IMG/VR virus record: IMGVR_UViG_3300025127_008281
Location: 2,997 to 66,996 of that record
DNA length: 64,000 nt
Strand: one strand, 5' to 3'
Source of the DNA: a virus
The notes beneath the pieces are model-generated. The model saw nothing but the letters and a program-made list of their open reading frames with translations. It was not told the origin of the DNA and made no database searches. Made by a program: the position numbers and the translations under genes. Shown in pieces: positions 1-64,000 of the stretch. Numbering within the stretch: position 1 is the first letter of the stretch; every line of letters begins with the position of its first letter.

Positions 1-27
1 GCAGGCCAAAGCAAATAATTTTGAATA

Positions 28-255
28 TTATTGATCAGCTAGTTTAGTCTCTAATTCATAATAGCCGCCGACATACTCATCATCTAGCCAAATCTGTGGC
101 ATCGTCTTAGCATTAGGTGCCGCTTCTAACAAATCCTGTACTTTCCAACCCTGAGCAATGTTTCGCTCTTCGTATTCTATGCCTTTCATCTTCAAAAGGC
201 TTTTGGCTTTTTCACAAAATGCACAGGCAGGTTTACTCCATACTATTGCTTTCAT
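28..255 (-). CDS. Glutaredoxin
   Basis: CAFC redox motif, TMPQI cis-Pro motif, VGGY; 75 aa. Confidence 0.9.
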   Translation of the reverse strand: MKAIVWSKPACAFCEKAKSLLKMKGIEYEERNIAQGWKVQDLLEAAPNAKTMPQIWLDDEYVGGYYELETKLADQ

Positions 256-256
256 C

Positions 257-460
257 TTATTTTCCCTCCAACCGTTGTTTAAATTTCACCCAACCATAGA
301 AAACTATGTCATACCATAAGAAGTTTACAAATATACCAAGCATTGTCAATCTTACACCAAGTAAAAGTGCAGGCAGGAAAAACAGTACAAGCCAAAGTGT
401 GATAAAGTACCTTCTTACATATTCTCTAGGAATAGGCCAAAATATCCAATTAAGAATCAT
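257..460 (-). CDS. Small membrane protein, hypothetical
   Basis: Hydrophobic 67-aa ORF packed between neighbours. Confidence 0.6.
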   Translation of the reverse strand: MILNWIFWPIPREYVRRYFITLWLVLFFLPALLLGVRLTMLGIFVNFLWYDIVFYGWVKFKQRLEGK

Positions 461-803
461 TTTTTTCCAATACTTCTAATAACTTTTTGATTTTTGGTAT
501 TTGTCGTGTGCCGATTATGTGTAACACAATTTTATAATACCATTTTTTGATATTATTAGTAAATCTATATTTGTTTGTGTAGAAATAAAATTTGTCGATG
601 GCTTTCTTGCATTCAATCAATTTCTTGTCGTATTCATCGGCTTTAAGTGGCTCCTGGATTAGTTTCAGTAATATAGTGTTGAATCTCGCACAGGCCATGT
701 CAAGTGTTCCGAATAGCTTATCCAAGAAATCGTCACCAGGCAAATTATCTTTTATTGCACTGATAATTTTTTGATTATCCAAAACATATTGTTTGTAATT
801 CAT
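450..803 (-). CDS. Hypothetical protein
   Basis: ORF overlapping neighbours in the same operon. Confidence 0.6.
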   Translation of the reverse strand: MNYKQYVLDNQKIISAIKDNLPGDDFLDKLFGTLDMACARFNTILLKLIQEPLKADEYDKKLIECKKAIDKFYFYTNKYRFTNNIKKWYYKIVLHIIGTRQIPKIKKLLEVLEKNDS

Positions 804-1009
804 TTTCTTTTTTCTCTTTGGAGCAAATATTCTGCAACACGATAAATCCTATGTAGATTTGTTACACTATCTTTCCAATGTTTTTCCATTAATGGTTGTG
901 CCCGTCTTCGTATTGCTTTATTCCTTTTAGATTCTTTGACACCTTGCTCGAAAACTGCTCCACCCGAAGTTTTTGCTTCGATGTCAAATTCATTTAATTT
1001 ACTACTCAT
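800..1009 (-). CDS. Hypothetical protein
   Basis: 4-nt overlaps with flanking genes. Confidence 0.65.
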   Translation of the reverse strand: MSSKLNEFDIEAKTSGGAVFEQGVKESKRNKAIRRRAQPLMEKHWKDSVTNLHRIYRVAEYLLQREKRK

Positions 1010-1314
1010 TGTTTTTTTACTTTGACCTGTAAAGGAAAATTTTCTTGTCTTGCAAGTAAAGTGGTTTCTATTCCTTTCTGCTCTGCCACTTCGTGAACAT
1101 AAGAGCCAACCACGCCCGAGCCCTGTTCGTGAATCCTTTTTGTAATTGCATCTGCCTGCTCTTGGTTTTTGCCAAATATCTGTTTTAGGACCCTAACCAC
1201 GAATTCCATTGATGTGATGTTGTCATTCAAAAATATAACGTCCCACAATCCAGGTTCTTCTAACTTAATTTTTTCTTTGGTAAGTGTTTTTATATCTGTT
1301 GTCATTTCAATCAT
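1006..1314 (-). CDS. clpS: ATP-dependent Clp protease adaptor ClpS
   Basis: VIFLNDNITSMEFVV, IHEQGSGVVGSY..EVAEQK, FPLQ motifs. Confidence 0.92.
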   Translation of the reverse strand: MIEMTTDIKTLTKEKIKLEEPGLWDVIFLNDNITSMEFVVRVLKQIFGKNQEQADAITKRIHEQGSGVVGSYVHEVAEQKGIETTLLARQENFPLQVKVKKQ

Positions 1315-1387
1315 TCCTTATTATAACATACATCAAATAAAAGTCAATTTGTGGAAGGGTGGCTGTAACCACCCTATCCATTATGCT

Positions 1388-1828
1388 TTACTTGATGTCG
1401 ATAAGTTTTGCTTTCTTGTGTTCTGGAATGATTCTTTCCATGCTTACTTTAAGCAAACCATCCTTAAGTTCCGCACCCTTGACCTCTACATCGTTAGCGA
1501 TGGTAAAAGACTTACTGAACATTCTCTTTGAAATGCCTCTGTGTATTACATTACCATCTTCGTCTTTAGTCTCTTCTTGTTTCTTAGATTTGACTGTAAG
1601 TAGATTCTCTTTGTACTCTACTTCGATGTCTTTCTTGTTGAATCCTGCAAGTGCAAGTTCAACATCATAGGTGTTCTCACCAGTCTTTACTATGTTGTAT
1701 GGTGGGAAATTGCCAACAGATCTTCCGAAGAAACTGTCGTCCATCATATGTTCAAAGTGATCGAACATATCATCGAACCCTACGGTTAGTGGTCTTAGGT
1801 TATTAAAAATAGATAGATTGTTTTTCAT
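1388..1828 (-). CDS. Small heat shock protein Hsp20 (IbpA-like)
   Basis: FPPYNI, ELALAGF, HRGISKR, LKDGLL motifs; GGAGGA RBS places the start at 1828. Confidence 0.95.
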   Translation of the reverse strand: MKNNLSIFNNLRPLTVGFDDMFDHFEHMMDDSFFGRSVGNFPPYNIVKTGENTYDVELALAGFNKKDIEVEYKENLLTVKSKKQEETKDEDGNVIHRGISKRMFSKSFTIANDVEVKGAELKDGLLKVSMERIIPEHKKAKLIDIK

Positions 1829-1906
1829 GTGCTTTCCTCCTATTGTTAAGCGAGTTAATGTATCGAAGATCCTATCTATAGCAATCTTCAATGTTATTTA
1901 TGCTAT

Positions 1907-1935
1907 ATTATAGCATATATATTGGAAAGTGTCAA
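1907..1935 (-). promoter_or_regulatory. Sigma70-type promoter upstream of hsp20
   Basis: TTGACA-17 bp-TATAAT on the minus strand. Confidence 0.75.
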
Positions 1936-2202
1936 CTAGTGCCGATTTGGCCTACCAAGGAAACGCTCATCATCTCGTTTGGATTGCAATTTGCGAATTA
2001 CCAATTTTCTTCTTTTACCAGTTTCTCTTTTGATTTCGGATGGCTTTCTGAAATATTGCCTATCCTTTAGCTCTTCAATGAATCGATCGTTTTTGATCCA
2101 TTTCTTCATTTTACGGTATGCTCTCATGGCGTCCCCTCCTTCAGGTACGTCCACGTAGTATCCGCTAAATCCCGTTGGTCTTTTTGTTTTGTGTTTTCGC
2201 AT
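1936..2202 (-). CDS. rpsU: Ribosomal protein bS21
   Basis: AYRKMKK...IEELKDRQYFRKPSEIKR pattern; start at MRKHK inferred. Confidence 0.82.
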   Translation of the reverse strand: MRKHKTKRPTGFSGYYVDVPEGGDAMRAYRKMKKWIKNDRFIEELKDRQYFRKPSEIKRETGKRRKLVIRKLQSKRDDERFLGRPNRH

Positions 2203-3424
2203 CAGTCTTCTTAAACAATAACACAGGGTCAGCTCCATTGTCAACCACATCTGCTGTTATTTGAATCTTATTTACACCTCTTGCTCTCATTTCAGAGGCA
2301 TCAAACTGATAAGGCAACACAATTGAATCTACTATATTTTTAAGTCCCCTGGCATTTGTGCCAAGTGCTTTGGCTTTTTTTGCTATGGCAATCTTTGCAT
2401 CAGCTGTGAATTCTATTTTAATGTCATCCAATCCGAAAAGATACTGTGTTTGTTTTATTAATGCATTTTTAGGTTCAGTCAATATTTTTACCAGTTGCTC
2501 TTCACTTAAACTACTAACACTAGTGATCATCGAAAATCGTCCTACAAATTCTGGAATGAGTCCATATTTGATTAGATCCTCAGGCTTGACCTCAAGTAGA
2601 TAATTTTTATCTTCGGACATGTGTAAAGAAGCTCCAAATCCTATTCCACCGGACTTCCTACTGGAAATCTGCTTTTCAAGTTCGGTAAAAGCACCACCAA
2701 CTATGAACAAGATATTTTTAGTATCCACAACGACCATTTGTTGATCTGGGTGTTTACGTCCACCATGTGGAGGCACTCTGCATTGCGTACCCTCAATGAT
2801 TTTGAGCAGTCCTTGTTGTACACCCTCTCCAGAAACATCTCTCGTAATAGAAGAATTTTCACCTTTGCGAGATATTTTGTCTATTTCATCTATAAAAATT
2901 ATTCCACGTTCGGTTTTTTCAATATCACCGTTTGCCGCGGCATAAAGTTTTTGCACTACGTTCTCAATGTCATCACCTACGTAACCTGATTCAGTCAATG
3001 TAGTTGCATCTGCCATGGCAAAAGGCACCTCCAAATATTTCGCAATTGTTCTAGCCATTAGAGTTTTACCTGCACCTGTGGCTCCTAATAACAAGACGTT
3101 TGATTTGTCTAATTCAAAGTCTGTTGGTGGCTGTGTAATTCTCTTGTAGTGATTGGCAACTGCAACACTCATTACCGTCTTGGCCTGTTCTTGCCCAATG
3201 ACATATTGATCTAAATGTTCCTTAATGGTAACAGGGTTAAGTATTTCTTTGTCACCAGAATACAACTTTTCCTTACGACTTTTTACAATATCTTCATCTA
3301 ATATTTCAACACAAAGTTTTACACATTCGTTACAAATGGCCACCTTTGTGGCGCCCACGATCATTTTTGTGACATCTTTTCTGGACTTACTGCAAAAAGA
3401 ACATGTCATATTTTCTTCAGGCAT
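2165..3424 (-). CDS. clpX: ATP-dependent Clp protease ATP-binding subunit ClpX
   Basis: CSFC/CNEC zinc domain, GATGAGKT Walker A, GYVG pore loop, [21 protein letters not shown] loop, IGF loop. Confidence 0.97.
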
Positions 3425-3789
3425 TATACAAGAGTTTCCTTTATTTTGGTGAATACCTGTTCAACACTTCGCTCGCCATTCACTTCATACGTTTTGTCAT
3501 CACTTAAAAGTTCTTCTACGAAAGGAGGTAGATCCTTTTTATCAGCCACAATAAATTTGGATTTCATAGTGGCCTGTTTGATCCATGGGCCGTCGCCGCT
3601 GGATTCATATATGAACACAGTGATGTTATCGTTTGGAAATAATTTGTTTAGTTGTGTTGCAAATTGATTTTTTTGTTCTTCCTTTAGGTTGATTAGACAG
3701 AAACTTATTTTGTGTGGATTCAACATCGATGGTGGAGTAACCACTGTGATCGTTCCTAGCGTATCAAAAACTTTCAATCCCATGGACAT
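3424..3789 (-). CDS. Hypothetical protein
   Basis: ORF abutting clpX. Confidence 0.65.
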   Translation of the reverse strand: MSMGLKVFDTLGTITVVTPPSMLNPHKISFCLINLKEEQKNQFATQLNKLFPNDNITVFIYESSGDGPWIKQATMKSKFIVADKKDLPPFVEELLSDDKTYEVNGERSVEQVFTKIKETLV

Positions 3790-3800
3790 AAATTTTTTCC

Positions 3801-5765
3801 TTAGTTTATTTGGTTTAGTATATCAATTATAACTTTTTGGTCTTCTTTAGTCAAATCTTTTAGTTCAACCTCACCGCTTTCTAATTTAGTTATTAGTTCG
3901 TTAATCCTTTGTTCGATTCTTGAGTGGTAGTCTGTATCAGTTGTTATTCTGGTCTTGTATTTGGTAAATTTATCTTTGACATCTTCGATTTTAAAGTCAA
4001 TGGTTTCCGATTTGGTTTTGTTCCAAATGGTATCATCATCCTGTTCTTCGTTTTGAACATAGTCTGTAACGTCTTCGAAGTTGCCATGTTGCTTATGGAA
4101 GTTGTCGAGTAATTCGGCTCTTTGCCAATTACTCAGTATCTGCTTTGGGGGCTCAACAACCTTACCTTTCTTATTCACGGGTCTCGCACCTATTCTACCA
4201 GTTTCGGCCTTTTTGATAGGCGTCTCTACACTTTTCGTTTCGGTCATCTTCAAAGCTTCTTCTACAGTTGTTTCCGCTGGATCTTTGACTCCAACATCTG
4301 TTACGACAACCTCAGTTAAGTCTGGTTTTAATCTTTCGTCATCTTTATTTTCGTAATTTTTATTGAATTCAAAATAACCTTCAACCTCTTCAGGATCAAA
4401 ACCATCTTTGACTTCATTTTTGACCTTAGAGCTTTTCAGGTCTATGTGCGGCACTTTTTGTTCGGCATCATCTTGCTGTATAATTTCAACTGGCTTGTCT
4501 TCGGGCTTTTCGATCTTGCTATTGAAAGCATCTAATTTTTCTTTCCAATCCTTAAGTTGCTCCGTGGCTTTGTCCATTTTTTGTTGGGCATTTGTCTTGC
4601 CCATCATTTCATTCCATTTTAAAGTTACATCTTCTTCGTCTGGTTTCTCCAGATCAACTATTTCTTGTGGTTTAGGTGCTTTGACCGGAAAACGTTTTAC
4701 AAGACTCTGATTGGCCGCAATCAATAACAACACCGCTAAAGGGTCGAAAACAAATATTATTATCAATATTATCCATCTCACTGCTTCTGATGTATCGACT
4801 TTTTCAGTGATCCCCCAGTCAACTGCCAAAGCGGCGATGTATTTTACAGGGCCAACCTCTGCCTCCAATTTAATCATTTTAGCCTGTAATGGTTCTCTGT
4901 CAATGATCAAATCATCGATATTGTTCTGTGCTTTCAAAATGTTTGCTTCTGCTATTTCAATTTTTGCCTCCACACCAGATTTGTCATCGACATCACTGCT
5001 TCTTAGCTTTTCGATTCTTTTTTGAATAACGGCAGTGTCTATCGCATAATCTTCTTTTAGTTGGTTGATCCTGTCTTGTGCATCATTGATGCCTTTATTG
5101 ATCTGATCACGTTCTGCTTTTTGGGAGGCCTTCAGTTCTGCGGCCGCTTTTTCTTCATTGAAGAAAGATTTATTCGAAGTCAAAACATCGCTGACATCCT
5201 TATCAAGCACAGTCAATCTATCACTTAAATTTTTGATTGTGTTGGTCTCGACTGCAAGTAGTGTTTTGAATTTGTCTTCTACTGCTTTGATATTGTCTTT
5301 CTCTATGTCTATGGCACCTGAATTGTTGTTTACAACAACAGTTAAATTCTTTTCAGCTCTTTCTATGATGAGAGTTTGTCTTTTGATGTATGTTTCTTCG
5401 CTTTCGATCTTGTCATTTATGATTTCTATCCTTTGGGTAACTGTATCTTCTGCAAGGTTTTGTTCTAGGTGTGCCTTGGATAGGAATCCAAAAATACCCA
5501 TGGACGTGATCAAAGAAAGTATAACCACAGCTATGGTTAGATAGGTCTTTAGTAATACTGGTGTGAACTTCCAGTTACGATACACCCAAGAGGCTGTGAT
5601 CAGTTTGCCGATCTCTAAGACTGATCCCATTATCACCACTGGCCAGAAGGCACCTGGAAATATCGTAGCAAGTCCAATAACGGAATAGAATATAGCCACT
5701 CCAGATATGGATAATGCTGATAGAAGGGTTAGAATTGGCATCATCATTGTAGATATATTTAACAA
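3801..5765 (-). CDS. Membrane-anchored coiled-coil protein
   Basis: N-terminal TM helices, long coiled coil, TM with FDPLA, acidic tail; true start probably a few codons downstream, after the TAAATA site. Confidence 0.75.
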   Translation of the reverse strand: MLNISTMMMPILTLLSALSISGVAIFYSVIGLATIFPGAFWPVVIMGSVLEIGKLITASWVYRNWKFTPVLLKTYLTIAVVILSLITSMGIFGFLSKAHLEQNLAEDTVTQRIEIINDKIESEETYIKRQTLIIERAEKNLTVVVNNNSGAIDIEKDNIKAVEDKFKTLLAVETNTIKNLSDRLTVLDKDVSDVLTSNKSFFNEEKAAAELKASQKAERDQINKGINDAQDRINQLKEDYAIDTAVIQKRIEKLRSSDVDDKSGVEAKIEIAEANILKAQNNIDDLIIDREPLQAKMIKLEAEVGPVKYIAALAVDWGITEKVDTSEAVRWIILIIIFVFDPLAVLLLIAANQSLVKRFPVKAPKPQEIVDLEKPDEEDVTLKWNEMMGKTNAQQKMDKATEQLKDWKEKLDAFNSKIEKPEDKPVEIIQQDDAEQKVPHIDLKSSKVKNEVKDGFDPEEVEGYFEFNKNYENKDDERLKPDLTEVVVTDVGVKDPAETTVEEALKMTETKSVETPIKKAETGRIGARPVNKKGKVVEPPKQILSNWQRAELLDNFHKQHGNFEDVTDYVQNEEQDDDTIWNKTKSETIDFKIEDVKDKFTKYKTRITTDTDYHSRIEQRINELITKLESGEVELKDLTKEDQKVIIDILNQIN

Positions 5766-5807
5766 TAGCCTCTAGCCAAATAATGTGCTATTGGATTATT
5801 TGGTAAA

Positions 5808-6446
5808 TTACTCTGCGGAGTATGTTAATGCTGAATCAGTTGGAGTTTGATTAGCAGTGTTTGGTGTGAACGTTGTCACTTCTGTTACCGTGATCGCTTC
5901 AACAATCTCACCTTCGTTTCCAGATAGCACCGGAGCAACCGTAACCTCTATGTCTGATATAAGTCCCGCACCCGAAGTTGGATTATGCACACTCATTTTC
6001 TCAGTGTGTGTAGTTGTAAGTGCTTCTGCTATCTTGTCTTGGATAAAAAGTGCTCTTGTTGTTGTAGAAGTTGATCCGTCAATAGTTGAACCTGTAGTAG
6101 GTACAAAATCTGCGTGTTCATAGATCAAAGTAAAGTTTAGATCTGTGATAGGAGAATCACCTTCATCGCTGGCGTATGTTGTAACAATGTTCGCTATTTG
6201 ACAATTTGCTCTGATTTGCAAGTTGTTCATCATTAATTTGAACCTTAGTAAACCTCTTGATACTAACAGTGATTGTGCTAGTGTAGTTGGTTTTGTTGCG
6301 AAGTCATCTGCGTGACATGGTGAAAGTCTTCCACCTGCTGTTGTTTCAGCATCTGTAAATCCAGACATTGCTATGTCTACCGTGAACATTCTGCTCTTTG
6401 GCGTTGCTAATGATACTGCCATTGATTTTGGTTCTACTACTGCCAT
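5808..6446 (-). CDS. Putative virion structural protein
   Basis: Thr/Ser/Ala-rich acidic composition; TAAATA and AAGGA upstream. Confidence 0.55.
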   Translation of the reverse strand: MAVVEPKSMAVSLATPKSRMFTVDIAMSGFTDAETTAGGRLSPCHADDFATKPTTLAQSLLVSRGLLRFKLMMNNLQIRANCQIANIVTTYASDEGDSPITDLNFTLIYEHADFVPTTGSTIDGSTSTTTRALFIQDKIAEALTTTHTEKMSVHNPTSGAGLISDIEVTVAPVLSGNEGEIVEAITVTEVTTFTPNTANQTPTDSALTYSAE

Positions 6447-6483
6447 TTGTAATTCCTTTGTTTAATGTACTTATTTAGTAGAA

Positions 6484-6942
6484 TTATTTATAAAAGGACC
6501 AACTTGGTGAACCTATATATTTGCAGGCATTGTTGGTAGTGTGCTTTGATTTAGTCTTTACTTTAATGTAGGCTTGATATGTACGGCAATAACCGCCCGA
6601 AATTGGGTACGAATGAATAACTCGGACCTTGCCTCCTGCCAGTCTTTTGTCGCTATACCAACTCACAACTTCGCCGTTTTTAGCATTATTAAGCATGAAG
6701 AATACTGCACTTTGATGTTGCATTTTTTCTTTTTTGTTTAGTCTATATCCCATATATTGTGTGTGACGCCACAAAAAAGCCGGCATACTATATTTGAGAT
6801 CATCACCCAACCAAATTGGGCTTGGCATATTACCAAGGCTATCATCCTGTTCTTTTGGGAAAGAGCCAGCGAATAACTGCGTAGAAAATAGAATTAAACT
6901 AATTGATATTGTGATAACCTTTAACAATTTCATATCCACCAT
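6484..6942 (-). CDS. Secreted protein with 17-kDa surface antigen (RT0821/Lpp0805)-like domain
   Basis: Signal peptide; VSWY...GKVR...YCRTY...AC...W pattern. Confidence 0.65.
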   Translation of the reverse strand: MVDMKLLKVITISISLILFSTQLFAGSFPKEQDDSLGNMPSPIWLGDDLKYSMPAFLWRHTQYMGYRLNKKEKMQHQSAVFFMLNNAKNGEVVSWYSDKRLAGGKVRVIHSYPISGGYCRTYQAYIKVKTKSKHTTNNACKYIGSPSWSFYK

Positions 6943-7264
6943 CCATTTTTTTACAAGCGATTGATCTCTGTTCGAGAAGCTCGTTGCCGATTGGCATCAC
7001 CCATGTGTAAATTTCACAACTATCTGCAATCCCAAATCCGTGTAAGAAGTCCTTGACTCCATCTTCACATACCAGTTTCTCTTCTGTACGGTTTTCAATA
7101 ACCTCACCGCTTTCGTTAACAACTTTTATCTTGGTGACCTCCACATCACAATATTGATCGTGCCAAGGACCACCTGCTTGTGCAGAAGAGCCTATTGCGA
7201 AAAATATCAAAAATATCATCACCATCACTAGGCCAATAAAATAATAAATTGTTTTATTACGCAT
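6899..7264 (-). CDS. Secreted hypothetical protein
   Basis: N-terminal hydrophobic segment, four Cys. Confidence 0.65.
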   Translation of the reverse strand: MRNKTIYYFIGLVMVMIFLIFFAIGSSAQAGGPWHDQYCDVEVTKIKVVNESGEVIENRTEEKLVCEDGVKDFLHGFGIADSCEIYTWVMPIGNELLEQRSIACKKMDGGYEIVKGYHNIN

Positions 7265-7267
7265 GGC

Positions 7268-7741
7268 CTAGAGATTTTCTATATCTTTTTTCTTTATCTC
7301 TATGAGAATGTATGCTCTGTAACTTTTGTGTTTTGTAGTGTAAATTTCAGATTTTACAACCTCATAACCTTTTGCTACAGAATCAGCAATAACATTATTA
7401 ATAGTGTCTTGCGAATTACCAGCAATCGTCATTTTCTCATTAGTGCCTTGTTCAACCTTGTTGATGATAGTAGTATTATTCATTTCACCAACAACTCTGT
7501 CAACAAGTTTTGCCTTGGCAAGAAGCACAGCCTTTTTGACTGCCAACTCCATGTCAGGCGATACTGCTGTCGCCGCCTCTGAGTATTTGAACATAGTTTC
7601 TCTGTCGTACTTTACATACCACTTGGGTGTTTTGTTAACAACCGAGCCCTTGCTCAAATCAGATTTTACCTTGTATGTCGTACATTGTGCCAACATAAGT
7701 CCAGCAACGATAACAAGTATAAGTTTATTCAAGTGTTTCAT
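7268..7741 (-). CDS. Lipoprotein (LPP20-like)
   Basis: Lipobox-like LAQC, TPKWY, AVKKAVLLAKAKL helix. Confidence 0.65.
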   Translation of the reverse strand: MKHLNKLILVIVAGLMLAQCTTYKVKSDLSKGSVVNKTPKWYVKYDRETMFKYSEAATAVSPDMELAVKKAVLLAKAKLVDRVVGEMNNTTIINKVEQGTNEKMTIAGNSQDTINNVIADSVAKGYEVVKSEIYTTKHKSYRAYILIEIKKKDIENL

Positions 7742-7749
7742 TTTTTTCC

Positions 7750-7914
7750 TTATCCTTGTAGTTTGTCAACCAATTCTGACAGCGATGCGATTAAATGCGA
7801 GACAACATTAAACACACTATCAACATTGAAGTCTTCGCTGAATTGTGCATAGCCATCTCCTATCATCGGGTATACTGCAAGAAAGATTGCAAACAATATT
7901 ATTAATCTAATCAT
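7750..7914 (-). CDS. Small membrane protein (54 aa, not in ORF track)
   Basis: MIRLIILFAIFLAVYPMIGDG...; sigma70-like promoter upstream. Confidence 0.55.
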   Translation of the reverse strand: MIRLIILFAIFLAVYPMIGDGYAQFSEDFNVDSVFNVVSHLIASLSELVDKLQG

Positions 7915-7988
7915 ACAAAAATTATAGCATATTTTCCAAATACGTCAACCGCAGTTGGTCTTAAAAAAAGTGTTGATTTTATTAGGTT

Positions 7989-8285
7989 TTATAGTATGGT
8001 TTTGATAAATCCTATGCCGTCAATGCCCAAATATACCAAATACATTACGGTGAAGCCAAAACTCTTACGGCTCCATGCACCATACATAAGAAAGATTGTT
8101 GCGATTAAGAAAAATATATAAGCAATGAACATAGGAGGATTTGGTGAGTACCACATCAATATCAAAGATGCAATTAGGTTGGAGATCATTCCAATAACTT
8201 CACAACAAAATCTTACAGGATTAGACTTATAATCCTCTTTGATCCATTCTAGAGTTGATTTTCTACCAATACGTGCCATAGGCAC
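7989..8285 (-). CDS. Small membrane protein
   Basis: Three hydrophobic segments. Confidence 0.7.
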   Translation of the reverse strand: MPMARIGRKSTLEWIKEDYKSNPVRFCCEVIGMISNLIASLILMWYSPNPPMFIAYIFFLIATIFLMYGAWSRKSFGFTVMYLVYLGIDGIGFIKTIL

Positions 8286-8289
8286 ATAC

Positions 8290-8676
8290 TTATTTGTTGC
8301 CTTTCATCAAGGTTATTTCTGTGGCGGCTTTCCTACCCTTTTCGTCGTCATCGTCTGCGAATATCGGCACAAGGTTACTCTTGTGCATCAATCCAATACC
8401 CACCAGTTTTCTTTCACCTGAATAGTGTTGCTCCTTTTTCTTCTTGCCTGTCCCAACAGGAATTTTGTCAGATGTTTTTGGATAGTCGGGATCCTTGGGG
8501 GCTAGATCAGGAAACTCGTAGCCTTTGAATTTTTTTGCCTTCTGCTTTAGGGTATAATTGTCGAGGCCTTGATCCTGTAGCCATTCTTCATGGTTTGCCT
8601 GTGCCTCACGATTTCTTTTTGAATTCTCTATTTTATGTTTTATTCTTTTTGGTAGTTTCAATTGAATAAATCCCAT
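8290..8676 (-). CDS. Hypothetical protein, paralog of 63564..63860
   Basis: Shared DKIPV...YSGERKL(V/I)GIG..HKSNLVP block. Confidence 0.8.
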   Translation of the reverse strand: MGFIQLKLPKRIKHKIENSKRNREAQANHEEWLQDQGLDNYTLKQKAKKFKGYEFPDLAPKDPDYPKTSDKIPVGTGKKKKEQHYSGERKLVGIGLMHKSNLVPIFADDDDEKGRKAATEITLMKGNK

Positions 8677-8691
8677 TCTTAAAGTATATAT

Positions 8692-9354
8692 TTAAGGCAG
8701 TTTATTGTCAACTATCGCTTGAAGTATTATTTCTGCGTATTCAGGATTGGTGCTCCAGGCACTCATTCTTATCATTAGGGCCCTATAGTCCCATTTACCA
8801 GTGTCTATTTGTTTTTCTCTTTCTTTTCGAAATTCTTCATATGCAGGATGTCGGTTTAAAATATCAATCATATCCTTAACTGACTTGCATTTAGTCAGAT
8901 ATTTCTTTACACCCCATGGTGCATCCATGTTACCTTTTGCTTTCATGTGCTCAACATTTTTTAGGTCCCATGTCCTTACTCCAAAAAGTGCATTACCTTC
9001 TTTTGCAAATCTGCTGGTACCCCAGCCTGACTCAACACCTGCCATTGCAATAATAATGCTTGTGGGCACCCTGCTCAATCTATCTGTTGTATAATTTAAG
9101 TATTGTACACATTTCTTAGTAGACTCCAAAAATGTTTGTTTATCTACATATTCGAATTCAGGCTCCTGTAGACCCAAAAGGTGAACTTCACTTAGTTCTT
9201 TTTTATGAAATTGATCTTCAAGTTTTTCAATGGTCCATGTGTTAGGGTAAAATGTACCACCAACGAACGCACCACCTATTGTGATTCCAACCGCAATTAT
9301 TGTGGCAAGTACCCATTTTATAATGCTTGGTTTTTTTGTATCTTGTTTCACCAT
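8692..9354 (-). CDS. GH73 glucosaminidase (Bax-like peptidoglycan hydrolase) with N-terminal TM anchor
   Basis: IIAMAGVESGWGTSRFA.EGNALFG, HPAY..FR, WSTNPEY motifs. Confidence 0.88.
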   Translation of the reverse strand: MVKQDTKKPSIIKWVLATIIAVGITIGGAFVGGTFYPNTWTIEKLEDQFHKKELSEVHLLGLQEPEFEYVDKQTFLESTKKCVQYLNYTTDRLSRVPTSIIIAMAGVESGWGTSRFAKEGNALFGVRTWDLKNVEHMKAKGNMDAPWGVKKYLTKCKSVKDMIDILNRHPAYEEFRKEREKQIDTGKWDYRALMIRMSAWSTNPEYAEIILQAIVDNKLP

Positions 9355-9418
9355 ATTATTGTGTGGTGTGTGCCGCGGAACTATTGCCTAAACTTGCGAA
9401 CACACACGCACCTCTAAT

Positions 9419-9772
9419 TTAAACAGCAACTTTTTCTGCTGTTGGTTCTGTTGTAGCAGTCTCCGAATATTTGTTTTTGTATTCAGCTTCTGCCGAATTC
9501 ATAAAATTATTCCAATCTGCTTTCGATAAACCTGTAAATCTAGTGATCAAACCATCACTCATTATCTTGAAAGATCCACAAAGTTTATGTGTACCGTCTT
9601 CTGCAATCTTATGAACAACACCTGTTGCTTTACCATCGGCGTTCTCTCTTCCCATGATATACATATAGTTTCCAGATCTACCAGTCCACTTGTTGTTTGT
9701 TTGTGTATCAGACTGACATCTTGCCCTAACCTGATCAACAACCAATTGTGCTTTTACTGAACATTTATACAT
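9419..9772 (-). CDS. Hypothetical protein
   Basis: Strong RBS (AGGAGG) and sigma70 promoter upstream. Confidence 0.75.
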   Translation of the reverse strand: MYKCSVKAQLVVDQVRARCQSDTQTNNKWTGRSGNYMYIMGRENADGKATGVVHKIAEDGTHKLCGSFKIMSDGLITRFTGLSKADWNNFMNSAEAEYKNKYSETATTEPTAEKVAV

Positions 9773-9796
9773 AATTGTTCCTCCTAAATTACCGTT

Positions 9797-9825
9797 AGTA
9801 TAACAGGTAATGGTATTTCCGTCAA
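9797..9825 (-). promoter_or_regulatory. Sigma70-type early promoter
   Basis: TTGACG-17 bp-TATACT with extended -10 TG; resembles promoters at 58920 and 62547. Confidence 0.8.
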
Positions 9826-9840
9826 CTGGGCAAAAAGCCG

Positions 9841-10905
9841 CTATTTTATTGACTTTTTAAAGCCATGTGGAAATAAATCGTCAACTGTTTTAACATCATT
9901 TTTGGTTAGACAGTAGAAATTACTTAACACGCCAACCGAACTCATTTCAGGACGTCCATGGTTCCACCACTTGTTTTCGGTGAAGTCTTTCAATTGTTCT
10001 AAATGTTCGTGCCATAATTGTAGGAGATCTGGAGCATGTTCACTGCTCCATTGTAAAGCCACTTTTTCTTTTTCATTATGATAGTACAATTTGATTCCTT
10101 TGTATACTATGTGATTAGTGCCTTCTTCGAGAAAAAGGTTTTTTGGTGGAGATAATTGCCCTGGTGTAGATCTCTTTAGGGAAGTGTCCTCACTTGTTTT
10201 ATAATTTTTCAAAACCCTGTGTGCCTCTTTACTTTGTATTTTTTTATCACAGCTATAAAATTGATAATTGTTAATGTGTGGTTCCAGATCAAGATCTATA
10301 AGATACATGTAGTAATGATCTCCATGCTTGATAATATTTTTTTCAGGTTTCTCTGCGCCTGTGATGTGTAGCACGTCCTGTCTAAATTCTTGTCCAAAAA
10401 TATCCAAAGGCCAAAACAATCTGAAATAGTTGTGAATGCCAACAGCACCTGATTTTATTTTTTCCTTAGTTACTCCTTGCTTGTAATACTGACGATAATC
10501 GTCAATAGATAGTGTTTTTATAGATATTTTGGTATTGCGAAGTTTATCACCATGTTTCTTTAAAAAAGGCTCTGCATACTTTTCTATCTCGTAGTCTGCT
10601 CCAGGTATTCCACTTTTCAAGCACACAATCTCATCAACATGAATATTGTTTGATAAGATGTTTGCTAGTATAAAATGACTGTCGGAACCACCCGAGTAAT
10701 ATAACTTTAGTTCTTTATACATATTTCTTAGTTCTCTAAGATGATCTGTCATAAGCTCTTGTAATGTTGCCTGCGGCTCAACAGAAAAATCACCGTCATC
10801 ATAGGGAGTTACGAATCTTATAGGATTGCCTGTGTGTAGATTTTCTTTTATGGCCTCAAGTTTGTTATAGAACTTTTTTTGTCCAACAGTGTAATAAAAT
10901 TTCAT
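9841..10905 (-). CDS. PP-loop (adenine nucleotide alpha hydrolase-like) protein
   Basis: LYYSGGSDS PP-loop motif. Confidence 0.6.
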   Translation of the reverse strand: MKFYYTVGQKKFYNKLEAIKENLHTGNPIRFVTPYDDGDFSVEPQATLQELMTDHLRELRNMYKELKLYYSGGSDSHFILANILSNNIHVDEIVCLKSGIPGADYEIEKYAEPFLKKHGDKLRNTKISIKTLSIDDYRQYYKQGVTKEKIKSGAVGIHNYFRLFWPLDIFGQEFRQDVLHITGAEKPEKNIIKHGDHYYMYLIDLDLEPHINNYQFYSCDKKIQSKEAHRVLKNYKTSEDTSLKRSTPGQLSPPKNLFLEEGTNHIVYKGIKLYYHNEKEKVALQWSSEHAPDLLQLWHEHLEQLKDFTENKWWNHGRPEMSSVGVLSNFYCLTKNDVKTVDDLFPHGFKKSIK

Positions 10906-10908
10906 ATA

Positions 10909-11691
10909 TCACAGATCTCTGTCATTGATAAAACGTCGCTCGAAAATATTTCTGTCCTGATCAATAAACTGCTCAAATGTTCTGCTTTGTGTTTTAAAAT
11001 GATTCTTAAGGTCGGAAGATAAAGGTGGATACCAGCCTTCTGTTTTGTAGCGATTTCCAATATGATCCATCATGATTGTGTCTGGATCGCCATCCACCAA
11101 TTTATGAATTCGATTATTGGTTGTGTGTTCGATGTAATTTACAGGGTATCCTTTTGCAATTAAGATATCCTTGATCTCTGTAATTGTGTATTGCATGTCT
11201 CCTGTGCATTTGTAATTTTTATTGTAATGTTCTTTGCGGCCGATACATTGTTCGATAGCAGACGACAAACAAACTGGATCAAGGTAAGGCGCAGGCGCAT
11301 TTTTTCTATAATCTAATAATTTTTTATCATCACTTATATACTGCTCAGTGAATATATTATTCATTAATGGAGCAATATCAAAACTGGTGTAAGGTATGCC
11401 GCTTTCTAGCATGAAACTATCTATTTGATTGTGTACCAACCTCCATGGCCCTAGGCTACCTATTTTGATAATGTGTTTTATGTTAGAGTCCATTGCTTTG
11501 AGGACAAATTGCTTAACAGCCGAGAGCGTGTGTTTATTTTTCGGCAACAACAAAAAAATGTAATCACTATCCAATAAAGGCGTCCAAGTGTCTTCGTCCA
11601 TAAGGTCGTATGAAATAAAATTATAATCGCCCTTGAAGTACTCACCGATTTGACTTTTTCGTCCTGTAAATGATATTTTTGCCGGCATCAA
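10909..11691 (-). CDS. NmrA-like / atypical NAD(P)-binding Rossmann protein
   Basis: ISFTGRKSQIG N-terminus, IKHIIKIGS, ESGIPYT, RTFEQFI resemble NmrA-family SDRs. Confidence 0.6.
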   Translation of the reverse strand: MMPAKISFTGRKSQIGEYFKGDYNFISYDLMDEDTWTPLLDSDYIFLLLPKNKHTLSAVKQFVLKAMDSNIKHIIKIGSLGPWRLVHNQIDSFMLESGIPYTSFDIAPLMNNIFTEQYISDDKKLLDYRKNAPAPYLDPVCLSSAIEQCIGRKEHYNKNYKCTGDMQYTITEIKDILIAKGYPVNYIEHTTNNRIHKLVDGDPDTIMMDHIGNRYKTEGWYPPLSSDLKNHFKTQSRTFEQFIDQDRNIFERRFINDRDL

Positions 11692-11692
11692 T

Positions 11693-12433
11693 CTATACTG
11701 TTATTTTTTTAATTGATCCATTTTGCTTCGACTCGAGTATGTAAGAGTCATCGTCCACCATTCCTGTAATTTTCAACAACGGCCTATTGTTTATGCCACA
11801 GTTCGCTGTGCTATGCGGAGTGTTTCTCCAGTCAAAGAAAAGCACATCTCCTTTCTTCCACTTGGTCCAAAAACCAGGCTCGAAATTTACAATCTGCCCA
11901 GGATGCCAATCGTCTAAGGCAACGAAGCATCTCCAAATATCTTTCTGATCTTTTGGTTGTCTTCTTTGCTTATCATAATCTCTGTCTAAGAAATCCGACT
12001 CACTTCCTTGTTCATAGGTATAACAAGACACAAAATCTATGTGCCTATGCATGAGTGTGCCTGGTAGTTGATTGTTTATATGGCAACTAGGACTTGAGTT
12101 GAATCCCAATGCAGATGCTATCTTTAGAAGTTCGGGTGAAGGTCTATGCCTGTCGTAGCCGTTGGTAAAGTTATACTTGTTATGATGCTCAATTTCACTG
12201 GCCGTACGTGTTGTGTTAGATATTTCCGTGTGGCTTATTTCAGGTTTGTTGGATATGATTTTATCTACGTCAATATCAAAGTCGACATGAGCACCCACCC
12301 AGAAACCACTTTTGGTTGGGTCCACCAAGGTATTCATAAACTCTGTAACATTGACCTTTGGATCTTCCAAAAAGGCCAGAAAATCTCTTACCTTGGATAT
12401 TTCATTCCATTTCTTTTTTGCGTAATCTAGCAT
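11693..12433 (-). CDS. Fe(II)/2OG oxygenase-like cupin
   Basis: HRHID ... PHSTAN; RPLLKITG. Confidence 0.7.
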   Translation of the reverse strand: MLDYAKKKWNEISKVRDFLAFLEDPKVNVTEFMNTLVDPTKSGFWVGAHVDFDIDVDKIISNKPEISHTEISNTTRTASEIEHHNKYNFTNGYDRHRPSPELLKIASALGFNSSPSCHINNQLPGTLMHRHIDFVSCYTYEQGSESDFLDRDYDKQRRQPKDQKDIWRCFVALDDWHPGQIVNFEPGFWTKWKKGDVLFFDWRNTPHSTANCGINNRPLLKITGMVDDDSYILESKQNGSIKKITV

Positions 12434-12489
12434 TTAAATTAACCTATAGCGATATTATAAAGTATCGCTATAGATTTGTAAAGTTTTAA

Positions 12490-13239
12490 TTAAGCAACTT
12501 TTACTTTGTCTGCTAGTTCTTTGGTATCAATGAAAGTCATGGTTTCGTTCTTAGTGATATTGTCTAACCATGCATTTCTTTTTACGACTAACATGAAAGC
12601 ATTTCTTGGAACATCAGTCAAGTTTTGAGTTTGGTGTCCGGTGTGATCCGGATTGAAAATCAAAAACTGTCCTTTCTGTAGATTAATGCTTACTTCTGAA
12701 TCAGCAGTTTTAAATCTGTACCAAGCACCACCTGGTTGATCAGTCAGTTGCACGAATATTCTTAGAGTCTCGCCGTGTTTAGTGCCACGTTGATTGTCAA
12801 AGTCAGTGTGCATCTGCATGTAAGCGCCTGGTTGTTGTTGGAAGATTCTAATCCTCGTTTTTTCACACTGAAACCAGTCACATATTGCGGCCAGTTGTGG
12901 CGAAGAAAGTTTAGAATTAGTGTCTTGATAGTCTGCTGGATTTTCTTCTTTCCAGAAGTCTTGTAGTTGGTCGTGTGTGGTATCTTTACCATCTGCACTT
13001 CTAAAAGAGTTGTAAAGGTATTGAGTGTCTTGGCCTTTCATTGCGTCAACTTTCTCAACTTCCTTAAAGCCTTTTCCTCTCTTTGTGAAGTTTAGAGCCT
13101 TCAGTTCATCTTCCCAGTCTCCTTGGAAAATGTATGAAGAAGCATAGATACCAGTAGAAGGATTCCATCCTTCTGGTTGATGATTGATAACGTTTTCAAT
13201 CACGCCGTCTTCATTTGTCTTGGTTTCAAACTTGTACAT
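12490..13239 (-). CDS. Fe(II)/2OG oxygenase (Asp/Asn beta-hydroxylase-like)
   Basis: QQPG...MHTD ... GHQTQN...PR. Confidence 0.7.
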   Translation of the reverse strand: MYKFETKTNEDGVIENVINHQPEGWNPSTGIYASSYIFQGDWEDELKALNFTKRGKGFKEVEKVDAMKGQDTQYLYNSFRSADGKDTTHDQLQDFWKEENPADYQDTNSKLSSPQLAAICDWFQCEKTRIRIFQQQPGAYMQMHTDFDNQRGTKHGETLRIFVQLTDQPGGAWYRFKTADSEVSINLQKGQFLIFNPDHTGHQTQNLTDVPRNAFMLVVKRNAWLDNITKNETMTFIDTKELADKVKVA

Positions 13240-13276
13240 AGTTTGTTTCTCCTTAAGGTTTTGACTCCGCTAGTAT

Positions 13277-13999
13277 TTATATGGCTATATTAAAGTTTTT
13301 GTTTTTTTCTACAAAGTCACTGGTTCCTGTGATTTTAAGTATAGATCTTGCCGAATAACCAGCGTTGGCCGTAGAGTGTGGTACATTTCGCCAATCAAAT
13401 TTTATAACATCACCTTTTTTCCAGTTACACCAATGATCTGTTCCAAACTGCCACATCCATCCAGGTTGCCAATCTGTCAATGCTACAAATATACGATGTA
13501 GGTTTTGCATACCTTTTGGTTGTTTTAGTTTTTTATCTAAGGGTAGGGCACTCAATTTTTCAATGTCCTTGTACCAGCCGTTGAGTGAGTCGCAATGGAG
13601 ATTTTTCATACTGCCGGGCTCTTGGACATTAATTGCCACTTTGTAATCCGTGAAACCCAATGCCTCGGCTATCCTATTTGCCAACTCATCTCCACGATAT
13701 TCCTTATAACCATAGTCGAAGTTATTGGCCTTTAGTAGTGCTATTTCACTTATGTCTACGTTCTGGTTACCTTCTAGTTTTTCAGAGGCCTTGAGGGATA
13801 AATGGTCAGTGCTGAAACTCCAGTCGCCACCAACCTCACCTATTTTTTCAAAGGTGTAATCGCCAGGCTTGTAGTTGGACAGAGCCAACATGCACTCTGT
13901 CCAGTTGAATGCAGGGTCTTTCAACAACTGCAACCAATCTCCTACGGTTTTGACTTGCTCGTATTTTTTCTTATAATCTATACGATCTCCATGCGACAT
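13277..13999 (-). CDS. Fe(II)/2OG oxygenase-like cupin, paralog of 11693..12433
   Basis: LHCD ... FVAL.DW.PG ... WKKGDV..FDWRN.PHSTAN shared with 11693..12433. Confidence 0.72.
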   Translation of the reverse strand: MSHGDRIDYKKKYEQVKTVGDWLQLLKDPAFNWTECMLALSNYKPGDYTFEKIGEVGGDWSFSTDHLSLKASEKLEGNQNVDISEIALLKANNFDYGYKEYRGDELANRIAEALGFTDYKVAINVQEPGSMKNLHCDSLNGWYKDIEKLSALPLDKKLKQPKGMQNLHRIFVALTDWQPGWMWQFGTDHWCNWKKGDVIKFDWRNVPHSTANAGYSARSILKITGTSDFVEKNKNFNIAI

Positions 14000-14868
14000 T
14001 ACTCTTGCAAGTTCTTAACACTTGTCTCCCACTGCGTGGTGATTTGACTAGGTGTAAGATCCCACATTACATTCAGTACTTTGCCGCCTTGAGTATATTC
14101 GTACATGGCACTTGCTGAATCCATGTGTACGTCTTTTATTCTTGACCTCAAGGTTGCAACTTCGTCAGCGGTCATGTTTAACGCCAACCAAACTGCATCA
14201 TATCCAGCAATCAAAAGTGTGTTGCTTGGATCCATTGTTGCCAACGGTATCAGGTCCGAATCTTTATTAGCACTATACTCATAGAAACAACTTCCACCGT
14301 TTTTGATTATATCTCTGCCGTGTTTAATCGACACCAATGCGTAATCAATTTCGCCGTTATATAATCCAGTTTTAGTTGCCCCTGATCCATCATAAGCAAT
14401 AGGTTTTACTTTTGCTCCAAATGATTCCTTGAGTGCCAACACAGCTCTGCTGAAAGGTTTGACTGGTGTGGTATGCCCGACTGTGTGAGTGTTTTTCATG
14501 ATCGAATCAGCATCGTAGTTTATCGAACACAAGCTCATCACTGTACTGTCATATCTAACAACCTGCTCTGGTTTCACTTCAAATGTTGCACAGCCACTTC
14601 CATCCCTGCCTACTGCTTCAAAGTCATTAGCCCATGGCATAAGCACAGGACCCTTAATACTTTTCAGCATCTGCACAGCGGTGCAGTAATCGCCAGGAAT
14701 TTTAAGGTCTATGTTGTAGTATTTTTGCAGATCTTTAGACACAGCCGTCATCTGCATGGCAAACGAACCTGTCTTTGATCCTGCATTTAATATTGTCAGT
14801 GACTCTTTGGCAAATGAGTTTGACACGAAGAGACAAGAAAATATTAATGTTAGTATTATTTTTCTCAT
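13999..14868 (-). CDS. Periplasmic solute-binding protein (TctC/Bug-like, divergent)
   Basis: Signal peptide; PIAYDGSGATKTGLYNGEID resembles TctC VPY.G...A...L.G.VD; follows a tctA gene. Confidence 0.65.
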   Translation of the reverse strand: MRKIILTLIFSCLFVSNSFAKESLTILNAGSKTGSFAMQMTAVSKDLQKYYNIDLKIPGDYCTAVQMLKSIKGPVLMPWANDFEAVGRDGSGCATFEVKPEQVVRYDSTVMSLCSINYDADSIMKNTHTVGHTTPVKPFSRAVLALKESFGAKVKPIAYDGSGATKTGLYNGEIDYALVSIKHGRDIIKNGGSCFYEYSANKDSDLIPLATMDPSNTLLIAGYDAVWLALNMTADEVATLRSRIKDVHMDSASAMYEYTQGGKVLNVMWDLTPSQITTQWETSVKNLQE

Positions 14869-14966
14869 TTTTTTCCTTTATATTAACGTTAAAATATAAT
14901 AATAATTGAAAAGAAATGAAAGGTCAAGTCTGACAATTATTATAACTTGACTCCAATTAATATTTA

Positions 14967-16253
14967 TTACCAATATAAACTGATCAGTCTGTTTGCGGCA
15001 TCGATCATTCTATCATGCACTAGAAAAGCAAATATAAGAGGCATGGTATCTAACTTGCGTACAATAAAAGCCAAAGGTAAAAGTGCAAGTGCCACTAAGA
15101 CATAATATAAGGTTTGATAGTTGAGATATCCTACCCAAACAATAACTCCAACAAAGCCAATCAATATTGAAGTGTACATTAATTTAATGTTCAGTTGAAA
15201 TAGTTTTATAATGTGTTTGGCTAGAGGCCATGCAAGGCAAAGGCCCACTATGTTCAAGAATACGAGGCTAACACCTACCACAACAAAGATATCATTGAAT
15301 GTTGTCGTGTCAAGCCTGAATCCTTTTGATTCGACAAGGCCTAATACTAATGCCTCACTGCCGGCTAATGGTATTCCCAAAAGCAACAATGGAAGTAGGT
15401 GACTGAATGCGCCGGCATTGTTTGCGGTCTCTGATGCAACTATTCTTTGCACAGGCGTGGTTTCCCTGCTTTTAGCATCCACCCATGCAAGTTGGCTAGA
15501 CATTGTTGTGGTAAGCCCCGGAGCAAGTCCTCCCATAAATCCAAGCATACTATACCAACTGCTGGTTACCCAATTGAAATTGACCTTACTAGGTTTGTAA
15601 TCTAATGTTTTGTAATTCACTTTGGTTGAATAATTTTTTAAAACTTCTGGTAATCCTAATAGAATTATGACAACTACTATCATGGGAAATCCTTGATACA
15701 AAAGATGACTGTCGAATGTTAAAATTTTGGTCTGTGTCCATTTTTCATATCCTATCAATCCTATTGCAAAACCCGTTATGATAAGCAATATGTTTACCCA
15801 GTATTTGTTTTCTTTGAATATAAAAACCATGGCACCAAGCACAATACAGTATAAAGAAAACTGCACGAGAGTGTTGAAGAAATGCACGGTATATATCAAC
15901 CAATCCAGTAACAACCAAGTTAATGCCAAAACTATTACGCCGCCAAATGTGGATCCAATTGCACTTCCTACTATCGCCTGATATATTTGTTGCGGACTCT
16001 TCAAATTCCTTGATTCAATAACGGCAGGTACGGACGAAGACTCGCCAGGTATTCCAAATGTAATTGCAGGTATACTCCCAATGTATTGTGATATTGTTGT
16101 AAGTGCTGTGTATAGAACAATTATTTGCAAAGGTTCTAGATGAATAAGATATGGGAAAATGATCAACAATGCGGCAAAGTTTCCGATGCCTGGTATACAT
16201 CCACTGATCAAGCCAGCCAGTATTCCAATTATTGCAGGGTTGATTAGTTCCAT
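14967..16253 (-). CDS. tctA: Tripartite tricarboxylate transporter TctA-family permease
   Basis: GCIPGIG, GSIPAITFGIPGESSS, ASETANNA, LLLGIP; start MELINP inferred. Confidence 0.88.
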   Translation of the reverse strand: MELINPAIIGILAGLISGCIPGIGNFAALLIIFPYLIHLEPLQIIVLYTALTTISQYIGSIPAITFGIPGESSSVPAVIESRNLKSPQQIYQAIVGSAIGSTFGGVIVLALTWLLLDWLIYTVHFFNTLVQFSLYCIVLGAMVFIFKENKYWVNILLIITGFAIGLIGYEKWTQTKILTFDSHLLYQGFPMIVVVIILLGLPEVLKNYSTKVNYKTLDYKPSKVNFNWVTSSWYSMLGFMGGLAPGLTTTMSSQLAWVDAKSRETTPVQRIVASETANNAGAFSHLLPLLLLGIPLAGSEALVLGLVESKGFRLDTTTFNDIFVVVGVSLVFLNIVGLCLAWPLAKHIIKLFQLNIKLMYTSILIGFVGVIVWVGYLNYQTLYYVLVALALLPLAFIVRKLDTMPLIFAFLVHDRMIDAANRLISLYW

Positions 16254-16256
16254 CAT

Positions 16257-16415
16257 AAATGCCAGTGTAGCATAGAAATCAGCAGGAGTCAAATGCTGTC
16301 CCTAATACTACACTGCTCTTGATATTTGTTAGCGAGAAATTCGCACACGGCCCGGCTCACGCATTTAAGACATAGAAGTCGGTTTTTTTGCCGGCGTCAC
16401 TGATAGTGGCGCTAC
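16257..16415 (-). ncRNA. Candidate structured RNA / tctA leader
   Basis: GC-richer intergenic segment after TAAATA, with hairpins at 16394-16412 and 16263-16315. Confidence 0.4.
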
Positions 16416-16423
16416 AATGATAT

Positions 16424-16576
16424 TTAGTTTAAATTATTATATTGTTTACAGAGATGGACATAAACTTTTGTCCAGTATTTTTTAAACCATGGATCTTCTG
16501 CAGAAGTCATCATTTGAAAAGCATTATTCAATAATCTTTTTTTGCTTGGTAAAAATTGTTTTGCTAAAGGTGTCAT
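16424..16576 (-). CDS. Small hypothetical protein (50 aa, not in ORF track)
   Basis: MTPLAKQFLP...DPWFKKYW; 4-nt overlap with the upstream gene's stop. Confidence 0.55.
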   Translation of the reverse strand: MTPLAKQFLPSKKRLLNNAFQMMTSAEDPWFKKYWTKVYVHLCKQYNNLN

Positions 16577-17094
16577 TTAAGATTGGCCAATATTTCTGCT
16601 TCCTTACGTTTGGCTATATCGGCTTTGGCCTGTTGTTCTTCTTCGATCTCTTCCGCTGACTTAACTTTCTCTGGCTCTAATTTCTCAGGAGCTTCTATGG
16701 GCATACCTGCATTGTCGAACCATCTGCCATCCGCAGTCACCCTGCAAGGACTATAAAAGTTTTTCTTTTCTTTGGTGATAGCATCTTTGCTCGTTACTAA
16801 TCTTCTTTTCGAATATAATTTGCCTGTGTACACTGTGCCATCTGCTTGTACCAATCTTTCGCCACCTTTGAATATACTACCATAGATCCTGTCGATCATA
16901 ATGTATTCCTCACCATCCTCGTCCTTTTTACGTTTTGCCTTGTCGTACTTTTTAGGTAACTTATGGATGTCTTCGGGCATGGACGTGTAGAACATATTTG
17001 TGTAGGAGTGGAATATGTCCCTTTGAAATCTGCTTTGAGGTTTCTCTGTTATCTTGCTAAGATTGTCTAATAATTCTTTTGATTTTTTACTCAT
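16573..17094 (-). CDS. Hypothetical protein
   Basis: 173-aa ORF immediately after a long hairpin. Confidence 0.75.
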   Translation of the reverse strand: MSKKSKELLDNLSKITEKPQSRFQRDIFHSYTNMFYTSMPEDIHKLPKKYDKAKRKKDEDGEEYIMIDRIYGSIFKGGERLVQADGTVYTGKLYSKRRLVTSKDAITKEKKNFYSPCRVTADGRWFDNAGMPIEAPEKLEPEKVKSAEEIEEEQQAKADIAKRKEAEILANLK

Positions 17095-17102
17095 AATTCT
17101 AA

Positions 17103-17235
17103 AACAACACTGAGGTAAGTAGATGTATTCTCGCGGTTTAGCCTGTCACAACCTCCGCATCTAAAATGCATCAGCCCTAAACGGGTAAAAATAAGATTAC
17201 AAATGAGTAATACACACTTGAACCTCAATGCTGTC
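17103..17235 (-). ncRNA. Long rod-like structured RNA (ncRNA or 5' leader)
   Basis: GACAGCATTGAGGT pairs with ACCTCAGTGTTGTT using G-U pairs that form only on the minus strand; further stems inside; promoter directly upstream. Confidence 0.55.
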
Positions 17236-17246
17236 ATGATGTTACC

Positions 17247-17275
17247 ATTATATATGAAATTTGGTTATTGGTCAA
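17247..17275 (-). promoter_or_regulatory. Sigma70-type promoter
   Basis: TTGACC-17 bp-TATAAT. Confidence 0.75.
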
Positions 17276-17795
17276 CCTGCACACCCAACATCTGAAAATG
17301 TTTCCATATTGTGTAGGTTTCTAGGTCGATAACGTTACCTTTGACATCTTTGATTGTTTTGGTAAATCCTGCGTTCTTGTATCTGCGGAATGGATATTCC
17401 CAATTTCCCGATAGTTGCCAGTCACCTTCAAGTATGTGTTTGTCATCGTCATCTATTAGACATAGAGGCATCTGTAACACCCAACGACTAGATATCTTGT
17501 CGTGTAGATATGCGGTGATAATCTTGTTTTGTGGAATGACATGTTCAAGATGTTGTTTGCCCTGCATGTCAACTGCTTTGTAATGATATCCCATTGGCGC
17601 CAATTGTTTCTGCATAGATCTTATGTACAGAACCAGTGAAGTTTTTATGTGTTTTTTTGTAGCCTGGCTCCATCTATCATCAAACAGATCCTGCTTCATC
17701 CTATCTACGTAGTTTGCCAATTCCTCCAGTGCAGGCCGCTGTTTACTTTTGAAACTTATTTCAGGTAAGTTGTTAAGGTCTTGCAAGTGTTTCAT
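17265..17795 (-). CDS. Putative HNH-like nuclease domain protein
   Basis: HLEHVIP motif resembling the EH.xP core of DUF1524/HNH domains. Confidence 0.45.
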   Translation of the reverse strand: MKHLQDLNNLPEISFKSKQRPALEELANYVDRMKQDLFDDRWSQATKKHIKTSLVLYIRSMQKQLAPMGYHYKAVDMQGKQHLEHVIPQNKIITAYLHDKISSRWVLQMPLCLIDDDDKHILEGDWQLSGNWEYPFRRYKNAGFTKTIKDVKGNVIDLETYTIWKHFQMLGVQVDQ

Positions 17796-17961
17796 AAAAT
17801 TGTTCCTTGTTAATCATCTCTAATTCAACAGCATCGGCTCCTTCATCATAGTGCTCTAAAACTTCTGCCTGTATCTCTTTCCAACTACCCCATAACCATA
17901 ATTCCTCTGTTTTATTCTTCTTAGTCACAAAACATCTGTAATAACAAAGTTTATTTGACAT
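17773..17961 (-). CDS. Hypothetical protein
   Basis: Fills the gap between two genes; start at MSNKL inferred. Confidence 0.55.
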   Translation of the reverse strand: MSNKLCYYRCFVTKKNKTEELWLWGSWKEIQAEVLEHYDEGADAVELEMINKEQFYETLARP

Positions 17962-19027
17962 ATTTGTTAAAGGCGGTCTGAGCTTCTGAGTCACTCGCGA
18001 TATCGCCGTCCTCAAGTTTCAATGTAACATTTGGCATATAGCTTGGCTCGAACGTGCCATCCTCCATCAGGTAAACCTCTCTTAACATGTGGGCCATCGC
18101 CACTGGTGCGTCCCAGCCAACGCCGTTTGCGTGTTGCCATTGTTTCTTGGTGGCCGTATGTATTAGGGTGGCACTCGGACAAACTTTCTTGGCAGTCTCA
18201 AGCATCTTTGTCATCCAATCATTTGGCAATCTTTTAAGACGTTTGGCTTCCTGTCCCATCTGATATTGCTTCATTAGACCTATAAACAATCCTTGGTTGA
18301 TCTCACCACCTTCTTCTTCTCCATATACGTTCTTTATCGACACAAGGGCGTCGGTCAATCCAACAGGCCCAGCCATCTTTATGCCTTTGTATGCATAATC
18401 AAAGTGTGAGAAATAGTGTTTGTTAGGACCGCATTTGCCCGGACTCTTCCTAACACGTTTAGGCTCAAGATCTATTTCACAAGTGTCAAACACCTGTTGC
18501 ACCAAATGTGCAGTTACAACTCTTTCTGTTTCTGTTTCTCCCATTTTGTATCTATGCAATAGACATCTATGAATCTCTTCCGTGCCTGCTCTCAGTATGC
18601 CAGAGTCATTCACTATCTCAAATGCTTCGGCGTCAAAGGCCGGCTCGTCTGTTTCTACTATTGTGACTGGTATCTTTTTCCAACCAAGCAATGCAAGAGC
18701 CACTGCTCGATGTTGTCCGTCAAATATGTATAGTGTCTCTCCGTCTGACCTTTTGACCGCTGATACAGGACAACACACACGTGGGTCAAATTTCTTCATG
18801 ATGTTCATCACATGTCCTGCCCTCACGTCACGTTGCACCGAATAGTTGAACGCAAAGTGCTCTAATGGATGATCCTCAACTCCCTTGGGTAACAACCTAC
18901 CTTTTGCTATTTGATTCTGTAAATTTACTTTTGCTTCTGCTAATTTGCTTGTCCAGTTTGGTACATCTTGTGGTGCTTCTTTTTTAACCTCGTCGACAAC
19001 GTCAAGAAGCATTTTTACCTTGCTCAT
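17951..19027 (-). CDS. ParB/Srx-like N-terminal domain protein (DGQHR motif)
   Basis: VQR...FDP...YIFDGQHR; AGGAG RBS. Confidence 0.72.
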   Translation of the reverse strand: MSKVKMLLDVVDEVKKEAPQDVPNWTSKLAEAKVNLQNQIAKGRLLPKGVEDHPLEHFAFNYSVQRDVRAGHVMNIMKKFDPRVCCPVSAVKRSDGETLYIFDGQHRAVALALLGWKKIPVTIVETDEPAFDAEAFEIVNDSGILRAGTEEIHRCLLHRYKMGETETERVVTAHLVQQVFDTCEIDLEPKRVRKSPGKCGPNKHYFSHFDYAYKGIKMAGPVGLTDALVSIKNVYGEEEGGEINQGLFIGLMKQYQMGQEAKRLKRLPNDWMTKMLETAKKVCPSATLIHTATKKQWQHANGVGWDAPVAMAHMLREVYLMEDGTFEPSYMPNVTLKLEDGDIASDSEAQTAFNKYVK

Positions 19028-19130
19028 ACAATCTCCTATAGTTAATATGCTGTATCGTTAGAACATGCCAACAATAGGCTAAATCTAAAAATACTATACT
19101 AGTATAATATAGGAAAATGAAAATGTCAAT

Positions 19131-19313
19131 CTAATGCAATTCACAACTGGCACGGATTGCGTCTGTGTTGGTAATTGATGTGAACTCCCACTGGGCCTGG
19201 ATGCATGATTCAGCATCAGGGTGTTTAACACGATACCAGCCTTCTCTATCTAAGCTCTCCGCTGTGTGCCATTCTGTGCCTACCAGGAAATATACAACTA
19301 GGAACCATTTCAT
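19131..19313 (-). CDS. Small hypothetical protein
   Basis: MKWFLVV start, two Cys. Confidence 0.6.
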   Translation of the reverse strand: MKWFLVVYFLVGTEWHTAESLDREGWYRVKHPDAESCIQAQWEFTSITNTDAIRASCELH

Positions 19314-19316
19314 GTT

Positions 19317-19523
19317 TTAGATCGCATTTGGAATCTGCTCACAGGTGAAGTCAGATTTTTCTATTTGATATCCGTACACAGAGAAAGATTCAAGTATTCT
19401 GCTATGTTTCGCCGAAGCATTTGCCATGCATTCGCTTTTGTTATTATAATATTTTATAGGGTCTTCCTGCATTACCACACATGGGTTTCCTAGAGTACAC
19501 ACCACTATAATTACTTTCCACAT
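19317..19523 (-). CDS. Small hypothetical protein
   Basis: MWKVIIVVC start, four Cys. Confidence 0.65.
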   Translation of the reverse strand: MWKVIIVVCTLGNPCVVMQEDPIKYYNNKSECMANASAKHSRILESFSVYGYQIEKSDFTCEQIPNAI

Positions 19524-19527
19524 TTGC

Positions 19528-19824
19528 TTACCTCGTTTTTTTCTTTCCTAATAAATCTCTTACAGTTTCTTTGCATGAATTGTGCCAGTACACACCTGAC
19601 TCACGCAGTAATTCATTGTTTTTTCTTAGTTTTTCCATTATGCGTTCAATTCTTTTAAACTTTGCCTCTGTTAGTCTTTTATCAATTGCCTTCTCACAAA
19701 TAGTCAGTATTTGGTCAATGTCAGGACACGTGATATCAGGAACTTTAGGTGCCTTCTTTCGTATATTAGACCAATAATTGGTTCTTTTTTGTGCCCATTT
19801 AAACATTGACTTACCCCTTGACAT
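19528..19824 (-). CDS. Hypothetical protein
   Basis: APKVPDITCPDID...LRESG.YW; TAAATA upstream. Confidence 0.7.
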   Translation of the reverse strand: MSRGKSMFKWAQKRTNYWSNIRKKAPKVPDITCPDIDQILTICEKAIDKRLTEAKFKRIERIMEKLRKNNELLRESGVYWHNSCKETVRDLLGKKKTR

Positions 19825-19889
19825 TAATATTTAATATCATTGAGTAGAGCCAGTTATGCTACTATAAGTTATGTGCTATGTGATTTGGA

Positions 19890-20057
19890 CTACTTTATTC
19901 CGTGTCTTTTCTCGTGATCTCTATGGCCTTTGTGACGGCCCATATAGTACTCACCAGGCTCGTAGTCCCAGACCTTGCCGTGATGTCCACGCCAGTCTGC
20001 CCAGGCCATTCTCAGTTTTACGATTAATCTGACTAACGGGTTGTGACTAATTCTCAT
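19890..20057 (-). CDS. Small His-rich protein (55 aa, not in ORF track)
   Basis: MRISHNPLVRLIVKLRMAWADWRGHHGKVWDYEPGEYYMGRHKGHRDHEKRHGIK; TAATG overlap. Confidence 0.65.
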   Translation of the reverse strand: MRISHNPLVRLIVKLRMAWADWRGHHGKVWDYEPGEYYMGRHKGHRDHEKRHGIK

Positions 20058-20260
20058 TATCTTCCTAGCTTTTTCTTTCTACCTAATGGTAATAGTTGGT
20101 CTTTGACGTAGACCTCCCCATTCTTCGTCGTCCACTCAATAGTTACCATCTTGGCCTTAGAACTGCCCTGAAATGACTTCACGGCCTTCTTGAAAGAAAG
20201 AGCTTCAACCTCTTTGGTCTCTGTCCCGTCATTAAATTTGAAAATTCTATTTTTTGGCAT
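20057..20260 (-). CDS. Small basic hypothetical protein
   Basis: MPKNRIFKF...SFKKAVKSFQ...LPLGRKK; the 5' extension in the ORF track is antisense to tmRNA. Confidence 0.7.
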   Translation of the reverse strand: MPKNRIFKFNDGTETKEVEALSFKKAVKSFQGSSKAKMVTIEWTTKNGEVYVKDQLLPLGRKKKLGR

Positions 20261-20314
20261 ATATTTTAATTTAGCACAAGATTGACAAAAGGTCAAGTCT
20301 ATGCTTAAATATGA

Positions 20315-20612
20315 CGCAGACGTTGATACATTTGGAATAAACGTTGCGGACGTCGGGGCAGTACCGACCACCTCCACCAATTTATTACTTGGTGGCTTAT
20401 GTAATCCCTTCCGGGGGTGAACTAGGATCGACGGGCGTGTAAAGAAATGTGGAGTTTGTCCAGTTGGAACGAGGTAACGGCCAGTTTTTAAATGCAAACA
20501 AAAGAGCATTAGGATTTGCTGACCTAACGGTTGGTATATCCGGATTGAGATTAGCGGCGTAATAACCAATGATCTCAGGGGCGGCCCCTGCCTTGCAACA
20601 GAAGTGGGGCAT
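20315..20612 (+). ncRNA. ssrA: Two-piece (circularly permuted) tmRNA
   Basis: T-arm GTCGGGGCAGTACCGAC and CACCTCC-A-CCA (ends 20379) precede GGGGGTGAACTAGGATCGAC (starts 20413); G3:U70 pair; tag ORF 20494-20562 ANKRALGFADLTVGISGLRLAA*; outer ends approximate. Confidence 0.93.
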
Positions 20613-20622
20613 ATAACTAAAT

Positions 20623-21867
20623 TTAACTGATAGTGCTGTTTGATTCGTTTTGATCTAATTCGAGCGACACTATTTCTCTGTCTCTCTCATCGAGATTATT
20701 AAGCAGTCTACGACTTTGGTTTATGATACTGCCTCTTGTGCTGAGGCCCAGTTGTTCACAGCATTTGGTGATAATACTTTCAACAAACAAAAAATCAAAA
20801 CCTTTTGTGTCGATCCTGTCATCCTTTTTGGCTTTTCCAGCCACCGCATCCAAGTCGGTGTGATCTAAAACATCGGGCAGGCCCCTACTGGCCAAAACTG
20901 CATCGATGACGCTTGACTTATCAGAGTCAGACTCCGTTGTATATATTGGATTAAGTTGTTCTTGATTGGCTTCATAGTCATTGAAATAATTTTGCCAATT
21001 TTCATTTTGAGCCACCCTCGCCATTAATTGTCTAAGAGCGGGATCCTCTGCCAGGGCGGTGAATGCCTGGTTGTCTGCTAAATCTTCAGTAAAAGTTCTC
21101 AAGTTTGATATGTTTGAACTTTCAAGATTCTTTTGTGTTACTATACTCTCCCTATTATTGACAAGTTGTGTTCTCTTTGTGAGGTAAGGTTCGGATGCCA
21201 GGGCATTATTAAAATTTGTCTGTGCTGTGGCTAAAGTTGTGGCTCTGTTATCCAAACTGGTTTGAAAATCTGTTGAGTCACCCGTCAATCCAACCACAAA
21301 GTTTTTAAGGTCATCTATGGCTGATTGATATGTGGTATCTGTGGCCAAGCCAGCATTATTGATAAATGTTATTGCCTCTTGTAGACTTATGAAAACAGGT
21401 TGACTGCTATCTTCTGTATCTAAGAATATATTATTGAGAGACCCTAGGTGATCATTTACAGATCTGTTTTTCTCACCAGGTGTTACTCCAAGCAATTCTG
21501 GAATCAAAGATTGCACACTTTGTACAAGCTGTAGAATCTCCAAGAAAGAACCTTGTCCTTGATCTTCCGGGGTGCCAGTGATGTCTGGGTTCCCTGGGAT
21601 AATAGAACCGTCAAGTATAGTGTTGGTGTGCCTGACCAATTCTCCTAGATATCTACCAATGTTTAAGTGTGGTACATTATCTATGTCATCTCTAAGATCG
21701 TTTTTTTGTGAACTCGTTAATACAGTGCTATCTTCAATGGCAGTATCTAGTTGGATTGACTTTGCCACCCAACCTATTTTTAAATTATTAATTGCATTCT
21801 CTAAACCTTGATTAGAAAAATTTGGAGTAGACTCCGATAGTGATTTGAGTCCTTTATTGACAGCCAT
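20623..21867 (-). CDS. Putative virion/baseplate-associated protein
   Basis: Acidic helical 414-aa ORF coupled to the PAAR gene. Confidence 0.5.
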   Translation of the reverse strand: MAVNKGLKSLSESTPNFSNQGLENAINNLKIGWVAKSIQLDTAIEDSTVLTSSQKNDLRDDIDNVPHLNIGRYLGELVRHTNTILDGSIIPGNPDITGTPEDQGQGSFLEILQLVQSVQSLIPELLGVTPGEKNRSVNDHLGSLNNIFLDTEDSSQPVFISLQEAITFINNAGLATDTTYQSAIDDLKNFVVGLTGDSTDFQTSLDNRATTLATAQTNFNNALASEPYLTKRTQLVNNRESIVTQKNLESSNISNLRTFTEDLADNQAFTALAEDPALRQLMARVAQNENWQNYFNDYEANQEQLNPIYTTESDSDKSSVIDAVLASRGLPDVLDHTDLDAVAGKAKKDDRIDTKGFDFLFVESIITKCCEQLGLSTRGSIINQSRRLLNNLDERDREIVSLELDQNESNSTIS

Positions 21868-22196
21868 TACAATCTACCACCGCCACCGTTGGCAAATACA
21901 TTTCGTGATCCACGTAACATCTTACCAAAATCAGCACTATCGCCTTCTCTTGCAACTGGCTTGTTCCTGATAAAGACATTCGGTGATCCTCTTTTGACTT
22001 TCGCCGCATGAGGCACACAACAAAAGGTGGGGCCACATTTCCTTAGTATGGTGTGTGGCAACAGCCTGTCCCCTGGCCTCAATATGGCTATTCCATTGGC
22101 AAACACTTGGAACTGCGATGCTTTCACACCAATTGCCCTCGTGCAGGCATGACCTGTCAAGGCTTTATCGATTATATTTCTTGATATACCTGGCAT
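21867..22196 (-). CDS. PAAR-domain spike tip protein (T4 gp5.4-like)
   Basis: TGHAC, VFANG, GD.LLPH, GSPNVF...PVAREGD, GSRNVFAN. Confidence 0.88.
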   Translation of the reverse strand: MPGISRNIIDKALTGHACTRAIGVKASQFQVFANGIAILRPGDRLLPHTILRKCGPTFCCVPHAAKVKRGSPNVFIRNKPVAREGDSADFGKMLRGSRNVFANGGGGRL

Positions 22197-22223
22197 ACGA
22201 TTATTTATAGAAGCTAAAAACAG

Positions 22224-23477
22224 CTATGATTTCTTATCACGCAGATGTATGGCCTCTGGTATCAATCGTGGCTTTTCAAGCCAACCTACCACAGGTGCCA
22301 GTATTAGGAAGTATGCAAACCAGTAGCCTGTCCCGATCCTACCCAAAAGTATCCAAAGCCCTTCGGCCGGCATGGCACCAACATACATCAGTAAGAAGAA
22401 GTCTCCTACTAGGAACCAAGTGAATTGTTTCCAGATTGGCCGATATATAGAAGATTTAATTTTCGATGTATCCAGCCATGGTAAAAGTCCCATCACTCCG
22501 ATTGCGGACACCATAGCTATCACTCCCCCAAGTTTATCTGGGATAGCTCTTAGGACAGCGTACCAAGGAAGGAAGTACCATTCAGGAACTATGTGAGCTG
22601 GTGTGACCAACGGATTGGCTTCGATGTAGTTGTCTGGATGACCTAGTATGTTTGGAAAGTTAAACAAGAAAAACATGAAAATCAAAATAAAAACTAAAAA
22701 TGCGTAGAGATCTTTAACGGTAACATAAGGATGGAACGATACGGTATCTCTTGTATCCTTTGGCTCTACACCGGTTGGATTATTCGATCCTGTCATGTGT
22801 AAAGCAATTACATGGAATACTACGACCGCCACAATGATGAATGCGATTAACCAGTGTAACACAAAAGCCCTGTTTAAGAAAGCGTCGCCAACTGCGTAGT
22901 CGCCCCATAGTAAAGTCACAATAGAATCTCCCACAAGGGGTATGGCACTAAACAGACTGGTTATTACGGTTGCTCCCCAGTAACTCATCTGCCCCCATGG
23001 TAGAACATATCCTAGGAAAGCAGTGGCCATCATTAGGAAGTAGATTATTATTCCAAATATCCACATCAGCTGTCTTGGTTCTTTGTATGAGCCAAAGTAT
23101 AGTCCGCGGAACATATGAATGTACACTGCAATGAAAAAGAATGAGGCCAGGTTCATGTGGGCGTACCTCAACAGCCAACCTCCATTTACATCTCGCATTA
23201 TCTTTTCAACGCTATCGAATGCTTCGGCCACACTTGGTTTGTAGTGCATACCTAATACCAATCCTGTGGCTATGAGTCCTAACAAACAAAATGTAAGTAT
23301 GGCTCCGAAACTCCAAAAATAGTTTAGATTTTTTGGCACCTGGAAGTCAAGATATTCATGCTTGAACATTCTAAAGATGGGTAGTCGATTGTCCAACCAA
23401 CCTAAGGCCCCTGTGAAAGGAGAAGTGTTGTCTTTTACCTTATTGGTATGAACAGGTTTGTAATCCTTATTATCCAT
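22224..23477 (-). CDS. petB: Cytochrome b of the bc1 complex
   Basis: Four heme His positions, GYVLPWGQMSYWGATVIT, TPAHIVPEWYFL. Confidence 0.97.
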   Translation of the reverse strand: MDNKDYKPVHTNKVKDNTSPFTGALGWLDNRLPIFRMFKHEYLDFQVPKNLNYFWSFGAILTFCLLGLIATGLVLGMHYKPSVAEAFDSVEKIMRDVNGGWLLRYAHMNLASFFFIAVYIHMFRGLYFGSYKEPRQLMWIFGIIIYFLMMATAFLGYVLPWGQMSYWGATVITSLFSAIPLVGDSIVTLLWGDYAVGDAFLNRAFVLHWLIAFIIVAVVVFHVIALHMTGSNNPTGVEPKDTRDTVSFHPYVTVKDLYAFLVFILIFMFFLFNFPNILGHPDNYIEANPLVTPAHIVPEWYFLPWYAVLRAIPDKLGGVIAMVSAIGVMGLLPWLDTSKIKSSIYRPIWKQFTWFLVGDFFLLMYVGAMPAEGLWILLGRIGTGYWFAYFLILAPVVGWLEKPRLIPEAIHLRDKKS

Positions 23478-23490
23478 ATTTTAAATATTT

Positions 23491-24591
23491 TTAAAGTTTA
23501 AATTTACTGAATTGGCCTTTTTTGACATCTTGTTTGATGCCACCAACAATGTACGACTCTACTTCTGTCTCCTGTGGAGCCACCTGCATACCTTTGCTAG
23601 ACAGCCAGTGCTGTGTCCATGGAAGTGGATTTTGTGATGCTGGTACGTCATACAATGGATCAAAGCCCAATGCTCTTAATCGTTTGTTCGCCGTCCATTC
23701 AACATATGAACCTAGCAATCTTTCGTTGAGTCCGATTATTGATCCATCTTTGAACAAATGTTTTGCCCATGCTTTTTCTTCTTCAACACAATCTTTGAAC
23801 ATTTGTATGACAGTTTTTTCAGTTCCTTTTATTGCTTTTGTCATCTCGGGATCATCACCTTTGTACCATGCTTTCAACACATGTGTTGATAAATTAAGAT
23901 GAGTTGCCTCGTCTCTTGCAATTAAAGAAAGAATTTTTGCAGAACCTTCCATAAGTTTTAGTTCACCAAATGCAAATGTACAAGCAAATGAAATGTAAAA
24001 ACGCAAACCTTCTAGTAAATTTACTGTCATCATCGCAAGATACAATTGCCTTTTCAAATCTATTATCTCGCCTTTGCCCTTTACAAAATAGTCTTCTGCC
24101 ATCTTACCAAACTTGTCATACTCGCCTGTGACCGATTTTGCTCTTTTCAATATTTCTTTATCATTCAAAATTGTGTCAAACACTTCACTTGGATCAGGGT
24201 AAACATTCTTCATGATATGTGTGTAGGAACGTGAATGTATTGCTTCAAAAAAATCCCAAGTTACAATGCAACCTTCAAGTTCTGGATTTGAAACATATGG
24301 CAAGAACATAAGGCTCGGTCCTCTGCCTTGCACACTGTCCAACAGTGTTTGATATTTTAAGTTAGATGTGAATATGTGTTTTTGCTCTGGTCTGAAAGTT
24401 TGAAAGTCTGCTCTATCTTTTTGTAAAGACACCTCTTCCGGTCTCCAAAAGTAACCTATCATTGTTTGATTCAGCTTGTCAAATTGAGGATATTTGAAAG
24501 TGTCATATCTTTGCACACCACCATCTTCACCAAAAAACATTGGTTGTTTAGTGAAATCGATATCCTTCTGGTTAAAAACAGTCTTACTCAT
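23491..24591 (-). CDS. nrdB: Ribonucleotide reductase class Ia beta subunit
   Basis: FWRPEEV, EAIHSRSY, LEGLRFY.SFACTF, RDEATH, QVAPQETE. Confidence 0.97.
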   Translation of the reverse strand: MSKTVFNQKDIDFTKQPMFFGEDGGVQRYDTFKYPQFDKLNQTMIGYFWRPEEVSLQKDRADFQTFRPEQKHIFTSNLKYQTLLDSVQGRGPSLMFLPYVSNPELEGCIVTWDFFEAIHSRSYTHIMKNVYPDPSEVFDTILNDKEILKRAKSVTGEYDKFGKMAEDYFVKGKGEIIDLKRQLYLAMMTVNLLEGLRFYISFACTFAFGELKLMEGSAKILSLIARDEATHLNLSTHVLKAWYKGDDPEMTKAIKGTEKTVIQMFKDCVEEEKAWAKHLFKDGSIIGLNERLLGSYVEWTANKRLRALGFDPLYDVPASQNPLPWTQHWLSSKGMQVAPQETEVESYIVGGIKQDVKKGQFSKFKL

Positions 24592-24606
24592 AATTTATAA
24601 TTTTTG

Positions 24607-27036
24607 TTAAATTGTACAGGCTTCACACTCACCTTCTTCGCCCGCGGTTGTACTTATCTTCTGAGATCCATTTACCCCATTTACGTATGTTGGATTTTCA
24701 GGCTCTAGTATCACGTCCTCTCCTTCATCCTCTTGGGCAGTGCTTATGCCAGCCGGTTGAAGATCTTCTTCTTCTCCTTTGAAGTCATAAGTGTTTTGGT
24801 AATAAGATGTTTTCCAACCAAACTTGTAAGTTGTTAACATATCTTGTGCCATTTCTGATAATGGTACCTCATTGTTTTCAAATTTTAATGGGTTATAACT
24901 CCAATTTCCTGATATTGCTTGATCGAAATATTTCTGCATCATGGCAACTACATTAATATAACCTTCGTTGCTAGGCATGTCCCAAAGCAGTGTGTAATCA
25001 TTCTTTAATTTAGGAAAGCCTGGAACTATCTGTTTTAGTGGCCCTTTTTTGGATTTTTTAATCGAAAGCAGTGCTCTTGGAGGTTCTATGCCATTTGTTT
25101 CGTTGCTGACAACCGAAGAACTTTCAGACGGCATTTGTGCTGATAATGTTGAATGTCTTAATCCATTTTTGGCAATATCTTTCCTTAGACTCTCCCATGC
25201 CATTCTTTGTTTGTGTGGCACTATTTCGTCTATCTCTTTTTTGTAATGATCGATAGGTAATTGTCCATCAGCATATTTTGTTCTATCAAACATTTCACAT
25301 TTGCCTTTTTCTTCAGCAAGATTACAACTTGCTCTCAACAAATTGTATTGGAACGCTTCGGATAATCTATCAACTAACTCCCAGGCCTTTGGATCTGAAT
25401 ACTTAACACCGTTCTTGGCAAGATAATGTGCAAGTCCGATATAACCTATTCCTAAACTCCTTCTTTTCTTTGTGCTTACCTCAGCCGCCTTCACAGGATA
25501 ATCTTGATAATCTATGATTTGATCCAGTGCTCTCACACTGAGGTCACATAAATTTTCCAACTCGTTCAAATCTTTTAGGCCACCCACGTTTATTGCCGAC
25601 AAAATACATAGTGCTATTTCACCGTTGTCGTCGTCTATGTGCTGTATGGGTGTTGTTGGCAATGTGATCTCTTGGCAAAGGTTTGACATTGACACTTTGT
25701 CTTTGAATGAACTATGAGAATTCGCGTGGTCTATATTCATGATATAGATACGACCAGTTTCAGCTCTTTCTTTAAGCAAATCAAAAAACAAGTCTTGTGC
25801 TGGCACAGTTTTTTTTGGAATTGTTTTGTCTTGCTCGTATTTTAAATACAAGTCATCAAACTCTTCTGTGCCAAATGCTTCGTATAATCCTGGTGCCATG
25901 TGTGGAGATATCAAGCTGATATCTTCTTCGTTCATAAATCTTTCATAAAACAGTTTTGATATTTGTACAGAATAATCCATCCGTCTCACTCTGTTGTCCT
26001 CTGTGCCTTTGTTGTTTTTTAGAACCAGTATGTCTTCGATCTCAGGATGCCATATAGGAAAGTGTACGGTTGCATTTCCACCACGCACACCATTCTGTGT
26101 ACAACATCTCACAGTTGATTCGAATTTTTTAAGGAACGGAATGACTCCTGTGTGTTGGACCTCCCCTCCCCTTATTTTAGAATTTATACCTCTGATACGG
26201 CCTGCGTTTATTCCTATGCCTGCTCTTCTGGCAACATACAAACCTATTGCCATATCACTTGAAAAGATACTTGGCAAAGTGTCATCGCTGTCTACAAGAA
26301 CGCAAGAAGCAAATTGTCTTATGGGTGTTCTTACTCCTGCCATAACCGGCGTTGGAATATTAATTTTGTGTTGTGAGATTGCATCGTAGTATTTTTTTAC
26401 ATAAGACATTCTTGATTTTGTTGGATAGTCTGCAAACAAAGTTGCCGCAATCATCATGTACATGTCCTGCGGAGTTTCATACAACTGTCCTGTGCTTCTG
26501 TCCTGCACAAGATATTTGTCTACAATTTGCCTCAATCCTGCATATGTGAAATTCAAGTCTCTATCTCTTCTTATCCATGTGTTGAATCTTTTTATATCAC
26601 TGGTTGTGTACTTGTCCACTATCCCTTTGTCATACACACCCAGACGGATATTTCTTAAAACTAATTTTAATAATGGAATGTATTCATATTGACCGTGTGC
26701 TTCTTTTCTGACATCATATGACAAAAGTCTTGCCGCGGCATATTGATAATTTGGAGCTTCTAAACTTATTAAATCATTTGCAGATCTTACTAAAACATTT
26801 TGGATGTCCTTAGTCGTCATGCCATCATAGAACTGAATGTTGGCATTCATCTCGATCTGAGACGAAGACACGCCGGAGAGTCCTTCGCAGGCCTCTTCGA
26901 CTACGAAATGAATTTTATTAATATCTAGGGGTTCTAGCCTGCCATCTCTTTTTTGAACTTTGATTGTACTAGAGTTGGTGTTCGGCATTATTACTTTTTT
27001 ATTTTTTGTTTTGATTGTCTTTGTTTGTGTATCCAT
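24607..27036 (-). CDS. nrdA: Ribonucleotide reductase class Ia alpha subunit with ATP cone
   Basis: VQKRDG ATP cone, QFASCV, SNLCQE, MPSESSS, KTSYY, C-terminal CEAC. Confidence 0.97.
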   Translation of the reverse strand: MDTQTKTIKTKNKKVIMPNTNSSTIKVQKRDGRLEPLDINKIHFVVEEACEGLSGVSSSQIEMNANIQFYDGMTTKDIQNVLVRSANDLISLEAPNYQYAAARLLSYDVRKEAHGQYEYIPLLKLVLRNIRLGVYDKGIVDKYTTSDIKRFNTWIRRDRDLNFTYAGLRQIVDKYLVQDRSTGQLYETPQDMYMMIAATLFADYPTKSRMSYVKKYYDAISQHKINIPTPVMAGVRTPIRQFASCVLVDSDDTLPSIFSSDMAIGLYVARRAGIGINAGRIRGINSKIRGGEVQHTGVIPFLKKFESTVRCCTQNGVRGGNATVHFPIWHPEIEDILVLKNNKGTEDNRVRRMDYSVQISKLFYERFMNEEDISLISPHMAPGLYEAFGTEEFDDLYLKYEQDKTIPKKTVPAQDLFFDLLKERAETGRIYIMNIDHANSHSSFKDKVSMSNLCQEITLPTTPIQHIDDDNGEIALCILSAINVGGLKDLNELENLCDLSVRALDQIIDYQDYPVKAAEVSTKKRRSLGIGYIGLAHYLAKNGVKYSDPKAWELVDRLSEAFQYNLLRASCNLAEEKGKCEMFDRTKYADGQLPIDHYKKEIDEIVPHKQRMAWESLRKDIAKNGLRHSTLSAQMPSESSSVVSNETNGIEPPRALLSIKKSKKGPLKQIVPGFPKLKNDYTLLWDMPSNEGYINVVAMMQKYFDQAISGNWSYNPLKFENNEVPLSEMAQDMLTTYKFGWKTSYYQNTYDFKGEEEDLQPAGISTAQEDEGEDVILEPENPTYVNGVNGSQKISTTAGEEGECEACTI

Positions 27037-27174
27037 ATTTATCTAAAAGTTAGTTTATTAAGTTTTTCCAAAATTTTTTCACCTGTCATAATAGCAAAAC
27101 TAGGTTGTCGTTTTGCGTTTTTATTTTATGCTAATATTACGATAAAAAAGTTTTTTTGTCTACGGATTTAATTA

Positions 27175-27864
27175 TCACAACCTGTGATTTAAGTAGTCTA
27201 TTAGATATTTTTCCAATCCTAAATATTGCTTATGATCATGATGATGCATGAAAGGATCTAAATTTCTTTGTTTTGACTCTGGTAAATTATCAAACATGTG
27301 CCTGTTGCCACAAAAACTAAACAAATCAATTATGTTTTTATTGGACTCGATAATTTTTAATTTATCAAAACCTTTATAATTATTAATATGCTTCTTTTGA
27401 AAATTGTTGCACATATCCCAACACAGATATTTTATGTTGTTCAACTCTAAAAATGATGTAAGCCCTATCAAATTTGTAAACATTCTATCCCAATAGGTTC
27501 TAATATTTGGGATGATTCCATAATAATTTTCAATCAAACTTTTTATTTTATCGTGTGACACAGATTGATCAACAGAATCATAGTCTATATATTCGGGATT
27601 TTGCATTGGAAACCAAGTGCCATCAATATTAACATCTTTTTTAGCAATAGATAATTCCCAACGGGTAGATAAAGTAATAGGAATAAGCACGAACCTGGGT
27701 TTTGGATTATTTGAAATGTACTCGATTGTGGTTCTTATAGTTCTATCAAAACTTGTTCCTTGCCTTCCTAAATTTACCGCCTTATCACAATGTAATTTTT
27801 TAATAAAATCTATAGATGGTTTCCATATCTCCGCAAAACTGCATCCGTTAATCAGTAATGTCAT
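27175..27864 (-). CDS. SGNH-like hypothetical protein
   Basis: INGCSF start, VNLGRQG.S, C-terminal His. Confidence 0.5.
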   Translation of the reverse strand: MTLLINGCSFAEIWKPSIDFIKKLHCDKAVNLGRQGTSFDRTIRTTIEYISNNPKPRFVLIPITLSTRWELSIAKKDVNIDGTWFPMQNPEYIDYDSVDQSVSHDKIKSLIENYYGIIPNIRTYWDRMFTNLIGLTSFLELNNIKYLCWDMCNNFQKKHINNYKGFDKLKIIESNKNIIDLFSFCGNRHMFDNLPESKQRNLDPFMHHHDHKQYLGLEKYLIDYLNHRL

Positions 27865-27873
27865 GTAAAATAA

Positions 27874-29493
27874 TTATACTAAAATTTCTACTTGATATTC
27901 CATCGTGACGTCTGTGGATGAGTCAGATGTTGTCGTGTATTGAACACGGATTGTGTCGTTCCCAGCAGTTGAGTCACCGTCCGATGTCTTGGCTGATAGT
28001 ATAACACCAACATCAGATGTTTCTTCGAAGTCATCGTTGTGTGTGCATAGCTCACCCGCCGCACTGATGGTGAATACACCTGTTCTATACTTGGCGCCCC
28101 TGTTCATCTTGTAGGTTATTCTTACTCCCTTATCAGTAAATCCAGGAAGATATATTCCGGTATCGGTGGCCGACGATGTGTTGTCTGATAAAGTAATTTG
28201 TCTAACCGCTTTTCTGTGTAAACCTATGCCTTGAACCTCTGGCGGGGTGTTTGATGGATCTGTCGAGTCACCAAAATTAGTATCCCTTTGATCTGTCCTT
28301 TCAAAGAAATCTAGTATGGAAGTACACTCGTCATTGTCAAATTGTAATACCGGTACTTCATTTATACTATTCACGCCTTCAAAATTATTACCAACCGTTT
28401 CCGAATACCAGTTTCCATAGCTGATAACATTCCTTGTTTGACTGCCCGTGGTTGTGCTTGTTTGTTTAACATAAATGGCTTGTTGTCCTATTGTTGACCA
28501 GCTGTTGCCATTGAAATGAATATCTCTTGGCCCTATGGTCAAACCATTTGTTGATCCGTCGACTGATTCACCAAATATGGCTCCATAGAATGCCTCAGTA
28601 AAGTCACAATTTGTAAACCTTACGTTTGTTACATCAAAACTGAAATCCACAAGCCTTGCAAATTTTGTAAATTGGCATTGATTAAAAATAATTTTTGAAC
28701 ATGGAAGTGCGGTAGTCGACCTTACAGTTACTCCTTTTGAATTCGAATTATCATCACCACCTGAAGTATAAGATCCTTGAAACTTACAATTATTAAAATA
28801 CATGTTTGTTGCATTATCGATACTGATTCCTCCGTAGGCGACTGTGTTCTTGAATGTTATTCCAGTGATATGTATTTGTGTAGGTGTTGTTGCCGAAGCT
28901 GAACCAATAGAACCATAAACGTTTCCGTCATCGTCTTCCGTCACCGCAACTGCGTTGGTGGCTCCAGAATTGCTTATAATTGTTTTGTCTGGCCCTTCTC
29001 CAACTATATGTGCAAAAGGAGGAATTGTAAGTGCGGATGTGATCTTGTACACGCCGGCAGGAAAAAACAATGTTCTTCTTGCTCTTGTATCATCTTGATC
29101 TGTGTCGGAATATAATTCGTCTATCGCTCTTTGTATTGCTGAAGTGTCATCTGTTGAATTGTCGCCTTTTGCATCAAAGGCCTTGACAGATACTTTATCA
29201 TCTAAAACTTGTTGTAATGTTCTACTAACATCGCCGGATGCGCCTGTGACAATCGGAGTTGAATCTCCTAGGTATCCTTTGTAAGTGTAGGATAGTGCAG
29301 TTGTAAATCCTGAACTGCCAGATGTTACAATCTCTGTGTTTCCCACCGCTGGCGCACCGTCCGCCACGGTACCATTTCCTATAAAAAGTCTTTGCTCGTC
29401 AATTACCCAGCCTAACTCACCTGCGGCCAATTGCGGCAGATCCGTGCGTTTTCCACGTCTGTGCTGTATTCTTGATATCTGTACTATCGGCAT
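27874..29493 (-). CDS. Tail fibre/spike-like protein with beta-helix (pectate lyase 3-like) domain
   Basis: RIQHRRG...LAAGELGW...RLFIGNG head; SVKAFDAKGD..TDDT.AIQRAI, FFPAGVY. Confidence 0.8.
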   Translation of the reverse strand: MPIVQISRIQHRRGKRTDLPQLAAGELGWVIDEQRLFIGNGTVADGAPAVGNTEIVTSGSSGFTTALSYTYKGYLGDSTPIVTGASGDVSRTLQQVLDDKVSVKAFDAKGDNSTDDTSAIQRAIDELYSDTDQDDTRARRTLFFPAGVYKITSALTIPPFAHIVGEGPDKTIISNSGATNAVAVTEDDDGNVYGSIGSASATTPTQIHITGITFKNTVAYGGISIDNATNMYFNNCKFQGSYTSGGDDNSNSKGVTVRSTTALPCSKIIFNQCQFTKFARLVDFSFDVTNVRFTNCDFTEAFYGAIFGESVDGSTNGLTIGPRDIHFNGNSWSTIGQQAIYVKQTSTTTGSQTRNVISYGNWYSETVGNNFEGVNSINEVPVLQFDNDECTSILDFFERTDQRDTNFGDSTDPSNTPPEVQGIGLHRKAVRQITLSDNTSSATDTGIYLPGFTDKGVRITYKMNRGAKYRTGVFTISAAGELCTHNDDFEETSDVGVILSAKTSDGDSTAGNDTIRVQYTTTSDSSTDVTMEYQVEILV

Positions 29494-29504
29494 GATGCAG
29501 TTAT

Positions 29505-30632
29505 TTATGTCCAGCAAGGATTGAACGTTTTGACAAAATTTGTTCCTCTTACACTATCTAACATGTTGAAATATTGCTTGAACCTGCGATGTAATGTGTC
29601 GTTGTATTCGTATTTTGACAACCAATTATCTACTACTTTAACTTTAGGAGAGTTTATCGTGCCTAGCCATTTCCTGAATGAATCAACATCATCCTGTTTG
29701 GCACTGTCTAAGGTGAGATGCCCTGATCCATCAACAGAGCCGCCATAGATCTCCCCAATTTCAAGTTCGATATCATTCTTAGTGCAGTACTCATATACCT
29801 GGCGGAATGTGTAAAGAGAGGTGTGTTGTAGAATATAGTAAAATAATAATTTGATATTTTTTTCCTTAAGTTTTTTTACATTTGTTTCTATGTCATTCCA
29901 ATTGCTTCCGCTTCTAATGTAGTTGTTGTGTTTTCCTATCCCATCTAGGCTTATGTTAATAATCAAATTTGGCCTATCTTGTAACAATTCTAGGGTGCTA
30001 TCTTTAAGAGTAGTGCCGTTTGTATTAAATGATAGCTCGGCATCCTTTTTAATTTCTCTAAGAAAATCATTTATGTAAGGATTAATAAAAGGTTCGCCAC
30101 CTCCAAAATTTGCCGATACACAATTCCTTAAAATATCATTCAACAATGCCTTGTTATCCTCATCGTTGATCCAATCATGATCGGACTTTAGATATCCAAT
30201 GCCAAATTTACTAAACTTTTCAGTATATTTTTTTGCTTCGGCAGACCATTGTGAACTTGCATAAGGACCACACATTGTACATTTCAAGTTACAAAAATTA
30301 CCAAGCCTTAGTTCCAAATGCCCAATATCAAATGTTTCTGGGTTGAAAGAATCAAAAGGTTCCTTGAAAAGTCTACTATGATAAGCCCGCCTATTAATTC
30401 CATTGTCTTCACGTTTGATACAATATGTACAACCTCCATCGACTTCGCCATCGAGCATCTTCTGCCTTAGCTTGGTATCCGCTTTGTATTTTTCGAATTC
30501 CCATATCTTGTATTGTGGCAAAGAAGATTCATCACGTATGAATTCACAACAAGGCATCAATGTGCCGTCGTTGTCTACGACCATCCCGCGGAACGGAGCC
30601 TTACAGAATTTATCTGGTTCTGTGTTCATCAA
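29505..30632 (-). CDS. Radical SAM protein with twitch/SPASM-like domain
   Basis: CNLKCTMC, GGEP, N-terminal FC.APF...PCC. Confidence 0.9.
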   Translation of the reverse strand: MMNTEPDKFCKAPFRGMVVDNDGTLMPCCEFIRDESSLPQYKIWEFEKYKADTKLRQKMLDGEVDGGCTYCIKREDNGINRRAYHSRLFKEPFDSFNPETFDIGHLELRLGNFCNLKCTMCGPYASSQWSAEAKKYTEKFSKFGIGYLKSDHDWINDEDNKALLNDILRNCVSANFGGGEPFINPYINDFLREIKKDAELSFNTNGTTLKDSTLELLQDRPNLIINISLDGIGKHNNYIRSGSNWNDIETNVKKLKEKNIKLLFYYILQHTSLYTFRQVYEYCTKNDIELEIGEIYGGSVDGSGHLTLDSAKQDDVDSFRKWLGTINSPKVKVVDNWLSKYEYNDTLHRRFKQYFNMLDSVRGTNFVKTFNPCWT

Positions 30633-30638
30633 TGTTAT

Positions 30639-31352
30639 TTAATCTAGTACTTTTTTGTAGTATTCTTCCAGTTTGGCATACCATTTACCTACCCAATTAT
30701 CGTAGTTGTCTATGTCAAACGTTTGATATTCGTTGTCTTGTGTACAAATAAAGATACGCCCATTTTTTATCTGCGTGTCATATTGTTTGTTGTGTGCTTC
30801 TGCATAGGCGACCAGTTGGAGATAATAATCTTCTACCCATTCTTTCTTCTTCAACCTTCTTGCCTGTTTGAAATCCATTATTGCAGGCTCTCCTTTGTAC
30901 ACGCCAACTAGGTCGGTCGTGCCTGCGTAAAGTTCGGGATAGTAAAGAGATACTTCAGAACCCCATACTTCACTCACATCATTTAATCCATTATCAATTA
31001 TCACATTGGCCATTTTATGCGCCTTCTGTTGTATTAGATTCGAACCTGGTTTTCTATCTTCTCCTTTAACATGTTTTTCTAGACTACGGTGCATCACCGT
31101 TCCTATGTTTGCAGACTCTGTTGTGATCTGTTGGGCCTTCTCGGCACCAACTCTTTTGCGCCATGCCTGCAGATGTGTCATGTCCTTGGTGGCTGAAAGA
31201 ACAGTTGTAACACTGGGCACCTGTCTGCCATCTGGCGTTTCATAATGCCTCTTTTTATCTTTGGTTACTCTTGCCAATTCGCCGTATGGATATTTTTGAA
31301 CATAGGTGATCCCTTTGCTTTTGATCACATCTTCTGATATCTTCATAGACAT
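30639..31352 (-). CDS. PD-(D/E)XK exonuclease
   Basis: PSVTTVL, GTVMH, E...YAGTTD...IMDFKQ, QLVAY. Confidence 0.88.
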   Translation of the reverse strand: MSMKISEDVIKSKGITYVQKYPYGELARVTKDKKRHYETPDGRQVPSVTTVLSATKDMTHLQAWRKRVGAEKAQQITTESANIGTVMHRSLEKHVKGEDRKPGSNLIQQKAHKMANVIIDNGLNDVSEVWGSEVSLYYPELYAGTTDLVGVYKGEPAIMDFKQARRLKKKEWVEDYYLQLVAYAEAHNKQYDTQIKNGRIFICTQDNEYQTFDIDNYDNWVGKWYAKLEEYYKKVLD

Positions 31353-31360
31353 ATTGTATA

Positions 31361-32647
31361 TTACTTTAGGTTTTTTGTCAAAGCTTCTTCCAATAATGGT
31401 AAAAGTTCACGCCAGGTGTTACGTCTCCGATGTTTGTCTTGTGTGTCGTTGTATCTCATGAAAGAATTTTGTAAATGTTGTTCAGTTTCTTTATCAAGTG
31501 TATCTTTACGTAAATTTTCAATTTGTTTATTATAGAAATAAGAGATTCCTGCATAGCCTGTAAAGTAGTCTTTACTCTTCTCTAATTTATCCGCTACCCA
31601 TAATCTATAGTTTCTAGGAGCGGTATCGTAGTTACAAATTTTTGGATACCATACTTGAGACATCCATGATATGTTCACCGTGTTTCCCCAGTCACCATCT
31701 GAAAACTTTATAAACCATTTTAGCATGTCATCAAGCTGATGTATGTTCAAAAGTTGAACAGCTGGACTAAAGGTTATTTTTCCGTTGCCATGTGTGTCCG
31801 AAAGACTTTTGTAATAGTTTAAATTTTCAGAAACCTTTTTAAAATTGCTTGGATACCTAATATATTCAGTAACTTCTCCTATGCCATCTAGGCTGGCCCA
31901 GATAGTCCATGATTTCATTTTTGGTAACCATTGTGTCATCTTTGGATTAGTGTTTGTTAAATTGGTTACTATGGTTATGTCCTTATTTTGTAAGGTATTA
32001 TTTTTAAAACAATAATCGAGTAGTTCATAGAATTCAGGAATAATTGTTGGCTCTCCGCCGATAATGGTCAATCTTGTAATGTGTTTGCTAACATAGTCTA
32101 TCAGTCGCTGTTTAGTTTTTTTATTTTGAAACCATGTGTACTCAACAGAAAGATTATTTGTCCAGTTGTTTACATTGCCACTCTGTTTATATACCCAAGA
32201 CAAAAAATCTTTATCCTTCTCACCAATTTCTAATATCTCCTTGCCCACCTGGTTAGAATAATCTTGTCCACACATCTTGCATTTAAGGTTACAAACATTG
32301 CCAAAGTGTAATTCCATAGAGTGGGGCATGTAATCCATGGATCCATCGGCCTTTAGGTTAGAGAGATTAGTTTCCTTGTTGGATTCATTTCGCATTGATT
32401 TATATCCACGTGCTTCTTGCTGTACACATTTGGTACAAGCCGTAAGTATTTCGCCGTTGGCCATTTTCAATCTGGCATCCTTCATGTAATCGCTATTCCA
32501 AATTTTCTGCAAAGAATCATTGTTGACGTGCAATCTGTCACCCTTTTTATCAGTTGCATTTTCCATAGTTGCACAACACAATCTTAAGGAACCAGACATG
32601 TGTATGTACTGATGTTGAAAAGGAAAAGCACAATAGGACTTTGTCAT
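31361..32647 (-). CDS. Radical SAM protein with twitch/SPASM-like domain
   Basis: CNLKCKMC, GGEP, YCAFPF...LCC; start MTKSYC inferred. Confidence 0.9.
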   Translation of the reverse strand: MTKSYCAFPFQHQYIHMSGSLRLCCATMENATDKKGDRLHVNNDSLQKIWNSDYMKDARLKMANGEILTACTKCVQQEARGYKSMRNESNKETNLSNLKADGSMDYMPHSMELHFGNVCNLKCKMCGQDYSNQVGKEILEIGEKDKDFLSWVYKQSGNVNNWTNNLSVEYTWFQNKKTKQRLIDYVSKHITRLTIIGGEPTIIPEFYELLDYCFKNNTLQNKDITIVTNLTNTNPKMTQWLPKMKSWTIWASLDGIGEVTEYIRYPSNFKKVSENLNYYKSLSDTHGNGKITFSPAVQLLNIHQLDDMLKWFIKFSDGDWGNTVNISWMSQVWYPKICNYDTAPRNYRLWVADKLEKSKDYFTGYAGISYFYNKQIENLRKDTLDKETEQHLQNSFMRYNDTQDKHRRRNTWRELLPLLEEALTKNLK

Positions 32648-33645
32648 TGACAGACTCCACAAACTTGTTGACAAGTCTGTAATTTATATTTTTGCATTTT
32701 ACCTTGTATGCCTTTCCATATTTCTTGAAAGTAGTTGCCATTCAGTATTTCTTTTAATGACCTATGATGGATATTCACACTATCGTAATCCGAAATAAGG
32801 TTCTTTGACTCGTGTAATGCAAGGTCTCCGAGATAACAACAAGGGGACACGTTTCCATTTGCGTGTAGAAATATTTCAACGTTCGCATTTGAAAATGACT
32901 GACAAATTATTTTTTGGCTTGTGACTCTTTCGTGTTTGGCCCATTTTTTATTAGAATATTTTTGAACATTATCAGCATTTGGCTTTTCTATTTCGTAATC
33001 ATCTACAGCAATTTTTTTCCTTTGCAACCAATTGCCGTCTTTGTCAAAGTCATCCCATCTGGTTGTGGTTTTACGATTGAAGCTGACAAAACCTAATTGT
33101 TGACTCAATGCTTCTGCTTCGTCTATTTGATGTTCGTTGTGTCTAAAAATAAGATAATCCCAAATTGCTATGCCCCCTGCATCAGTAAAACTTTTTACAT
33201 TTTCCATTATCTTTTCCCATTTTACATTTCTTCTGTATAGATGGTTTGTATCTTGCAGGCCATCAATCGAAAAAATAATTACCACACCCAGTTTTGCCAT
33301 CTCTTTGAAAAATTCCGGAGTTCGGGCACCACCATTAGTGTTAAGTGTGAGGGTGGCTTTTGGATTTGTTTTCCTAATGAATTCATATATGTCATAACAC
33401 TCTGGATTCATTGTACCATCGCCAACGTTGCCACAGGATCTAAACATTTTTAAATTTTTAATAACATCTGGTCCTATCTTGTATTGTATGTCATCGAGAG
33501 TCGTGTGTCTATTGTTGGTGATTGCCTTAACCAATTTCTGATCGGAATCAAATCTTGCACACATAGGACAGGCCGCGTTGCAATAATTTGACAACTCTGC
33601 GTTAATATGATTGACGGCGTCAACCGTAATATAGTTGTTATACAT
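32644..33645 (-). CDS. Radical SAM protein with C-terminal SPASM-like domain
   Basis: CNAACPMC, FSIDG, C-terminal PCC...CQQVC. Confidence 0.9.
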   Translation of the reverse strand: MYNNYITVDAVNHINAELSNYCNAACPMCARFDSDQKLVKAITNNRHTTLDDIQYKIGPDVIKNLKMFRSCGNVGDGTMNPECYDIYEFIRKTNPKATLTLNTNGGARTPEFFKEMAKLGVVIIFSIDGLQDTNHLYRRNVKWEKIMENVKSFTDAGGIAIWDYLIFRHNEHQIDEAEALSQQLGFVSFNRKTTTRWDDFDKDGNWLQRKKIAVDDYEIEKPNADNVQKYSNKKWAKHERVTSQKIICQSFSNANVEIFLHANGNVSPCCYLGDLALHESKNLISDYDSVNIHHRSLKEILNGNYFQEIWKGIQGKMQKYKLQTCQQVCGVCQ

Positions 33646-33661
33646 ATTAGTAATTATCGGA

Positions 33662-34015
33662 TTATTTTCTTCTATTCATAGCAGACTTGGCCATCTTCTT
33701 AACCACATCGGTTGAACCTTGATTGTCAAAATCCATTTTAGGATCCTTGTCTGCTTCTTTATCGGTCTTTACCACAATTTTGTCTTGATCAAAGTCTGCA
33801 ACTATGTTTTTAAGATCATTGTCTTGGTCATACATTTTCTTGAACACTTCGTAGTTGAACGCCGGGTATCCTGTGTTGGACATGATGCTTTTGACAGCAT
33901 CCAAACTGATCTCTGTTGAGGTATCTCTTTCGTCGGCATCACCTTGCATGTTCATAAGAACATTCATCAATGCGTTTTTAATATCTTTATCTTGATTGAA
34001 TTCGTAAAATCTCAT
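33662..34015 (-). CDS. Hypothetical late protein
   Basis: Start MRFYEF inferred; ends VKKMAKSAMNRRK. Confidence 0.7.
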   Translation of the reverse strand: MRFYEFNQDKDIKNALMNVLMNMQGDADERDTSTEISLDAVKSIMSNTGYPAFNYEVFKKMYDQDNDLKNIVADFDQDKIVVKTDKEADKDPKMDFDNQGSTDVVKKMAKSAMNRRK

Positions 34016-34019
34016 GGGG

Positions 34020-34859
34020 TTACTTCCCCGATAACTTGCCGTAGATCCTGTTTGAAGCTTCGAACACTTCTCTGCTTTCTCTTTGTTCTCTGCCTTCTGG
34101 CTCTGTGCCACCTGCTTCGGCATCAGAGGCTCCAAACTCATCGTCCTCTTCTCCACCTTCCGAGTCCAGTGAGTCTAGATCTGTATCCATGTTCATCGTG
34201 TCATCGGCGCCCATAGGGTCTGAAGCAACTTCTTCTCCGGTCAAAATTCTTACACCGTTGTCTAGTTCTTGCCTAGTTGTCGTTAAAGTCGCCTCCGCCT
34301 GTTCAATCGCTGGTTGGATTTTTTGCATGAAAGCATCTGCCTTGTCTGCTCCCATTTCGTCTCTGATTCTGTCTGCCAATTCTAGCACACCTTCTGTTTT
34401 CATTGTTGCTAGATCTTCCAAGTACCCTGTGACTTTGTCCATCATGTCCTTGGCCGCTAATATTAATTCTGATTGTTCTTCAACACCCTCTGTCTTCATG
34501 GCCTGTGCCGCCGCTTTCCTATCTGCTGGACTCACTGCTTGTCCTTTTGATAGTTTGTCTTTGATTTCGCCTGTGGCCTTGCCAATAATAGAACTTGCCA
34601 TGTTGCCACCGTATTCGTTGATTGCTTGATTCACAATGTCAAGCATCATTTGGCTTTTTTGATAGTCATTGTTTTTAAGCTCTTCACCAAAATGTGTGTT
34701 TTGTGTGATGTTATGAATTTTTGTTCTTATGTGATTTGCTGTGTCTTCCAATTCTTCTTTTGTAAACTTGCTTAGGTCCATGGTTTGATTGAATCTGGAT
34801 TCAAATTCTGCTAAAAGACTTTCGGTTGTAATAGGTTTTGTTAATTCTAAGCTGTTCAT
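34020..34859 (-). CDS. Acidic helical late protein (possible prohead core/scaffold)
   Basis: D/E-rich, helical; TAAATA 7 nt upstream. Confidence 0.5.
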   Translation of the reverse strand: MNSLELTKPITTESLLAEFESRFNQTMDLSKFTKEELEDTANHIRTKIHNITQNTHFGEELKNNDYQKSQMMLDIVNQAINEYGGNMASSIIGKATGEIKDKLSKGQAVSPADRKAAAQAMKTEGVEEQSELILAAKDMMDKVTGYLEDLATMKTEGVLELADRIRDEMGADKADAFMQKIQPAIEQAEATLTTTRQELDNGVRILTGEEVASDPMGADDTMNMDTDLDSLDSEGGEEDDEFGASDAEAGGTEPEGREQRESREVFEASNRIYGKLSGK

Positions 34860-34876
34860 ACAAGTTTATTTAGTTG

Positions 34877-35389
34877 CTACACTCCAAACGTTGAATGGAA
34901 AATATCTTGTATTTTGGCCTTATATTCGTCGGCATAATAGTTTGCATCATCCAATCTCTGCTGATAGATCTGTTCTTTTACGTCGTCCTTTGCTTTACGG
35001 GCCAATTTAATAGTGGCCTTAAATTGCTGTATTTCAAATAGTTTAGAAGCAAAATGTGTATCGTAATTTAGCACGTTGTTCGGCACTTGCCTGCCATCCG
35101 CCAGATAGTGTGCGGTCAAAATTGCAGTCTGTTTTAAATTTATATCATCATGCAATATCCTCGCCTCAACCATGTCTGCAATAACATAGGCGTATCTTGT
35201 TCCTGTATGTTTTTTTGGCACGATAGCAATGTTGCCTATCAGGATACCTTTTGAAAATTGTTTTGGTAAATGACGGAACGGTCTGCGTTTTTCTTCACGC
35301 CGTGCAATTTCCGCCAACTTATGTTTTAAACCATAAGCCTCAATCTGCTTAACCAGTTCCTGTTTATTTTTTATCGGCATCTTGAACAA
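34877..35389 (-). CDS. Hypothetical protein
   Basis: Operonic ORF. Confidence 0.7.
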   Translation of the reverse strand: MFKMPIKNKQELVKQIEAYGLKHKLAEIARREEKRRPFRHLPKQFSKGILIGNIAIVPKKHTGTRYAYVIADMVEARILHDDINLKQTAILTAHYLADGRQVPNNVLNYDTHFASKLFEIQQFKATIKLARKAKDDVKEQIYQQRLDDANYYADEYKAKIQDIFHSTFGV

Positions 35390-35597
35390 ATCTTATGCGT
35401 CTATTTAAAGCATATTGAACGCCTGTGTCAAGTTTTTTCCTTACTAAGATTGATTTGTCAGCAAGTTGTTTTGCTATGTCGACTTCTAACGGATGTAGAT
35501 CTGTGTTGCGGAAAGGATGATCGCGATGGGTCCTGATAAAGTCAAGTTGGGTGTCTGTGATCCATACCCGGCATCGCGGTGCTATTTGTACGTACAT
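35364..35597 (-). CDS. Hypothetical protein
   Basis: Operonic ORF. Confidence 0.65.
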   Translation of the reverse strand: MYVQIAPRCRVWITDTQLDFIRTHRDHPFRNTDLHPLEVDIAKQLADKSILVRKKLDTGVQYALNRRIRFVQDADKK

Positions 35598-35622
35598 ATG
35601 TAATTGGTAAATTTAAATCTGT

Positions 35623-35859
35623 TTAGCCTGGCATTTTCATCAGGATAACAACCACGGTTGATAATAATCCTGCGACCACTGTGCCGGCAGTGGCGATAAT
35701 TGTTTTGGAAGTGCTCTTATGACCTGCTGTCATTTCTTCGTTCATCTTGCCAAGTCGCACTTCAATTGCTGAAAGCCTGTCGTGTAGGCCTTTGTATCTC
35801 TCCGAGCACAGATCTACGTGTGCTTCTAAATTTTGTTTTTCTAATTCAGTTGTACTCAT
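35623..35859 (-). CDS. Coiled-coil protein with C-terminal TM helix (holin/XhlA-like architecture)
   Basis: LEAHVDLCSERY..L..RL..IE then hydrophobic helix; start MSTTE inferred. Confidence 0.55.
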   Translation of the reverse strand: MSTTELEKQNLEAHVDLCSERYKGLHDRLSAIEVRLGKMNEEMTAGHKSTSKTIIATAGTVVAGLLSTVVVILMKMPG

Positions 35860-35872
35860 ATAATTTCTAATC

Positions 35873-35971
35873 TCATTTTTGAGGTTCCGTACCTCGAATA
35901 TTAGAGCCTGTATATGTGCCTGAGCCATAGCCTGAACTGCCTTTGTATTTGCCTATTTGTGCCTTAACCAT
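35873..35971 (-). CDS. Gly/Ser/Tyr-rich 32-aa peptide (not in ORF track)
   Basis: MVKAQIGKYKGSSGYGSGTYTGSNIRGTEPQK; directly after TAAATA. Confidence 0.4.
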   Translation of the reverse strand: MVKAQIGKYKGSSGYGSGTYTGSNIRGTEPQK

Positions 35972-35973
35972 TA

Positions 35974-36444
35974 CTATTTATTGTAAATTCCTGTGTACGA
36001 AAAGTATGTGTTTATTGTGTTGTGATCCTGTGTGATAAAAGTGCTTGTTGGAAAGGTAGCGGTTTCCTTGCAAAAATTTATGATAGGTACAAGATTGAAG
36101 TCATCCTTCAGTTGCCCTGTTGGATCCTGTGCATCACCGTAGACCTCCATCTGTTCTGTGAAAAATTGGAAATGCCAACTATTGTGTTTGCCTTCGTAGA
36201 ATCTTCCAAAGCCGGTGTTGCCTAAAGTCTGGTCCAACCGCATGGGTGGTTGTTCCCATGTGATGTTTCCTCTGATCTGTAACAATTGTAACATGGTGTT
36301 GAAATTGTTGTTTTGGTTACGTGCCATGGCCAAACTTTGTTTGTCATGAACCACTTCGCCACCAAGCGTCTTGAAAGGAAAAGGTTTTTGTAAAAGTCCG
36401 TTGTCAGTTATATCTACTAGGGTGTGAACACGAAACTCATACAT
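35974..36444 (-). CDS. Hypothetical protein
   Basis: TLVDIT...RNQNNNFNTMLQ; operonic. Confidence 0.7.
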   Translation of the reverse strand: MYEFRVHTLVDITDNGLLQKPFPFKTLGGEVVHDKQSLAMARNQNNNFNTMLQLLQIRGNITWEQPPMRLDQTLGNTGFGRFYEGKHNSWHFQFFTEQMEVYGDAQDPTGQLKDDFNLVPIINFCKETATFPTSTFITQDHNTINTYFSYTGIYNK

Positions 36445-37121
36445 TATTCTTGATCTTCTACCTTATTCCAATACTGCCAATCAGGCTCCAAGTAATCATC
36501 TAATTTTTTTTGGTAGTCAGGATTTTTCAAAAGCCATTGTTTCAATTGCCTTTCGCCGATCTTCTCCATCTTCATTATGTCTGGTCTTCTGTGTCGGATG
36601 TGTTTTTCGTGCGGCAGGGTACCGTAAAATAGAAGTCTGTGTTTCCTAGCAAAATTGCATAGCCTTTGATCTATGCCTCCATCGATCTTTATCAAGTGTT
36701 GTGGTTTGACCTCTTCCATTATGTCGTGCAATCTCAAAGTGGCTCTGTGAAAGTGTGGCCATTGTGCCATGATTGCCTCGTTGGTCCACCATGAGTAGTA
36801 GGGCAAGAAATACATAAAGTCTTTAATGCCGCTCCACCAACGTTCAAGTGGATGTCTTATACCTGTGAATATTTCGCTCTGATCCTCGTATTTGTCAAAG
36901 GGCCTTTGTTGCAGGATCAATTCAGGACTATAATCACGCCACAGCCAACGTTTAATATTTCTGCCTGCACTGAGATCATGATCGAGATATCTCATACGCC
37001 TCAGGTCCGTCCATCCTTCTGGCATTTTTTCTGGCAGTGCGTAAATGATCGGTGTGATCTCTCTGAGTTTTGAATCTTTGCTTAGAATTATTTTGACTGC
37101 TTCGTCTATGTGTGTTGGCAT
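36444..37121 (-). CDS. Sulfotransferase-like protein
   Basis: IRHPLERWWSG resembles the 3'-phosphate-binding motif; C-terminal Y..D...W. Confidence 0.55.
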   Translation of the reverse strand: MPTHIDEAVKIILSKDSKLREITPIIYALPEKMPEGWTDLRRMRYLDHDLSAGRNIKRWLWRDYSPELILQQRPFDKYEDQSEIFTGIRHPLERWWSGIKDFMYFLPYYSWWTNEAIMAQWPHFHRATLRLHDIMEEVKPQHLIKIDGGIDQRLCNFARKHRLLFYGTLPHEKHIRHRRPDIMKMEKIGERQLKQWLLKNPDYQKKLDDYLEPDWQYWNKVEDQE

Positions 37122-37141
37122 AGGATTATTTACTCACAAAA

Positions 37142-37174
37142 AAAGGGCGAACCTACAATATAGATCCGCCCTTT
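37142..37174 (-). terminator. Rho-independent terminator
   Basis: AAAGGGCG...CGCCCTTT stem followed by a T run on the minus strand. Confidence 0.7.
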
Positions 37175-37195
37175 GGTAATATTAACTACTCAATA

Positions 37196-37738
37196 TTATG
37201 CGTCACCTCTTTGATCAAACATTCCGTACACTGCGTCGATACCTGTTGATACCACGCCGTCTGCAGGTAAAAATCTTACTTTCACCTGTAAGTCGTTGTT
37301 TGAAGAGTCACCAGATAGTCTTGATCTGATTTCCGCTTCGATGTCTGCTTCTGCGTCTGCGATCACTGCCGGTGCACTTGTTTCGTTCTGACCTGGATCC
37401 AAGTTAATGTCTCCAACTGAGTCCGCTGTGTTGTGCTGACCTGGAGTACCTTCGTATATAAACTGATACGAGTCGATACTATTGTTGGCTGTGATACCTG
37501 TTGCTTCTGCGGCATCGTTGTCAGTAGCCTTGGCCGCCAATCTGTATGATTGTGCTAAAAGGTTACCTTTTTCTCTGACCACTTCCGAAACTTTTTGAAA
37601 GTCTGAGTCTTTAGTGTCAGGAGTAGTTGCTGTCGCTGTCATAGACTGAGCAAAAATTACTTCAACGAATGTTAAACCTTTTCCGTTGAATGCTTGTCTT
37701 CTTGACATATTTGCTGTGGCATTTGATGCTATTGGCAT
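37196..37738 (-). CDS. Putative virion structural protein
   Basis: Ala/Thr/Asp-rich; GGAGG RBS; one of four related tandem genes. Confidence 0.6.
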   Translation of the reverse strand: MPIASNATANMSRRQAFNGKGLTFVEVIFAQSMTATATTPDTKDSDFQKVSEVVREKGNLLAQSYRLAAKATDNDAAEATGITANNSIDSYQFIYEGTPGQHNTADSVGDINLDPGQNETSAPAVIADAEADIEAEIRSRLSGDSSNNDLQVKVRFLPADGVVSTGIDAVYGMFDQRGDA

Positions 37739-37762
37739 GTTATATCCTCCTACCTTTAACTA

Positions 37763-38182
37763 TTAGTCAGATTGCGTTTCAGTGTCAGACAAGCCTTTGC
37801 TTGCCGCTGTCGCCGAACTGATCGTTGCCGTTATTTTTGAGTTACTGTTCAACCCTTGTAAAGCGGTTTGAATCGCCGCGATAGTTGTTGTTGAACTGAT
37901 TGTGTCTAAAGCATCTGTTCTAACCATGAAAGTCATCTCAGTGTTAGAGTTTGCTAGAACACCTCTTCCTAGAACGTTGACACCTTGGTTTTCAATTGCT
38001 TGTCTGCAAAGTTCTAAACCTGCCGTGTTAGCAGATGCTAACGGAAAAGTTACCTCTGCGTTCATGGCGCTAATGTAGTCAACAGAAAGGAAAGTTAATC
38101 CTACACCTTCTGCCTCAAAAAGAGTATTAGGTGATTGGAAGTTAGCAGGGCCTCCTGCTGGTAATGTATTATCGAAAGCCAT
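37763..38182 (-). CDS. Putative virion structural protein
   Basis: G..LTFLSVD, AIQTALQGL; related to neighbours. Confidence 0.6.
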   Translation of the reverse strand: MAFDNTLPAGGPANFQSPNTLFEAEGVGLTFLSVDYISAMNAEVTFPLASANTAGLELCRQAIENQGVNVLGRGVLANSNTEMTFMVRTDALDTISSTTTIAAIQTALQGLNSNSKITATISSATAASKGLSDTETQSD

Positions 38183-38200
38183 TTTTTATCTCTCCTTCTA

Positions 38201-38608
38201 TTAGATTTCTAGGTTGTTCACAACCGCGGTTGTGCCACCATCGTTAAGGTTGATACTGTCTACTGTACCTAATGCTTTGATAGCCGCTAATAAAGTTGTA
38301 GCAGATGTGCCACCTCTTGCTTGTTCTGTGAACGTGAACGTTCCACCTGAACTTGCTGGACCACCAACGAACATGTCAGTACCTTCAACAATATATGTTT
38401 TACTTGCGTTTGTATCAAACAACGGACCAGATCCTACGATGTTACCGTAAACTCTGATTGTGTTTTCAATCGCATTTAGCGTTTCATTTTTTAACAAATG
38501 ATTCGCTAATTCTTCGCCAGCGTCCACAGTCAAAAACTCAAGTTCTTTCCCAAGTAATGAGCTGTTGTCAGCCGATACGAATGTTGTGTTGTTTTCACTT
38601 GCTGGCAT
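38201..38608 (-). CDS. Putative virion structural protein
   Basis: GKELEFLTVD, TLLAAIKALG; GGAGG RBS. Confidence 0.6.
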   Translation of the reverse strand: MPASENNTTFVSADNSSLLGKELEFLTVDAGEELANHLLKNETLNAIENTIRVYGNIVGSGPLFDTNASKTYIVEGTDMFVGGPASSGGTFTFTEQARGGTSATTLLAAIKALGTVDSINLNDGGTTAVVNNLEI

Positions 38609-38707
38609 TTTTTATCCTCCTTTTTCTCTGATTAAAAATGCATTACTGCCGCTCCGGCAGTAAGTTGCAAGTATTTATGGTAAAGATTGGTAAATTATGC
38701 GATAATA

Positions 38708-39082
38708 TTAAGAATTATCCAGTTTTAATTCGGTTTCTGCCACTACAGACAAAGATACTGACTTGTTGTTGACTCCAACACTATCACCCATGTCTCTGAT
38801 AGCAGTTTGTAAAGTTGATGCTGTCCAGCCAGGCCTTTCCATGGTTATGTCTATTCTGCCGGTGGCCGCGTTGTCTATCCTTTGATACAATATTGTTCCT
38901 CGTTGTAGGATCACTCTAATTAAGTTGTGAACTGTTTCGTCAAAGTCCAGTTCTGTCCTAACATCTAACACTGAACTATCACTTTGTATGAGAGTGATGT
39001 GGAAAAACTTTACTTCAGCTCCAGCAAAGTTATCTGTGCTACCGATAGCGTCAGTTACTTTAAAATTGTTTGGTGTTGCCAT
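38708..39082 (-). CDS. Putative virion structural protein
   Basis: GAEVKFFHI, TLQTAIRDMG; TAAATA upstream. Confidence 0.6.
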   Translation of the reverse strand: MATPNNFKVTDAIGSTDNFAGAEVKFFHITLIQSDSSVLDVRTELDFDETVHNLIRVILQRGTILYQRIDNAATGRIDITMERPGWTASTLQTAIRDMGDSVGVNNKSVSLSVVAETELKLDNS

Positions 39083-39100
39083 ATATGAATATTTAATTTA

Positions 39101-39229
39101 TTATTTTGAGTCTTTATCTAAGCACTCTTTACAATCACAGATATCACAGGTTCCGCAATTTGTACAAGCTTCTTTGCAGTGCGGTAAACATGCACATCTA
39201 AAACATTTATTTTTTCTTTGCTCTGTCAT
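39101..39229 (-). CDS. Cys-rich metallothionein-like peptide (42 aa, not in ORF track)
   Basis: MTEQRKNKCFRCACLPHCKEACTNCGTCDICDCKECLDKDSK; 10 Cys. Confidence 0.65.
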   Translation of the reverse strand: MTEQRKNKCFRCACLPHCKEACTNCGTCDICDCKECLDKDSK

Positions 39230-40052
39230 GTATATTTTGTAATAGCCTCACAAAACTATAACCACCTTTTACAATGTCATCGATCATTCTCACAACTGGT
39301 GCATAGGCCTGCATAACAGGTGCCGGCACAGCTCTGCCCTGCCTTATCATGTCAGCGGCAACTTTGGCACGTCGCACATTTGATGCACCCACCAGCACTC
39401 TGTAACCAGTCATTTCGTCTGGCGTAAGTTCTGCACCAGGCACGGTTCTTTCTGCATCGACAACATTATCCAACTCAAGTTTTTGCTTGTCTGCAAACTC
39501 CTGTGCCTTTCTCTGTAAGTCAGTTCCAGAAAGTTTTGCCTTAAGTGCTTGTAACAGCCTGGTTGTTGTTAGTTTTTTCCTTCGAGCATCGAGATTTGCA
39601 TAATCACTTATGGCTCTACGCAAATTTTTGTAATCCAAATTGCCTATACCTAAAGCCGATTCCAAATTTGAAAGAAATTGAAAGCTGTTTTTGAAATCTC
39701 TTAGATATCTACGAATCGCCAGCACAGGCACTGTTTGCCTTTGCCTCAAGGCCATTGCGGCATTTTTATTGGCTAATTTTTTTGTGATCTCAGGATCGCC
39801 AGCAACAACAGCCAGCATGTTATGAAGATCATTCGAAGTGGGTCGCACCCTATCAAAAGATCCATAGGCCAACGTGTCATTGGCATAGGCCTTTGTGAAT
39901 CCTATTGTCTGTTGGAAACTTCTAAGCAACGTAAGGGTCAGGAAAGACAAATAGATCCTTTCCGTGATTTCTTGGAATGTGTATCGTTGTAGGTCGCTTT
40001 GGCGTCTAACAATCCTGCCTTCAGATACATACTTTAAAAAAGGTGTTAACAT
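39207..40052 (-). CDS. Hypothetical late protein
   Basis: 281-aa ORF; TAAATA 5 nt before ATG. Confidence 0.75.
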   Translation of the reverse strand: MLTPFLKYVSEGRIVRRQSDLQRYTFQEITERIYLSFLTLTLLRSFQQTIGFTKAYANDTLAYGSFDRVRPTSNDLHNMLAVVAGDPEITKKLANKNAAMALRQRQTVPVLAIRRYLRDFKNSFQFLSNLESALGIGNLDYKNLRRAISDYANLDARRKKLTTTRLLQALKAKLSGTDLQRKAQEFADKQKLELDNVVDAERTVPGAELTPDEMTGYRVLVGASNVRRAKVAADMIRQGRAVPAPVMQAYAPVVRMIDDIVKGGYSFVRLLQNIHDRAKKK

Positions 40053-40062
40053 AAAGGTATTT

Positions 40063-41118
40063 ATGGGTAAAATGCAACGTAATTTTGTTCTGACAGATTT
40101 GATGAAAACTGGTAAACATCAAGATATAGAGCAGTTTATCAGTTCACATAGTCTACCCGATCAATCATTCAGTTTAGAATCGCAATACTATCGATTACAC
40201 AATTACGATTTGGACAGCTATGACAGGCGTTTTGTAATAATTGACGTGCGTCACGACAACAACCGGCTGAAAGGCAGTATAGAGTTTAAAGATGAACTGG
40301 AAAGGAGATGTAAACTTCTGCATAGCCAAGGTTTTGTTTTCATATCAGCCACGCCATGGGAGTCAGCAGATAATATTTCAAAAAGTGAATTGTATCCCGA
40401 AGTCAGCACACAGCATATCATATGGTCAGGTGGCGTGTCGTGGTTTTGGTCGTACATGTATCACAAACACAAAGATACGGAATTTGTTTTTGATCACAAT
40501 AAAAAGAATTATGATTTCTTATATCTCAATAAAGGGGTTAGAGAACATAGGACAAATTTGTTTAACAAATTATCTTCAACAGATTTGTTACAAAAAAGTC
40601 TTTATAGCTTTTGGCCAAACAAAAAATTAGCACAAGACTACGAATTGCCATGGGCACCGGACTATCCTTTTTATGGCATGGATCAGGACATATATGAAAA
40701 ACCATATAATGAAACTGCTTTCAATATTGTATCAGAGTCCAACGACAACGACCACGATGTGTTTATGACAGAGAAAATTTGGAAGCCTATTATTGCACAA
40801 CAAATATTTGTTGTTCACGGTAATCATTTATACCTGCAAAAACTACGTGAAATGGGTTTCAAAACATTTGGCCATTACTTTGATGAATCCTATGACCTAG
40901 AAAAAGATTCAATTAAAAAAATTGATGCCATTCATAAACTATGTAAAGATCTAATGAACAAAAATTGGAAAGATCTATATCTGCAAACTATTAAACTACG
41001 TCAGCACAACCATGATGTGTTTTTCAATAAGGAAAGATTAAGTGAACAGGTGAATAAGACTATCAATTTATTTCTTGAATTTGCTGATAGCGGTCAAATT
41101 ACGTCTACTGAAGCCTAA
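40063..41118 (+). CDS. Glycosyltransferase-like protein (TEK..KP / GFKTF..DESYD family)
   Basis: IVSES...FMTEKIWKPI...GFKTFGHYFDESYD; start MGKM inferred. Confidence 0.55.
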   Translation: MGKMQRNFVLTDLMKTGKHQDIEQFISSHSLPDQSFSLESQYYRLHNYDLDSYDRRFVIIDVRHDNNRLKGSIEFKDELERRCKLLHSQGFVFISATPWESADNISKSELYPEVSTQHIIWSGGVSWFWSYMYHKHKDTEFVFDHNKKNYDFLYLNKGVREHRTNLFNKLSSTDLLQKSLYSFWPNKKLAQDYELPWAPDYPFYGMDQDIYEKPYNETAFNIVSESNDNDHDVFMTEKIWKPIIAQQIFVVHGNHLYLQKLREMGFKTFGHYFDESYDLEKDSIKKIDAIHKLCKDLMNKNWKDLYLQTIKLRQHNHDVFFNKERLSEQVNKTINLFLEFADSGQITSTEA

Positions 41119-42282
41119 CCTATCTACAAGTTTGACAGCGTTGCCTGTCTTGTCTACAGCAACAAATCCTTCTGGTTCTGTGACTTCCAATCCATTCTCG
41201 GTCTGTTGAAATGATCCTATTGCCATCGCTTGGTTCATTTTTTTCAGCACAAACATTTTCATCCTTTGCACCTGTTTGTAAAAAGATAGCATGTTCTGTA
41301 ATGGGGCCTTTAGTTTGTTTAGGAATCGTGGCATCTGTTTGATTTTATCTTGTCTCAGGTCCAGAGCCCTTTGTGCTTTTAGACCAGATATTTGTTGTTG
41401 CATTCGATCAATATAAAATTTTCTAAAGCCTTGTAGAAATTGTGTGCTATTCTCAGGCAACTGGCCTTCTTTGACCATGGAATTAATATACATCTGAAAG
41501 AATGGTACAAAATCTTGATTGGCACCAAATAGGTTAGATAGGTTACGTGGCACCCTTGACAATAAACTTTCCAACTTGTCTATCTCAGCCAAAAATATTT
41601 TTGTTTCGTCATCTGTGAATTTTGCACTGCCAGACACATCTTTATAACTTGCGTTATCAAAGAACACTGAACTATTTTTTGAAAATTCTTCAATATTGGC
41701 CCCTGCACTGGCATTCATGTCAGCCAGTGTTTCGCCAACATAGGTAGTATGGAATATGATACCAACTTTTGCCACATCGATTTGTTTTCCCAATTCACTT
41801 TGCTCAGGTACTGCATAGGTAATGGTGTTTGGATTGAATGTTAAATGTGGCTTGCCATCTATGTTTTTTCTAGTTATGTCTTCGTCTGTGAATAGTAGGT
41901 CTCCCTGATACACACCATTCATGTTGATCTTTTTTAAATGCACCAAACATTTAAGCAGTTTTTGTCCGAGATCATCAGTGCCATGATTTTTTGCGATATC
42001 TCGTTTGGTGTAGTTTATTTTTGGACTTTGTGCGAACACCGACTTGGTGCCAACAAAAAATCTATCATTGTCAGGATTTACGCCACAGACAACAGCAGGT
42101 GCACCGTCCCACTTCACACTCACCTTTACTGCTTCTGAACTACTGCCTTTCAAGGTAAGCAAAAGTCCTCTAAAATATTCTACAACAGCCTTGCCGCCCT
42201 CAAAGCCATCTGTTATGATAATGTCTTCTATGTGTTCTAGGTGTGTCCTTTTGAACTCTGTGAGAACATCTTCAATTAACAT
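41068..42282 (-). CDS. DUF6267-like protein with ligase-type nucleotidyltransferase motifs
   Basis: THLEHIED, SVKWDGAPA, FFVGTKS, YQGD, PEGFV, VKLVDR. Confidence 0.65.
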   Translation of the reverse strand: MLIEDVLTEFKRTHLEHIEDIIITDGFEGGKAVVEYFRGLLLTLKGSSSEAVKVSVKWDGAPAVVCGVNPDNDRFFVGTKSVFAQSPKINYTKRDIAKNHGTDDLGQKLLKCLVHLKKINMNGVYQGDLLFTDEDITRKNIDGKPHLTFNPNTITYAVPEQSELGKQIDVAKVGIIFHTTYVGETLADMNASAGANIEEFSKNSSVFFDNASYKDVSGSAKFTDDETKIFLAEIDKLESLLSRVPRNLSNLFGANQDFVPFFQMYINSMVKEGQLPENSTQFLQGFRKFYIDRMQQQISGLKAQRALDLRQDKIKQMPRFLNKLKAPLQNMLSFYKQVQRMKMFVLKKMNQAMAIGSFQQTENGLEVTEPEGFVAVDKTGNAVKLVDRLGFSRRNLTAISKFKK

Positions 42283-42284
42283 TC

Positions 42285-42584
42285 TTAATCCTCTTGGTAT
42301 TCACCGTCTTTAATTTTCAGAAGGTTATTTTTTACGTCCTTGTTTTCTTTAATTCTGGCAATGCCTTTAGAGAACTTAGTTTGGTCCATTGTTTTGATTG
42401 AGTTATGAAAACGCTTCTCCAATTTATATGCAGTTTCAGGATCAAAATTTTCTTTGATATACGTGATCAATCTAATCGCAGAATCAATTATGTGAGATGC
42501 ACGGCTCTCAACTACATTTTCCTTATCTTTCTTGTAAGAAATGTTGGATAGTTCATCTAATATACTGCGTGTTTCTTTTTGCAT
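42285..42584 (-). CDS. Hypothetical late protein
   Basis: TRSILDEL...ESRASHII.SAI; TAAATA upstream. Confidence 0.7.
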   Translation of the reverse strand: MQKETRSILDELSNISYKKDKENVVESRASHIIDSAIRLITYIKENFDPETAYKLEKRFHNSIKTMDQTKFSKGIARIKENKDVKNNLLKIKDGEYQED

Positions 42585-42627
42585 ATATGGTATTTACATT
42601 TGATTGTAACACAATTATAGTAAAAGT

Positions 42628-43293
42628 CTACGGTTTAGCCACTTTTTTATACACAAAATACTTACGGCTGTTGGTGTCGTCACGGATATCAAGTATTTTT
42701 AAGTTGAATTTTTCACTCAGCTCTATAATAAATGGAACATTCCAAGCATAAAATTCAATCCAATCGGCTTCAGGTTTGTCATGCGGCAAGCCAGGATTTA
42801 CCCTAAAGAACATTGTGCCACCATCGGCCAGTAGTCTTTCACATCTCTCAACCTCTGCTGTTATCTTGTCTTTACTGCCAAAGTTCACTGAGCCCAGACA
42901 CAAAATCACATCAAACTTTTGATCAGTTTTATATTCCAATGTGCCCACTTGCAGATCGGCATTTTTGTTATAAGGATCAATGCCTATTATATTATTGATT
43001 CTGCCCTTGAATTCATTATAGCCACAGCCTACATCCAGTACCGCTCTCGGTTTGAGATTGTTCACCTCATCGATCAATGCCAGACCAGAGTACTTCCATT
43101 TCTTCATGTCATTCTGCCAATATTTGGAAAAATATTTGTTTAGACATGCATCATCTATGATATTTGCATATTGTTCTAAACTATCACATCGCTTTACATC
43201 TACTCCGAATGTTTCCATAATGTAAGGTTGTGTAATTTTGGTAATATCGTTGTTGCTGAAAGAAAGCAATTCATTGAATATTTTTTTGTTCAT
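42628..43293 (-). CDS. Class I SAM-dependent methyltransferase
   Basis: VLDVGCG, GIDP, FDVILCLGS. Confidence 0.85.
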   Translation of the reverse strand: MNKKIFNELLSFSNNDITKITQPYIMETFGVDVKRCDSLEQYANIIDDACLNKYFSKYWQNDMKKWKYSGLALIDEVNNLKPRAVLDVGCGYNEFKGRINNIIGIDPYNKNADLQVGTLEYKTDQKFDVILCLGSVNFGSKDKITAEVERCERLLADGGTMFFRVNPGLPHDKPEADWIEFYAWNVPFIIELSEKFNLKILDIRDDTNSRKYFVYKKVAKP

Positions 43294-43341
43294 TATGATA
43301 GTATATAATAAAAAACTTTTATAGTCTATATAGTTTTTTTA

Positions 43342-43923
43342 TTATTGATAAACAAAGACTCTGACATTGTTTTCTTTGTAATCATGTATGGGTGTGTCTT
43401 TAGGATACTTAATTGCCAGTGTTTTACAAAGTTCTTCATTATTGTACAATTCTACTATTCTTTTTTTATTATTCTGATAGAAAGTTTTTATATCAAAGTT
43501 TTGTTTTTTTATGTGTTCCCACATTCTAGTCCTTGTCCTATAGTATTGATAGTTGGGATATGTGATATTGAATGCTCCTGCTTTGGTCCACCATTCAATA
43601 CATCCACCATTGGATCTCAAACACATCACTATTGGATATCCTTTAGTCTTCAGTTCCTCGAGTTCATGAGCGAAAGTGTGACATTTGATTATCCTTCTGC
43701 CTACACCACTGAATGGCCCGTCCCAATCTATTGGAGTGAATTCCATTCCCGGATCCCAATATGCTCCAAAGTGCATCACTTTCTTTTCTCCAGGGGTATC
43801 AGTCTCTACGGAGTATGTTCGTTCTTCGGTATAGTCGGTGTGATCAATATCTTCGCTCCAATAGATATTTTTACACACACTGCTCCATTTAGATCCTGGT
43901 GCCCCTGTAAAAAGTATGTACAT
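43342..43923 (-). CDS. P-loop / sulfotransferase-like protein
   Basis: LFTGAPGSKWS, IIKCH. Confidence 0.5.
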   Translation of the reverse strand: MYILFTGAPGSKWSSVCKNIYWSEDIDHTDYTEERTYSVETDTPGEKKVMHFGAYWDPGMEFTPIDWDGPFSGVGRRIIKCHTFAHELEELKTKGYPIVMCLRSNGGCIEWWTKAGAFNITYPNYQYYRTRTRMWEHIKKQNFDIKTFYQNNKKRIVELYNNEELCKTLAIKYPKDTPIHDYKENNVRVFVYQ

Positions 43924-44969
43924 TATTTCGTAAGATCTTCCTTGTACACTGTGTTGTAACCTAACTGTTTGCTTTTGAAATCAGCCAAAGTTTGAAGTGC
44001 TTCAGGAGTAATAAAAGACTTCAAAGTTTTCACTGCATTATCCCCTTCTGCTCCTGTTCTCCACTCGTATTTGCCGACCTTCTTTTCAATTGCGGCAACT
44101 GACTCGGGATCTTTTATCATCTTGTCCAAAGCCTTAACAAGTTTTTCTTTGTTTGGATTTCCTTTGTTGACCCAAAAGGCTTTTTGCAAAGCATCTCTCC
44201 AACTCTTCACAAGTTTATATGCATCGTAGAAGTCTCCACTCGGAGCGGTCAACCACATCTCTTCATACAACGCCTCGAATGTTGGCTCTTCAAAGTTAGG
44301 ATCTGCATTGTGTTCACCTGTTGCTACATCCAGCAAACCATGATGGAACCAAGTGTAGGCGTCACCTTTTTGGATTACCGGCAACACATGCTTTTTGTAT
44401 GCCGCAGGATTCTCTCTGGTAGCGTTCAAGTCACCTCTGATGAATGCCAAACGTCTTTCAGATCCTTTCATGCCTTTCACCCAAACAATCTTCTCCTCAA
44501 AAGTTTTAATTGGATCATTGTTAGGTCCTGCCAATAACATGGTTATAGCCATCACTTCAGGAGTCATTCCTGATCCTGATGGAAACTGTATTGGACCATT
44601 CAACACATCTGCGTTTTTCCTTGCACCTACAATAATATTTAAATTCATCTGTCCAATGGATTCCCAATCTAAGTAATTGTAGTCGACAGGCTCAACAAGA
44701 TATGATATACCGTTACCCCCATGTGATACCAAAATAGTTTTATTATCAAATCGCAATTCATTTTGGAATTGATTAGGGCCAAGTTGATCCCTTGCACCAG
44801 GCTTGTAGATCAAGTTGATCTTTTCGCCTAGATGTTTCTCCCATTCTGCCACAACTATCTGTGCCCACACAGAAGTTCCACCAGATGGTTTTTGTGGCAC
44901 GATTAAATTGTAATCTGCCATGGCTGTTGTTGTCATTAAAAACAAAGCCATTATTGTTTTTTTAAGCAT
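43923..44969 (-). CDS. tctC: TctC/Bug-like solute-binding protein
   Basis: Signal peptide; LIVPQKPSGGTS, YKPGA, AFIRGDL. Confidence 0.8.
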   Translation of the reverse strand: MLKKTIMALFLMTTTAMADYNLIVPQKPSGGTSVWAQIVVAEWEKHLGEKINLIYKPGARDQLGPNQFQNELRFDNKTILVSHGGNGISYLVEPVDYNYLDWESIGQMNLNIIVGARKNADVLNGPIQFPSGSGMTPEVMAITMLLAGPNNDPIKTFEEKIVWVKGMKGSERRLAFIRGDLNATRENPAAYKKHVLPVIQKGDAYTWFHHGLLDVATGEHNADPNFEEPTFEALYEEMWLTAPSGDFYDAYKLVKSWRDALQKAFWVNKGNPNKEKLVKALDKMIKDPESVAAIEKKVGKYEWRTGAEGDNAVKTLKSFITPEALQTLADFKSKQLGYNTVYKEDLTK

Positions 44970-46398
44970 AATCTAATTTGCTCCTTTTCGTTATTCCCCA
45001 ATACAGTAAAAGTATAACACAAATAATTATAAAGATAAAGATTGGTCTTGAAATTAAATCATTTACAGTATGTAGAGATGTTAGTTGATAAGTGAGATTA
45101 TATATCCTGTCACTCAACAGGTACCCTATCAGTAGTGCTGGCCTACTGACTTGGAATTTTTTACATAGCAGTCCCAATGTTGAGAATGCAATTAGCACCG
45201 CAAGGTCTTCCCATCCGCCACTATATTGTAGAGTTGCCCAAACAATAACGGCAAGTATGAAAGGAAAGTAGTAAACATATGGAATACGTGTTACCCAACC
45301 TGCGAAATATGCCAGTCCATAACATATGAAAGCAGTGATCATTGTGCCTAATAGGAATGCAAATGTCATGCTGTCAAATAATTTGTCATCGTAAAATGTG
45401 TCTGGAGATCCTAGGTCAATTCCTAGATATAAAAATAAGCCCATCAGAATTGCGGCGAATGGTGCTCCAGGAATCCCAAACAACACAGTTGGAATAAATG
45501 ATGAGGCTTTCTGAGCATTGTTGGCGCCTTCTGCCCCCACTATACCTCTAACGTTTCCGTTACCAAACTTTTCTTTAGGATTTGCGGCGACCGTGGCGCC
45601 GTAAGCCAACCAGTCTGCCATGGCTCCACCAAGCCCAGGCAAAAGTCCTATGAATGAGCCAATTGCTCCACCTCGTATGCTATCTTTCCAACAGTTAATG
45701 GAATCTTGGAAACCTTGTTTGACATCTAACCAACTGCCATGTACCGCCTTTACAGAAGTGGTTGTTCTCCTTTTGAACCAACCATCCCATAGTTCTGGTA
45801 TGGCGAAAAGTCCTGCTACAAAAGGCAATATTTGCACTCCGTCTTCAAGATATCTCCAACCCATTGTGAAACGGGGAACATTATTAACATCAACCCCAAC
45901 AAGTCCTATTGTTATTCCCAAAATGATAGCAAGTGTGCTTCTAACATATTTTCTTGTGGATACAAAGCCAACCGTCACAAAGGCAAGTAATACCAATGCC
46001 CACAGTTCAGGAATGCCCATGAACATGACAACCTGTGTGTACCATGGAAGAAATAAAAAAGTCAGCGATCCCCAGAACAAACCATTTGCAGTGCTTGATG
46101 TAATGGCGGCCGAAAGTGCTCTTGTTGCCTCTCCATTCTTGGCCATAGGGAATCCGTCCACCATTGTTGCCGCCGCAGAGTTGGCTCCGGGTATGCCCAA
46201 AAGCACACCACTGAATGAATCACCGGTTGTTGAGGATGCCACAACTGCCACACAGAAGATTACACCCAAGTAAGGATCTCCCACAAAGTAGGGCATGAAT
46301 CCAAATAGTGTGATTAATCCTGTTGTTGCTCCTGCGGCTGGTATTAGGCCAATGATCAAGCCATAAACAATACCTGCCATTAAGATAGCAAGTTCCAT
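44962..46398 (-). CDS. tctA: Tripartite tricarboxylate transporter TctA-family permease
   Basis: LLGIPGANSAAATMVDGFPMA, GLLPGLGG, AEGANNA, PTVLFGIPG. Confidence 0.93.
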   Translation of the reverse strand: MELAILMAGIVYGLIIGLIPAAGATTGLITLFGFMPYFVGDPYLGVIFCVAVVASSTTGDSFSGVLLGIPGANSAAATMVDGFPMAKNGEATRALSAAITSSTANGLFWGSLTFLFLPWYTQVVMFMGIPELWALVLLAFVTVGFVSTRKYVRSTLAIILGITIGLVGVDVNNVPRFTMGWRYLEDGVQILPFVAGLFAIPELWDGWFKRRTTTSVKAVHGSWLDVKQGFQDSINCWKDSIRGGAIGSFIGLLPGLGGAMADWLAYGATVAANPKEKFGNGNVRGIVGAEGANNAQKASSFIPTVLFGIPGAPFAAILMGLFLYLGIDLGSPDTFYDDKLFDSMTFAFLLGTMITAFICYGLAYFAGWVTRIPYVYYFPFILAVIVWATLQYSGGWEDLAVLIAFSTLGLLCKKFQVSRPALLIGYLLSDRIYNLTYQLTSLHTVNDLISRPIFIFIIICVILLLYWGITKRSKLDYA

Positions 46399-46465
46399 AC
46401 TAAATTATTTCGGGGTTGTCTATGCTGTGAACTTCACTAGGAGCGTTACAGCAAAATATGTAAAA

Positions 46466-46633
46466 TTAATTATTCAACTGGTTTTTTGACTTAACAAAAA
46501 CTGAGCCAACTTTTTGGTTATAGGCCTCCAGTTTTTCTGTGAGCTCTTTTATAATTTGTTGATATTCACTAATCTGCACTTCGAGGTTGCCTATCTTAGC
46601 TCTTAAAATTTTGATGTTATCTTCCTTGTCCAT
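46466..46633 (-). CDS. Small coiled-coil protein (55 aa, not in ORF track)
   Basis: MDKEDNIKILRAKIGNLEVQISEYQQIIKELTEKL... Confidence 0.55.
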   Translation of the reverse strand: MDKEDNIKILRAKIGNLEVQISEYQQIIKELTEKLEAYNQKVGSVFVKSKNQLNN

Positions 46634-46757
46634 TGTATGATTTGTAGGATCTTTTTTTATGTTTGTTCATGGAACTCATCTTTATCCTACTTTTATTTTT
46701 ACCTTGAGATGTTTTCTTTGGTTTGCCTTTTTCATATCCGCTGTGTGATCTAATCAT
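46617..46757 (-). CDS. Small highly basic protein (46 aa, not in ORF track)
   Basis: MIRSHSGYEKGKPKKTSQGKNKSRIKMSSMNKHKKRSYKSYNGQGR; sigma70-like promoter upstream. Confidence 0.65.
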   Translation of the reverse strand: MIRSHSGYEKGKPKKTSQGKNKSRIKMSSMNKHKKRSYKSYNGQGR

Positions 46758-46814
46758 AACAATATTATATAGTAGACAAATATTTCAGTCAACCGTATAA
46801 TAGTAAATAAAAGT

Positions 46815-47243
46815 ATGGCTATAAAATTTTCCTTAATATGCGAATGTTCCGCCAAATTCGAAGGTTGGTTTCCAAGCAATAAAGAATACGAAAGACAAAT
46901 TGTTTCAGGAAAATTAACCTGTCCGATGTGTGATAGCACCAGTGTGCGTAAGGACATCATGGCACCTAATGTCAAAAGGAAAAGCAGTCAAATTAAGAGC
47001 AAAACCAAAGGCCAAGGCAACCTAATGATGAGCGGCCGTGCTAGACAGATATTGAAAACCATAGAACAAACAGTCAAAAGAGAATATACCGATGTTGGTA
47101 AAAAGTTTGCACAGGAGGCCCGAAAGGCATCACGTGGTGAGCGAGATGAGAAGATATACGGCACTGCTACCAAGAAAGAAGTCAAGCAATTACAGAAAGA
47201 TGGCATCGATATTTTTCCTGTTCCAGAAATCAAAGACAATTAA
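46815..47243 (+). CDS. DUF1178 family protein
   Basis: IKFSLICEC...FEGWF, CPMC, MAPNV, VG..FA.EARK, IYGTAT. Confidence 0.9.
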   Translation: MAIKFSLICECSAKFEGWFPSNKEYERQIVSGKLTCPMCDSTSVRKDIMAPNVKRKSSQIKSKTKGQGNLMMSGRARQILKTIEQTVKREYTDVGKKFAQEARKASRGERDEKIYGTATKKEVKQLQKDGIDIFPVPEIKDN

Positions 47244-47755
47244 TTTTTGTAATGATCTATTCTTTCAAACACTTCATTAATGTTTAAGATAAGATCACGG
47301 TAATGATTACTATTTTTTTGCCAATAGGCTAGAGATAGATCCAAGTCCTCATACCTGTATATCTTGTAACGATTTTCGTTCACTACTGATCTTATGATTT
47401 TATAGTTTTTGAAAAAAGTATCGACCAGAGTGACATCAACATTTGTTTTGACCTTCTGTTCTCCATTGAATCTCTGTGTCTTGTTGGTATAAACAAAACT
47501 GAGGCATTGTGTGACAAAATCTTCACGTATCAATATTCTCCATTGTATCTCATCATGCAAGGCCATTATTTTTCCAACATCACTGCATGGCATCACTGAA
47601 AAAATACAACTTTCTGGTAAATTACCAATGTATTCTTCCAGATCCTTTTGATTCAAATCAAACTCGGGAACAATTTGTAATCCTGTTTCGGCTCCGAGCT
47701 GTTGTTCGTAGGCAGAGTGTCCTGATCTATGCTGACATAAGATTCCTAACTTCAT
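47240..47755 (-). CDS. Sulfotransferase-like protein (Stf0-like)
   Basis: ILCQHRSGHS, LIRED...QCLS, YED. Confidence 0.55.
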   Translation of the reverse strand: MKLGILCQHRSGHSAYEQQLGAETGLQIVPEFDLNQKDLEEYIGNLPESCIFSVMPCSDVGKIMALHDEIQWRILIREDFVTQCLSFVYTNKTQRFNGEQKVKTNVDVTLVDTFFKNYKIIRSVVNENRYKIYRYEDLDLSLAYWQKNSNHYRDLILNINEVFERIDHYKN

Positions 47756-47920
47756 ATAAGATATACTTAATCCACAATAAAAAATACTACAAATTACATT
47801 AATTTTAGAAAGGTTGACTTAATACTACTTCTAGTATATAATTGTAAACATGATACGTAGGATAACAGAGATTGAAACTCCGGCGGATCGTTTATTAACA
47901 AATAAGGAAAAGGAAACAAT

Positions 47921-48292
47921 ATGCTAACAGGTATGTTTAATACACTTTTTCCTTCTACTAAAAAGGAAAATAAAACCATGGCAAACTCAACTCAATATGT
48001 TGTGTACACAAGAAACTTCAAAACAAGAGCGAAGCAGATTGGTGTATTTGCAGAGCCGGCATCTTCATACAAAGTAAATGGTGAAGTACACGGTGGTAAA
48101 ATCAAGTTCAAGAACTTAGCGGTAAAAAATACTGCAAGAAAAACAGCTACTAACAAGTTGTTATCTAAAGGAATTGATTTTACAGTAGAAGTTTTAGGTA
48201 CAGCACCTAAGGCGTCTGCATTGACAATGAAGTCAAACATCATTTCTTTATTAAAGAAATCAGGTAGAAAAGTAATTAATTACTCTGCGTAA
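47921..48292 (+). CDS. Basic hypothetical protein
   Basis: Sigma70-like promoter near 47814; AAGGA RBS; terminator after; alternative start at 47978. Confidence 0.75.
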   Translation: MLTGMFNTLFPSTKKENKTMANSTQYVVYTRNFKTRAKQIGVFAEPASSYKVNGEVHGGKIKFKNLAVKNTARKTATNKLLSKGIDFTVEVLGTAPKASALTMKSNIISLLKKSGRKVINYSA

Positions 48293-48303
48293 TTAATAAT
48301 TCT

Positions 48304-48337
48304 AAAGGGCGGTGCAGAAATGTGTCGCCCTTTTTTT
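48304..48337 (+). terminator. Rho-independent terminator
   Basis: AAAGGGCGG...TCGCCCTTT stem and T run. Confidence 0.75.
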
Positions 48338-48354
48338 GTGACTTAAATATCAGG

Positions 48355-48981
48355 ATGGACATCATAAAACATTACTACAATGAAATAGATAGTTTCGGTT
48401 GCATCAACAGGTACAGGACACTTTATGCGGAGATGGTAAAACAAGCAAAAGGTGGCGAGCACTTTGTTGAAATAGGAGCATGGAAAGGTGCCAGCACAGC
48501 TTTTATGGCGGTTGAAATTGCAAACAGCGGCAAAGATATAAAATTTGACACAGTGGACACTTGGTTAGGTGCAGATCATTCACCTCAACAGAAGAACGAC
48601 AAAGACGTCATAGAGGGTAATTTGTATGAAGTTTTCCTAAAAAACATCGAACCGGTTGCTGATTATGTGACACCAATACGATCAACGAGTGTCCAGGCAA
48701 GTGAGCAATATGCTGACAAAAGTTTAGACTTCATTTTCATAGATGGCGCACACACTTACGATGACTTAATAGCGGATATCACTGCATGGAGACCAAAACT
48801 AAAGGAAACCGGAGTACTTGCCGGTGATGATTACAGTTGGGGTGGTGTCAGGCGAGCAGTTGATGAGTTATTAGGTGGTGAACTGTTCTTGTTTTTTAAT
48901 AATATAAGAAAAGGCGTAGGAAAGGAATGTTGGGCATTAGACAAAAACTTATCAGCCGATTGGAAGGCCACAAATTGCTAA
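48355..48981 (+). CDS. SAM-dependent methyltransferase (Methyltransf_24-like)
   Basis: VEIGAWKGAS, VDTW, LDFIFIDGAHTY, GDDY; start 5 nt after TAAATA. Confidence 0.88.
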   Translation: MDIIKHYYNEIDSFGCINRYRTLYAEMVKQAKGGEHFVEIGAWKGASTAFMAVEIANSGKDIKFDTVDTWLGADHSPQQKNDKDVIEGNLYEVFLKNIEPVADYVTPIRSTSVQASEQYADKSLDFIFIDGAHTYDDLIADITAWRPKLKETGVLAGDDYSWGGVRRAVDELLGGELFLFFNNIRKGVGKECWALDKNLSADWKATNC

Positions 48982-49928
48982 AGACAGCAAAAGAATTACT
49001 ACAAAAAAAATACAACCTAATTGATATGGATCAGTTTGTATTGGGTGATCGACAACCAAGAGAATTGGAAAATGCGACTGATAAGAAAGTGCCAACGATT
49101 CTATACTCAGAGGAGAACATAGAGTTTCTGCAAGAGAGAGACATCAAAGTGTTCACGGACCTTATAAAACTAAACAAAAACATCTGTGTGTTGGCTCACG
49201 GAGTTAGTAAAAACTTTCCATTCGAATTCATTAATCATTTTGACTTTTGGATACAACTTAGACAAATAAATTCCAAGGCCGAACCAATCACACACGACAT
49301 GACCAAACCCAAAGACTTTTTATTCTTAAGCAGGAGAGAAACTGAACTACGAGGCTTACTACGTGACAAGTTGACGGAAACTGGCTGTCTAAATAACAGC
49401 ATCATTTCATATGACCGTGGTGACAGGGGCATCAAACATCTTGAAAAACAATATGAACACGTGGCTTTCTTTGACAGAAACTTCAAAGCTGACAACTGTC
49501 ATTACAAGCCGGCCATTTGGCAAGTGCTTCCGCAACAGTTTGCCAACACCAAATATTCTATCGTTGCAGAAACAATAGAGACAAATCATGTGCATTGCAT
49601 GAGTGAAAAAATCTTCAAGCCGATCATTGCCGGACACATTTTCATTGCACTTGCAGGGTCAGGTTACCTAAATTATCTAAGACAGTATGGCTTTAAAACA
49701 TTCCATGACTACATAGATGAGTCCTATGACATGGAGACTGATCCCATTAAAAGGGTAGAGAAGATAGTTTTATGTTGTCAGGACATTACATCACGCAACC
49801 ATATTGAACTCTACAAGCAGGTGGCACATATTACCAAACACAATCGTGAACTATTCTTTAATGGGCAACATCTACAAAACTTAAATATCGATATCATTAA
49901 AGAGGTAGAAGAACATTTGAAGACATGA
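48927..49928 (+). CDS. Glycosyltransferase-like protein (TEK..KP / GFKTF..DESYD family)
   Basis: IVAET...SEKIFKPI...GFKTFHDYIDESYD; start uncertain. Confidence 0.55.
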   Translation: MLGIRQKLISRLEGHKLLKTAKELLQKKYNLIDMDQFVLGDRQPRELENATDKKVPTILYSEENIEFLQERDIKVFTDLIKLNKNICVLAHGVSKNFPFEFINHFDFWIQLRQINSKAEPITHDMTKPKDFLFLSRRETELRGLLRDKLTETGCLNNSIISYDRGDRGIKHLEKQYEHVAFFDRNFKADNCHYKPAIWQVLPQQFANTKYSIVAETIETNHVHCMSEKIFKPIIAGHIFIALAGSGYLNYLRQYGFKTFHDYIDESYDMETDPIKRVEKIVLCCQDITSRNHIELYKQVAHITKHNRELFFNGQHLQNLNIDIIKEVEEHLKT

Positions 49929-50416
49929 TAAAAACACAGATCCCAGTCACTTGGACAGAAGAAGATTACCAAAATCTACCTTGGGTGTGTAATAAAATAC
50001 CAACTGAAAAATTCAATGCGACGGTTGATACTACAAACCTTAACGTGGGCGTGTATATGTGCTTTGATGAAAAAATACTTGGGAAATTTTATAAGGCTGT
50101 CGAGCAATTACCATTAAAGAAAAAGGTTGTTGCAGTAAACAAATTGACGCCAGGACAAATTTTGCCATATCACTCAGACAAATATGCAGAATATAAAAGA
50201 CGCAACAACATAAATGATAAAGATCAAAATAAAATAATAAGATATATTGTGTTCTTGCATGACCAGAAGGCTGGCCATCAACTGTGGATTAAAGATCAAA
50301 TCTGCCTTGGTCCTGCCGGTAGTGCCTTTGGCTGGAGTTTCGGCACAGAACACATGGCGGCAAATTTAGGATGGGACGACAGATATATTCTGCAGGTAAC
50401 TGGAATCGATGTTTAG
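49925..50416 (+). CDS. Fe(II)/2OG oxygenase-like cupin
   Basis: PGQILPYHSD ... EHMAANLG...RYILQVTG. Confidence 0.7.
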   Translation: MIKTQIPVTWTEEDYQNLPWVCNKIPTEKFNATVDTTNLNVGVYMCFDEKILGKFYKAVEQLPLKKKVVAVNKLTPGQILPYHSDKYAEYKRRNNINDKDQNKIIRYIVFLHDQKAGHQLWIKDQICLGPAGSAFGWSFGTEHMAANLGWDDRYILQVTGIDV

Positions 50417-51383
50417 CACAAACGAATACAGCAGATTAAGAAAAATTATAGTAGGTGACGCCACAGGATCAAAAATTCCCGACATAGACATCAGTTTAAG
50501 ATGCGTAAATTATTCTGACAAACTTTCCAAAGCGGAGATCCCAAACGCAGGTCCCTATCCTAAGCAAGTCATTGAGGAAGCTAACGAAGATATTGCAATT
50601 TTTATTGATTTTTTAAGAAAACAAAATGTAAGTGTGTATCGTCCAGACAGTGAATTCGAGCCGGCATATTCAAAATTTTGTCCAAGAGATACAATTTTTG
50701 TACACGGAAAAAATTCAATTTTTACACCAATGGCAATTAGATCAAGACAGCAAGAGTGTGATGCTTATAAAAAAATTTTAGCAGATACACAATTAATAAA
50801 AATTAATAGAAACGACTCTTTATACAATAGTAATTGTGTGGGTAATAAAAATATTTTAGCCTTGAATGAAGATGAACCTTGTTTTGACGCCGCAAATGTG
50901 CTAAAGGACAACGATCATGTGTACTATCTCGTTAGTAACAGCGGGAATGCCGCTGGAGCAGACACATTACAAAACATTTTAGGCCAAACTGCTAAGGTAG
51001 AAAAGATTGAAGGTGTGTATTCTTACATGCACCTTGATAGCACCTTGGCGTTTCTGCGTGAAGGACTCCTGCTGGTCAATCCAAGCAGAGTAAAAGACAA
51101 AAGTCAGCTTCCAGAATCATTGCAAAAACACGACATCATTTATGCACCTAAACCTGTGGATATTGGATACCATGGCAATTATTGTAATTCTAGTGCATGG
51201 ATAAATGTCAATCTTTTATCGATAGATCAGAAATTGGTTGTATTGGAAGAAAATCAACATAACCTTAGAAAAATTTTAGAACAACACGGGATAGAATGTG
51301 CCATGTTACCGATGAGGCATGCCAGAACATTAGGCGGCTGTTTTCATTGTGTTACAATAGACCTAGAAAGAGATAATGTATAA
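50409..51383 (+). CDS. Amidinotransferase (Gly/inosamine-phosphate amidinotransferase family)
   Basis: CPRD, FDAAN, MHLDST, LGGCFHCVT. Confidence 0.88.
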   Translation: MFSTNEYSRLRKIIVGDATGSKIPDIDISLRCVNYSDKLSKAEIPNAGPYPKQVIEEANEDIAIFIDFLRKQNVSVYRPDSEFEPAYSKFCPRDTIFVHGKNSIFTPMAIRSRQQECDAYKKILADTQLIKINRNDSLYNSNCVGNKNILALNEDEPCFDAANVLKDNDHVYYLVSNSGNAAGADTLQNILGQTAKVEKIEGVYSYMHLDSTLAFLREGLLLVNPSRVKDKSQLPESLQKHDIIYAPKPVDIGYHGNYCNSSAWINVNLLSIDQKLVVLEENQHNLRKILEQHGIECAMLPMRHARTLGGCFHCVTIDLERDNV

Positions 51384-52464
51384 AGTCACACATCAATGGA
51401 ATAAACTAAAAACCTGCGTGGTTGGCAGTGCCTACCCTCCGGAAATTTTTCAATTCATCAAGGACAAACAGTTAAGAAATAGTTTTGAAAAATTAGCAAT
51501 TGAAACAGAGGAAGACATACAGAAACTTGTTATTTTATTACAACAGTTTGGCATAGAAGTGATAAGACCAACGATGCCAAATGAGTTTGAGAAGTTTAAG
51601 GTAGCAAATGGTTATATTGCTCCACCAATATCAGCCAGAGATTTTATGTGTATGATAGATAATAAACTCTATTATCCTGGTTTGCCTAATGTTAATCATG
51701 CTTGGATGGAATTCAGCGACAAATACAATATAGAGAAGAAGACTAACCTATCTCAGAACAAAGATTGGCTAAATTTCCAGAAGCAGGACAAATATATTTT
51801 TGACAAGAAGCGAAGTTTTTATAACGACATATTCACTTTGGCTCTGCAAAAGGGCAATGAAGTAATTGCCAGTCCTATCGATTATATGAACTCTAGTTTT
51901 ATCACACGTCTAGGAAAAAAAATGATTGTTGGTACGCAAAATTATCATGACGACAAAAAGTCTATAAAGAAAACCTTTGACGAAATGTTTCCTCACAAAG
52001 AGATTCATGTTGCATCCAGTGAAGGACACTCCGATGGATGTTTCGCTCCAATCAACGAAGGTTTGGTCATAAGTGCCTATGAGGCAATCGATTATAAAAA
52101 AACTTTTCCAAATGCGGAAGTGGTCACGGTGCCACCTGATGTCACTTTGAAGAATGATAAATTTAAAAAACAGATATTGACTGCAGAACACAAATGGTTT
52201 CTCGAAGGTATGGAACACAACAACGACCTAGTAGGAATGGTGGACCATTACTTCAACAACTGGATAGGAAATGTGAATGAGACTGCATTCATGGTAAACA
52301 TTCTAATGCTAGATAATAAGAACGCTCTATGTAGCACAGATAACAAACAAGTAAGGAAAGCAATGAAAAGGCACGGTGTCGAACTACACGTGACACCGTT
52401 TAAACACAAATGGTTTTGGGACTGCGGCATACATTGCCTAACACAGGACTTGGATAGGGAGTAA
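51376..52464 (+). CDS. Second amidinotransferase-fold protein
   Basis: SARD, GHSDG, FWDCGIHCLT.DL.R. Confidence 0.78.
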   Translation: MYKVTHQWNKLKTCVVGSAYPPEIFQFIKDKQLRNSFEKLAIETEEDIQKLVILLQQFGIEVIRPTMPNEFEKFKVANGYIAPPISARDFMCMIDNKLYYPGLPNVNHAWMEFSDKYNIEKKTNLSQNKDWLNFQKQDKYIFDKKRSFYNDIFTLALQKGNEVIASPIDYMNSSFITRLGKKMIVGTQNYHDDKKSIKKTFDEMFPHKEIHVASSEGHSDGCFAPINEGLVISAYEAIDYKKTFPNAEVVTVPPDVTLKNDKFKKQILTAEHKWFLEGMEHNNDLVGMVDHYFNNWIGNVNETAFMVNILMLDNKNALCSTDNKQVRKAMKRHGVELHVTPFKHKWFWDCGIHCLTQDLDRE

Positions 52465-52465
52465 C

Positions 52466-53059
52466 ATGAATTCTATAGAAAAGTTTGAGTATGACCTTGC
52501 AAAATATTTCAACTCACCATTTGCGGTGTCTACCGACAGTTGTACCCATGCAATAGAATTATGTTTAAGGCTTGTTCGACCTAAACACAAGATCACAGTT
52601 CCTAGCAGGACATATATTAGTGTTCCATTTACTTTGATCAAATTGAATTTGGATTGGGAATTCAAAGATATTGATTGGAAGGACTACTACTACCTTGCTG
52701 GCACTAATATAATAGATGCCGCGGTATATTTTGAGAAAGATTCCTATGTGGAAAACAGTTTGATGTGTTTGAGTTTCCAACATAGAAAGGCATTGAGTCT
52801 AGGACGTGGTGGAGCCATCTTATGTTCAAAAAAACAGGATTATGATCTGCTAAAGAAAATGGCCTGGGATGGTAGGGATCACAATAGGTTATGGAAGGAG
52901 CAAGATATTGATGTTGTTGGCTATCATTATTACATGACTCCAGAAACTGCTGAGCTAGGATCTAAAAAATTAAAAGGTGTTATACCTAAAGCAAGACAAG
53001 GCAGTGCAAACTATCCTTATCTGCCTCAAATGAAAGTTTTCAAAAAAAAATTAAAATAA
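52466..53059 (+). CDS. Short DegT/DnrJ/StrS-family PLP aminotransferase
   Basis: DSCTHAIEL, IIDAA, LSFQHRKAL..GRGG, GYHYYM; lacks the usual C-terminal domain. Confidence 0.82.
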   Translation: MNSIEKFEYDLAKYFNSPFAVSTDSCTHAIELCLRLVRPKHKITVPSRTYISVPFTLIKLNLDWEFKDIDWKDYYYLAGTNIIDAAVYFEKDSYVENSLMCLSFQHRKALSLGRGGAILCSKKQDYDLLKKMAWDGRDHNRLWKEQDIDVVGYHYYMTPETAELGSKKLKGVIPKARQGSANYPYLPQMKVFKKKLK

Positions 53060-53401
53060 GTGGTCGTCGGATTGTTTGATCTTGATTTCCACTGCACCTT
53101 TTTGAAGATGCGAAGCAGTTTCCGTCTGTAGAGCATCAAGAGCCGAATGCCAATTCTGAGCATTACCAACGGGTTCAGCATTGAATTGCACTGTAACTTT
53201 TAATTGTGTTGCGTTGCCATCGTCATCATTAACAACTGCCCATTGTACTTGTGAACACCATTTTTCAAATTCAGCCAATTCATTTGCAGTGTAATAGAAA
53301 TTCTTAGCATCGTTAATATTTGAGAAAGTTTGTGGCGTGTAACTTTCATGCTTAGATTCCTGATAACTAATTTTTGTTTGTTTGTTTATGTGTATCGTCA
53401 T
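53051..53401 (-). CDS. Hypothetical protein
   Basis: GGAG RBS; TAAATA upstream. Confidence 0.65.
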   Translation of the reverse strand: MTIHINKQTKISYQESKHESYTPQTFSNINDAKNFYYTANELAEFEKWCSQVQWAVVNDDDGNATQLKVTVQFNAEPVGNAQNWHSALDALQTETASHLQKGAVEIKIKQSDDHLF

Positions 53402-53429
53402 TCTTAATATGCTCCAAATTAATTAAGCA

Positions 53430-54584
53430 CTAGTATTTACCATAATAAACCACATTTTGAGCTTTGGGATAGGTCCTCCATGGATCAAAGATGATTGTTT
53501 GATTATCTGCTGTTATTTGATCTGTTTCATGTACTCTTACAATCACCTGCACTGGATTGTCAAACCCATTTACTATTTGTCCCCCATGCATTTTTACATA
53601 GTGTTGCACTAAAAGACTGTATGATCCGTCTGTCAGGTCTGTGTGCGGTTTGTAGGAATCGCTAGTGAAAAATACATTTGTGCCGTGTTTAAGGATTGCT
53701 TTAGCCATATTTTCTGCTTGTAATTCTCTTGCTGTCATGATTGAATCAAAAAGATCATATCCCAATCCTAGTTCTTTCGCTAACCATCTTAGGGCAATGT
53801 TATCCCTTGGATGGCAACTGCCTCCATCGCCCATACCGGCTTTCATATATTTTGAACTGACTATCCTTTGAGTGCTCTGTCCCAATGCATTGGTTACATT
53901 ATCAACATTCATGTTGCCCAACTTAACAGCAACATCTTGTATCATGTTGACCAAGGCAATTTTATTACTGATAAAGGTGTTATAGAAGATCTTCATTGCT
54001 TCGACATCTTCCCATGTTCCAAATTCAATTCGAGGCATGTTATCACATACCTGTATGTAAAAAGCTTCTAGCTGTTTAGCCTTTTCGGCAGTCTCGTAAA
54101 CACCCTTCCTGGTGCCTATCATGATCATTTCTGGATTAAGCATGTCCCATGCAACTGTGCCCATTGCAATTAGATAAGGATTATAAATCAACTTGACATT
54201 GCTAACCAATGGTGCCAACTCACGTCTCACGGTGCCGGGCAACACGGTCGATATGAGAACCAAAGTTTGTTTGGACTGCATGTGTTTATTGCATTTGGCC
54301 AATACATTTTTTACGGACTCATAGTCAAAGTCCTTTGGTTCTTTGTCACTAATTGGAGTTCTTCCATCATATCCCGGTTCGTGTGGAGTAGGCGTTGCAA
54401 CAAAAACAATATCACGATCCTTAACTAGGTCCGCGATTGACACACGTATCTTTATCTTTTGGCTGGACTTTGGCACGATGTCATATCCTGCCACATCAAA
54501 TCCTTTGTCGCTTATTGCCTCAGCACAAGGCATGCCTAATTTACCAAGACCGATGAATCCTATCTTTTCTTTATACGTTGACAT
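53430..54584 (-). CDS. UDP-glucose/GDP-mannose dehydrogenase family protein
   Basis: GLGKLG, ATPTP, STVLPGT, MKIFYN, GDGGSCHPRD. Confidence 0.92.
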   Translation of the reverse strand: MSTYKEKIGFIGLGKLGMPCAEAISDKGFDVAGYDIVPKSSQKIKIRVSIADLVKDRDIVFVATPTPHEPGYDGRTPISDKEPKDFDYESVKNVLAKCNKHMQSKQTLVLISTVLPGTVRRELAPLVSNVKLIYNPYLIAMGTVAWDMLNPEMIMIGTRKGVYETAEKAKQLEAFYIQVCDNMPRIEFGTWEDVEAMKIFYNTFISNKIALVNMIQDVAVKLGNMNVDNVTNALGQSTQRIVSSKYMKAGMGDGGSCHPRDNIALRWLAKELGLGYDLFDSIMTARELQAENMAKAILKHGTNVFFTSDSYKPHTDLTDGSYSLLVQHYVKMHGGQIVNGFDNPVQVIVRVHETDQITADNQTIIFDPWRTYPKAQNVVYYGKY

Positions 54585-54604
54585 TTATACTAATTATGGC
54601 TTGT

Positions 54605-55627
54605 TTAGTTAATATCAAAAACTTTCTTTATCTTATCTTGACTAAGGCTTTTAAAAACTTCATAATTGTTTTCGAGTATTTTCTGCATTTCATCAGACCA
54701 ATACATATCTATCAAAACATCTAGATCCATTTTATGAATTATATCTATTTGTTTTTGCATCATGTGAATCCTATCCACATTATCATACTTGTCATAACTT
54801 TCGTTCCAGAATTTTCCAAAGGTCTGAAAGCCCAGCCTACGGATGTTTGTTAGATAGTTCTTTGGCCCAAAGACTAAAAATGGAGTTTTGGTTAGCCAAC
54901 ACCTTGCACTTTTTTCTGTGAAAGCAAAAGTCTGCCCGTTATGAACAGTCTCACAAACTACATCACAAAAGAATTTATTATACCAAGATGCCAAGTCGTA
55001 CGCCTCTGTAAAATTTATATACCCAGTGTTCGTGTTATCTTGTTTGTCATCGCTTTTCAAATGTATGGGCAATGCTTTGATAAACTCAGATACCTGATCA
55101 ATGAATTTAGAATCTATACCTTTCTGCATGTGATTTTTATACAGTTCATCCAGATACAGATAACACGGCTGTTTTGTATCTTTGAGATTCTGCCAGTATG
55201 TTATTAGAGAGTCATCCTTATAGTTGGCATGTATGTAACTGGCAAGTGATAACCTTGGCCACCTACTACCTCCAACCAGTATTGCTGTTTTGTAAACAAT
55301 TTTTTTGTCAGATCTAAAAGCAATATCTTGTCCGTGAAATACATCCACACTGCGGTAACATCGTTTAATGTTTGGCCAGCAATCTGACTGCACAAGGTTC
55401 TCAATTTCAATTAATATTTTGTTGTGCGGATATGCAAATTTGTCACAGAGTCTTTTCAATAAGTCGAGAAAGGGTTCTTTTCCCAACATTACATAGGCAA
55501 GATCTGGAGACTCGTCTATGAAAAGGAATGTGTCTTTATTGTTTGAAATACAGTCGACCACATGTGTCAAGGTTGCAGAAACATTTTGCACTTTGTCATT
55601 ATGCACTACAACATTGAATCTATCCAT
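54605..55627 (-). CDS. Glycosyltransferase-like protein (TEK / GFQTF..ESYD family)
   Basis: VVCET...FTEK...GFQTFGKFWNESYD. Confidence 0.55.
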   Translation of the reverse strand: MDRFNVVVHNDKVQNVSATLTHVVDCISNNKDTFLFIDESPDLAYVMLGKEPFLDLLKRLCDKFAYPHNKILIEIENLVQSDCWPNIKRCYRSVDVFHGQDIAFRSDKKIVYKTAILVGGSRWPRLSLASYIHANYKDDSLITYWQNLKDTKQPCYLYLDELYKNHMQKGIDSKFIDQVSEFIKALPIHLKSDDKQDNTNTGYINFTEAYDLASWYNKFFCDVVCETVHNGQTFAFTEKSARCWLTKTPFLVFGPKNYLTNIRRLGFQTFGKFWNESYDKYDNVDRIHMMQKQIDIIHKMDLDVLIDMYWSDEMQKILENNYEVFKSLSQDKIKKVFDIN

Positions 55628-55681
55628 AATGATAGTTATGGCTCGCTATTGGCTCGCTATTAGGTCTTTGAATTTTTTGGA

Positions 55682-55918
55682 TTATCTGGAGTAATCTGGC
55701 AAAGGCCCACCGTACTTCTGGCCCTTGATCCTCTTGCCGGCCACTTTCATTGTCTTACCGCCGACCTTCTCATTTCTGTTGCCGGTCCTACGCATCTTGC
55801 CTTGAGATTTGCAACTACTGACCCAGGATGCAGGCAGTGTGGACATTGGCTTGGAACAAACGCCCTTAGGTGCAGGGCCTATGTTTTCATCTGTGTTGTA
55901 TATTTCATGGATCTTCAT
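55682..55918 (-). CDS. Small basic late protein
   Basis: MKIHEI start 6 nt after TAAATA; K/R/G-rich. Confidence 0.7.
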   Translation of the reverse strand: MKIHEIYNTDENIGPAPKGVCSKPMSTLPASWVSSCKSQGKMRRTGNRNEKVGGKTMKVAGKRIKGQKYGGPLPDYSR

Positions 55919-55982
55919 TGTACATATTTAACTGATACACAGAAGTTGATCTTGTTAAAATGTAGCACCCTGTAACATAATG

Positions 55983-56073
55983 TTATCAGTTTATCAGTTC
56001 CTTAAGCCTAAGCATCAGCATACTTTAAGCATAAGCATTAGTTAAGATATGTTTAAGCATCAGCACATCAGCA
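55983..56073. repeat. Cluster of short direct repeats
   Basis: TTATCAGT x2, TAAGCATCAGCA at 56009 and 56054, TAAGCAT at 56026 and 56032, CATCAGCA at 56066. Confidence 0.7.
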
Positions 56074-56087
56074 CGGTAAATATCGTT

Positions 56088-56612
56088 ATGAAGATCACGG
56101 AACTTTTGAATACGCCAAAAAAATCACATGATACTACATCTAGTGGCACTATATATAGTATCGAGTCGGAACCCCAGGCACAAGATATAGTATCACAAGA
56201 CCATGTGCCACAAAAAATCGTGGCGGAGCAGGTTGACGGCAGGATTTTGGAGATGCCGGATCATTCGGCCATCGCGGAAGGAGTCAGCCAAATCTTCAGA
56301 AGGCAGAAAGGTGGAAGGCCCACCAAAGGATTCAGATGCACCTCAGGCCCTCGGAAAGGCCGTATAGTTGCCAAGCCAAGCACCTGTTTCCAGAAGACTG
56401 ATCCTGTTCGTTCTGCCAAGATCAGAAAGAAGAGACAGCAGAAGGCAAGGATAGCCGGCAAGAAATTGGCACAGACCAAAAGGTCGGGAGCAGGCGCAAG
56501 GAGACTGGCAGGAGTTCAGATCAAGAAAAGAAAAGGCACTCAACCCAAGCTGGGTGGAGCAAGGACAGGCTCAAGGCCATTGATGAAATCCAGAACGGTC
56601 AAGGCTAGATAG
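56088..56612 (+). CDS. Basic late protein
   Basis: MKITELL start 5 nt after TAAATA; FRCTSGPRKGRIVAKPSTC; K/R-rich tail. Confidence 0.75.
   Translation: MKITELLNTPKKSHDTTSSGTIYSIESEPQAQDIVSQDHVPQKIVAEQVDGRILEMPDHSAIAEGVSQIFRRQKGGRPTKGFRCTSGPRKGRIVAKPSTCFQKTDPVRSAKIRKKRQQKARIAGKKLAQTKRSGAGARRLAGVQIKKRKGTQPKLGGARTGSRPLMKSRTVKAR
56131..56208. promoter_or_regulatory. Four NrdR-box-like palindromes inside a CDS
   Basis: atactacatctagtgg (56131), gcactatatatagtat (56146), gcacaagatatagtat (56178), tcacaagaccatgtgc (56193, weak); 56146 to 56178 is 32 bp. Confidence 0.6.
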
Positions 56613-57777
56613 AATCAAAATAGTCTTTTAATTTTTTCCAAAGATCAAACTTGTGTCTTCCTATCTTTGATAGTAGGATTTTTTGGTTGTGTTCACATAT
56701 ATCTCTAGATTGATCATAGAATTGTTTGGCATTGGTCATATCCAATTTGGATAGCAGGTCGGCAATGGCTTCGGCCCTTTGCTGATGTCCACTCAGTCTA
56801 TCATAAGATTCGTCAATAAGGCTATTAAATGTTTTAAATCCAATGCGTCTTAGATTCTCGAGATAATGCTTATTGCCTACAACCACAAAAGGATGTTTCA
56901 TAAGTATTGGTTTACAAATTTTTTCAGTCACATAGAAACTATCATCATTATCTTGTCCTCCATAGGTTTCACACACCACCTCAAAGCAGGATTTTTTATA
57001 ATAATCCAACATCGGCACCTGGCACGACCTACCGCCAATCGAATCCAACCACTTTGATGGAAAATAGTCATAGGGGTCCTGATGAACAGGTTGCCCGTCG
57101 TGTCCCCCGGTTGTTCTGATGAATGCTTGATCAATGAATGGGCGATCCTTGATGGCATCATAGAATGATTGTCTATGCTCTCTCCCAGTTTCATGAAATC
57201 TTATCAAACTGAAAAAAGTATGTCGAGGATCGTGACCGGTCTGCAGATGATAAATGTGTGATGTCCAGAAAAATCTTTCGAACCAATGGCTGGTCTCCAC
57301 AAATCTCCAGTTGGGAAATCTCTTTTTGAAATAATTTCCAGCTGATCCGTTTATGAAAATATCTAGTTGAAGTTTTTGGATGGCATCGAAATGTTTTGGG
57401 CCAAACCCATCAAATCTTATACCATAGTGATCCTTTGAATCATGTTCAAATTTATACTTTACGGCCTTAAGACTATATTGGAAATTGAACAATGGATCTT
57501 CACTTGAATTGATGATCACTTTGATTTTATTAGTCTGACACATCTGCCTGAAGTTGGTATGTGGTGAACTTTCAACCATTAATCTTTCCAGTGTTTTCCA
57601 TTTGATTATCAACAAAATTGGCTCTTCTCCAGAGGCCTTATGTCTTATCACATTAATCAACGGCTCGGTTACAGACAGATCAAGTCTCTGAAAATCAATT
57701 TGACAGACATCCAGGTATTCACTCAACATATCCTTGACATCAAAATCGACAATTATTTGGTATTTCTGGTCAATCAT
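56605..57777 (-). CDS. Glycosyltransferase-like protein (TEK..KP / GFKTF..DESYD family)
   Basis: VVCET...VTEKICKPI...GFKTFNSLIDESYD. Confidence 0.55.
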   Translation of the reverse strand: MIDQKYQIIVDFDVKDMLSEYLDVCQIDFQRLDLSVTEPLINVIRHKASGEEPILLIIKWKTLERLMVESSPHTNFRQMCQTNKIKVIINSSEDPLFNFQYSLKAVKYKFEHDSKDHYGIRFDGFGPKHFDAIQKLQLDIFINGSAGNYFKKRFPNWRFVETSHWFERFFWTSHIYHLQTGHDPRHTFFSLIRFHETGREHRQSFYDAIKDRPFIDQAFIRTTGGHDGQPVHQDPYDYFPSKWLDSIGGRSCQVPMLDYYKKSCFEVVCETYGGQDNDDSFYVTEKICKPILMKHPFVVVGNKHYLENLRRIGFKTFNSLIDESYDRLSGHQQRAEAIADLLSKLDMTNAKQFYDQSRDICEHNQKILLSKIGRHKFDLWKKLKDYFDSI

Positions 57778-57794
57778 TATAGGAAAAATACTTA

Positions 57795-57842
57795 CCGCTA
57801 GATCTTGTAGTTGATCTCATGACCTGGCACTAGATCCTGTAG
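57795..57842. promoter_or_regulatory. Tandem NrdR-box-like pair
   Basis: ccgctagatcttgtag (57795) and gcactagatcctgtag (57827), 32 bp apart. Confidence 0.6.
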
Positions 57843-57909
57843 GCAAAAAAGTCGCAAGATCATTGGCTTTTTTGGTCGGCTTTATATATAGGCTTTTTTT
57901 GGCTCGAGG

Positions 57910-57937
57910 TTGACGGGTATAGGTTCCATGTTAATAT
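57910..57937 (+). promoter_or_regulatory. Sigma70-type early promoter
   Basis: TTGACG-16 bp-TAATAT with TG extension, then AAAGGAGTTGAA leader. Confidence 0.7.
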
Positions 57938-57968
57938 GAATTATGAACAAAGGAGTTGAAAAAATATT

Positions 57969-58226
57969 ATGATAAGTGGATTACAGACAAAAGACATCGA
58001 GCAGATCTATGATGAGATGACAGATGCCTATACCAAAGGTGACTACCTCGAAGGCGTCACACAATGGGGAGATGATGCTTTGATGTCACCTAAAACATTC
58101 GCCGAAAGATTCCATAATGTATGTTTAGGATTTGGATATCGTGAGGCAGAGATAATTCCTGCCAAGCTGGAGATTGAAGATTGGTGCCGAGAGCATCTAC
58201 TTCATCTAGAAAGTAAGTTCAGATGA
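57969..58226 (+). CDS. Early hypothetical protein
   Basis: First gene after the promoter and RBS. Confidence 0.7.
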   Translation: MISGLQTKDIEQIYDEMTDAYTKGDYLEGVTQWGDDALMSPKTFAERFHNVCLGFGYREAEIIPAKLEIEDWCREHLLHLESKFR

Positions 58227-58320
58227 AACAAATGATAGAGAAGTTTAATGTATGGTCTTTGTATTACAGAACCGAGATTGTATATTTTATAGGTGGATTT
58301 ATCATCGGAGCAATATTGAT

Positions 58321-58446
58321 ATGAAAAATAAAAAATACAAATTAACAAAAAAGGATTGGTTGATCCTATTAGACTTTTGGCCATTGTCAATAATGACACC
58401 GGTCATGTTGATTCTGATATTGTTAGGGCCAATTATAATGCAATGA
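58321..58446 (+). CDS. Small membrane protein
   Basis: MKNKKYKL...DFWPLSIMTPVMLILILLGP; start inferred. Confidence 0.5.
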   Translation: MKNKKYKLTKKDWLILLDFWPLSIMTPVMLILILLGPIIMQ

Positions 58447-58655
58447 TCATAGAAGGAATATTCGGATTAATTTTATCTTTTTCCGCTGGTGGTGACAAGA
58501 CAGCAGGAGATCCTGCAGGCATGGTCTTGAAAGGCATTCTACAAGGAAACAAGATAATCCAAAAAGAAAAGAACAAAGAAATGGATGACAGCATCCATGA
58601 AGAATTACACATCATGACTAAAGATTATATCTACAAATTGGGAGGACTAAAATGA
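58443..58655 (+). CDS. Hypothetical protein
   Basis: MIIEGIFGLIL start via ATGA overlap (inferred). Confidence 0.55.
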   Translation: MIIEGIFGLILSFSAGGDKTAGDPAGMVLKGILQGNKIIQKEKNKEMDDSIHEELHIMTKDYIYKLGGLK

Positions 58656-58888
58656 CAATAAACGAAACACATAAACATCATTTCCAGGTGGCCGACATCG
58701 GTGCTTGGGATTTGGATGAAGACAGAAGTATTGTACCGAGCATCCAAAATTCACTCAAAGCATCGGGCATCACAGCCGTTGTAGATGCCGACGAGATGAA
58801 CTCGGCAGGATTCACGGTCTACACCTATTCTCCGAGAGAAGTGGTTGAAAAAGCATTGGAAGATGATGGCATTGATCTCGAGGACTAA
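58652..58888 (+). CDS. Acidic hypothetical protein
   Basis: GGAGG RBS. Confidence 0.7.
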   Translation: MTINETHKHHFQVADIGAWDLDEDRSIVPSIQNSLKASGITAVVDADEMNSAGFTVYTYSPREVVEKALEDDGIDLED

Positions 58889-58919
58889 TAAGCCAATGAA
58901 TATGCGACTTTTTAGGCGG

Positions 58920-58947
58920 TTGACGGTATTACCATCCATGTTATACT
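58920..58947 (+). promoter_or_regulatory. Sigma70-type early promoter
   Basis: TTGACG-gtattaccatccatgt-TATACT; spacer identical to the 62547 promoter. Confidence 0.82.
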
Positions 58948-58971
58948 GAATTATTAACAAAAGGAGTTGAA

Positions 58972-59268
58972 ATGAATAAAAAACTACAAAAAATACTATC
59001 AGACATATACTATATGGATGGTACAGAGTTATCGGCCGTGATAGATGCCGTTAAGTTAAGAAGAAATCAAATACATAGCTCAGATGCCCATAAGTTTAGA
59101 TTCGGCGATAAGGTTTCGTTCCAAGGTAGAAGAAATTCTATTTTGAAAGGTACCGTCGAAAAAGTGAAAATCAAATATGTATTGGTAAGAACTGACAGCG
59201 GAACTAGATGGAATGTTCCTGGTTCTCATCTTACATTGATCCAATCCAAGGAGGCCGTTGATGCCTAA
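58972..59268 (+). CDS. Early protein with SH3-like C-terminal domain
   Basis: GDKVSF...GTVEKVKIKYVLV...RWNVP. Confidence 0.6.
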   Translation: MNKKLQKILSDIYYMDGTELSAVIDAVKLRRNQIHSSDAHKFRFGDKVSFQGRRNSILKGTVEKVKIKYVLVRTDSGTRWNVPGSHLTLIQSKEAVDA

Positions 59269-59932
59269 TTGGTGCGATAACCAAATTACTATCACGGGGC
59301 CGAATTCCGTGATAGAAAAGATAGAAAAGATCGTTAAAGATGAAAGTAATAATGTAGAAAAAGGATTATTACAATTCTTCCATCCAATGCCTAAGGAGTT
59401 GATGGAGACAGAGGCAGGTCCGATAGCGAAAACTAAAAAAGAAAAACAGGCCAGACAGGCAAGGAAGTTGGAGTTCGGCGCAGAAAATTGGTACGATTGG
59501 CGAGTGAACAATTGGGGAACCAAGTGGGAGTTGTGTGAATTCTACGGCGTAGACAGACAATATCTCTCAGAACAGAGCGAGGGAGAGTCTACAATATCGT
59601 TTTCATTCAGTTCGGCCTGGGCACCACCGATTGGTGCTTATGAGAAGTTCTTGGAGAATAATTCGGATTGTTTCATTAGGGCTTATTATTACGAAGGCGG
59701 ATGTGACTTTATGGGATTATGGGAAGATGGAGTAGACGATTGTTATACTCCAAGCGATTACAAATCCACAGATGACTTTTGGCAGGACGGCATAGGTTCA
59801 ACCCTAGATGATGTTTTCAACATCACGGAGTCAATGGCAGAGTACGAAGCTGAACAGGAAGAAGAAAGACTGAACGAGGATGTCTACAAGTATTCCAAAG
59901 GCGAGAAGATCAACATAGGGGAGGATGCCTAA
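59261..59932 (+). CDS. Api92/DUF1281-like ferredoxin-fold protein
   Basis: MPNWCDN, WYDWRVNNWGTKW, F.SAWAPP, YYE.GCDF.G. Confidence 0.8.
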   Translation: MPNWCDNQITITGPNSVIEKIEKIVKDESNNVEKGLLQFFHPMPKELMETEAGPIAKTKKEKQARQARKLEFGAENWYDWRVNNWGTKWELCEFYGVDRQYLSEQSEGESTISFSFSSAWAPPIGAYEKFLENNSDCFIRAYYYEGGCDFMGLWEDGVDDCYTPSDYKSTDDFWQDGIGSTLDDVFNITESMAEYEAEQEEERLNEDVYKYSKGEKINIGEDA

Positions 59933-60135
59933 TGCCTAAATTTTTAATTAAGGTCAAACACGGAATAACGACAGGTACCAGCACCAAGACAGCAACGGTG
60001 GAGGCCAATGACAAAGACCATGCCTACAGGATGCTGATGGCAGACGGCAATGTTGGTCCTTTTATGGATTGGGAAGAAGACTTTGATGTGGAGTATGACA
60101 CATCACCCCAATATTATATAAAGGAGACCGTATAA
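59932..60135 (+). CDS. Early hypothetical protein
   Basis: GGAGG RBS, TAATG overlap. Confidence 0.65.
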   Translation: MPKFLIKVKHGITTGTSTKTATVEANDKDHAYRMLMADGNVGPFMDWEEDFDVEYDTSPQYYIKETV

Positions 60136-60377
60136 TGTGGACAGATGAATTGTTTGACGAGATACAGAAAGGCGATCGTGTGTGGTATGAAACAGCACAG
60201 GGTCAGACCAGATCAGGTAAGGCATTGATGATTGGCCCAATGGGTTGGGTCTTGGACACAGGGGCAGGTGAGCCAAAGGTAGTGAACGAGGGATACAATT
60301 ATCTAGGTCACAAGCCTGCCAAGGACAGGGAGCCAGATCACCTGGGTCATTTCCTCAATAAGCATATTGGAGACTGA
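60135..60377 (+). CDS. Early hypothetical protein
   Basis: AAGGAG RBS, TAATG overlap. Confidence 0.7.
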   Translation: MWTDELFDEIQKGDRVWYETAQGQTRSGKALMIGPMGWVLDTGAGEPKVVNEGYNYLGHKPAKDREPDHLGHFLNKHIGD

Positions 60378-60394
60378 TGAAAGATAATTTTTTG

Positions 60395-60441
60395 GCACTA
60401 TATCTAGTATCGATCAGAAGTTGTGGCACTAGATATTGTGG
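60395..60441. promoter_or_regulatory. Tandem NrdR-box-like pair
   Basis: gcactatatctagtat (60395) and gcactagatattgtgg (60426), 31 bp apart. Confidence 0.75.
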
Positions 60442-60452
60442 TTTTTGGCAGG

Positions 60453-60480
60453 TTGACGCTTTTACCACCTATGCTATTAT
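60453..60480 (+). promoter_or_regulatory. Sigma70-type early promoter
   Basis: TTGACG-16 bp-TATTAT with TG extension; AAGGAGTTGAAA leader. Confidence 0.75.
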
Positions 60481-60504
60481 TAAGAATAAATGAAGGAGTT
60501 GAAA

Positions 60505-60882
60505 ATGCAAAAAATAGACTATACAAAAAAACATGGAATCATGGTTGGATACATAGATAGATCCGATAATGTGGTTGCCGTGGAAACAAGTTGGAATATA
60601 AGTTATACGGCGATGGCCCAGATACTTCGAGACAAATATCCAACTAAAGAAGATGCCATCAAGGCGGTTGATTCACCTGCATTGGTACCAAGTTTTAGAA
60701 AAGATGACTATTGGTATGTTGATGGATTTGGTGATGTGATTGAATCTAATATATCGTGGCACAAGGAAGTGATGAGAAAACATATCGGTCATTTATTCTT
60801 GTTCATGAAAGGTACTTGGCAATATTCAGACAATGGTATTGACTGGGAACCAATTTCCGAAATATTGAAGGAGGTGGCATAA
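60505..60882 (+). CDS. Early hypothetical protein
   Basis: Start MQKIDY after AAGGAG. Confidence 0.7.
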   Translation: MQKIDYTKKHGIMVGYIDRSDNVVAVETSWNISYTAMAQILRDKYPTKEDAIKAVDSPALVPSFRKDDYWYVDGFGDVIESNISWHKEVMRKHIGHLFLFMKGTWQYSDNGIDWEPISEILKEVA

Positions 60883-61184
60883 TGTCAAGATCGGGTGATA
60901 AGATGAGATACAATATAAAAGATTATCTCACAGAAAAAGAAGTGAACAAATTAATGGATTTGTTCAACAAGATAAAGTTGGACCTATCAGATGATAGTTT
61001 TCCAACAAGAACAAACAGACTAGAGGCTGTTGAAAACATGAAGAAGGTTTTGGAGATCCACAATTATGTGGTGTCCGAATATGAGCCTGAGGGAGAGGAT
61101 AACGAGATCAAGATGCCTTTTCCAGATGCTAGGGATCAACATCTTATCAACAAGAACTTTAACAAGGCAACGGGAGGAAAATAA
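60882..61184 (+). CDS. Early hypothetical protein
   Basis: GGAGG RBS, TAATG overlap. Confidence 0.7.
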   Translation: MSRSGDKMRYNIKDYLTEKEVNKLMDLFNKIKLDLSDDSFPTRTNRLEAVENMKKVLEIHNYVVSEYEPEGEDNEIKMPFPDARDQHLINKNFNKATGGK

Positions 61185-61735
61185 TGGCCACTAGAGCGAG
61201 GATAGGTATAAAACAGAAGAGCGGAAGAATAATTGCTTCATATCAACATTGGGACGGTTATCCAGGAGGACTTGGGTACAACCTATGTGAAAATTGGGAA
61301 GACTCAAAGAAGGTCACAGAAGCAATCAAATTGGGTGACTCATCCAAATGGCATTACATCGTGGGTGAACAGATAGACTTTGATGACAGGTCTAATCCGA
61401 TGTATGAGGTGCAGAATTGCTATTATGGCCGAGACCGAGGTGAGAAGGGTGTTGGCTACAAGGTCTACAAGGACGAAGCAGAATACATCCGAGAGGGTTT
61501 CAACTCGGGCGAACAATATGTGTACCTAATGAAAGATGCAGGCGAGACAAATTTCTTAGGCAAACCTAAATTGACTTGGTTCTATGTTGAAAGCAGATAC
61601 ACAGAAAATGGCAAGGAGGTCTTTGACAAGGAGTTCAAACCTTTGGAGAGATATGCCATACTTGAACGGATCGACATCTTGAAGAGACAGATTGAAATGA
61701 TGGATGAATCAGAGAAAAGAAAGAAGGTGGCCTAG
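61184..61735 (+). CDS. Conserved phage early protein (YxHWDGYP type)
   Basis: MATRARIG, YQHWDGYP..LG, YGRDRGE, EQYVYL. Confidence 0.75.
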   Translation: MATRARIGIKQKSGRIIASYQHWDGYPGGLGYNLCENWEDSKKVTEAIKLGDSSKWHYIVGEQIDFDDRSNPMYEVQNCYYGRDRGEKGVGYKVYKDEAEYIREGFNSGEQYVYLMKDAGETNFLGKPKLTWFYVESRYTENGKEVFDKEFKPLERYAILERIDILKRQIEMMDESEKRKKVA

Positions 61736-61974
61736 TGTCGGTACATATCAGATATAGATTCCTAAAGGAGAAGGGTGACTACCTCAAAGATGAGGCGATG
61801 ACTCGTGGATACACTTTGGTTGAAACAAATATCGAACATCCTTTCCATCAAGTTTTGAAAGAATTCTACAAGGACTTCAAAGGCAGAGCAGTTCAAATTT
61901 TTAATATTTGGAGAACGCCCGTGGGCGAAGCCAATTATAGAATGGAAGAAGAAGAGAGGAGAATAAATGGGTAA
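61735..61974 (+). CDS. Early hypothetical protein
   Basis: GTG start overlapping the upstream stop. Confidence 0.6.
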   Translation: MSVHIRYRFLKEKGDYLKDEAMTRGYTLVETNIEHPFHQVLKEFYKDFKGRAVQIFNIWRTPVGEANYRMEEEERRING

Positions 61975-62197
61975 TCATTTGAGAAACATCAGGGCCTTGT
62001 TCGAGAACGCCAAAGAATTTGATGTCAGCAGGAAGATAGACACCTACGAATATGAATCGTTGGAAAAAATGATACTGGATGACAATATCAGATATTCAGA
62101 GATTATGGAGATCTTCACAGACTCCGAATACCGAGAATGGTTCTACAAAAGGAACTTTGAAGGCAAGGAGTTCAACATCACAAAATTTCATGAATGA
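61967..62197 (+). CDS. Early hypothetical protein
   Basis: AGGAG RBS. Confidence 0.7.
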   Translation: MGNHLRNIRALFENAKEFDVSRKIDTYEYESLEKMILDDNIRYSEIMEIFTDSEYREWFYKRNFEGKEFNITKFHE

Positions 62198-62397
62198 TGC
62201 CTAGAAAGAAATATTACTTTGATCTAAATGACCTCAAGGCCGGATATCCAAATGCCATGGTGGCAGAGTACGGCCTGGCAGGAGACGAAGTGTATGTATG
62301 GGCCGATAATGGATTCGCGGCGGAGACCGTGGCGTTGGAAGAATACAAAAAAGGAAGGTGGAAAACAAGCAAAGATGGTGGAAAAAATAAGAAATAG
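62194..62397 (+). CDS. Early hypothetical protein
   Basis: ATGA overlap. Confidence 0.6.
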   Translation: MMPRKKYYFDLNDLKAGYPNAMVAEYGLAGDEVYVWADNGFAAETVALEEYKKGRWKTSKDGGKNKK

Positions 62398-62489
62398 CAT
62401 CCTGGTTGAATTCAGTTTCTGTGGTGCTGTCATTTTGGTATTGGATCTTGTTGGCGTGATAGTCTAACAAAATTGGAATTTTTTGGATG

Positions 62490-62536
62490 GCACTAGATAT
62501 AGTGCCAGAAAGAAAGGTCGATACTAGATATAGTGC
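62490..62536. promoter_or_regulatory. Tandem NrdR-box-like pair
   Basis: gcactagatatagtgc (62490) and atactagatatagtgc (62521), 31 bp apart. Confidence 0.8.
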
Positions 62537-62546
62537 CATTCTGAGG

Positions 62547-62574
62547 TTGACCGTATTACCATCCATGTTATACT
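62547..62574 (+). promoter_or_regulatory. Sigma70-type early promoter
   Basis: TTGACC-gtattaccatccatgt-TATACT; AAAGGAGTTGAAATG leader. Confidence 0.82.
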
Positions 62575-62596
62575 GAATTATTACAAAGGAGTTGAA

Positions 62597-62977
62597 ATGT
62601 TAGAAGAAAACAAAGATCTATTGAAGTTTAATGCAGAAGGCGTTCATCCAGCAGATATGTTCTTGAATGCTAAAGACAAGGCTGTGAAGGCTGTGGATGA
62701 ATTTGTGAAAGAATACGGTGAGCCGTTATATTGCGGTTTCGCCAATGTATCGATTCATCCTGCAAGAGGCAGATTGGTATCTTTTTTAAAAAAAGCAGGA
62801 ATAGGTGATAATGGTTATAGAGGTGGTTATAGAATATCTTATTATGACATTATGCCTAAAGACCATCCTCATAGCCATACTCAGTCGATGAGCATTAAAG
62901 AAGAAGCCTGTGAGGCGTTCAGAGATGAACTAAGAAAATATGGTTTGACTGTTTATGCGGAAAGCAGAGCCGACTAA
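62597..62977 (+). CDS. Early hypothetical protein
   Basis: CGFA.V...QSMSIKE.ACEAF...L...G....ESRAD. Confidence 0.75.
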   Translation: MLEENKDLLKFNAEGVHPADMFLNAKDKAVKAVDEFVKEYGEPLYCGFANVSIHPARGRLVSFLKKAGIGDNGYRGGYRISYYDIMPKDHPHSHTQSMSIKEEACEAFRDELRKYGLTVYAESRAD

Positions 62978-63564
62978 TGCAAGGGACATTGGAATTCGTT
63001 TTACAATCAGCGAGGGCGGTCATGGCCTCCCTTGCTATGTCCTATGAAGTGGAGACAGGCACAAGTGTGAACGAGGCAGAATTGAAATGTATGGCGGAGA
63101 ACATCTACTTTGAAGGCAGAGCGGAACCGATGGTTGGGAAGATAGCGATAGGCCATGTGGTGATGAACAGAATTGAAGATGAGAGATTTCCAGATACGAT
63201 ATGTGGAGTGGTGCATCAAGGCCCTGTTAGGGAAAGTTGGAAGACAAGACAGCACAAGGATCTTGCCGACGAAGACAGAATTTATTATCCAATTAAGAAC
63301 AGATGCCAATTCAGTTGGTGGTGTGATGGACAGAAAGATATTATTTGGGCCACATACATGAATGGTGAAGTGATAGAATCTAATATGACAGCATGGAGAG
63401 ATTCCATCCATGTCGCCCTGTTTATTATGAGCGGTGATTACTCCATGGATCCAACAGACGGCGCTGTCTTCTACTACAATCCACACATCGCGAATCCTAG
63501 TTGGGGGAGATTGTATAAGGAGACGGCTATGATAGGTAACCACAGATTCATGAAGGACAAATAA
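62977..63564 (+). CDS. Cell wall hydrolase (SleB/Hydrolase_2 family)
   Basis: CMAENIYFEGRAEP, VVMNR, FPDTICGVV.Q, CQFSW.CDG, DPTDGA.FY, IGNHRF. Confidence 0.92.
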   Translation: MQGTLEFVLQSARAVMASLAMSYEVETGTSVNEAELKCMAENIYFEGRAEPMVGKIAIGHVVMNRIEDERFPDTICGVVHQGPVRESWKTRQHKDLADEDRIYYPIKNRCQFSWWCDGQKDIIWATYMNGEVIESNMTAWRDSIHVALFIMSGDYSMDPTDGAVFYYNPHIANPSWGRLYKETAMIGNHRFMKDK

Positions 63565-63860
63565 TGAGAGCAAGTCTAAAAAAAGCATTGGCAGAATATA
63601 ACCTATACCTCAAGCGATTAGGCATAGACAAGATAAAGAAAAGAAAGGCCAGAGGAACCTTTGTCTTTGATGGTGGTGGTAATAGAAATGGTGTGCCCAC
63701 CGGAGACAAGATACCAGTGTTCACAGGTGGTAAAAGACAGGCGTTCACATACTCCGGCGAACGAAAGTTGATTGGTATTGGAATGCTTCATAAGAGCAAT
63801 CTTGTACCGGTTTGGGACGAGCAAGATGCCAAAGAAATAAGCAAGATGAGGAGAGGTTGA
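63564..63860 (+). CDS. Hypothetical protein, paralog of 8290..8676
   Basis: YSGERKLIGIGMLHKSNLVPV. Confidence 0.8.
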   Translation: MRASLKKALAEYNLYLKRLGIDKIKKRKARGTFVFDGGGNRNGVPTGDKIPVFTGGKRQAFTYSGERKLIGIGMLHKSNLVPVWDEQDAKEISKMRRG

Positions 63861-63889
63861 CAGCATTTGGAAAGGTGTTATTTTAAGTT

Positions 63890-64000
63890 ATGAAACAAGT
63901 TAAATGGGAAATAGAATTAAATGTGCCAAAAGGCAAAATCAAGACTTTTGTTTATTCGGAGGATGGAACTAATATTGTAGATAGATTCAAACCAGAATAT
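63890..64000 (+). CDS. Hypothetical protein (runs off window)
   Basis: MKQVKWEIELNVP... after a TTGACA promoter-like sequence at 63857. Confidence 0.5.
   Translation, partial: MKQVKWEIELNVPKGKIKTFVYSEDGTNIVDRFKPEY

What the first reader, a model, noticed from the sequence alone, without database searches (positions are those of the whole stretch)
56131..62536. Array of tandem NrdR-box pairs in the early region, far from the phage's own nrdAB
Seen: about ten copies of a 16-bp imperfect palindrome (best copy gCACTAGATATAGTGc) at 56131, 56146, 56178, 56193, 57795, 57827, 60395, 60426, 62490 and 62521. They form pairs spaced 32, 32, 31 and 31 bp. Two pairs end 10-11 bp upstream of the -35 of early promoters. 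I see no such box upstream of nrdA (27037-27175) and no nrdR gene in this window. Established: the NrdR box consensus is acaCwAtATaTwGtgt, and NrdR, a dATP/ATP-sensing repressor of ribonucleotide reductase genes, binds tandem boxes about three helical turns (31-32 bp) apart. Inference, model (a): the boxes are DNA decoys that titrate host NrdR and derepress host dNTP synthesis early in infection. Model (b): the phage uses host NrdR as a nucleotide sensor that gates early operons in starved cells. Either would be a DNA-level host-regulator hijack that I do not know to be described.
Basis: partly seen in the sequence, partly recalled or inferred. Interest (0 to 1): 0.88.

Follow-up and report, generated by a model that had tools for sequence, protein, structure and literature searches.

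The report
NrdR operator pairs at phage early promoters
A group of abundant marine T4-like phages carries several copies of the DNA site normally used by the bacterial repressor NrdR to control nucleotide synthesis, placed next to some of its own early promoters, which suggests the phage reads or disturbs the host's DNA-precursor sensor.

Summary
Ten 16-bp boxes lie at the stated coordinates and form four pairs spaced 32, 32, 31 and 31 bp. The window has three strict pairs, against a mean of 0.018 in 500 simulations.

The boxes meet every sequence-level criterion for NrdR operators. They carry the six conserved positions C4, A6, A8, T9, T11 and G13. Their linkers are 15-16 bp and differ between pairs.

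The boxes are conserved at the same places in 26 related viral contigs. In 12 of 19 downstream pairs, box 2 ends 10-11 bp before a TTGAC -35 element. None of seven partial records of this phage group encodes nrdR. All five candidate host-lineage genomes (HIMB59/SAR11-like) do, with similar boxes at their nrdA promoters.

Hairpin and promoter-terminator cassette explanations failed covariation tests.

My reading is that these are host NrdR operators. They most likely make a subset of sigma70 early promoters, and one late gene, responsive to the dATP/ATP ratio. Titration of NrdR is a non-exclusive alternative. Binding is not shown, and the sign of regulation is unknown.

I found no published description. 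I rate it a new variant of a known kind, host transcription-factor sites in lytic phages. Interest 0.75.

The parts
56131..56146 (.). Box a of the intragenic cluster (+43 from the ATG at 56088), ATACTACATCTAGTGG
   Evidence: PWM 15.7 although not used for training. Has 6 of 6 conserved positions. A box stands at +43 in 22 of 26 relatives.
56146..56161 (.). Box b (+58); forms the canonical 32-bp pair with box c
   Evidence: PWM 22.2. Part of a strict pair. Present in 25 of 26 relatives.
56178..56193 (.). Box c (+90)
   Evidence: PWM 20.7. Present in 26 of 26 relatives. The nucleotides are conserved against G001 while the linker between the boxes diverges.
56193..56208 (.). Box d (+105), degenerate in this genome
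   Evidence: PWM 5.4 and 4 of 6 conserved positions. Scores 11 or more at this place in 16 of 26 relatives. It lies in a 30-bp stretch absent from G001.
56088..56612 (+). Conserved basic 174-aa protein gene that carries boxes a-d in its 5' part; TAAATA lies 5 nt before the ATG
   Evidence: No Pfam or PHROG match. Homologues at 60-82% identity in 26 viral contigs. The TAAATA-ATG arrangement is conserved in G001.
57795..57810 (.). Box 1 of pair B
   Evidence: PWM 11.6 although not used for training; 6 of 6 conserved positions. Orthologous boxes in G001.
57827..57842 (.). Box 2 of pair B, 32 bp after box 1. It ends 67 bp before the -35 at 57910. Box 1 starts 18 bp from the ATG of the minus-strand gene 56605-57777.
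   Evidence: PWM 14.4 and 5 of 6 conserved positions. Pairs in the same position in relatives lie 64-90 bp before a TTGAC.
60395..60410 (.). Box 1 of pair C
   Evidence: PWM 22.3. Part of a strict pair.
60426..60441 (.). Box 2 of pair C, 31 bp after box 1; ends 11 bp before the -35 element
   Evidence: The same 11-bp gap occurs in 5 pairs in relatives.
60453..60480 (+). Sigma70-type early promoter, TTGACG-16-TATTAT with TG extension. It drives genes 60490-62397, all of unknown function.
   Evidence: no informative family matches.
62490..62505 (.). Box 1 of pair D, the best box: GCACTAGATATAGTGC
   Evidence: 0 mismatches; PWM 25.7.
62521..62536 (.). Box 2 of pair D, 31 bp after box 1; ends 10 bp before the -35 element
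   Evidence: The orthologous pair in G001 has the same 10-bp gap. Seven pairs in relatives have a 10-bp gap.
62547..62574 (+). Sigma70-type early promoter, TTGACC-16-TATACT with TG extension. It drives 62597-62977 (126 aa, phrog_22149), 62977-63564 (SleB-type cell-wall hydrolase) and 63564-63860.
   Evidence: In G001 the orthologous operon continues into an ATP-dependent DNA ligase.
57910..57937 (+). Early promoter with no adjacent pair (pair B lies 67 bp upstream)
58920..58947 (+). Early promoter without boxes, an internal contrast
63857..63884 (+). Early promoter without boxes, an internal contrast
23491..27036 (-). Phage nrdB and nrdA (class Ia, with ATP-cone), which have no NrdR box upstream
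   Evidence: Pfam matches. Upstream sequence read. The best PWM score nearby is 7.8, inside the ORF.

Best explanation
The boxes are genuine NrdR operators, bound by the host's own NrdR. [quoted passage not shown]

A clade of marine T4-like myophages, probably infecting HIMB59/SAR11-like Alphaproteobacteria, has placed tandem operators at three kinds of site:
- 10-11 bp upstream of the -35 element of a subset of its sigma70 early promoters;
- 64-90 bp upstream of the first early promoter;
- at +43 to +120 inside a late basic-protein gene.

Inferred consequence: while dATP is high, NrdR sits on these sites, bends the DNA sharply and holds those transcription units down. When phage DNA synthesis draws dATP down, NrdR leaves and the units fire. 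Ordinary early promoters thus become units coupled to dNTP status or to replication. Early promoters without boxes, and the phage's own nrdAB, escape this control.

What is shown: motif identity, geometry, conservation, nrdR in candidate hosts, and absence of nrdR from the phage DNA held.

What is inferred: binding, repression rather than activation, and the timing logic.
For: Motif. Eight of 10 boxes carry all six positions reported as highly conserved in NrdR boxes: C4, A6, A8, T9, T11, G13 (passages of PMC13584703). In 87 distinct boxes from the clade, 67 have 6 of 6, and A3, C4, A6, A8, T9, T11, G13 and T14 are each at 91% or more.

Spacing. All four pairs have 15-16 bp linkers. This is the optimum measured for four NrdR proteins; other spacers bind about 100-fold worse, apart from 24-27 bp (PMC12051234).

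Chance. Three strict pairs against 0.018 expected.

Conservation.
- The syntenic relative G001 keeps the boxes while linkers and flanks diverge.
- In 26 relatives the intragenic boxes stand at +58 and +90 in 25 and 26 loci.
- There are 57 boxes in 122 kb downstream of the gene against 5 in 245 kb upstream.
- Twelve of 19 downstream pairs end 10-11 bp before a TTGAC.
- Nine of 10 loci with at least 5 kb of downstream sequence have such a pair.

Source of the regulator.
- No NrdR (TIGR00244, or tblastn with a host-lineage NrdR) in seven partial clade records, nor in the unrelated, 99%-complete phage G002, which has its own cluster of boxes.
- Only 18 of 50,697 phage records hold an NrdR homologue, and none is a marine T4-like phage.

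Host side.
- The phage cytochrome b gene is closest to genomes labelled Fonsibacter and HIMB59-type.
- Five of those 5 genomes encode NrdR, 4 above the curated cut-off. The two that I translated (of these five) have D15 and R17.
- Four of 4 nrdA genes found there have a similar box within about 60 bp upstream.

Positive control. In IMG/VR, a strict tandem site sits 13 bp upstream of a phage nrdD gene with an ATP-cone.
Against: - No binding or expression experiment exists.
- Known NrdR operators overlap the RNA polymerase site or lie just downstream of it (PMC9110341 abstract; PMC12176259 passages). Here most pairs lie upstream of the -35 element, roughly -45 to -92 by my estimate, so repression is not the only possible outcome.
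- NrdR is described as apparently specific for ribonucleotide reductase genes (PMC12051234 introduction). No RNR gene follows any pair, and the downstream genes are of unknown function.
- The host is not identified, only inferred from one gene.
- The clade records are 12-39% complete by CheckV, so a phage nrdR could lie in the unseen part.
- In two of the four host nrdA promoters I found only one box.
- The PWM was trained on the phage's own boxes, which inflates clade-wide similarity.
Confidence: 0.62

Rival explanations
1. Decoy or titration is the main function. The tandem operators are there to soak up host NrdR, so that the host nrdAB operon is derepressed as phage genomes multiply. Any effect on the adjacent phage promoters would be secondary. 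This does not exclude the gating model.
For: - One phage genome brings three strict and one or two relaxed tandem sites.
- The five candidate host genomes have 0-2 strict sites each. Their nrdA operator is not among these: its upstream box has only 5 of 6 conserved positions.
- The intragenic cluster at 56131-56208 has no early promoter beside it, yet is the most conserved part, present in 25-26 of 26 loci.
- The phage's own nrdAB lacks boxes.
- Upregulation of NrdR-site operons during a lytic infection is reported for a pneumococcal phage (PMC6755750, abstract and figure legend).
Against: - Decoys need no fixed register with promoters, yet 12 of 19 downstream pairs end exactly 10-11 bp before a -35 element.
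- NrdR leaves DNA anyway when dATP falls, so replication alone should derepress host RNR (mechanism in PMC9110341).
- NrdR copy number in these hosts is unknown.
Confidence: 0.17
2. The boxes are bound by a phage-encoded protein. This could be a phage NrdR copy in the unsequenced part of the genome, or an unrelated regulator or virion protein such as the basic 174-aa protein whose gene carries the cluster.
For: - The records are 12-39% complete.
- Proteins annotated as NrdR are listed for some podoviruses in a table of PMC8790148.
- The box cluster lies inside a conserved basic protein gene of unknown function.
Against: - No NrdR-like sequence in seven clade records.
- No NrdR-like Zn-ribbon among short ORFs in G000 or G001.
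- NrdR homologues occur in only 18 of 50,697 phage records, and none is a marine T4-like phage.
- The same motif with the same 31-33 or 42 bp spacing occurs in unrelated viral contigs and at host nrdA promoters. This fits a universal host factor better than a clade-specific one.
- G002 is 99% complete, has boxes and has no nrdR.
Confidence: 0.13
3. The palindromes act as nucleic-acid structures or recombination cassettes, not protein sites. They would be terminator or stabiliser hairpins between early units, or the stem-loop part of the PeSL-type promoter-terminator cassettes that shuffle genes in T4-like phages.
For: - The pairs sit between early transcription units, directly before early promoters.
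- Contigs from RNA libraries of related phages join one promoter cassette to another: 57958>60503, 58958>60503, 60514>62601. This is the PeSL-style shuffling pattern (PMC2839356 and PMC4122927; search listing, passages of the latter).
Against: - Within boxes, positions 7/10 are complementary in only 19 of 87 distinct boxes, and positions 5/12 in 32 of 87.
- Between the two boxes of a pair, the variable positions are complementary in 67 of 164 cells. That is below the partner-shuffled mean of 86.7, and 2000 of 2000 shuffles reach the observed value.
- PeSL stem-loops are described as G/C-type stems with a loop, not 16-bp A/T-rich palindromes.
- The scan called no terminator at the pairs.
- The cluster inside a coding sequence does not fit a terminator.
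Confidence: 0.04

Closest known systems
NrdR operators of bacterial ribonucleotide reductase operons (Rodionov and Gelfand 2005, as cited in PMC12051234; PMC9110341; PMC12176259; PMC13584703)
   Same: - 16-bp partly palindromic boxes with C4, A6, A8, T9, T11 and G13.
- Two boxes with a 15-16 bp linker that is not conserved.
- A promoter-proximal position.
   Different: - No RNR gene follows any pair.
- Most pairs lie upstream of the -35 element at a fixed 10-11 bp, rather than over the polymerase site.
- There are several pairs per 6.4 kb.
- One cluster of three to four boxes in 15/32/15 register lies inside a coding sequence.
- The sites are carried by a lytic phage whose own nrdAB lacks them.
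CtrA binding sites in phages of Alphaproteobacteria (PMC9437464; title and abstract seen)
   Same: Operators for a host-encoded global regulator are conserved in phage genomes, so that phage gene expression follows a host physiological state.
   Different: - CtrA reports the cell cycle and NrdR reports the dATP/ATP ratio.
- That paper proposes deferment of lysis. Here a subset of early promoters is affected.
- I did not read the paper beyond the listing.
PhoB/Pho-box control of cyanophage genes (PMC10976474; abstract seen); NtcA sites in cyanophages and LexA sites in temperate phages (both recalled, from no call)
   Same: A marine T4-like phage uses a host nutrient-status regulator at its own promoters.
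   Different: In those cases the regulated genes are auxiliary metabolic genes of the same pathway, such as pstS and phoA. Here the regulated genes are early genes of unknown function, not nucleotide-reduction genes.
PeSL promoter-terminator cassettes of T4-like phages (PMC2839356, PMC4122927)
   Same: - Repeated cassettes built around near-consensus sigma70 early promoters in a hyperplastic early region.
- Recombination joints fall at the cassettes.
   Different: The upstream element is a tandem NrdR-type operator, not a G/C stem-loop, and it shows no pairing covariation.

Membership tests
NrdR operator (tandem NrdR boxes) | 16-bp partly palindromic box with the highly conserved positions C4, A6, A8, T9, T11, G13 | tested here: met
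   Eight of 10 window boxes have 6 of 6; box 57827 has 5 of 6 and box 56193 has 4 of 6 (sequences; criterion from PMC13584703). In the clade, 67 of 87 distinct boxes have 6 of 6, 18 have 5 and 2 have 4.
NrdR operator (tandem NrdR boxes) | Two boxes separated by a 15-16 bp linker, about three helical turns centre to centre | tested here: met
   Start-to-start distances are 32, 32, 31 and 31 bp in the window. All 19 pairs collected downstream in relatives are 31 or 32 bp apart, by the selection rule. Criterion from PMC12051234 and PMC13584703.
NrdR operator (tandem NrdR boxes) | Linker sequence not conserved | tested here: met
   The linkers of pairs C and D differ, while the boxes and the promoter align (alignment A1). 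The intragenic linker diverges between G000 and G001.
NrdR operator (tandem NrdR boxes) | Lies in the promoter region of a ribonucleotide reductase operon, overlapping or just downstream of the polymerase site | tested here: not met
   No RNR gene follows any pair. Pairs C and D lie upstream of the -35 element. The phage nrdAB has no box.
NrdR operator (tandem NrdR boxes) | An NrdR protein is available in the cell | tested here: inconclusive
   The host is not identified. The five genomes nearest to the phage cytochrome b gene all encode NrdR, 4 above the cut-off and 1 cut by a contig end. D15 and R17 are present in the two translated.
NrdR operator (tandem NrdR boxes) | Binding by NrdR that depends on dATP plus ATP or ADP | not testable with these tools
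   Needs EMSA or microscale thermophoresis.
Phage-encoded NrdR regulon | An nrdR gene in the phage genome | tested here: inconclusive
   Zero of 7 clade records match TIGR00244 at E <= 0.01. G000 and G001 also gave no match in a search with a host-lineage NrdR protein at E <= 10. All seven records are 12-39% complete.
PeSL promoter-terminator cassette | Near-consensus sigma70 early promoter, repeated in the hyperplastic region | tested here: met
   Five TG-extended TTGAC promoters at 57910, 58920, 60453, 62547 and 63857.
PeSL promoter-terminator cassette | A stem-loop (terminator-like) element directly upstream of the promoter | tested here: not met
   No terminator-like site at the pairs. No complementarity is maintained within boxes or between them.
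Host transcription-factor sites co-opted by lytic phages (CtrA, PhoB type) | Sites for a host regulator that are conserved across a phage clade and enriched in regulatory positions | tested here: met
   26 of 26 relatives keep the sites. There are 57 boxes in 122 kb of early region against 5 in 245 kb of late region. Twelve of 19 pairs stand in fixed register with a -35 element.

The most novel reading that the evidence does not exclude
NrdR is not only an RNR repressor. It may also be a dATP/ATP sensor that many phage lineages plug into.

In this marine T4-like clade it would turn sigma70 early promoters into delayed units coupled to replication. That would give a middle-mode switch without MotA/AsiA. 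The replicating operator array would at the same time strip NrdR off the host nrdAB promoter.

The tandem sites I saw next to portal, terminase and integrase genes in unrelated viral contigs, and the 2-kb box-rich non-coding region of the complete phage G002, would be further cases of the same strategy.
Probability: 0.25. Interest if true: 0.88.

Novelty: new variant of a known kind. Interest (0 to 1): 0.75.

Why it matters
NrdR is regarded as a nearly RNR-specific repressor. Operators for it on a lytic phage, at early promoters and inside a late gene but not at the phage's own nrdAB, would extend its regulon to viral development. They would also give a concrete way for a phage to sense, or manipulate, the host dNTP state.

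The phage group is common in the sea. The 8-kb region is held in part by 24 runs from 15 studies. Its likely hosts are streamlined oligotrophs, in which a few extra high-affinity operators could matter.

The hypothesis is cheap to test. NrdR proteins bind heterologous consensus boxes in vitro (a section heading on heterologous binding in PMC13584703; four NrdRs tested on synthetic boxes in PMC12051234). An EMSA and an E. coli reporter would therefore settle the first step.

Tried and rejected
Attempts that gave nothing useful:
- DNA similarity of 56001-64000 to 50,697 phage records gave no match.
- Protein searches with genes 62597-62977 and 56049-56612 against phage records gave one weak hit, in pelagiphage HTVC026P, and none.
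- Pfam, PHROGs and Atlas look-ups of the genes behind the regulated promoters gave no function. I therefore could not link them to nucleotide metabolism. The only link is an ATP-dependent DNA ligase further down the orthologous operon in G001.
- The strict-pair hits in host genomes were not at nrd genes. One lies at the end of an ORF before an MFS transporter gene. I treat these as unexplained or chance, and located the nrdA promoters directly instead.
- A search for NrdR-like Zn-ribbons among short ORFs found none. It found only an unrelated Cys-rich 42-aa ORF.

Metatranscriptome contigs. Records from four RNA-library runs of three studies lie on 57.7-64 kb, and none lies on 55001-55600. These are assembled contigs, DNA carry-over is possible, and most are only 90-95% alike. 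I do not count this as evidence of transcription or of regulation.

Limits of the 14-mer scan of IMG/VR.
- It includes chance matches.
- The nine 42-bp pairs counted are one sequence repeated on related contigs, eight of the nine from one metagenome.
- After removing duplicates there were 15 distinct pairs.

Considered and rejected:
- Chance.
- Hairpins or terminators.
- A fossil of captured host promoter DNA, which is contradicted by the multiplicity, the fixed register and the clade-wide conservation.

Literature limits.
The lists of about 60,000 NrdR motifs and the two-box HMM behind PMC13584703 and PMC9110341 could already contain viral or non-RNR sites, and I could not see them.
- Torrents et al. 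2007 and Rodionov and Gelfand 2005 were not held. What I say of them comes from citing papers or from recall.

Full report
WHAT THE DNA IS.
The window is bases 2997-66996 of a 66,996-bp IMG/VR record that CheckV rates 20% complete. Its NrdA is 69% identical to those of Pelagibacter phage Mosig and of cyanomyophages. The window holds class Ia nrdAB, ClpX, two TctA genes, a cytochrome b gene and radical-SAM enzymes.

From 56 kb onward it holds a run of small plus-strand genes behind near-consensus, TG-extended sigma70 promoters at 57910, 58920, 60453, 62547 and 63857. I read it as a fragment of a marine T4-like myophage. The region in question is its early, hyperplastic region.

THE OBSERVATION.
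- The 14-base core with up to three mismatches matches 17 times counting both strands, against 5.23 +/- 2.12 in shuffles. Thirteen of these lie in 56132-62535.
- A PWM trained on six boxes scores the four untrained boxes 15.7, 14.4, 11.6 and 5.4. Nothing else in the window scores above 11.0.
- The pairs are 32, 32, 31 and 31 bp apart.
- A strict pair pattern built only from the six positions that the literature calls highly conserved occurs three times. The mean is 0.018 in 500 Markov simulations; 9 of 500 had one and none had two.
- Box 2 of pairs C and D ends 11 and 10 bp before the -35 hexamer.
- No box precedes nrdA. No NrdR or second ATP-cone protein is encoded in the record.

Box 56193 is degenerate here, with 4 of 6 conserved positions.

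IS IT AN NrdR OPERATOR BY SEQUENCE?
Passages of PMC13584703 give the defining features. There are two partly palindromic 16-bp boxes with C4, A6, A8, T9, T11 and G13 highly conserved. C4 and G13 are critical. The linker is 15-16 bp and not conserved.

PMC12051234 shows that four NrdR proteins bind linkers of 14-17 or 24-27 bp, and bind other lengths about 100-fold worse.

Eight of the ten boxes have all six positions. All four linkers are 15-16 bp. The linkers of pairs C and D are unrelated, while the boxes and promoters align.

In 151 boxes (87 distinct) collected from the clade, A3, C4, A6, A8, T9, T11, G13 and T14 are each at 91% or more, and positions 5, 7, 10 and 12 vary. The PWM used to collect these boxes came from the phage itself, so this logo is not fully independent.

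CONSERVATION.
The exact-core scan of IMG/VR turned up a syntenic relative, G001 (92.9 kb, 39% complete, proteins 45-93% identical). It keeps the intragenic cluster, the pair after the basic-protein gene, and the pair in front of the homologue of gene 62597 with the same 10-bp gap. The surrounding non-coding DNA and the intragenic linker diverge.

A search with the basic protein found 26 related loci. Two of them, L232 and L233, are nearly the same sequence, and L233 is G001 itself.
- Boxes stand at +43, +58, +90 and +105 from the start codon in 22, 25, 26 and 16 of the 26 loci.
- Outside the gene there are 5 boxes in 245 kb on the late-gene side and 57 in 122 kb on the early side.
- Of 19 pairs downstream, 12 end 10 or 11 bp before a TTGAC. 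The others lie 21-90 bp away.
- Nine of 10 loci with at least 5 kb of downstream sequence have such a pair.
- Only 12 of 54 TTGACN-N15-18-TANNNT sites there have a pair, so a defined subset of early promoters is marked.

Three cultured relatives (Mosig and two cyanomyophages, 508 kb in all) have no strict pair. G000 and G001 have three each, and the reversed-pattern control gives none. The feature is therefore specific to this clade among the relatives sampled.

WHO BINDS?
No NrdR family match was found in seven clade records, which are all partial at 12-39%. None was found in G002 either. G002 is an unrelated, 99%-complete 72-kb phage with its own cluster of boxes in a 2.2-kb non-coding stretch. 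A host-lineage NrdR used as a tblastn query finds 18 of 50,697 phage records. Most of these are unannotated fragments and none is a marine T4-like phage.

The phage cytochrome b gene is nearest (64-71%) to contigs labelled Ca. Fonsibacter and HIMB59-type Alphaproteobacteria. ARAGORN also calls a permuted tmRNA in the window.

All five of those genomes encode NrdR; one copy is cut by a contig end. The two copies that I translated carry D15 and R17. These are the residues reported to read the conserved G-C pairs (PMC9110341).

Four of the five genomes have a class I nrdA. Each has a box within about 60 bp upstream, for example ACACTACATCTAGTGA. In two of them a weaker box with 5 of 6 positions lies 32 bp upstream, between TTGACT and TATAGT. 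In the other two I found no second box.

RIVALS TESTED.
Hairpins.
- Within boxes, positions 7/10 are complementary in 19 of 87 and positions 5/12 in 32 of 87.
- Between the boxes of a pair, the variable positions pair in 67 of 164 cells, below the partner-shuffled mean of 86.7.
- No terminator-like site is called at the pairs.

PeSL cassettes. These have G/C stem-loops, not such palindromes. The early promoters here do behave as recombination joints in related phages.

Phage-encoded regulator. This is not excluded. It fits poorly with the same motif and spacing turning up in unrelated viral contigs and at host nrdA promoters.

HOW IT PROBABLY WORKS (inference).
NrdR binds DNA only as the dATP plus ATP/ADP-loaded tetramer, and it kinks the DNA at each box (PMC9110341, PMC12176259). 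With box 2 ending 10-11 bp before the -35 element, the tetramer would cover roughly -45 to -92. That estimate assumes a start about 7 nt after the -10 element. The covered stretch includes the UP-element region.

I expect repression while dATP is high and release when phage replication lowers it. The marked early promoters would then fire in step with DNA synthesis. In G001 one such operon runs on into an ATP-dependent DNA ligase.

The intragenic cluster sits 43-120 bp into a gene with a T4-late-type TAAATA element before its ATG. There it could act as a roadblock, or simply as a high-affinity sink. Activation from the upstream position cannot be excluded.

Titration of NrdR by replicating phage DNA is a likely side effect and possibly a selected one. 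One phage genome carries more consensus pairs than the host genomes examined.

WIDER PICTURE (partly followed).
A strict two-box pattern with 22 specified bases found 68 stretches in IMG/VR. I examined the 62 outside this clade, which hold 49 distinct sites with 60 flanking ORFs. Among those ORFs:
- one is an NrdD with an ATP-cone, the classical arrangement and a useful positive control;
- five are Phage_portal proteins of about 377 aa, which are probably one phage family;
- one each is an SPP1-type portal, a TerL and an integrase;
- most of the rest have no Pfam family.

An earlier sample of 10 flanking proteins gave a portal, a TerL, an integrase and no RNR. NrdR-type tandem sites at non-RNR genes may therefore be widespread in phages.

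LITERATURE.
Searches for NrdR combined with phage, bacteriophage, cyanophage or phage genome returned no paper describing NrdR boxes at phage promoters. The nearest findings were:
- host NrdR-site operons induced during a pneumococcal phage infection (PMC6755750; abstract and legend);
- a table that lists NrdR-annotated proteins in podoviruses (PMC8790148).

The closest concept in print is CtrA sites in alphaproteobacterial phages (PMC9437464; listing and abstract only).

VERDICT.
- Identity as an NrdR operator is well supported at the sequence level.
- The function is inferred.
- It is a new variant of a known kind.

Noticed in passing
L122 (G002:C1) 2620-4880: An unrelated, 99%-complete 72-kb phage (GC 44%, no nrdR) has a 2.2-kb non-coding region packed with NrdR-type boxes at 2748/2780, 2851, 3080, 3438, 4257/4304, 4362 and 4452. 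It also holds other repeats (tcgtaaagtccgtaaa units, gacaggca...tttgtc), several beside TTGTCA/TTGACA promoter-like hexamers, just upstream of the portal gene.
   Followed up: partly
IMG/VR loci L257, L266, L281, L285, L295 (portal); L084 (TerL); L105 (integrase); L256 (nrdD): Strict tandem NrdR-type pairs occur directly upstream of portal, large terminase and integrase genes in viral contigs unrelated to this phage. Only one distinct site of 49 flanks an RNR gene (nrdD with an ATP-cone).
   Followed up: partly
window 57958, 58958, 60503, 60514, 62601: Contigs from RNA-library runs of related phages join one early promoter or ribosome-binding cassette directly to another (57958>60503, 58958>60503, 60514>62601). 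Gene blocks are therefore swapped or deleted between cassettes, as described for PeSL-mediated shuffling.
   Followed up: no
window 57870-57890 and L117 (G001) about 16560-16580, minus strand: A motif GTCGGCTTTATATATA is conserved between pair B and the first early promoter in G000, G001, L230 and L243. It may be a late-type or other promoter element.
   Followed up: no
window 39101-39229 (-) and G001 31400-31564 (+): A conserved 42-54 aa Cys-rich ORF (pattern CFRCACxPHCxxxCxNCxxCDxCDCxxC) is present in both phages.
   Followed up: no
window 56605-57777 (-): A 390-aa gene with no family match is inserted between the basic-protein gene and pair B in this genome. It is absent from G001 and several other relatives. 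Its ATG is 18 bp from box 57795, so its promoter must overlap the pair.
   Followed up: partly
window 20284-20653 (+): ARAGORN calls a permuted (two-piece) tmRNA with a tag ending in LAA. This fits an alphaproteobacterial host.
   Followed up: no
L127 (contig labelled Ca. Fonsibacter MAG, 9.9 kb): The best cytochrome b match (71%) lies on a short MAG contig. It may itself be a mis-binned phage fragment, which would weaken its use as a host marker.
   Followed up: no
L215 1498-1541 (G006) and L212 (G007): A strict box pair is conserved in two HIMB59-type genomes. It lies at the 3' end of an ORF, about 100 bp before an MFS transporter gene and not at an nrd gene. It could be a non-RNR NrdR target or chance.
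   Followed up: partly
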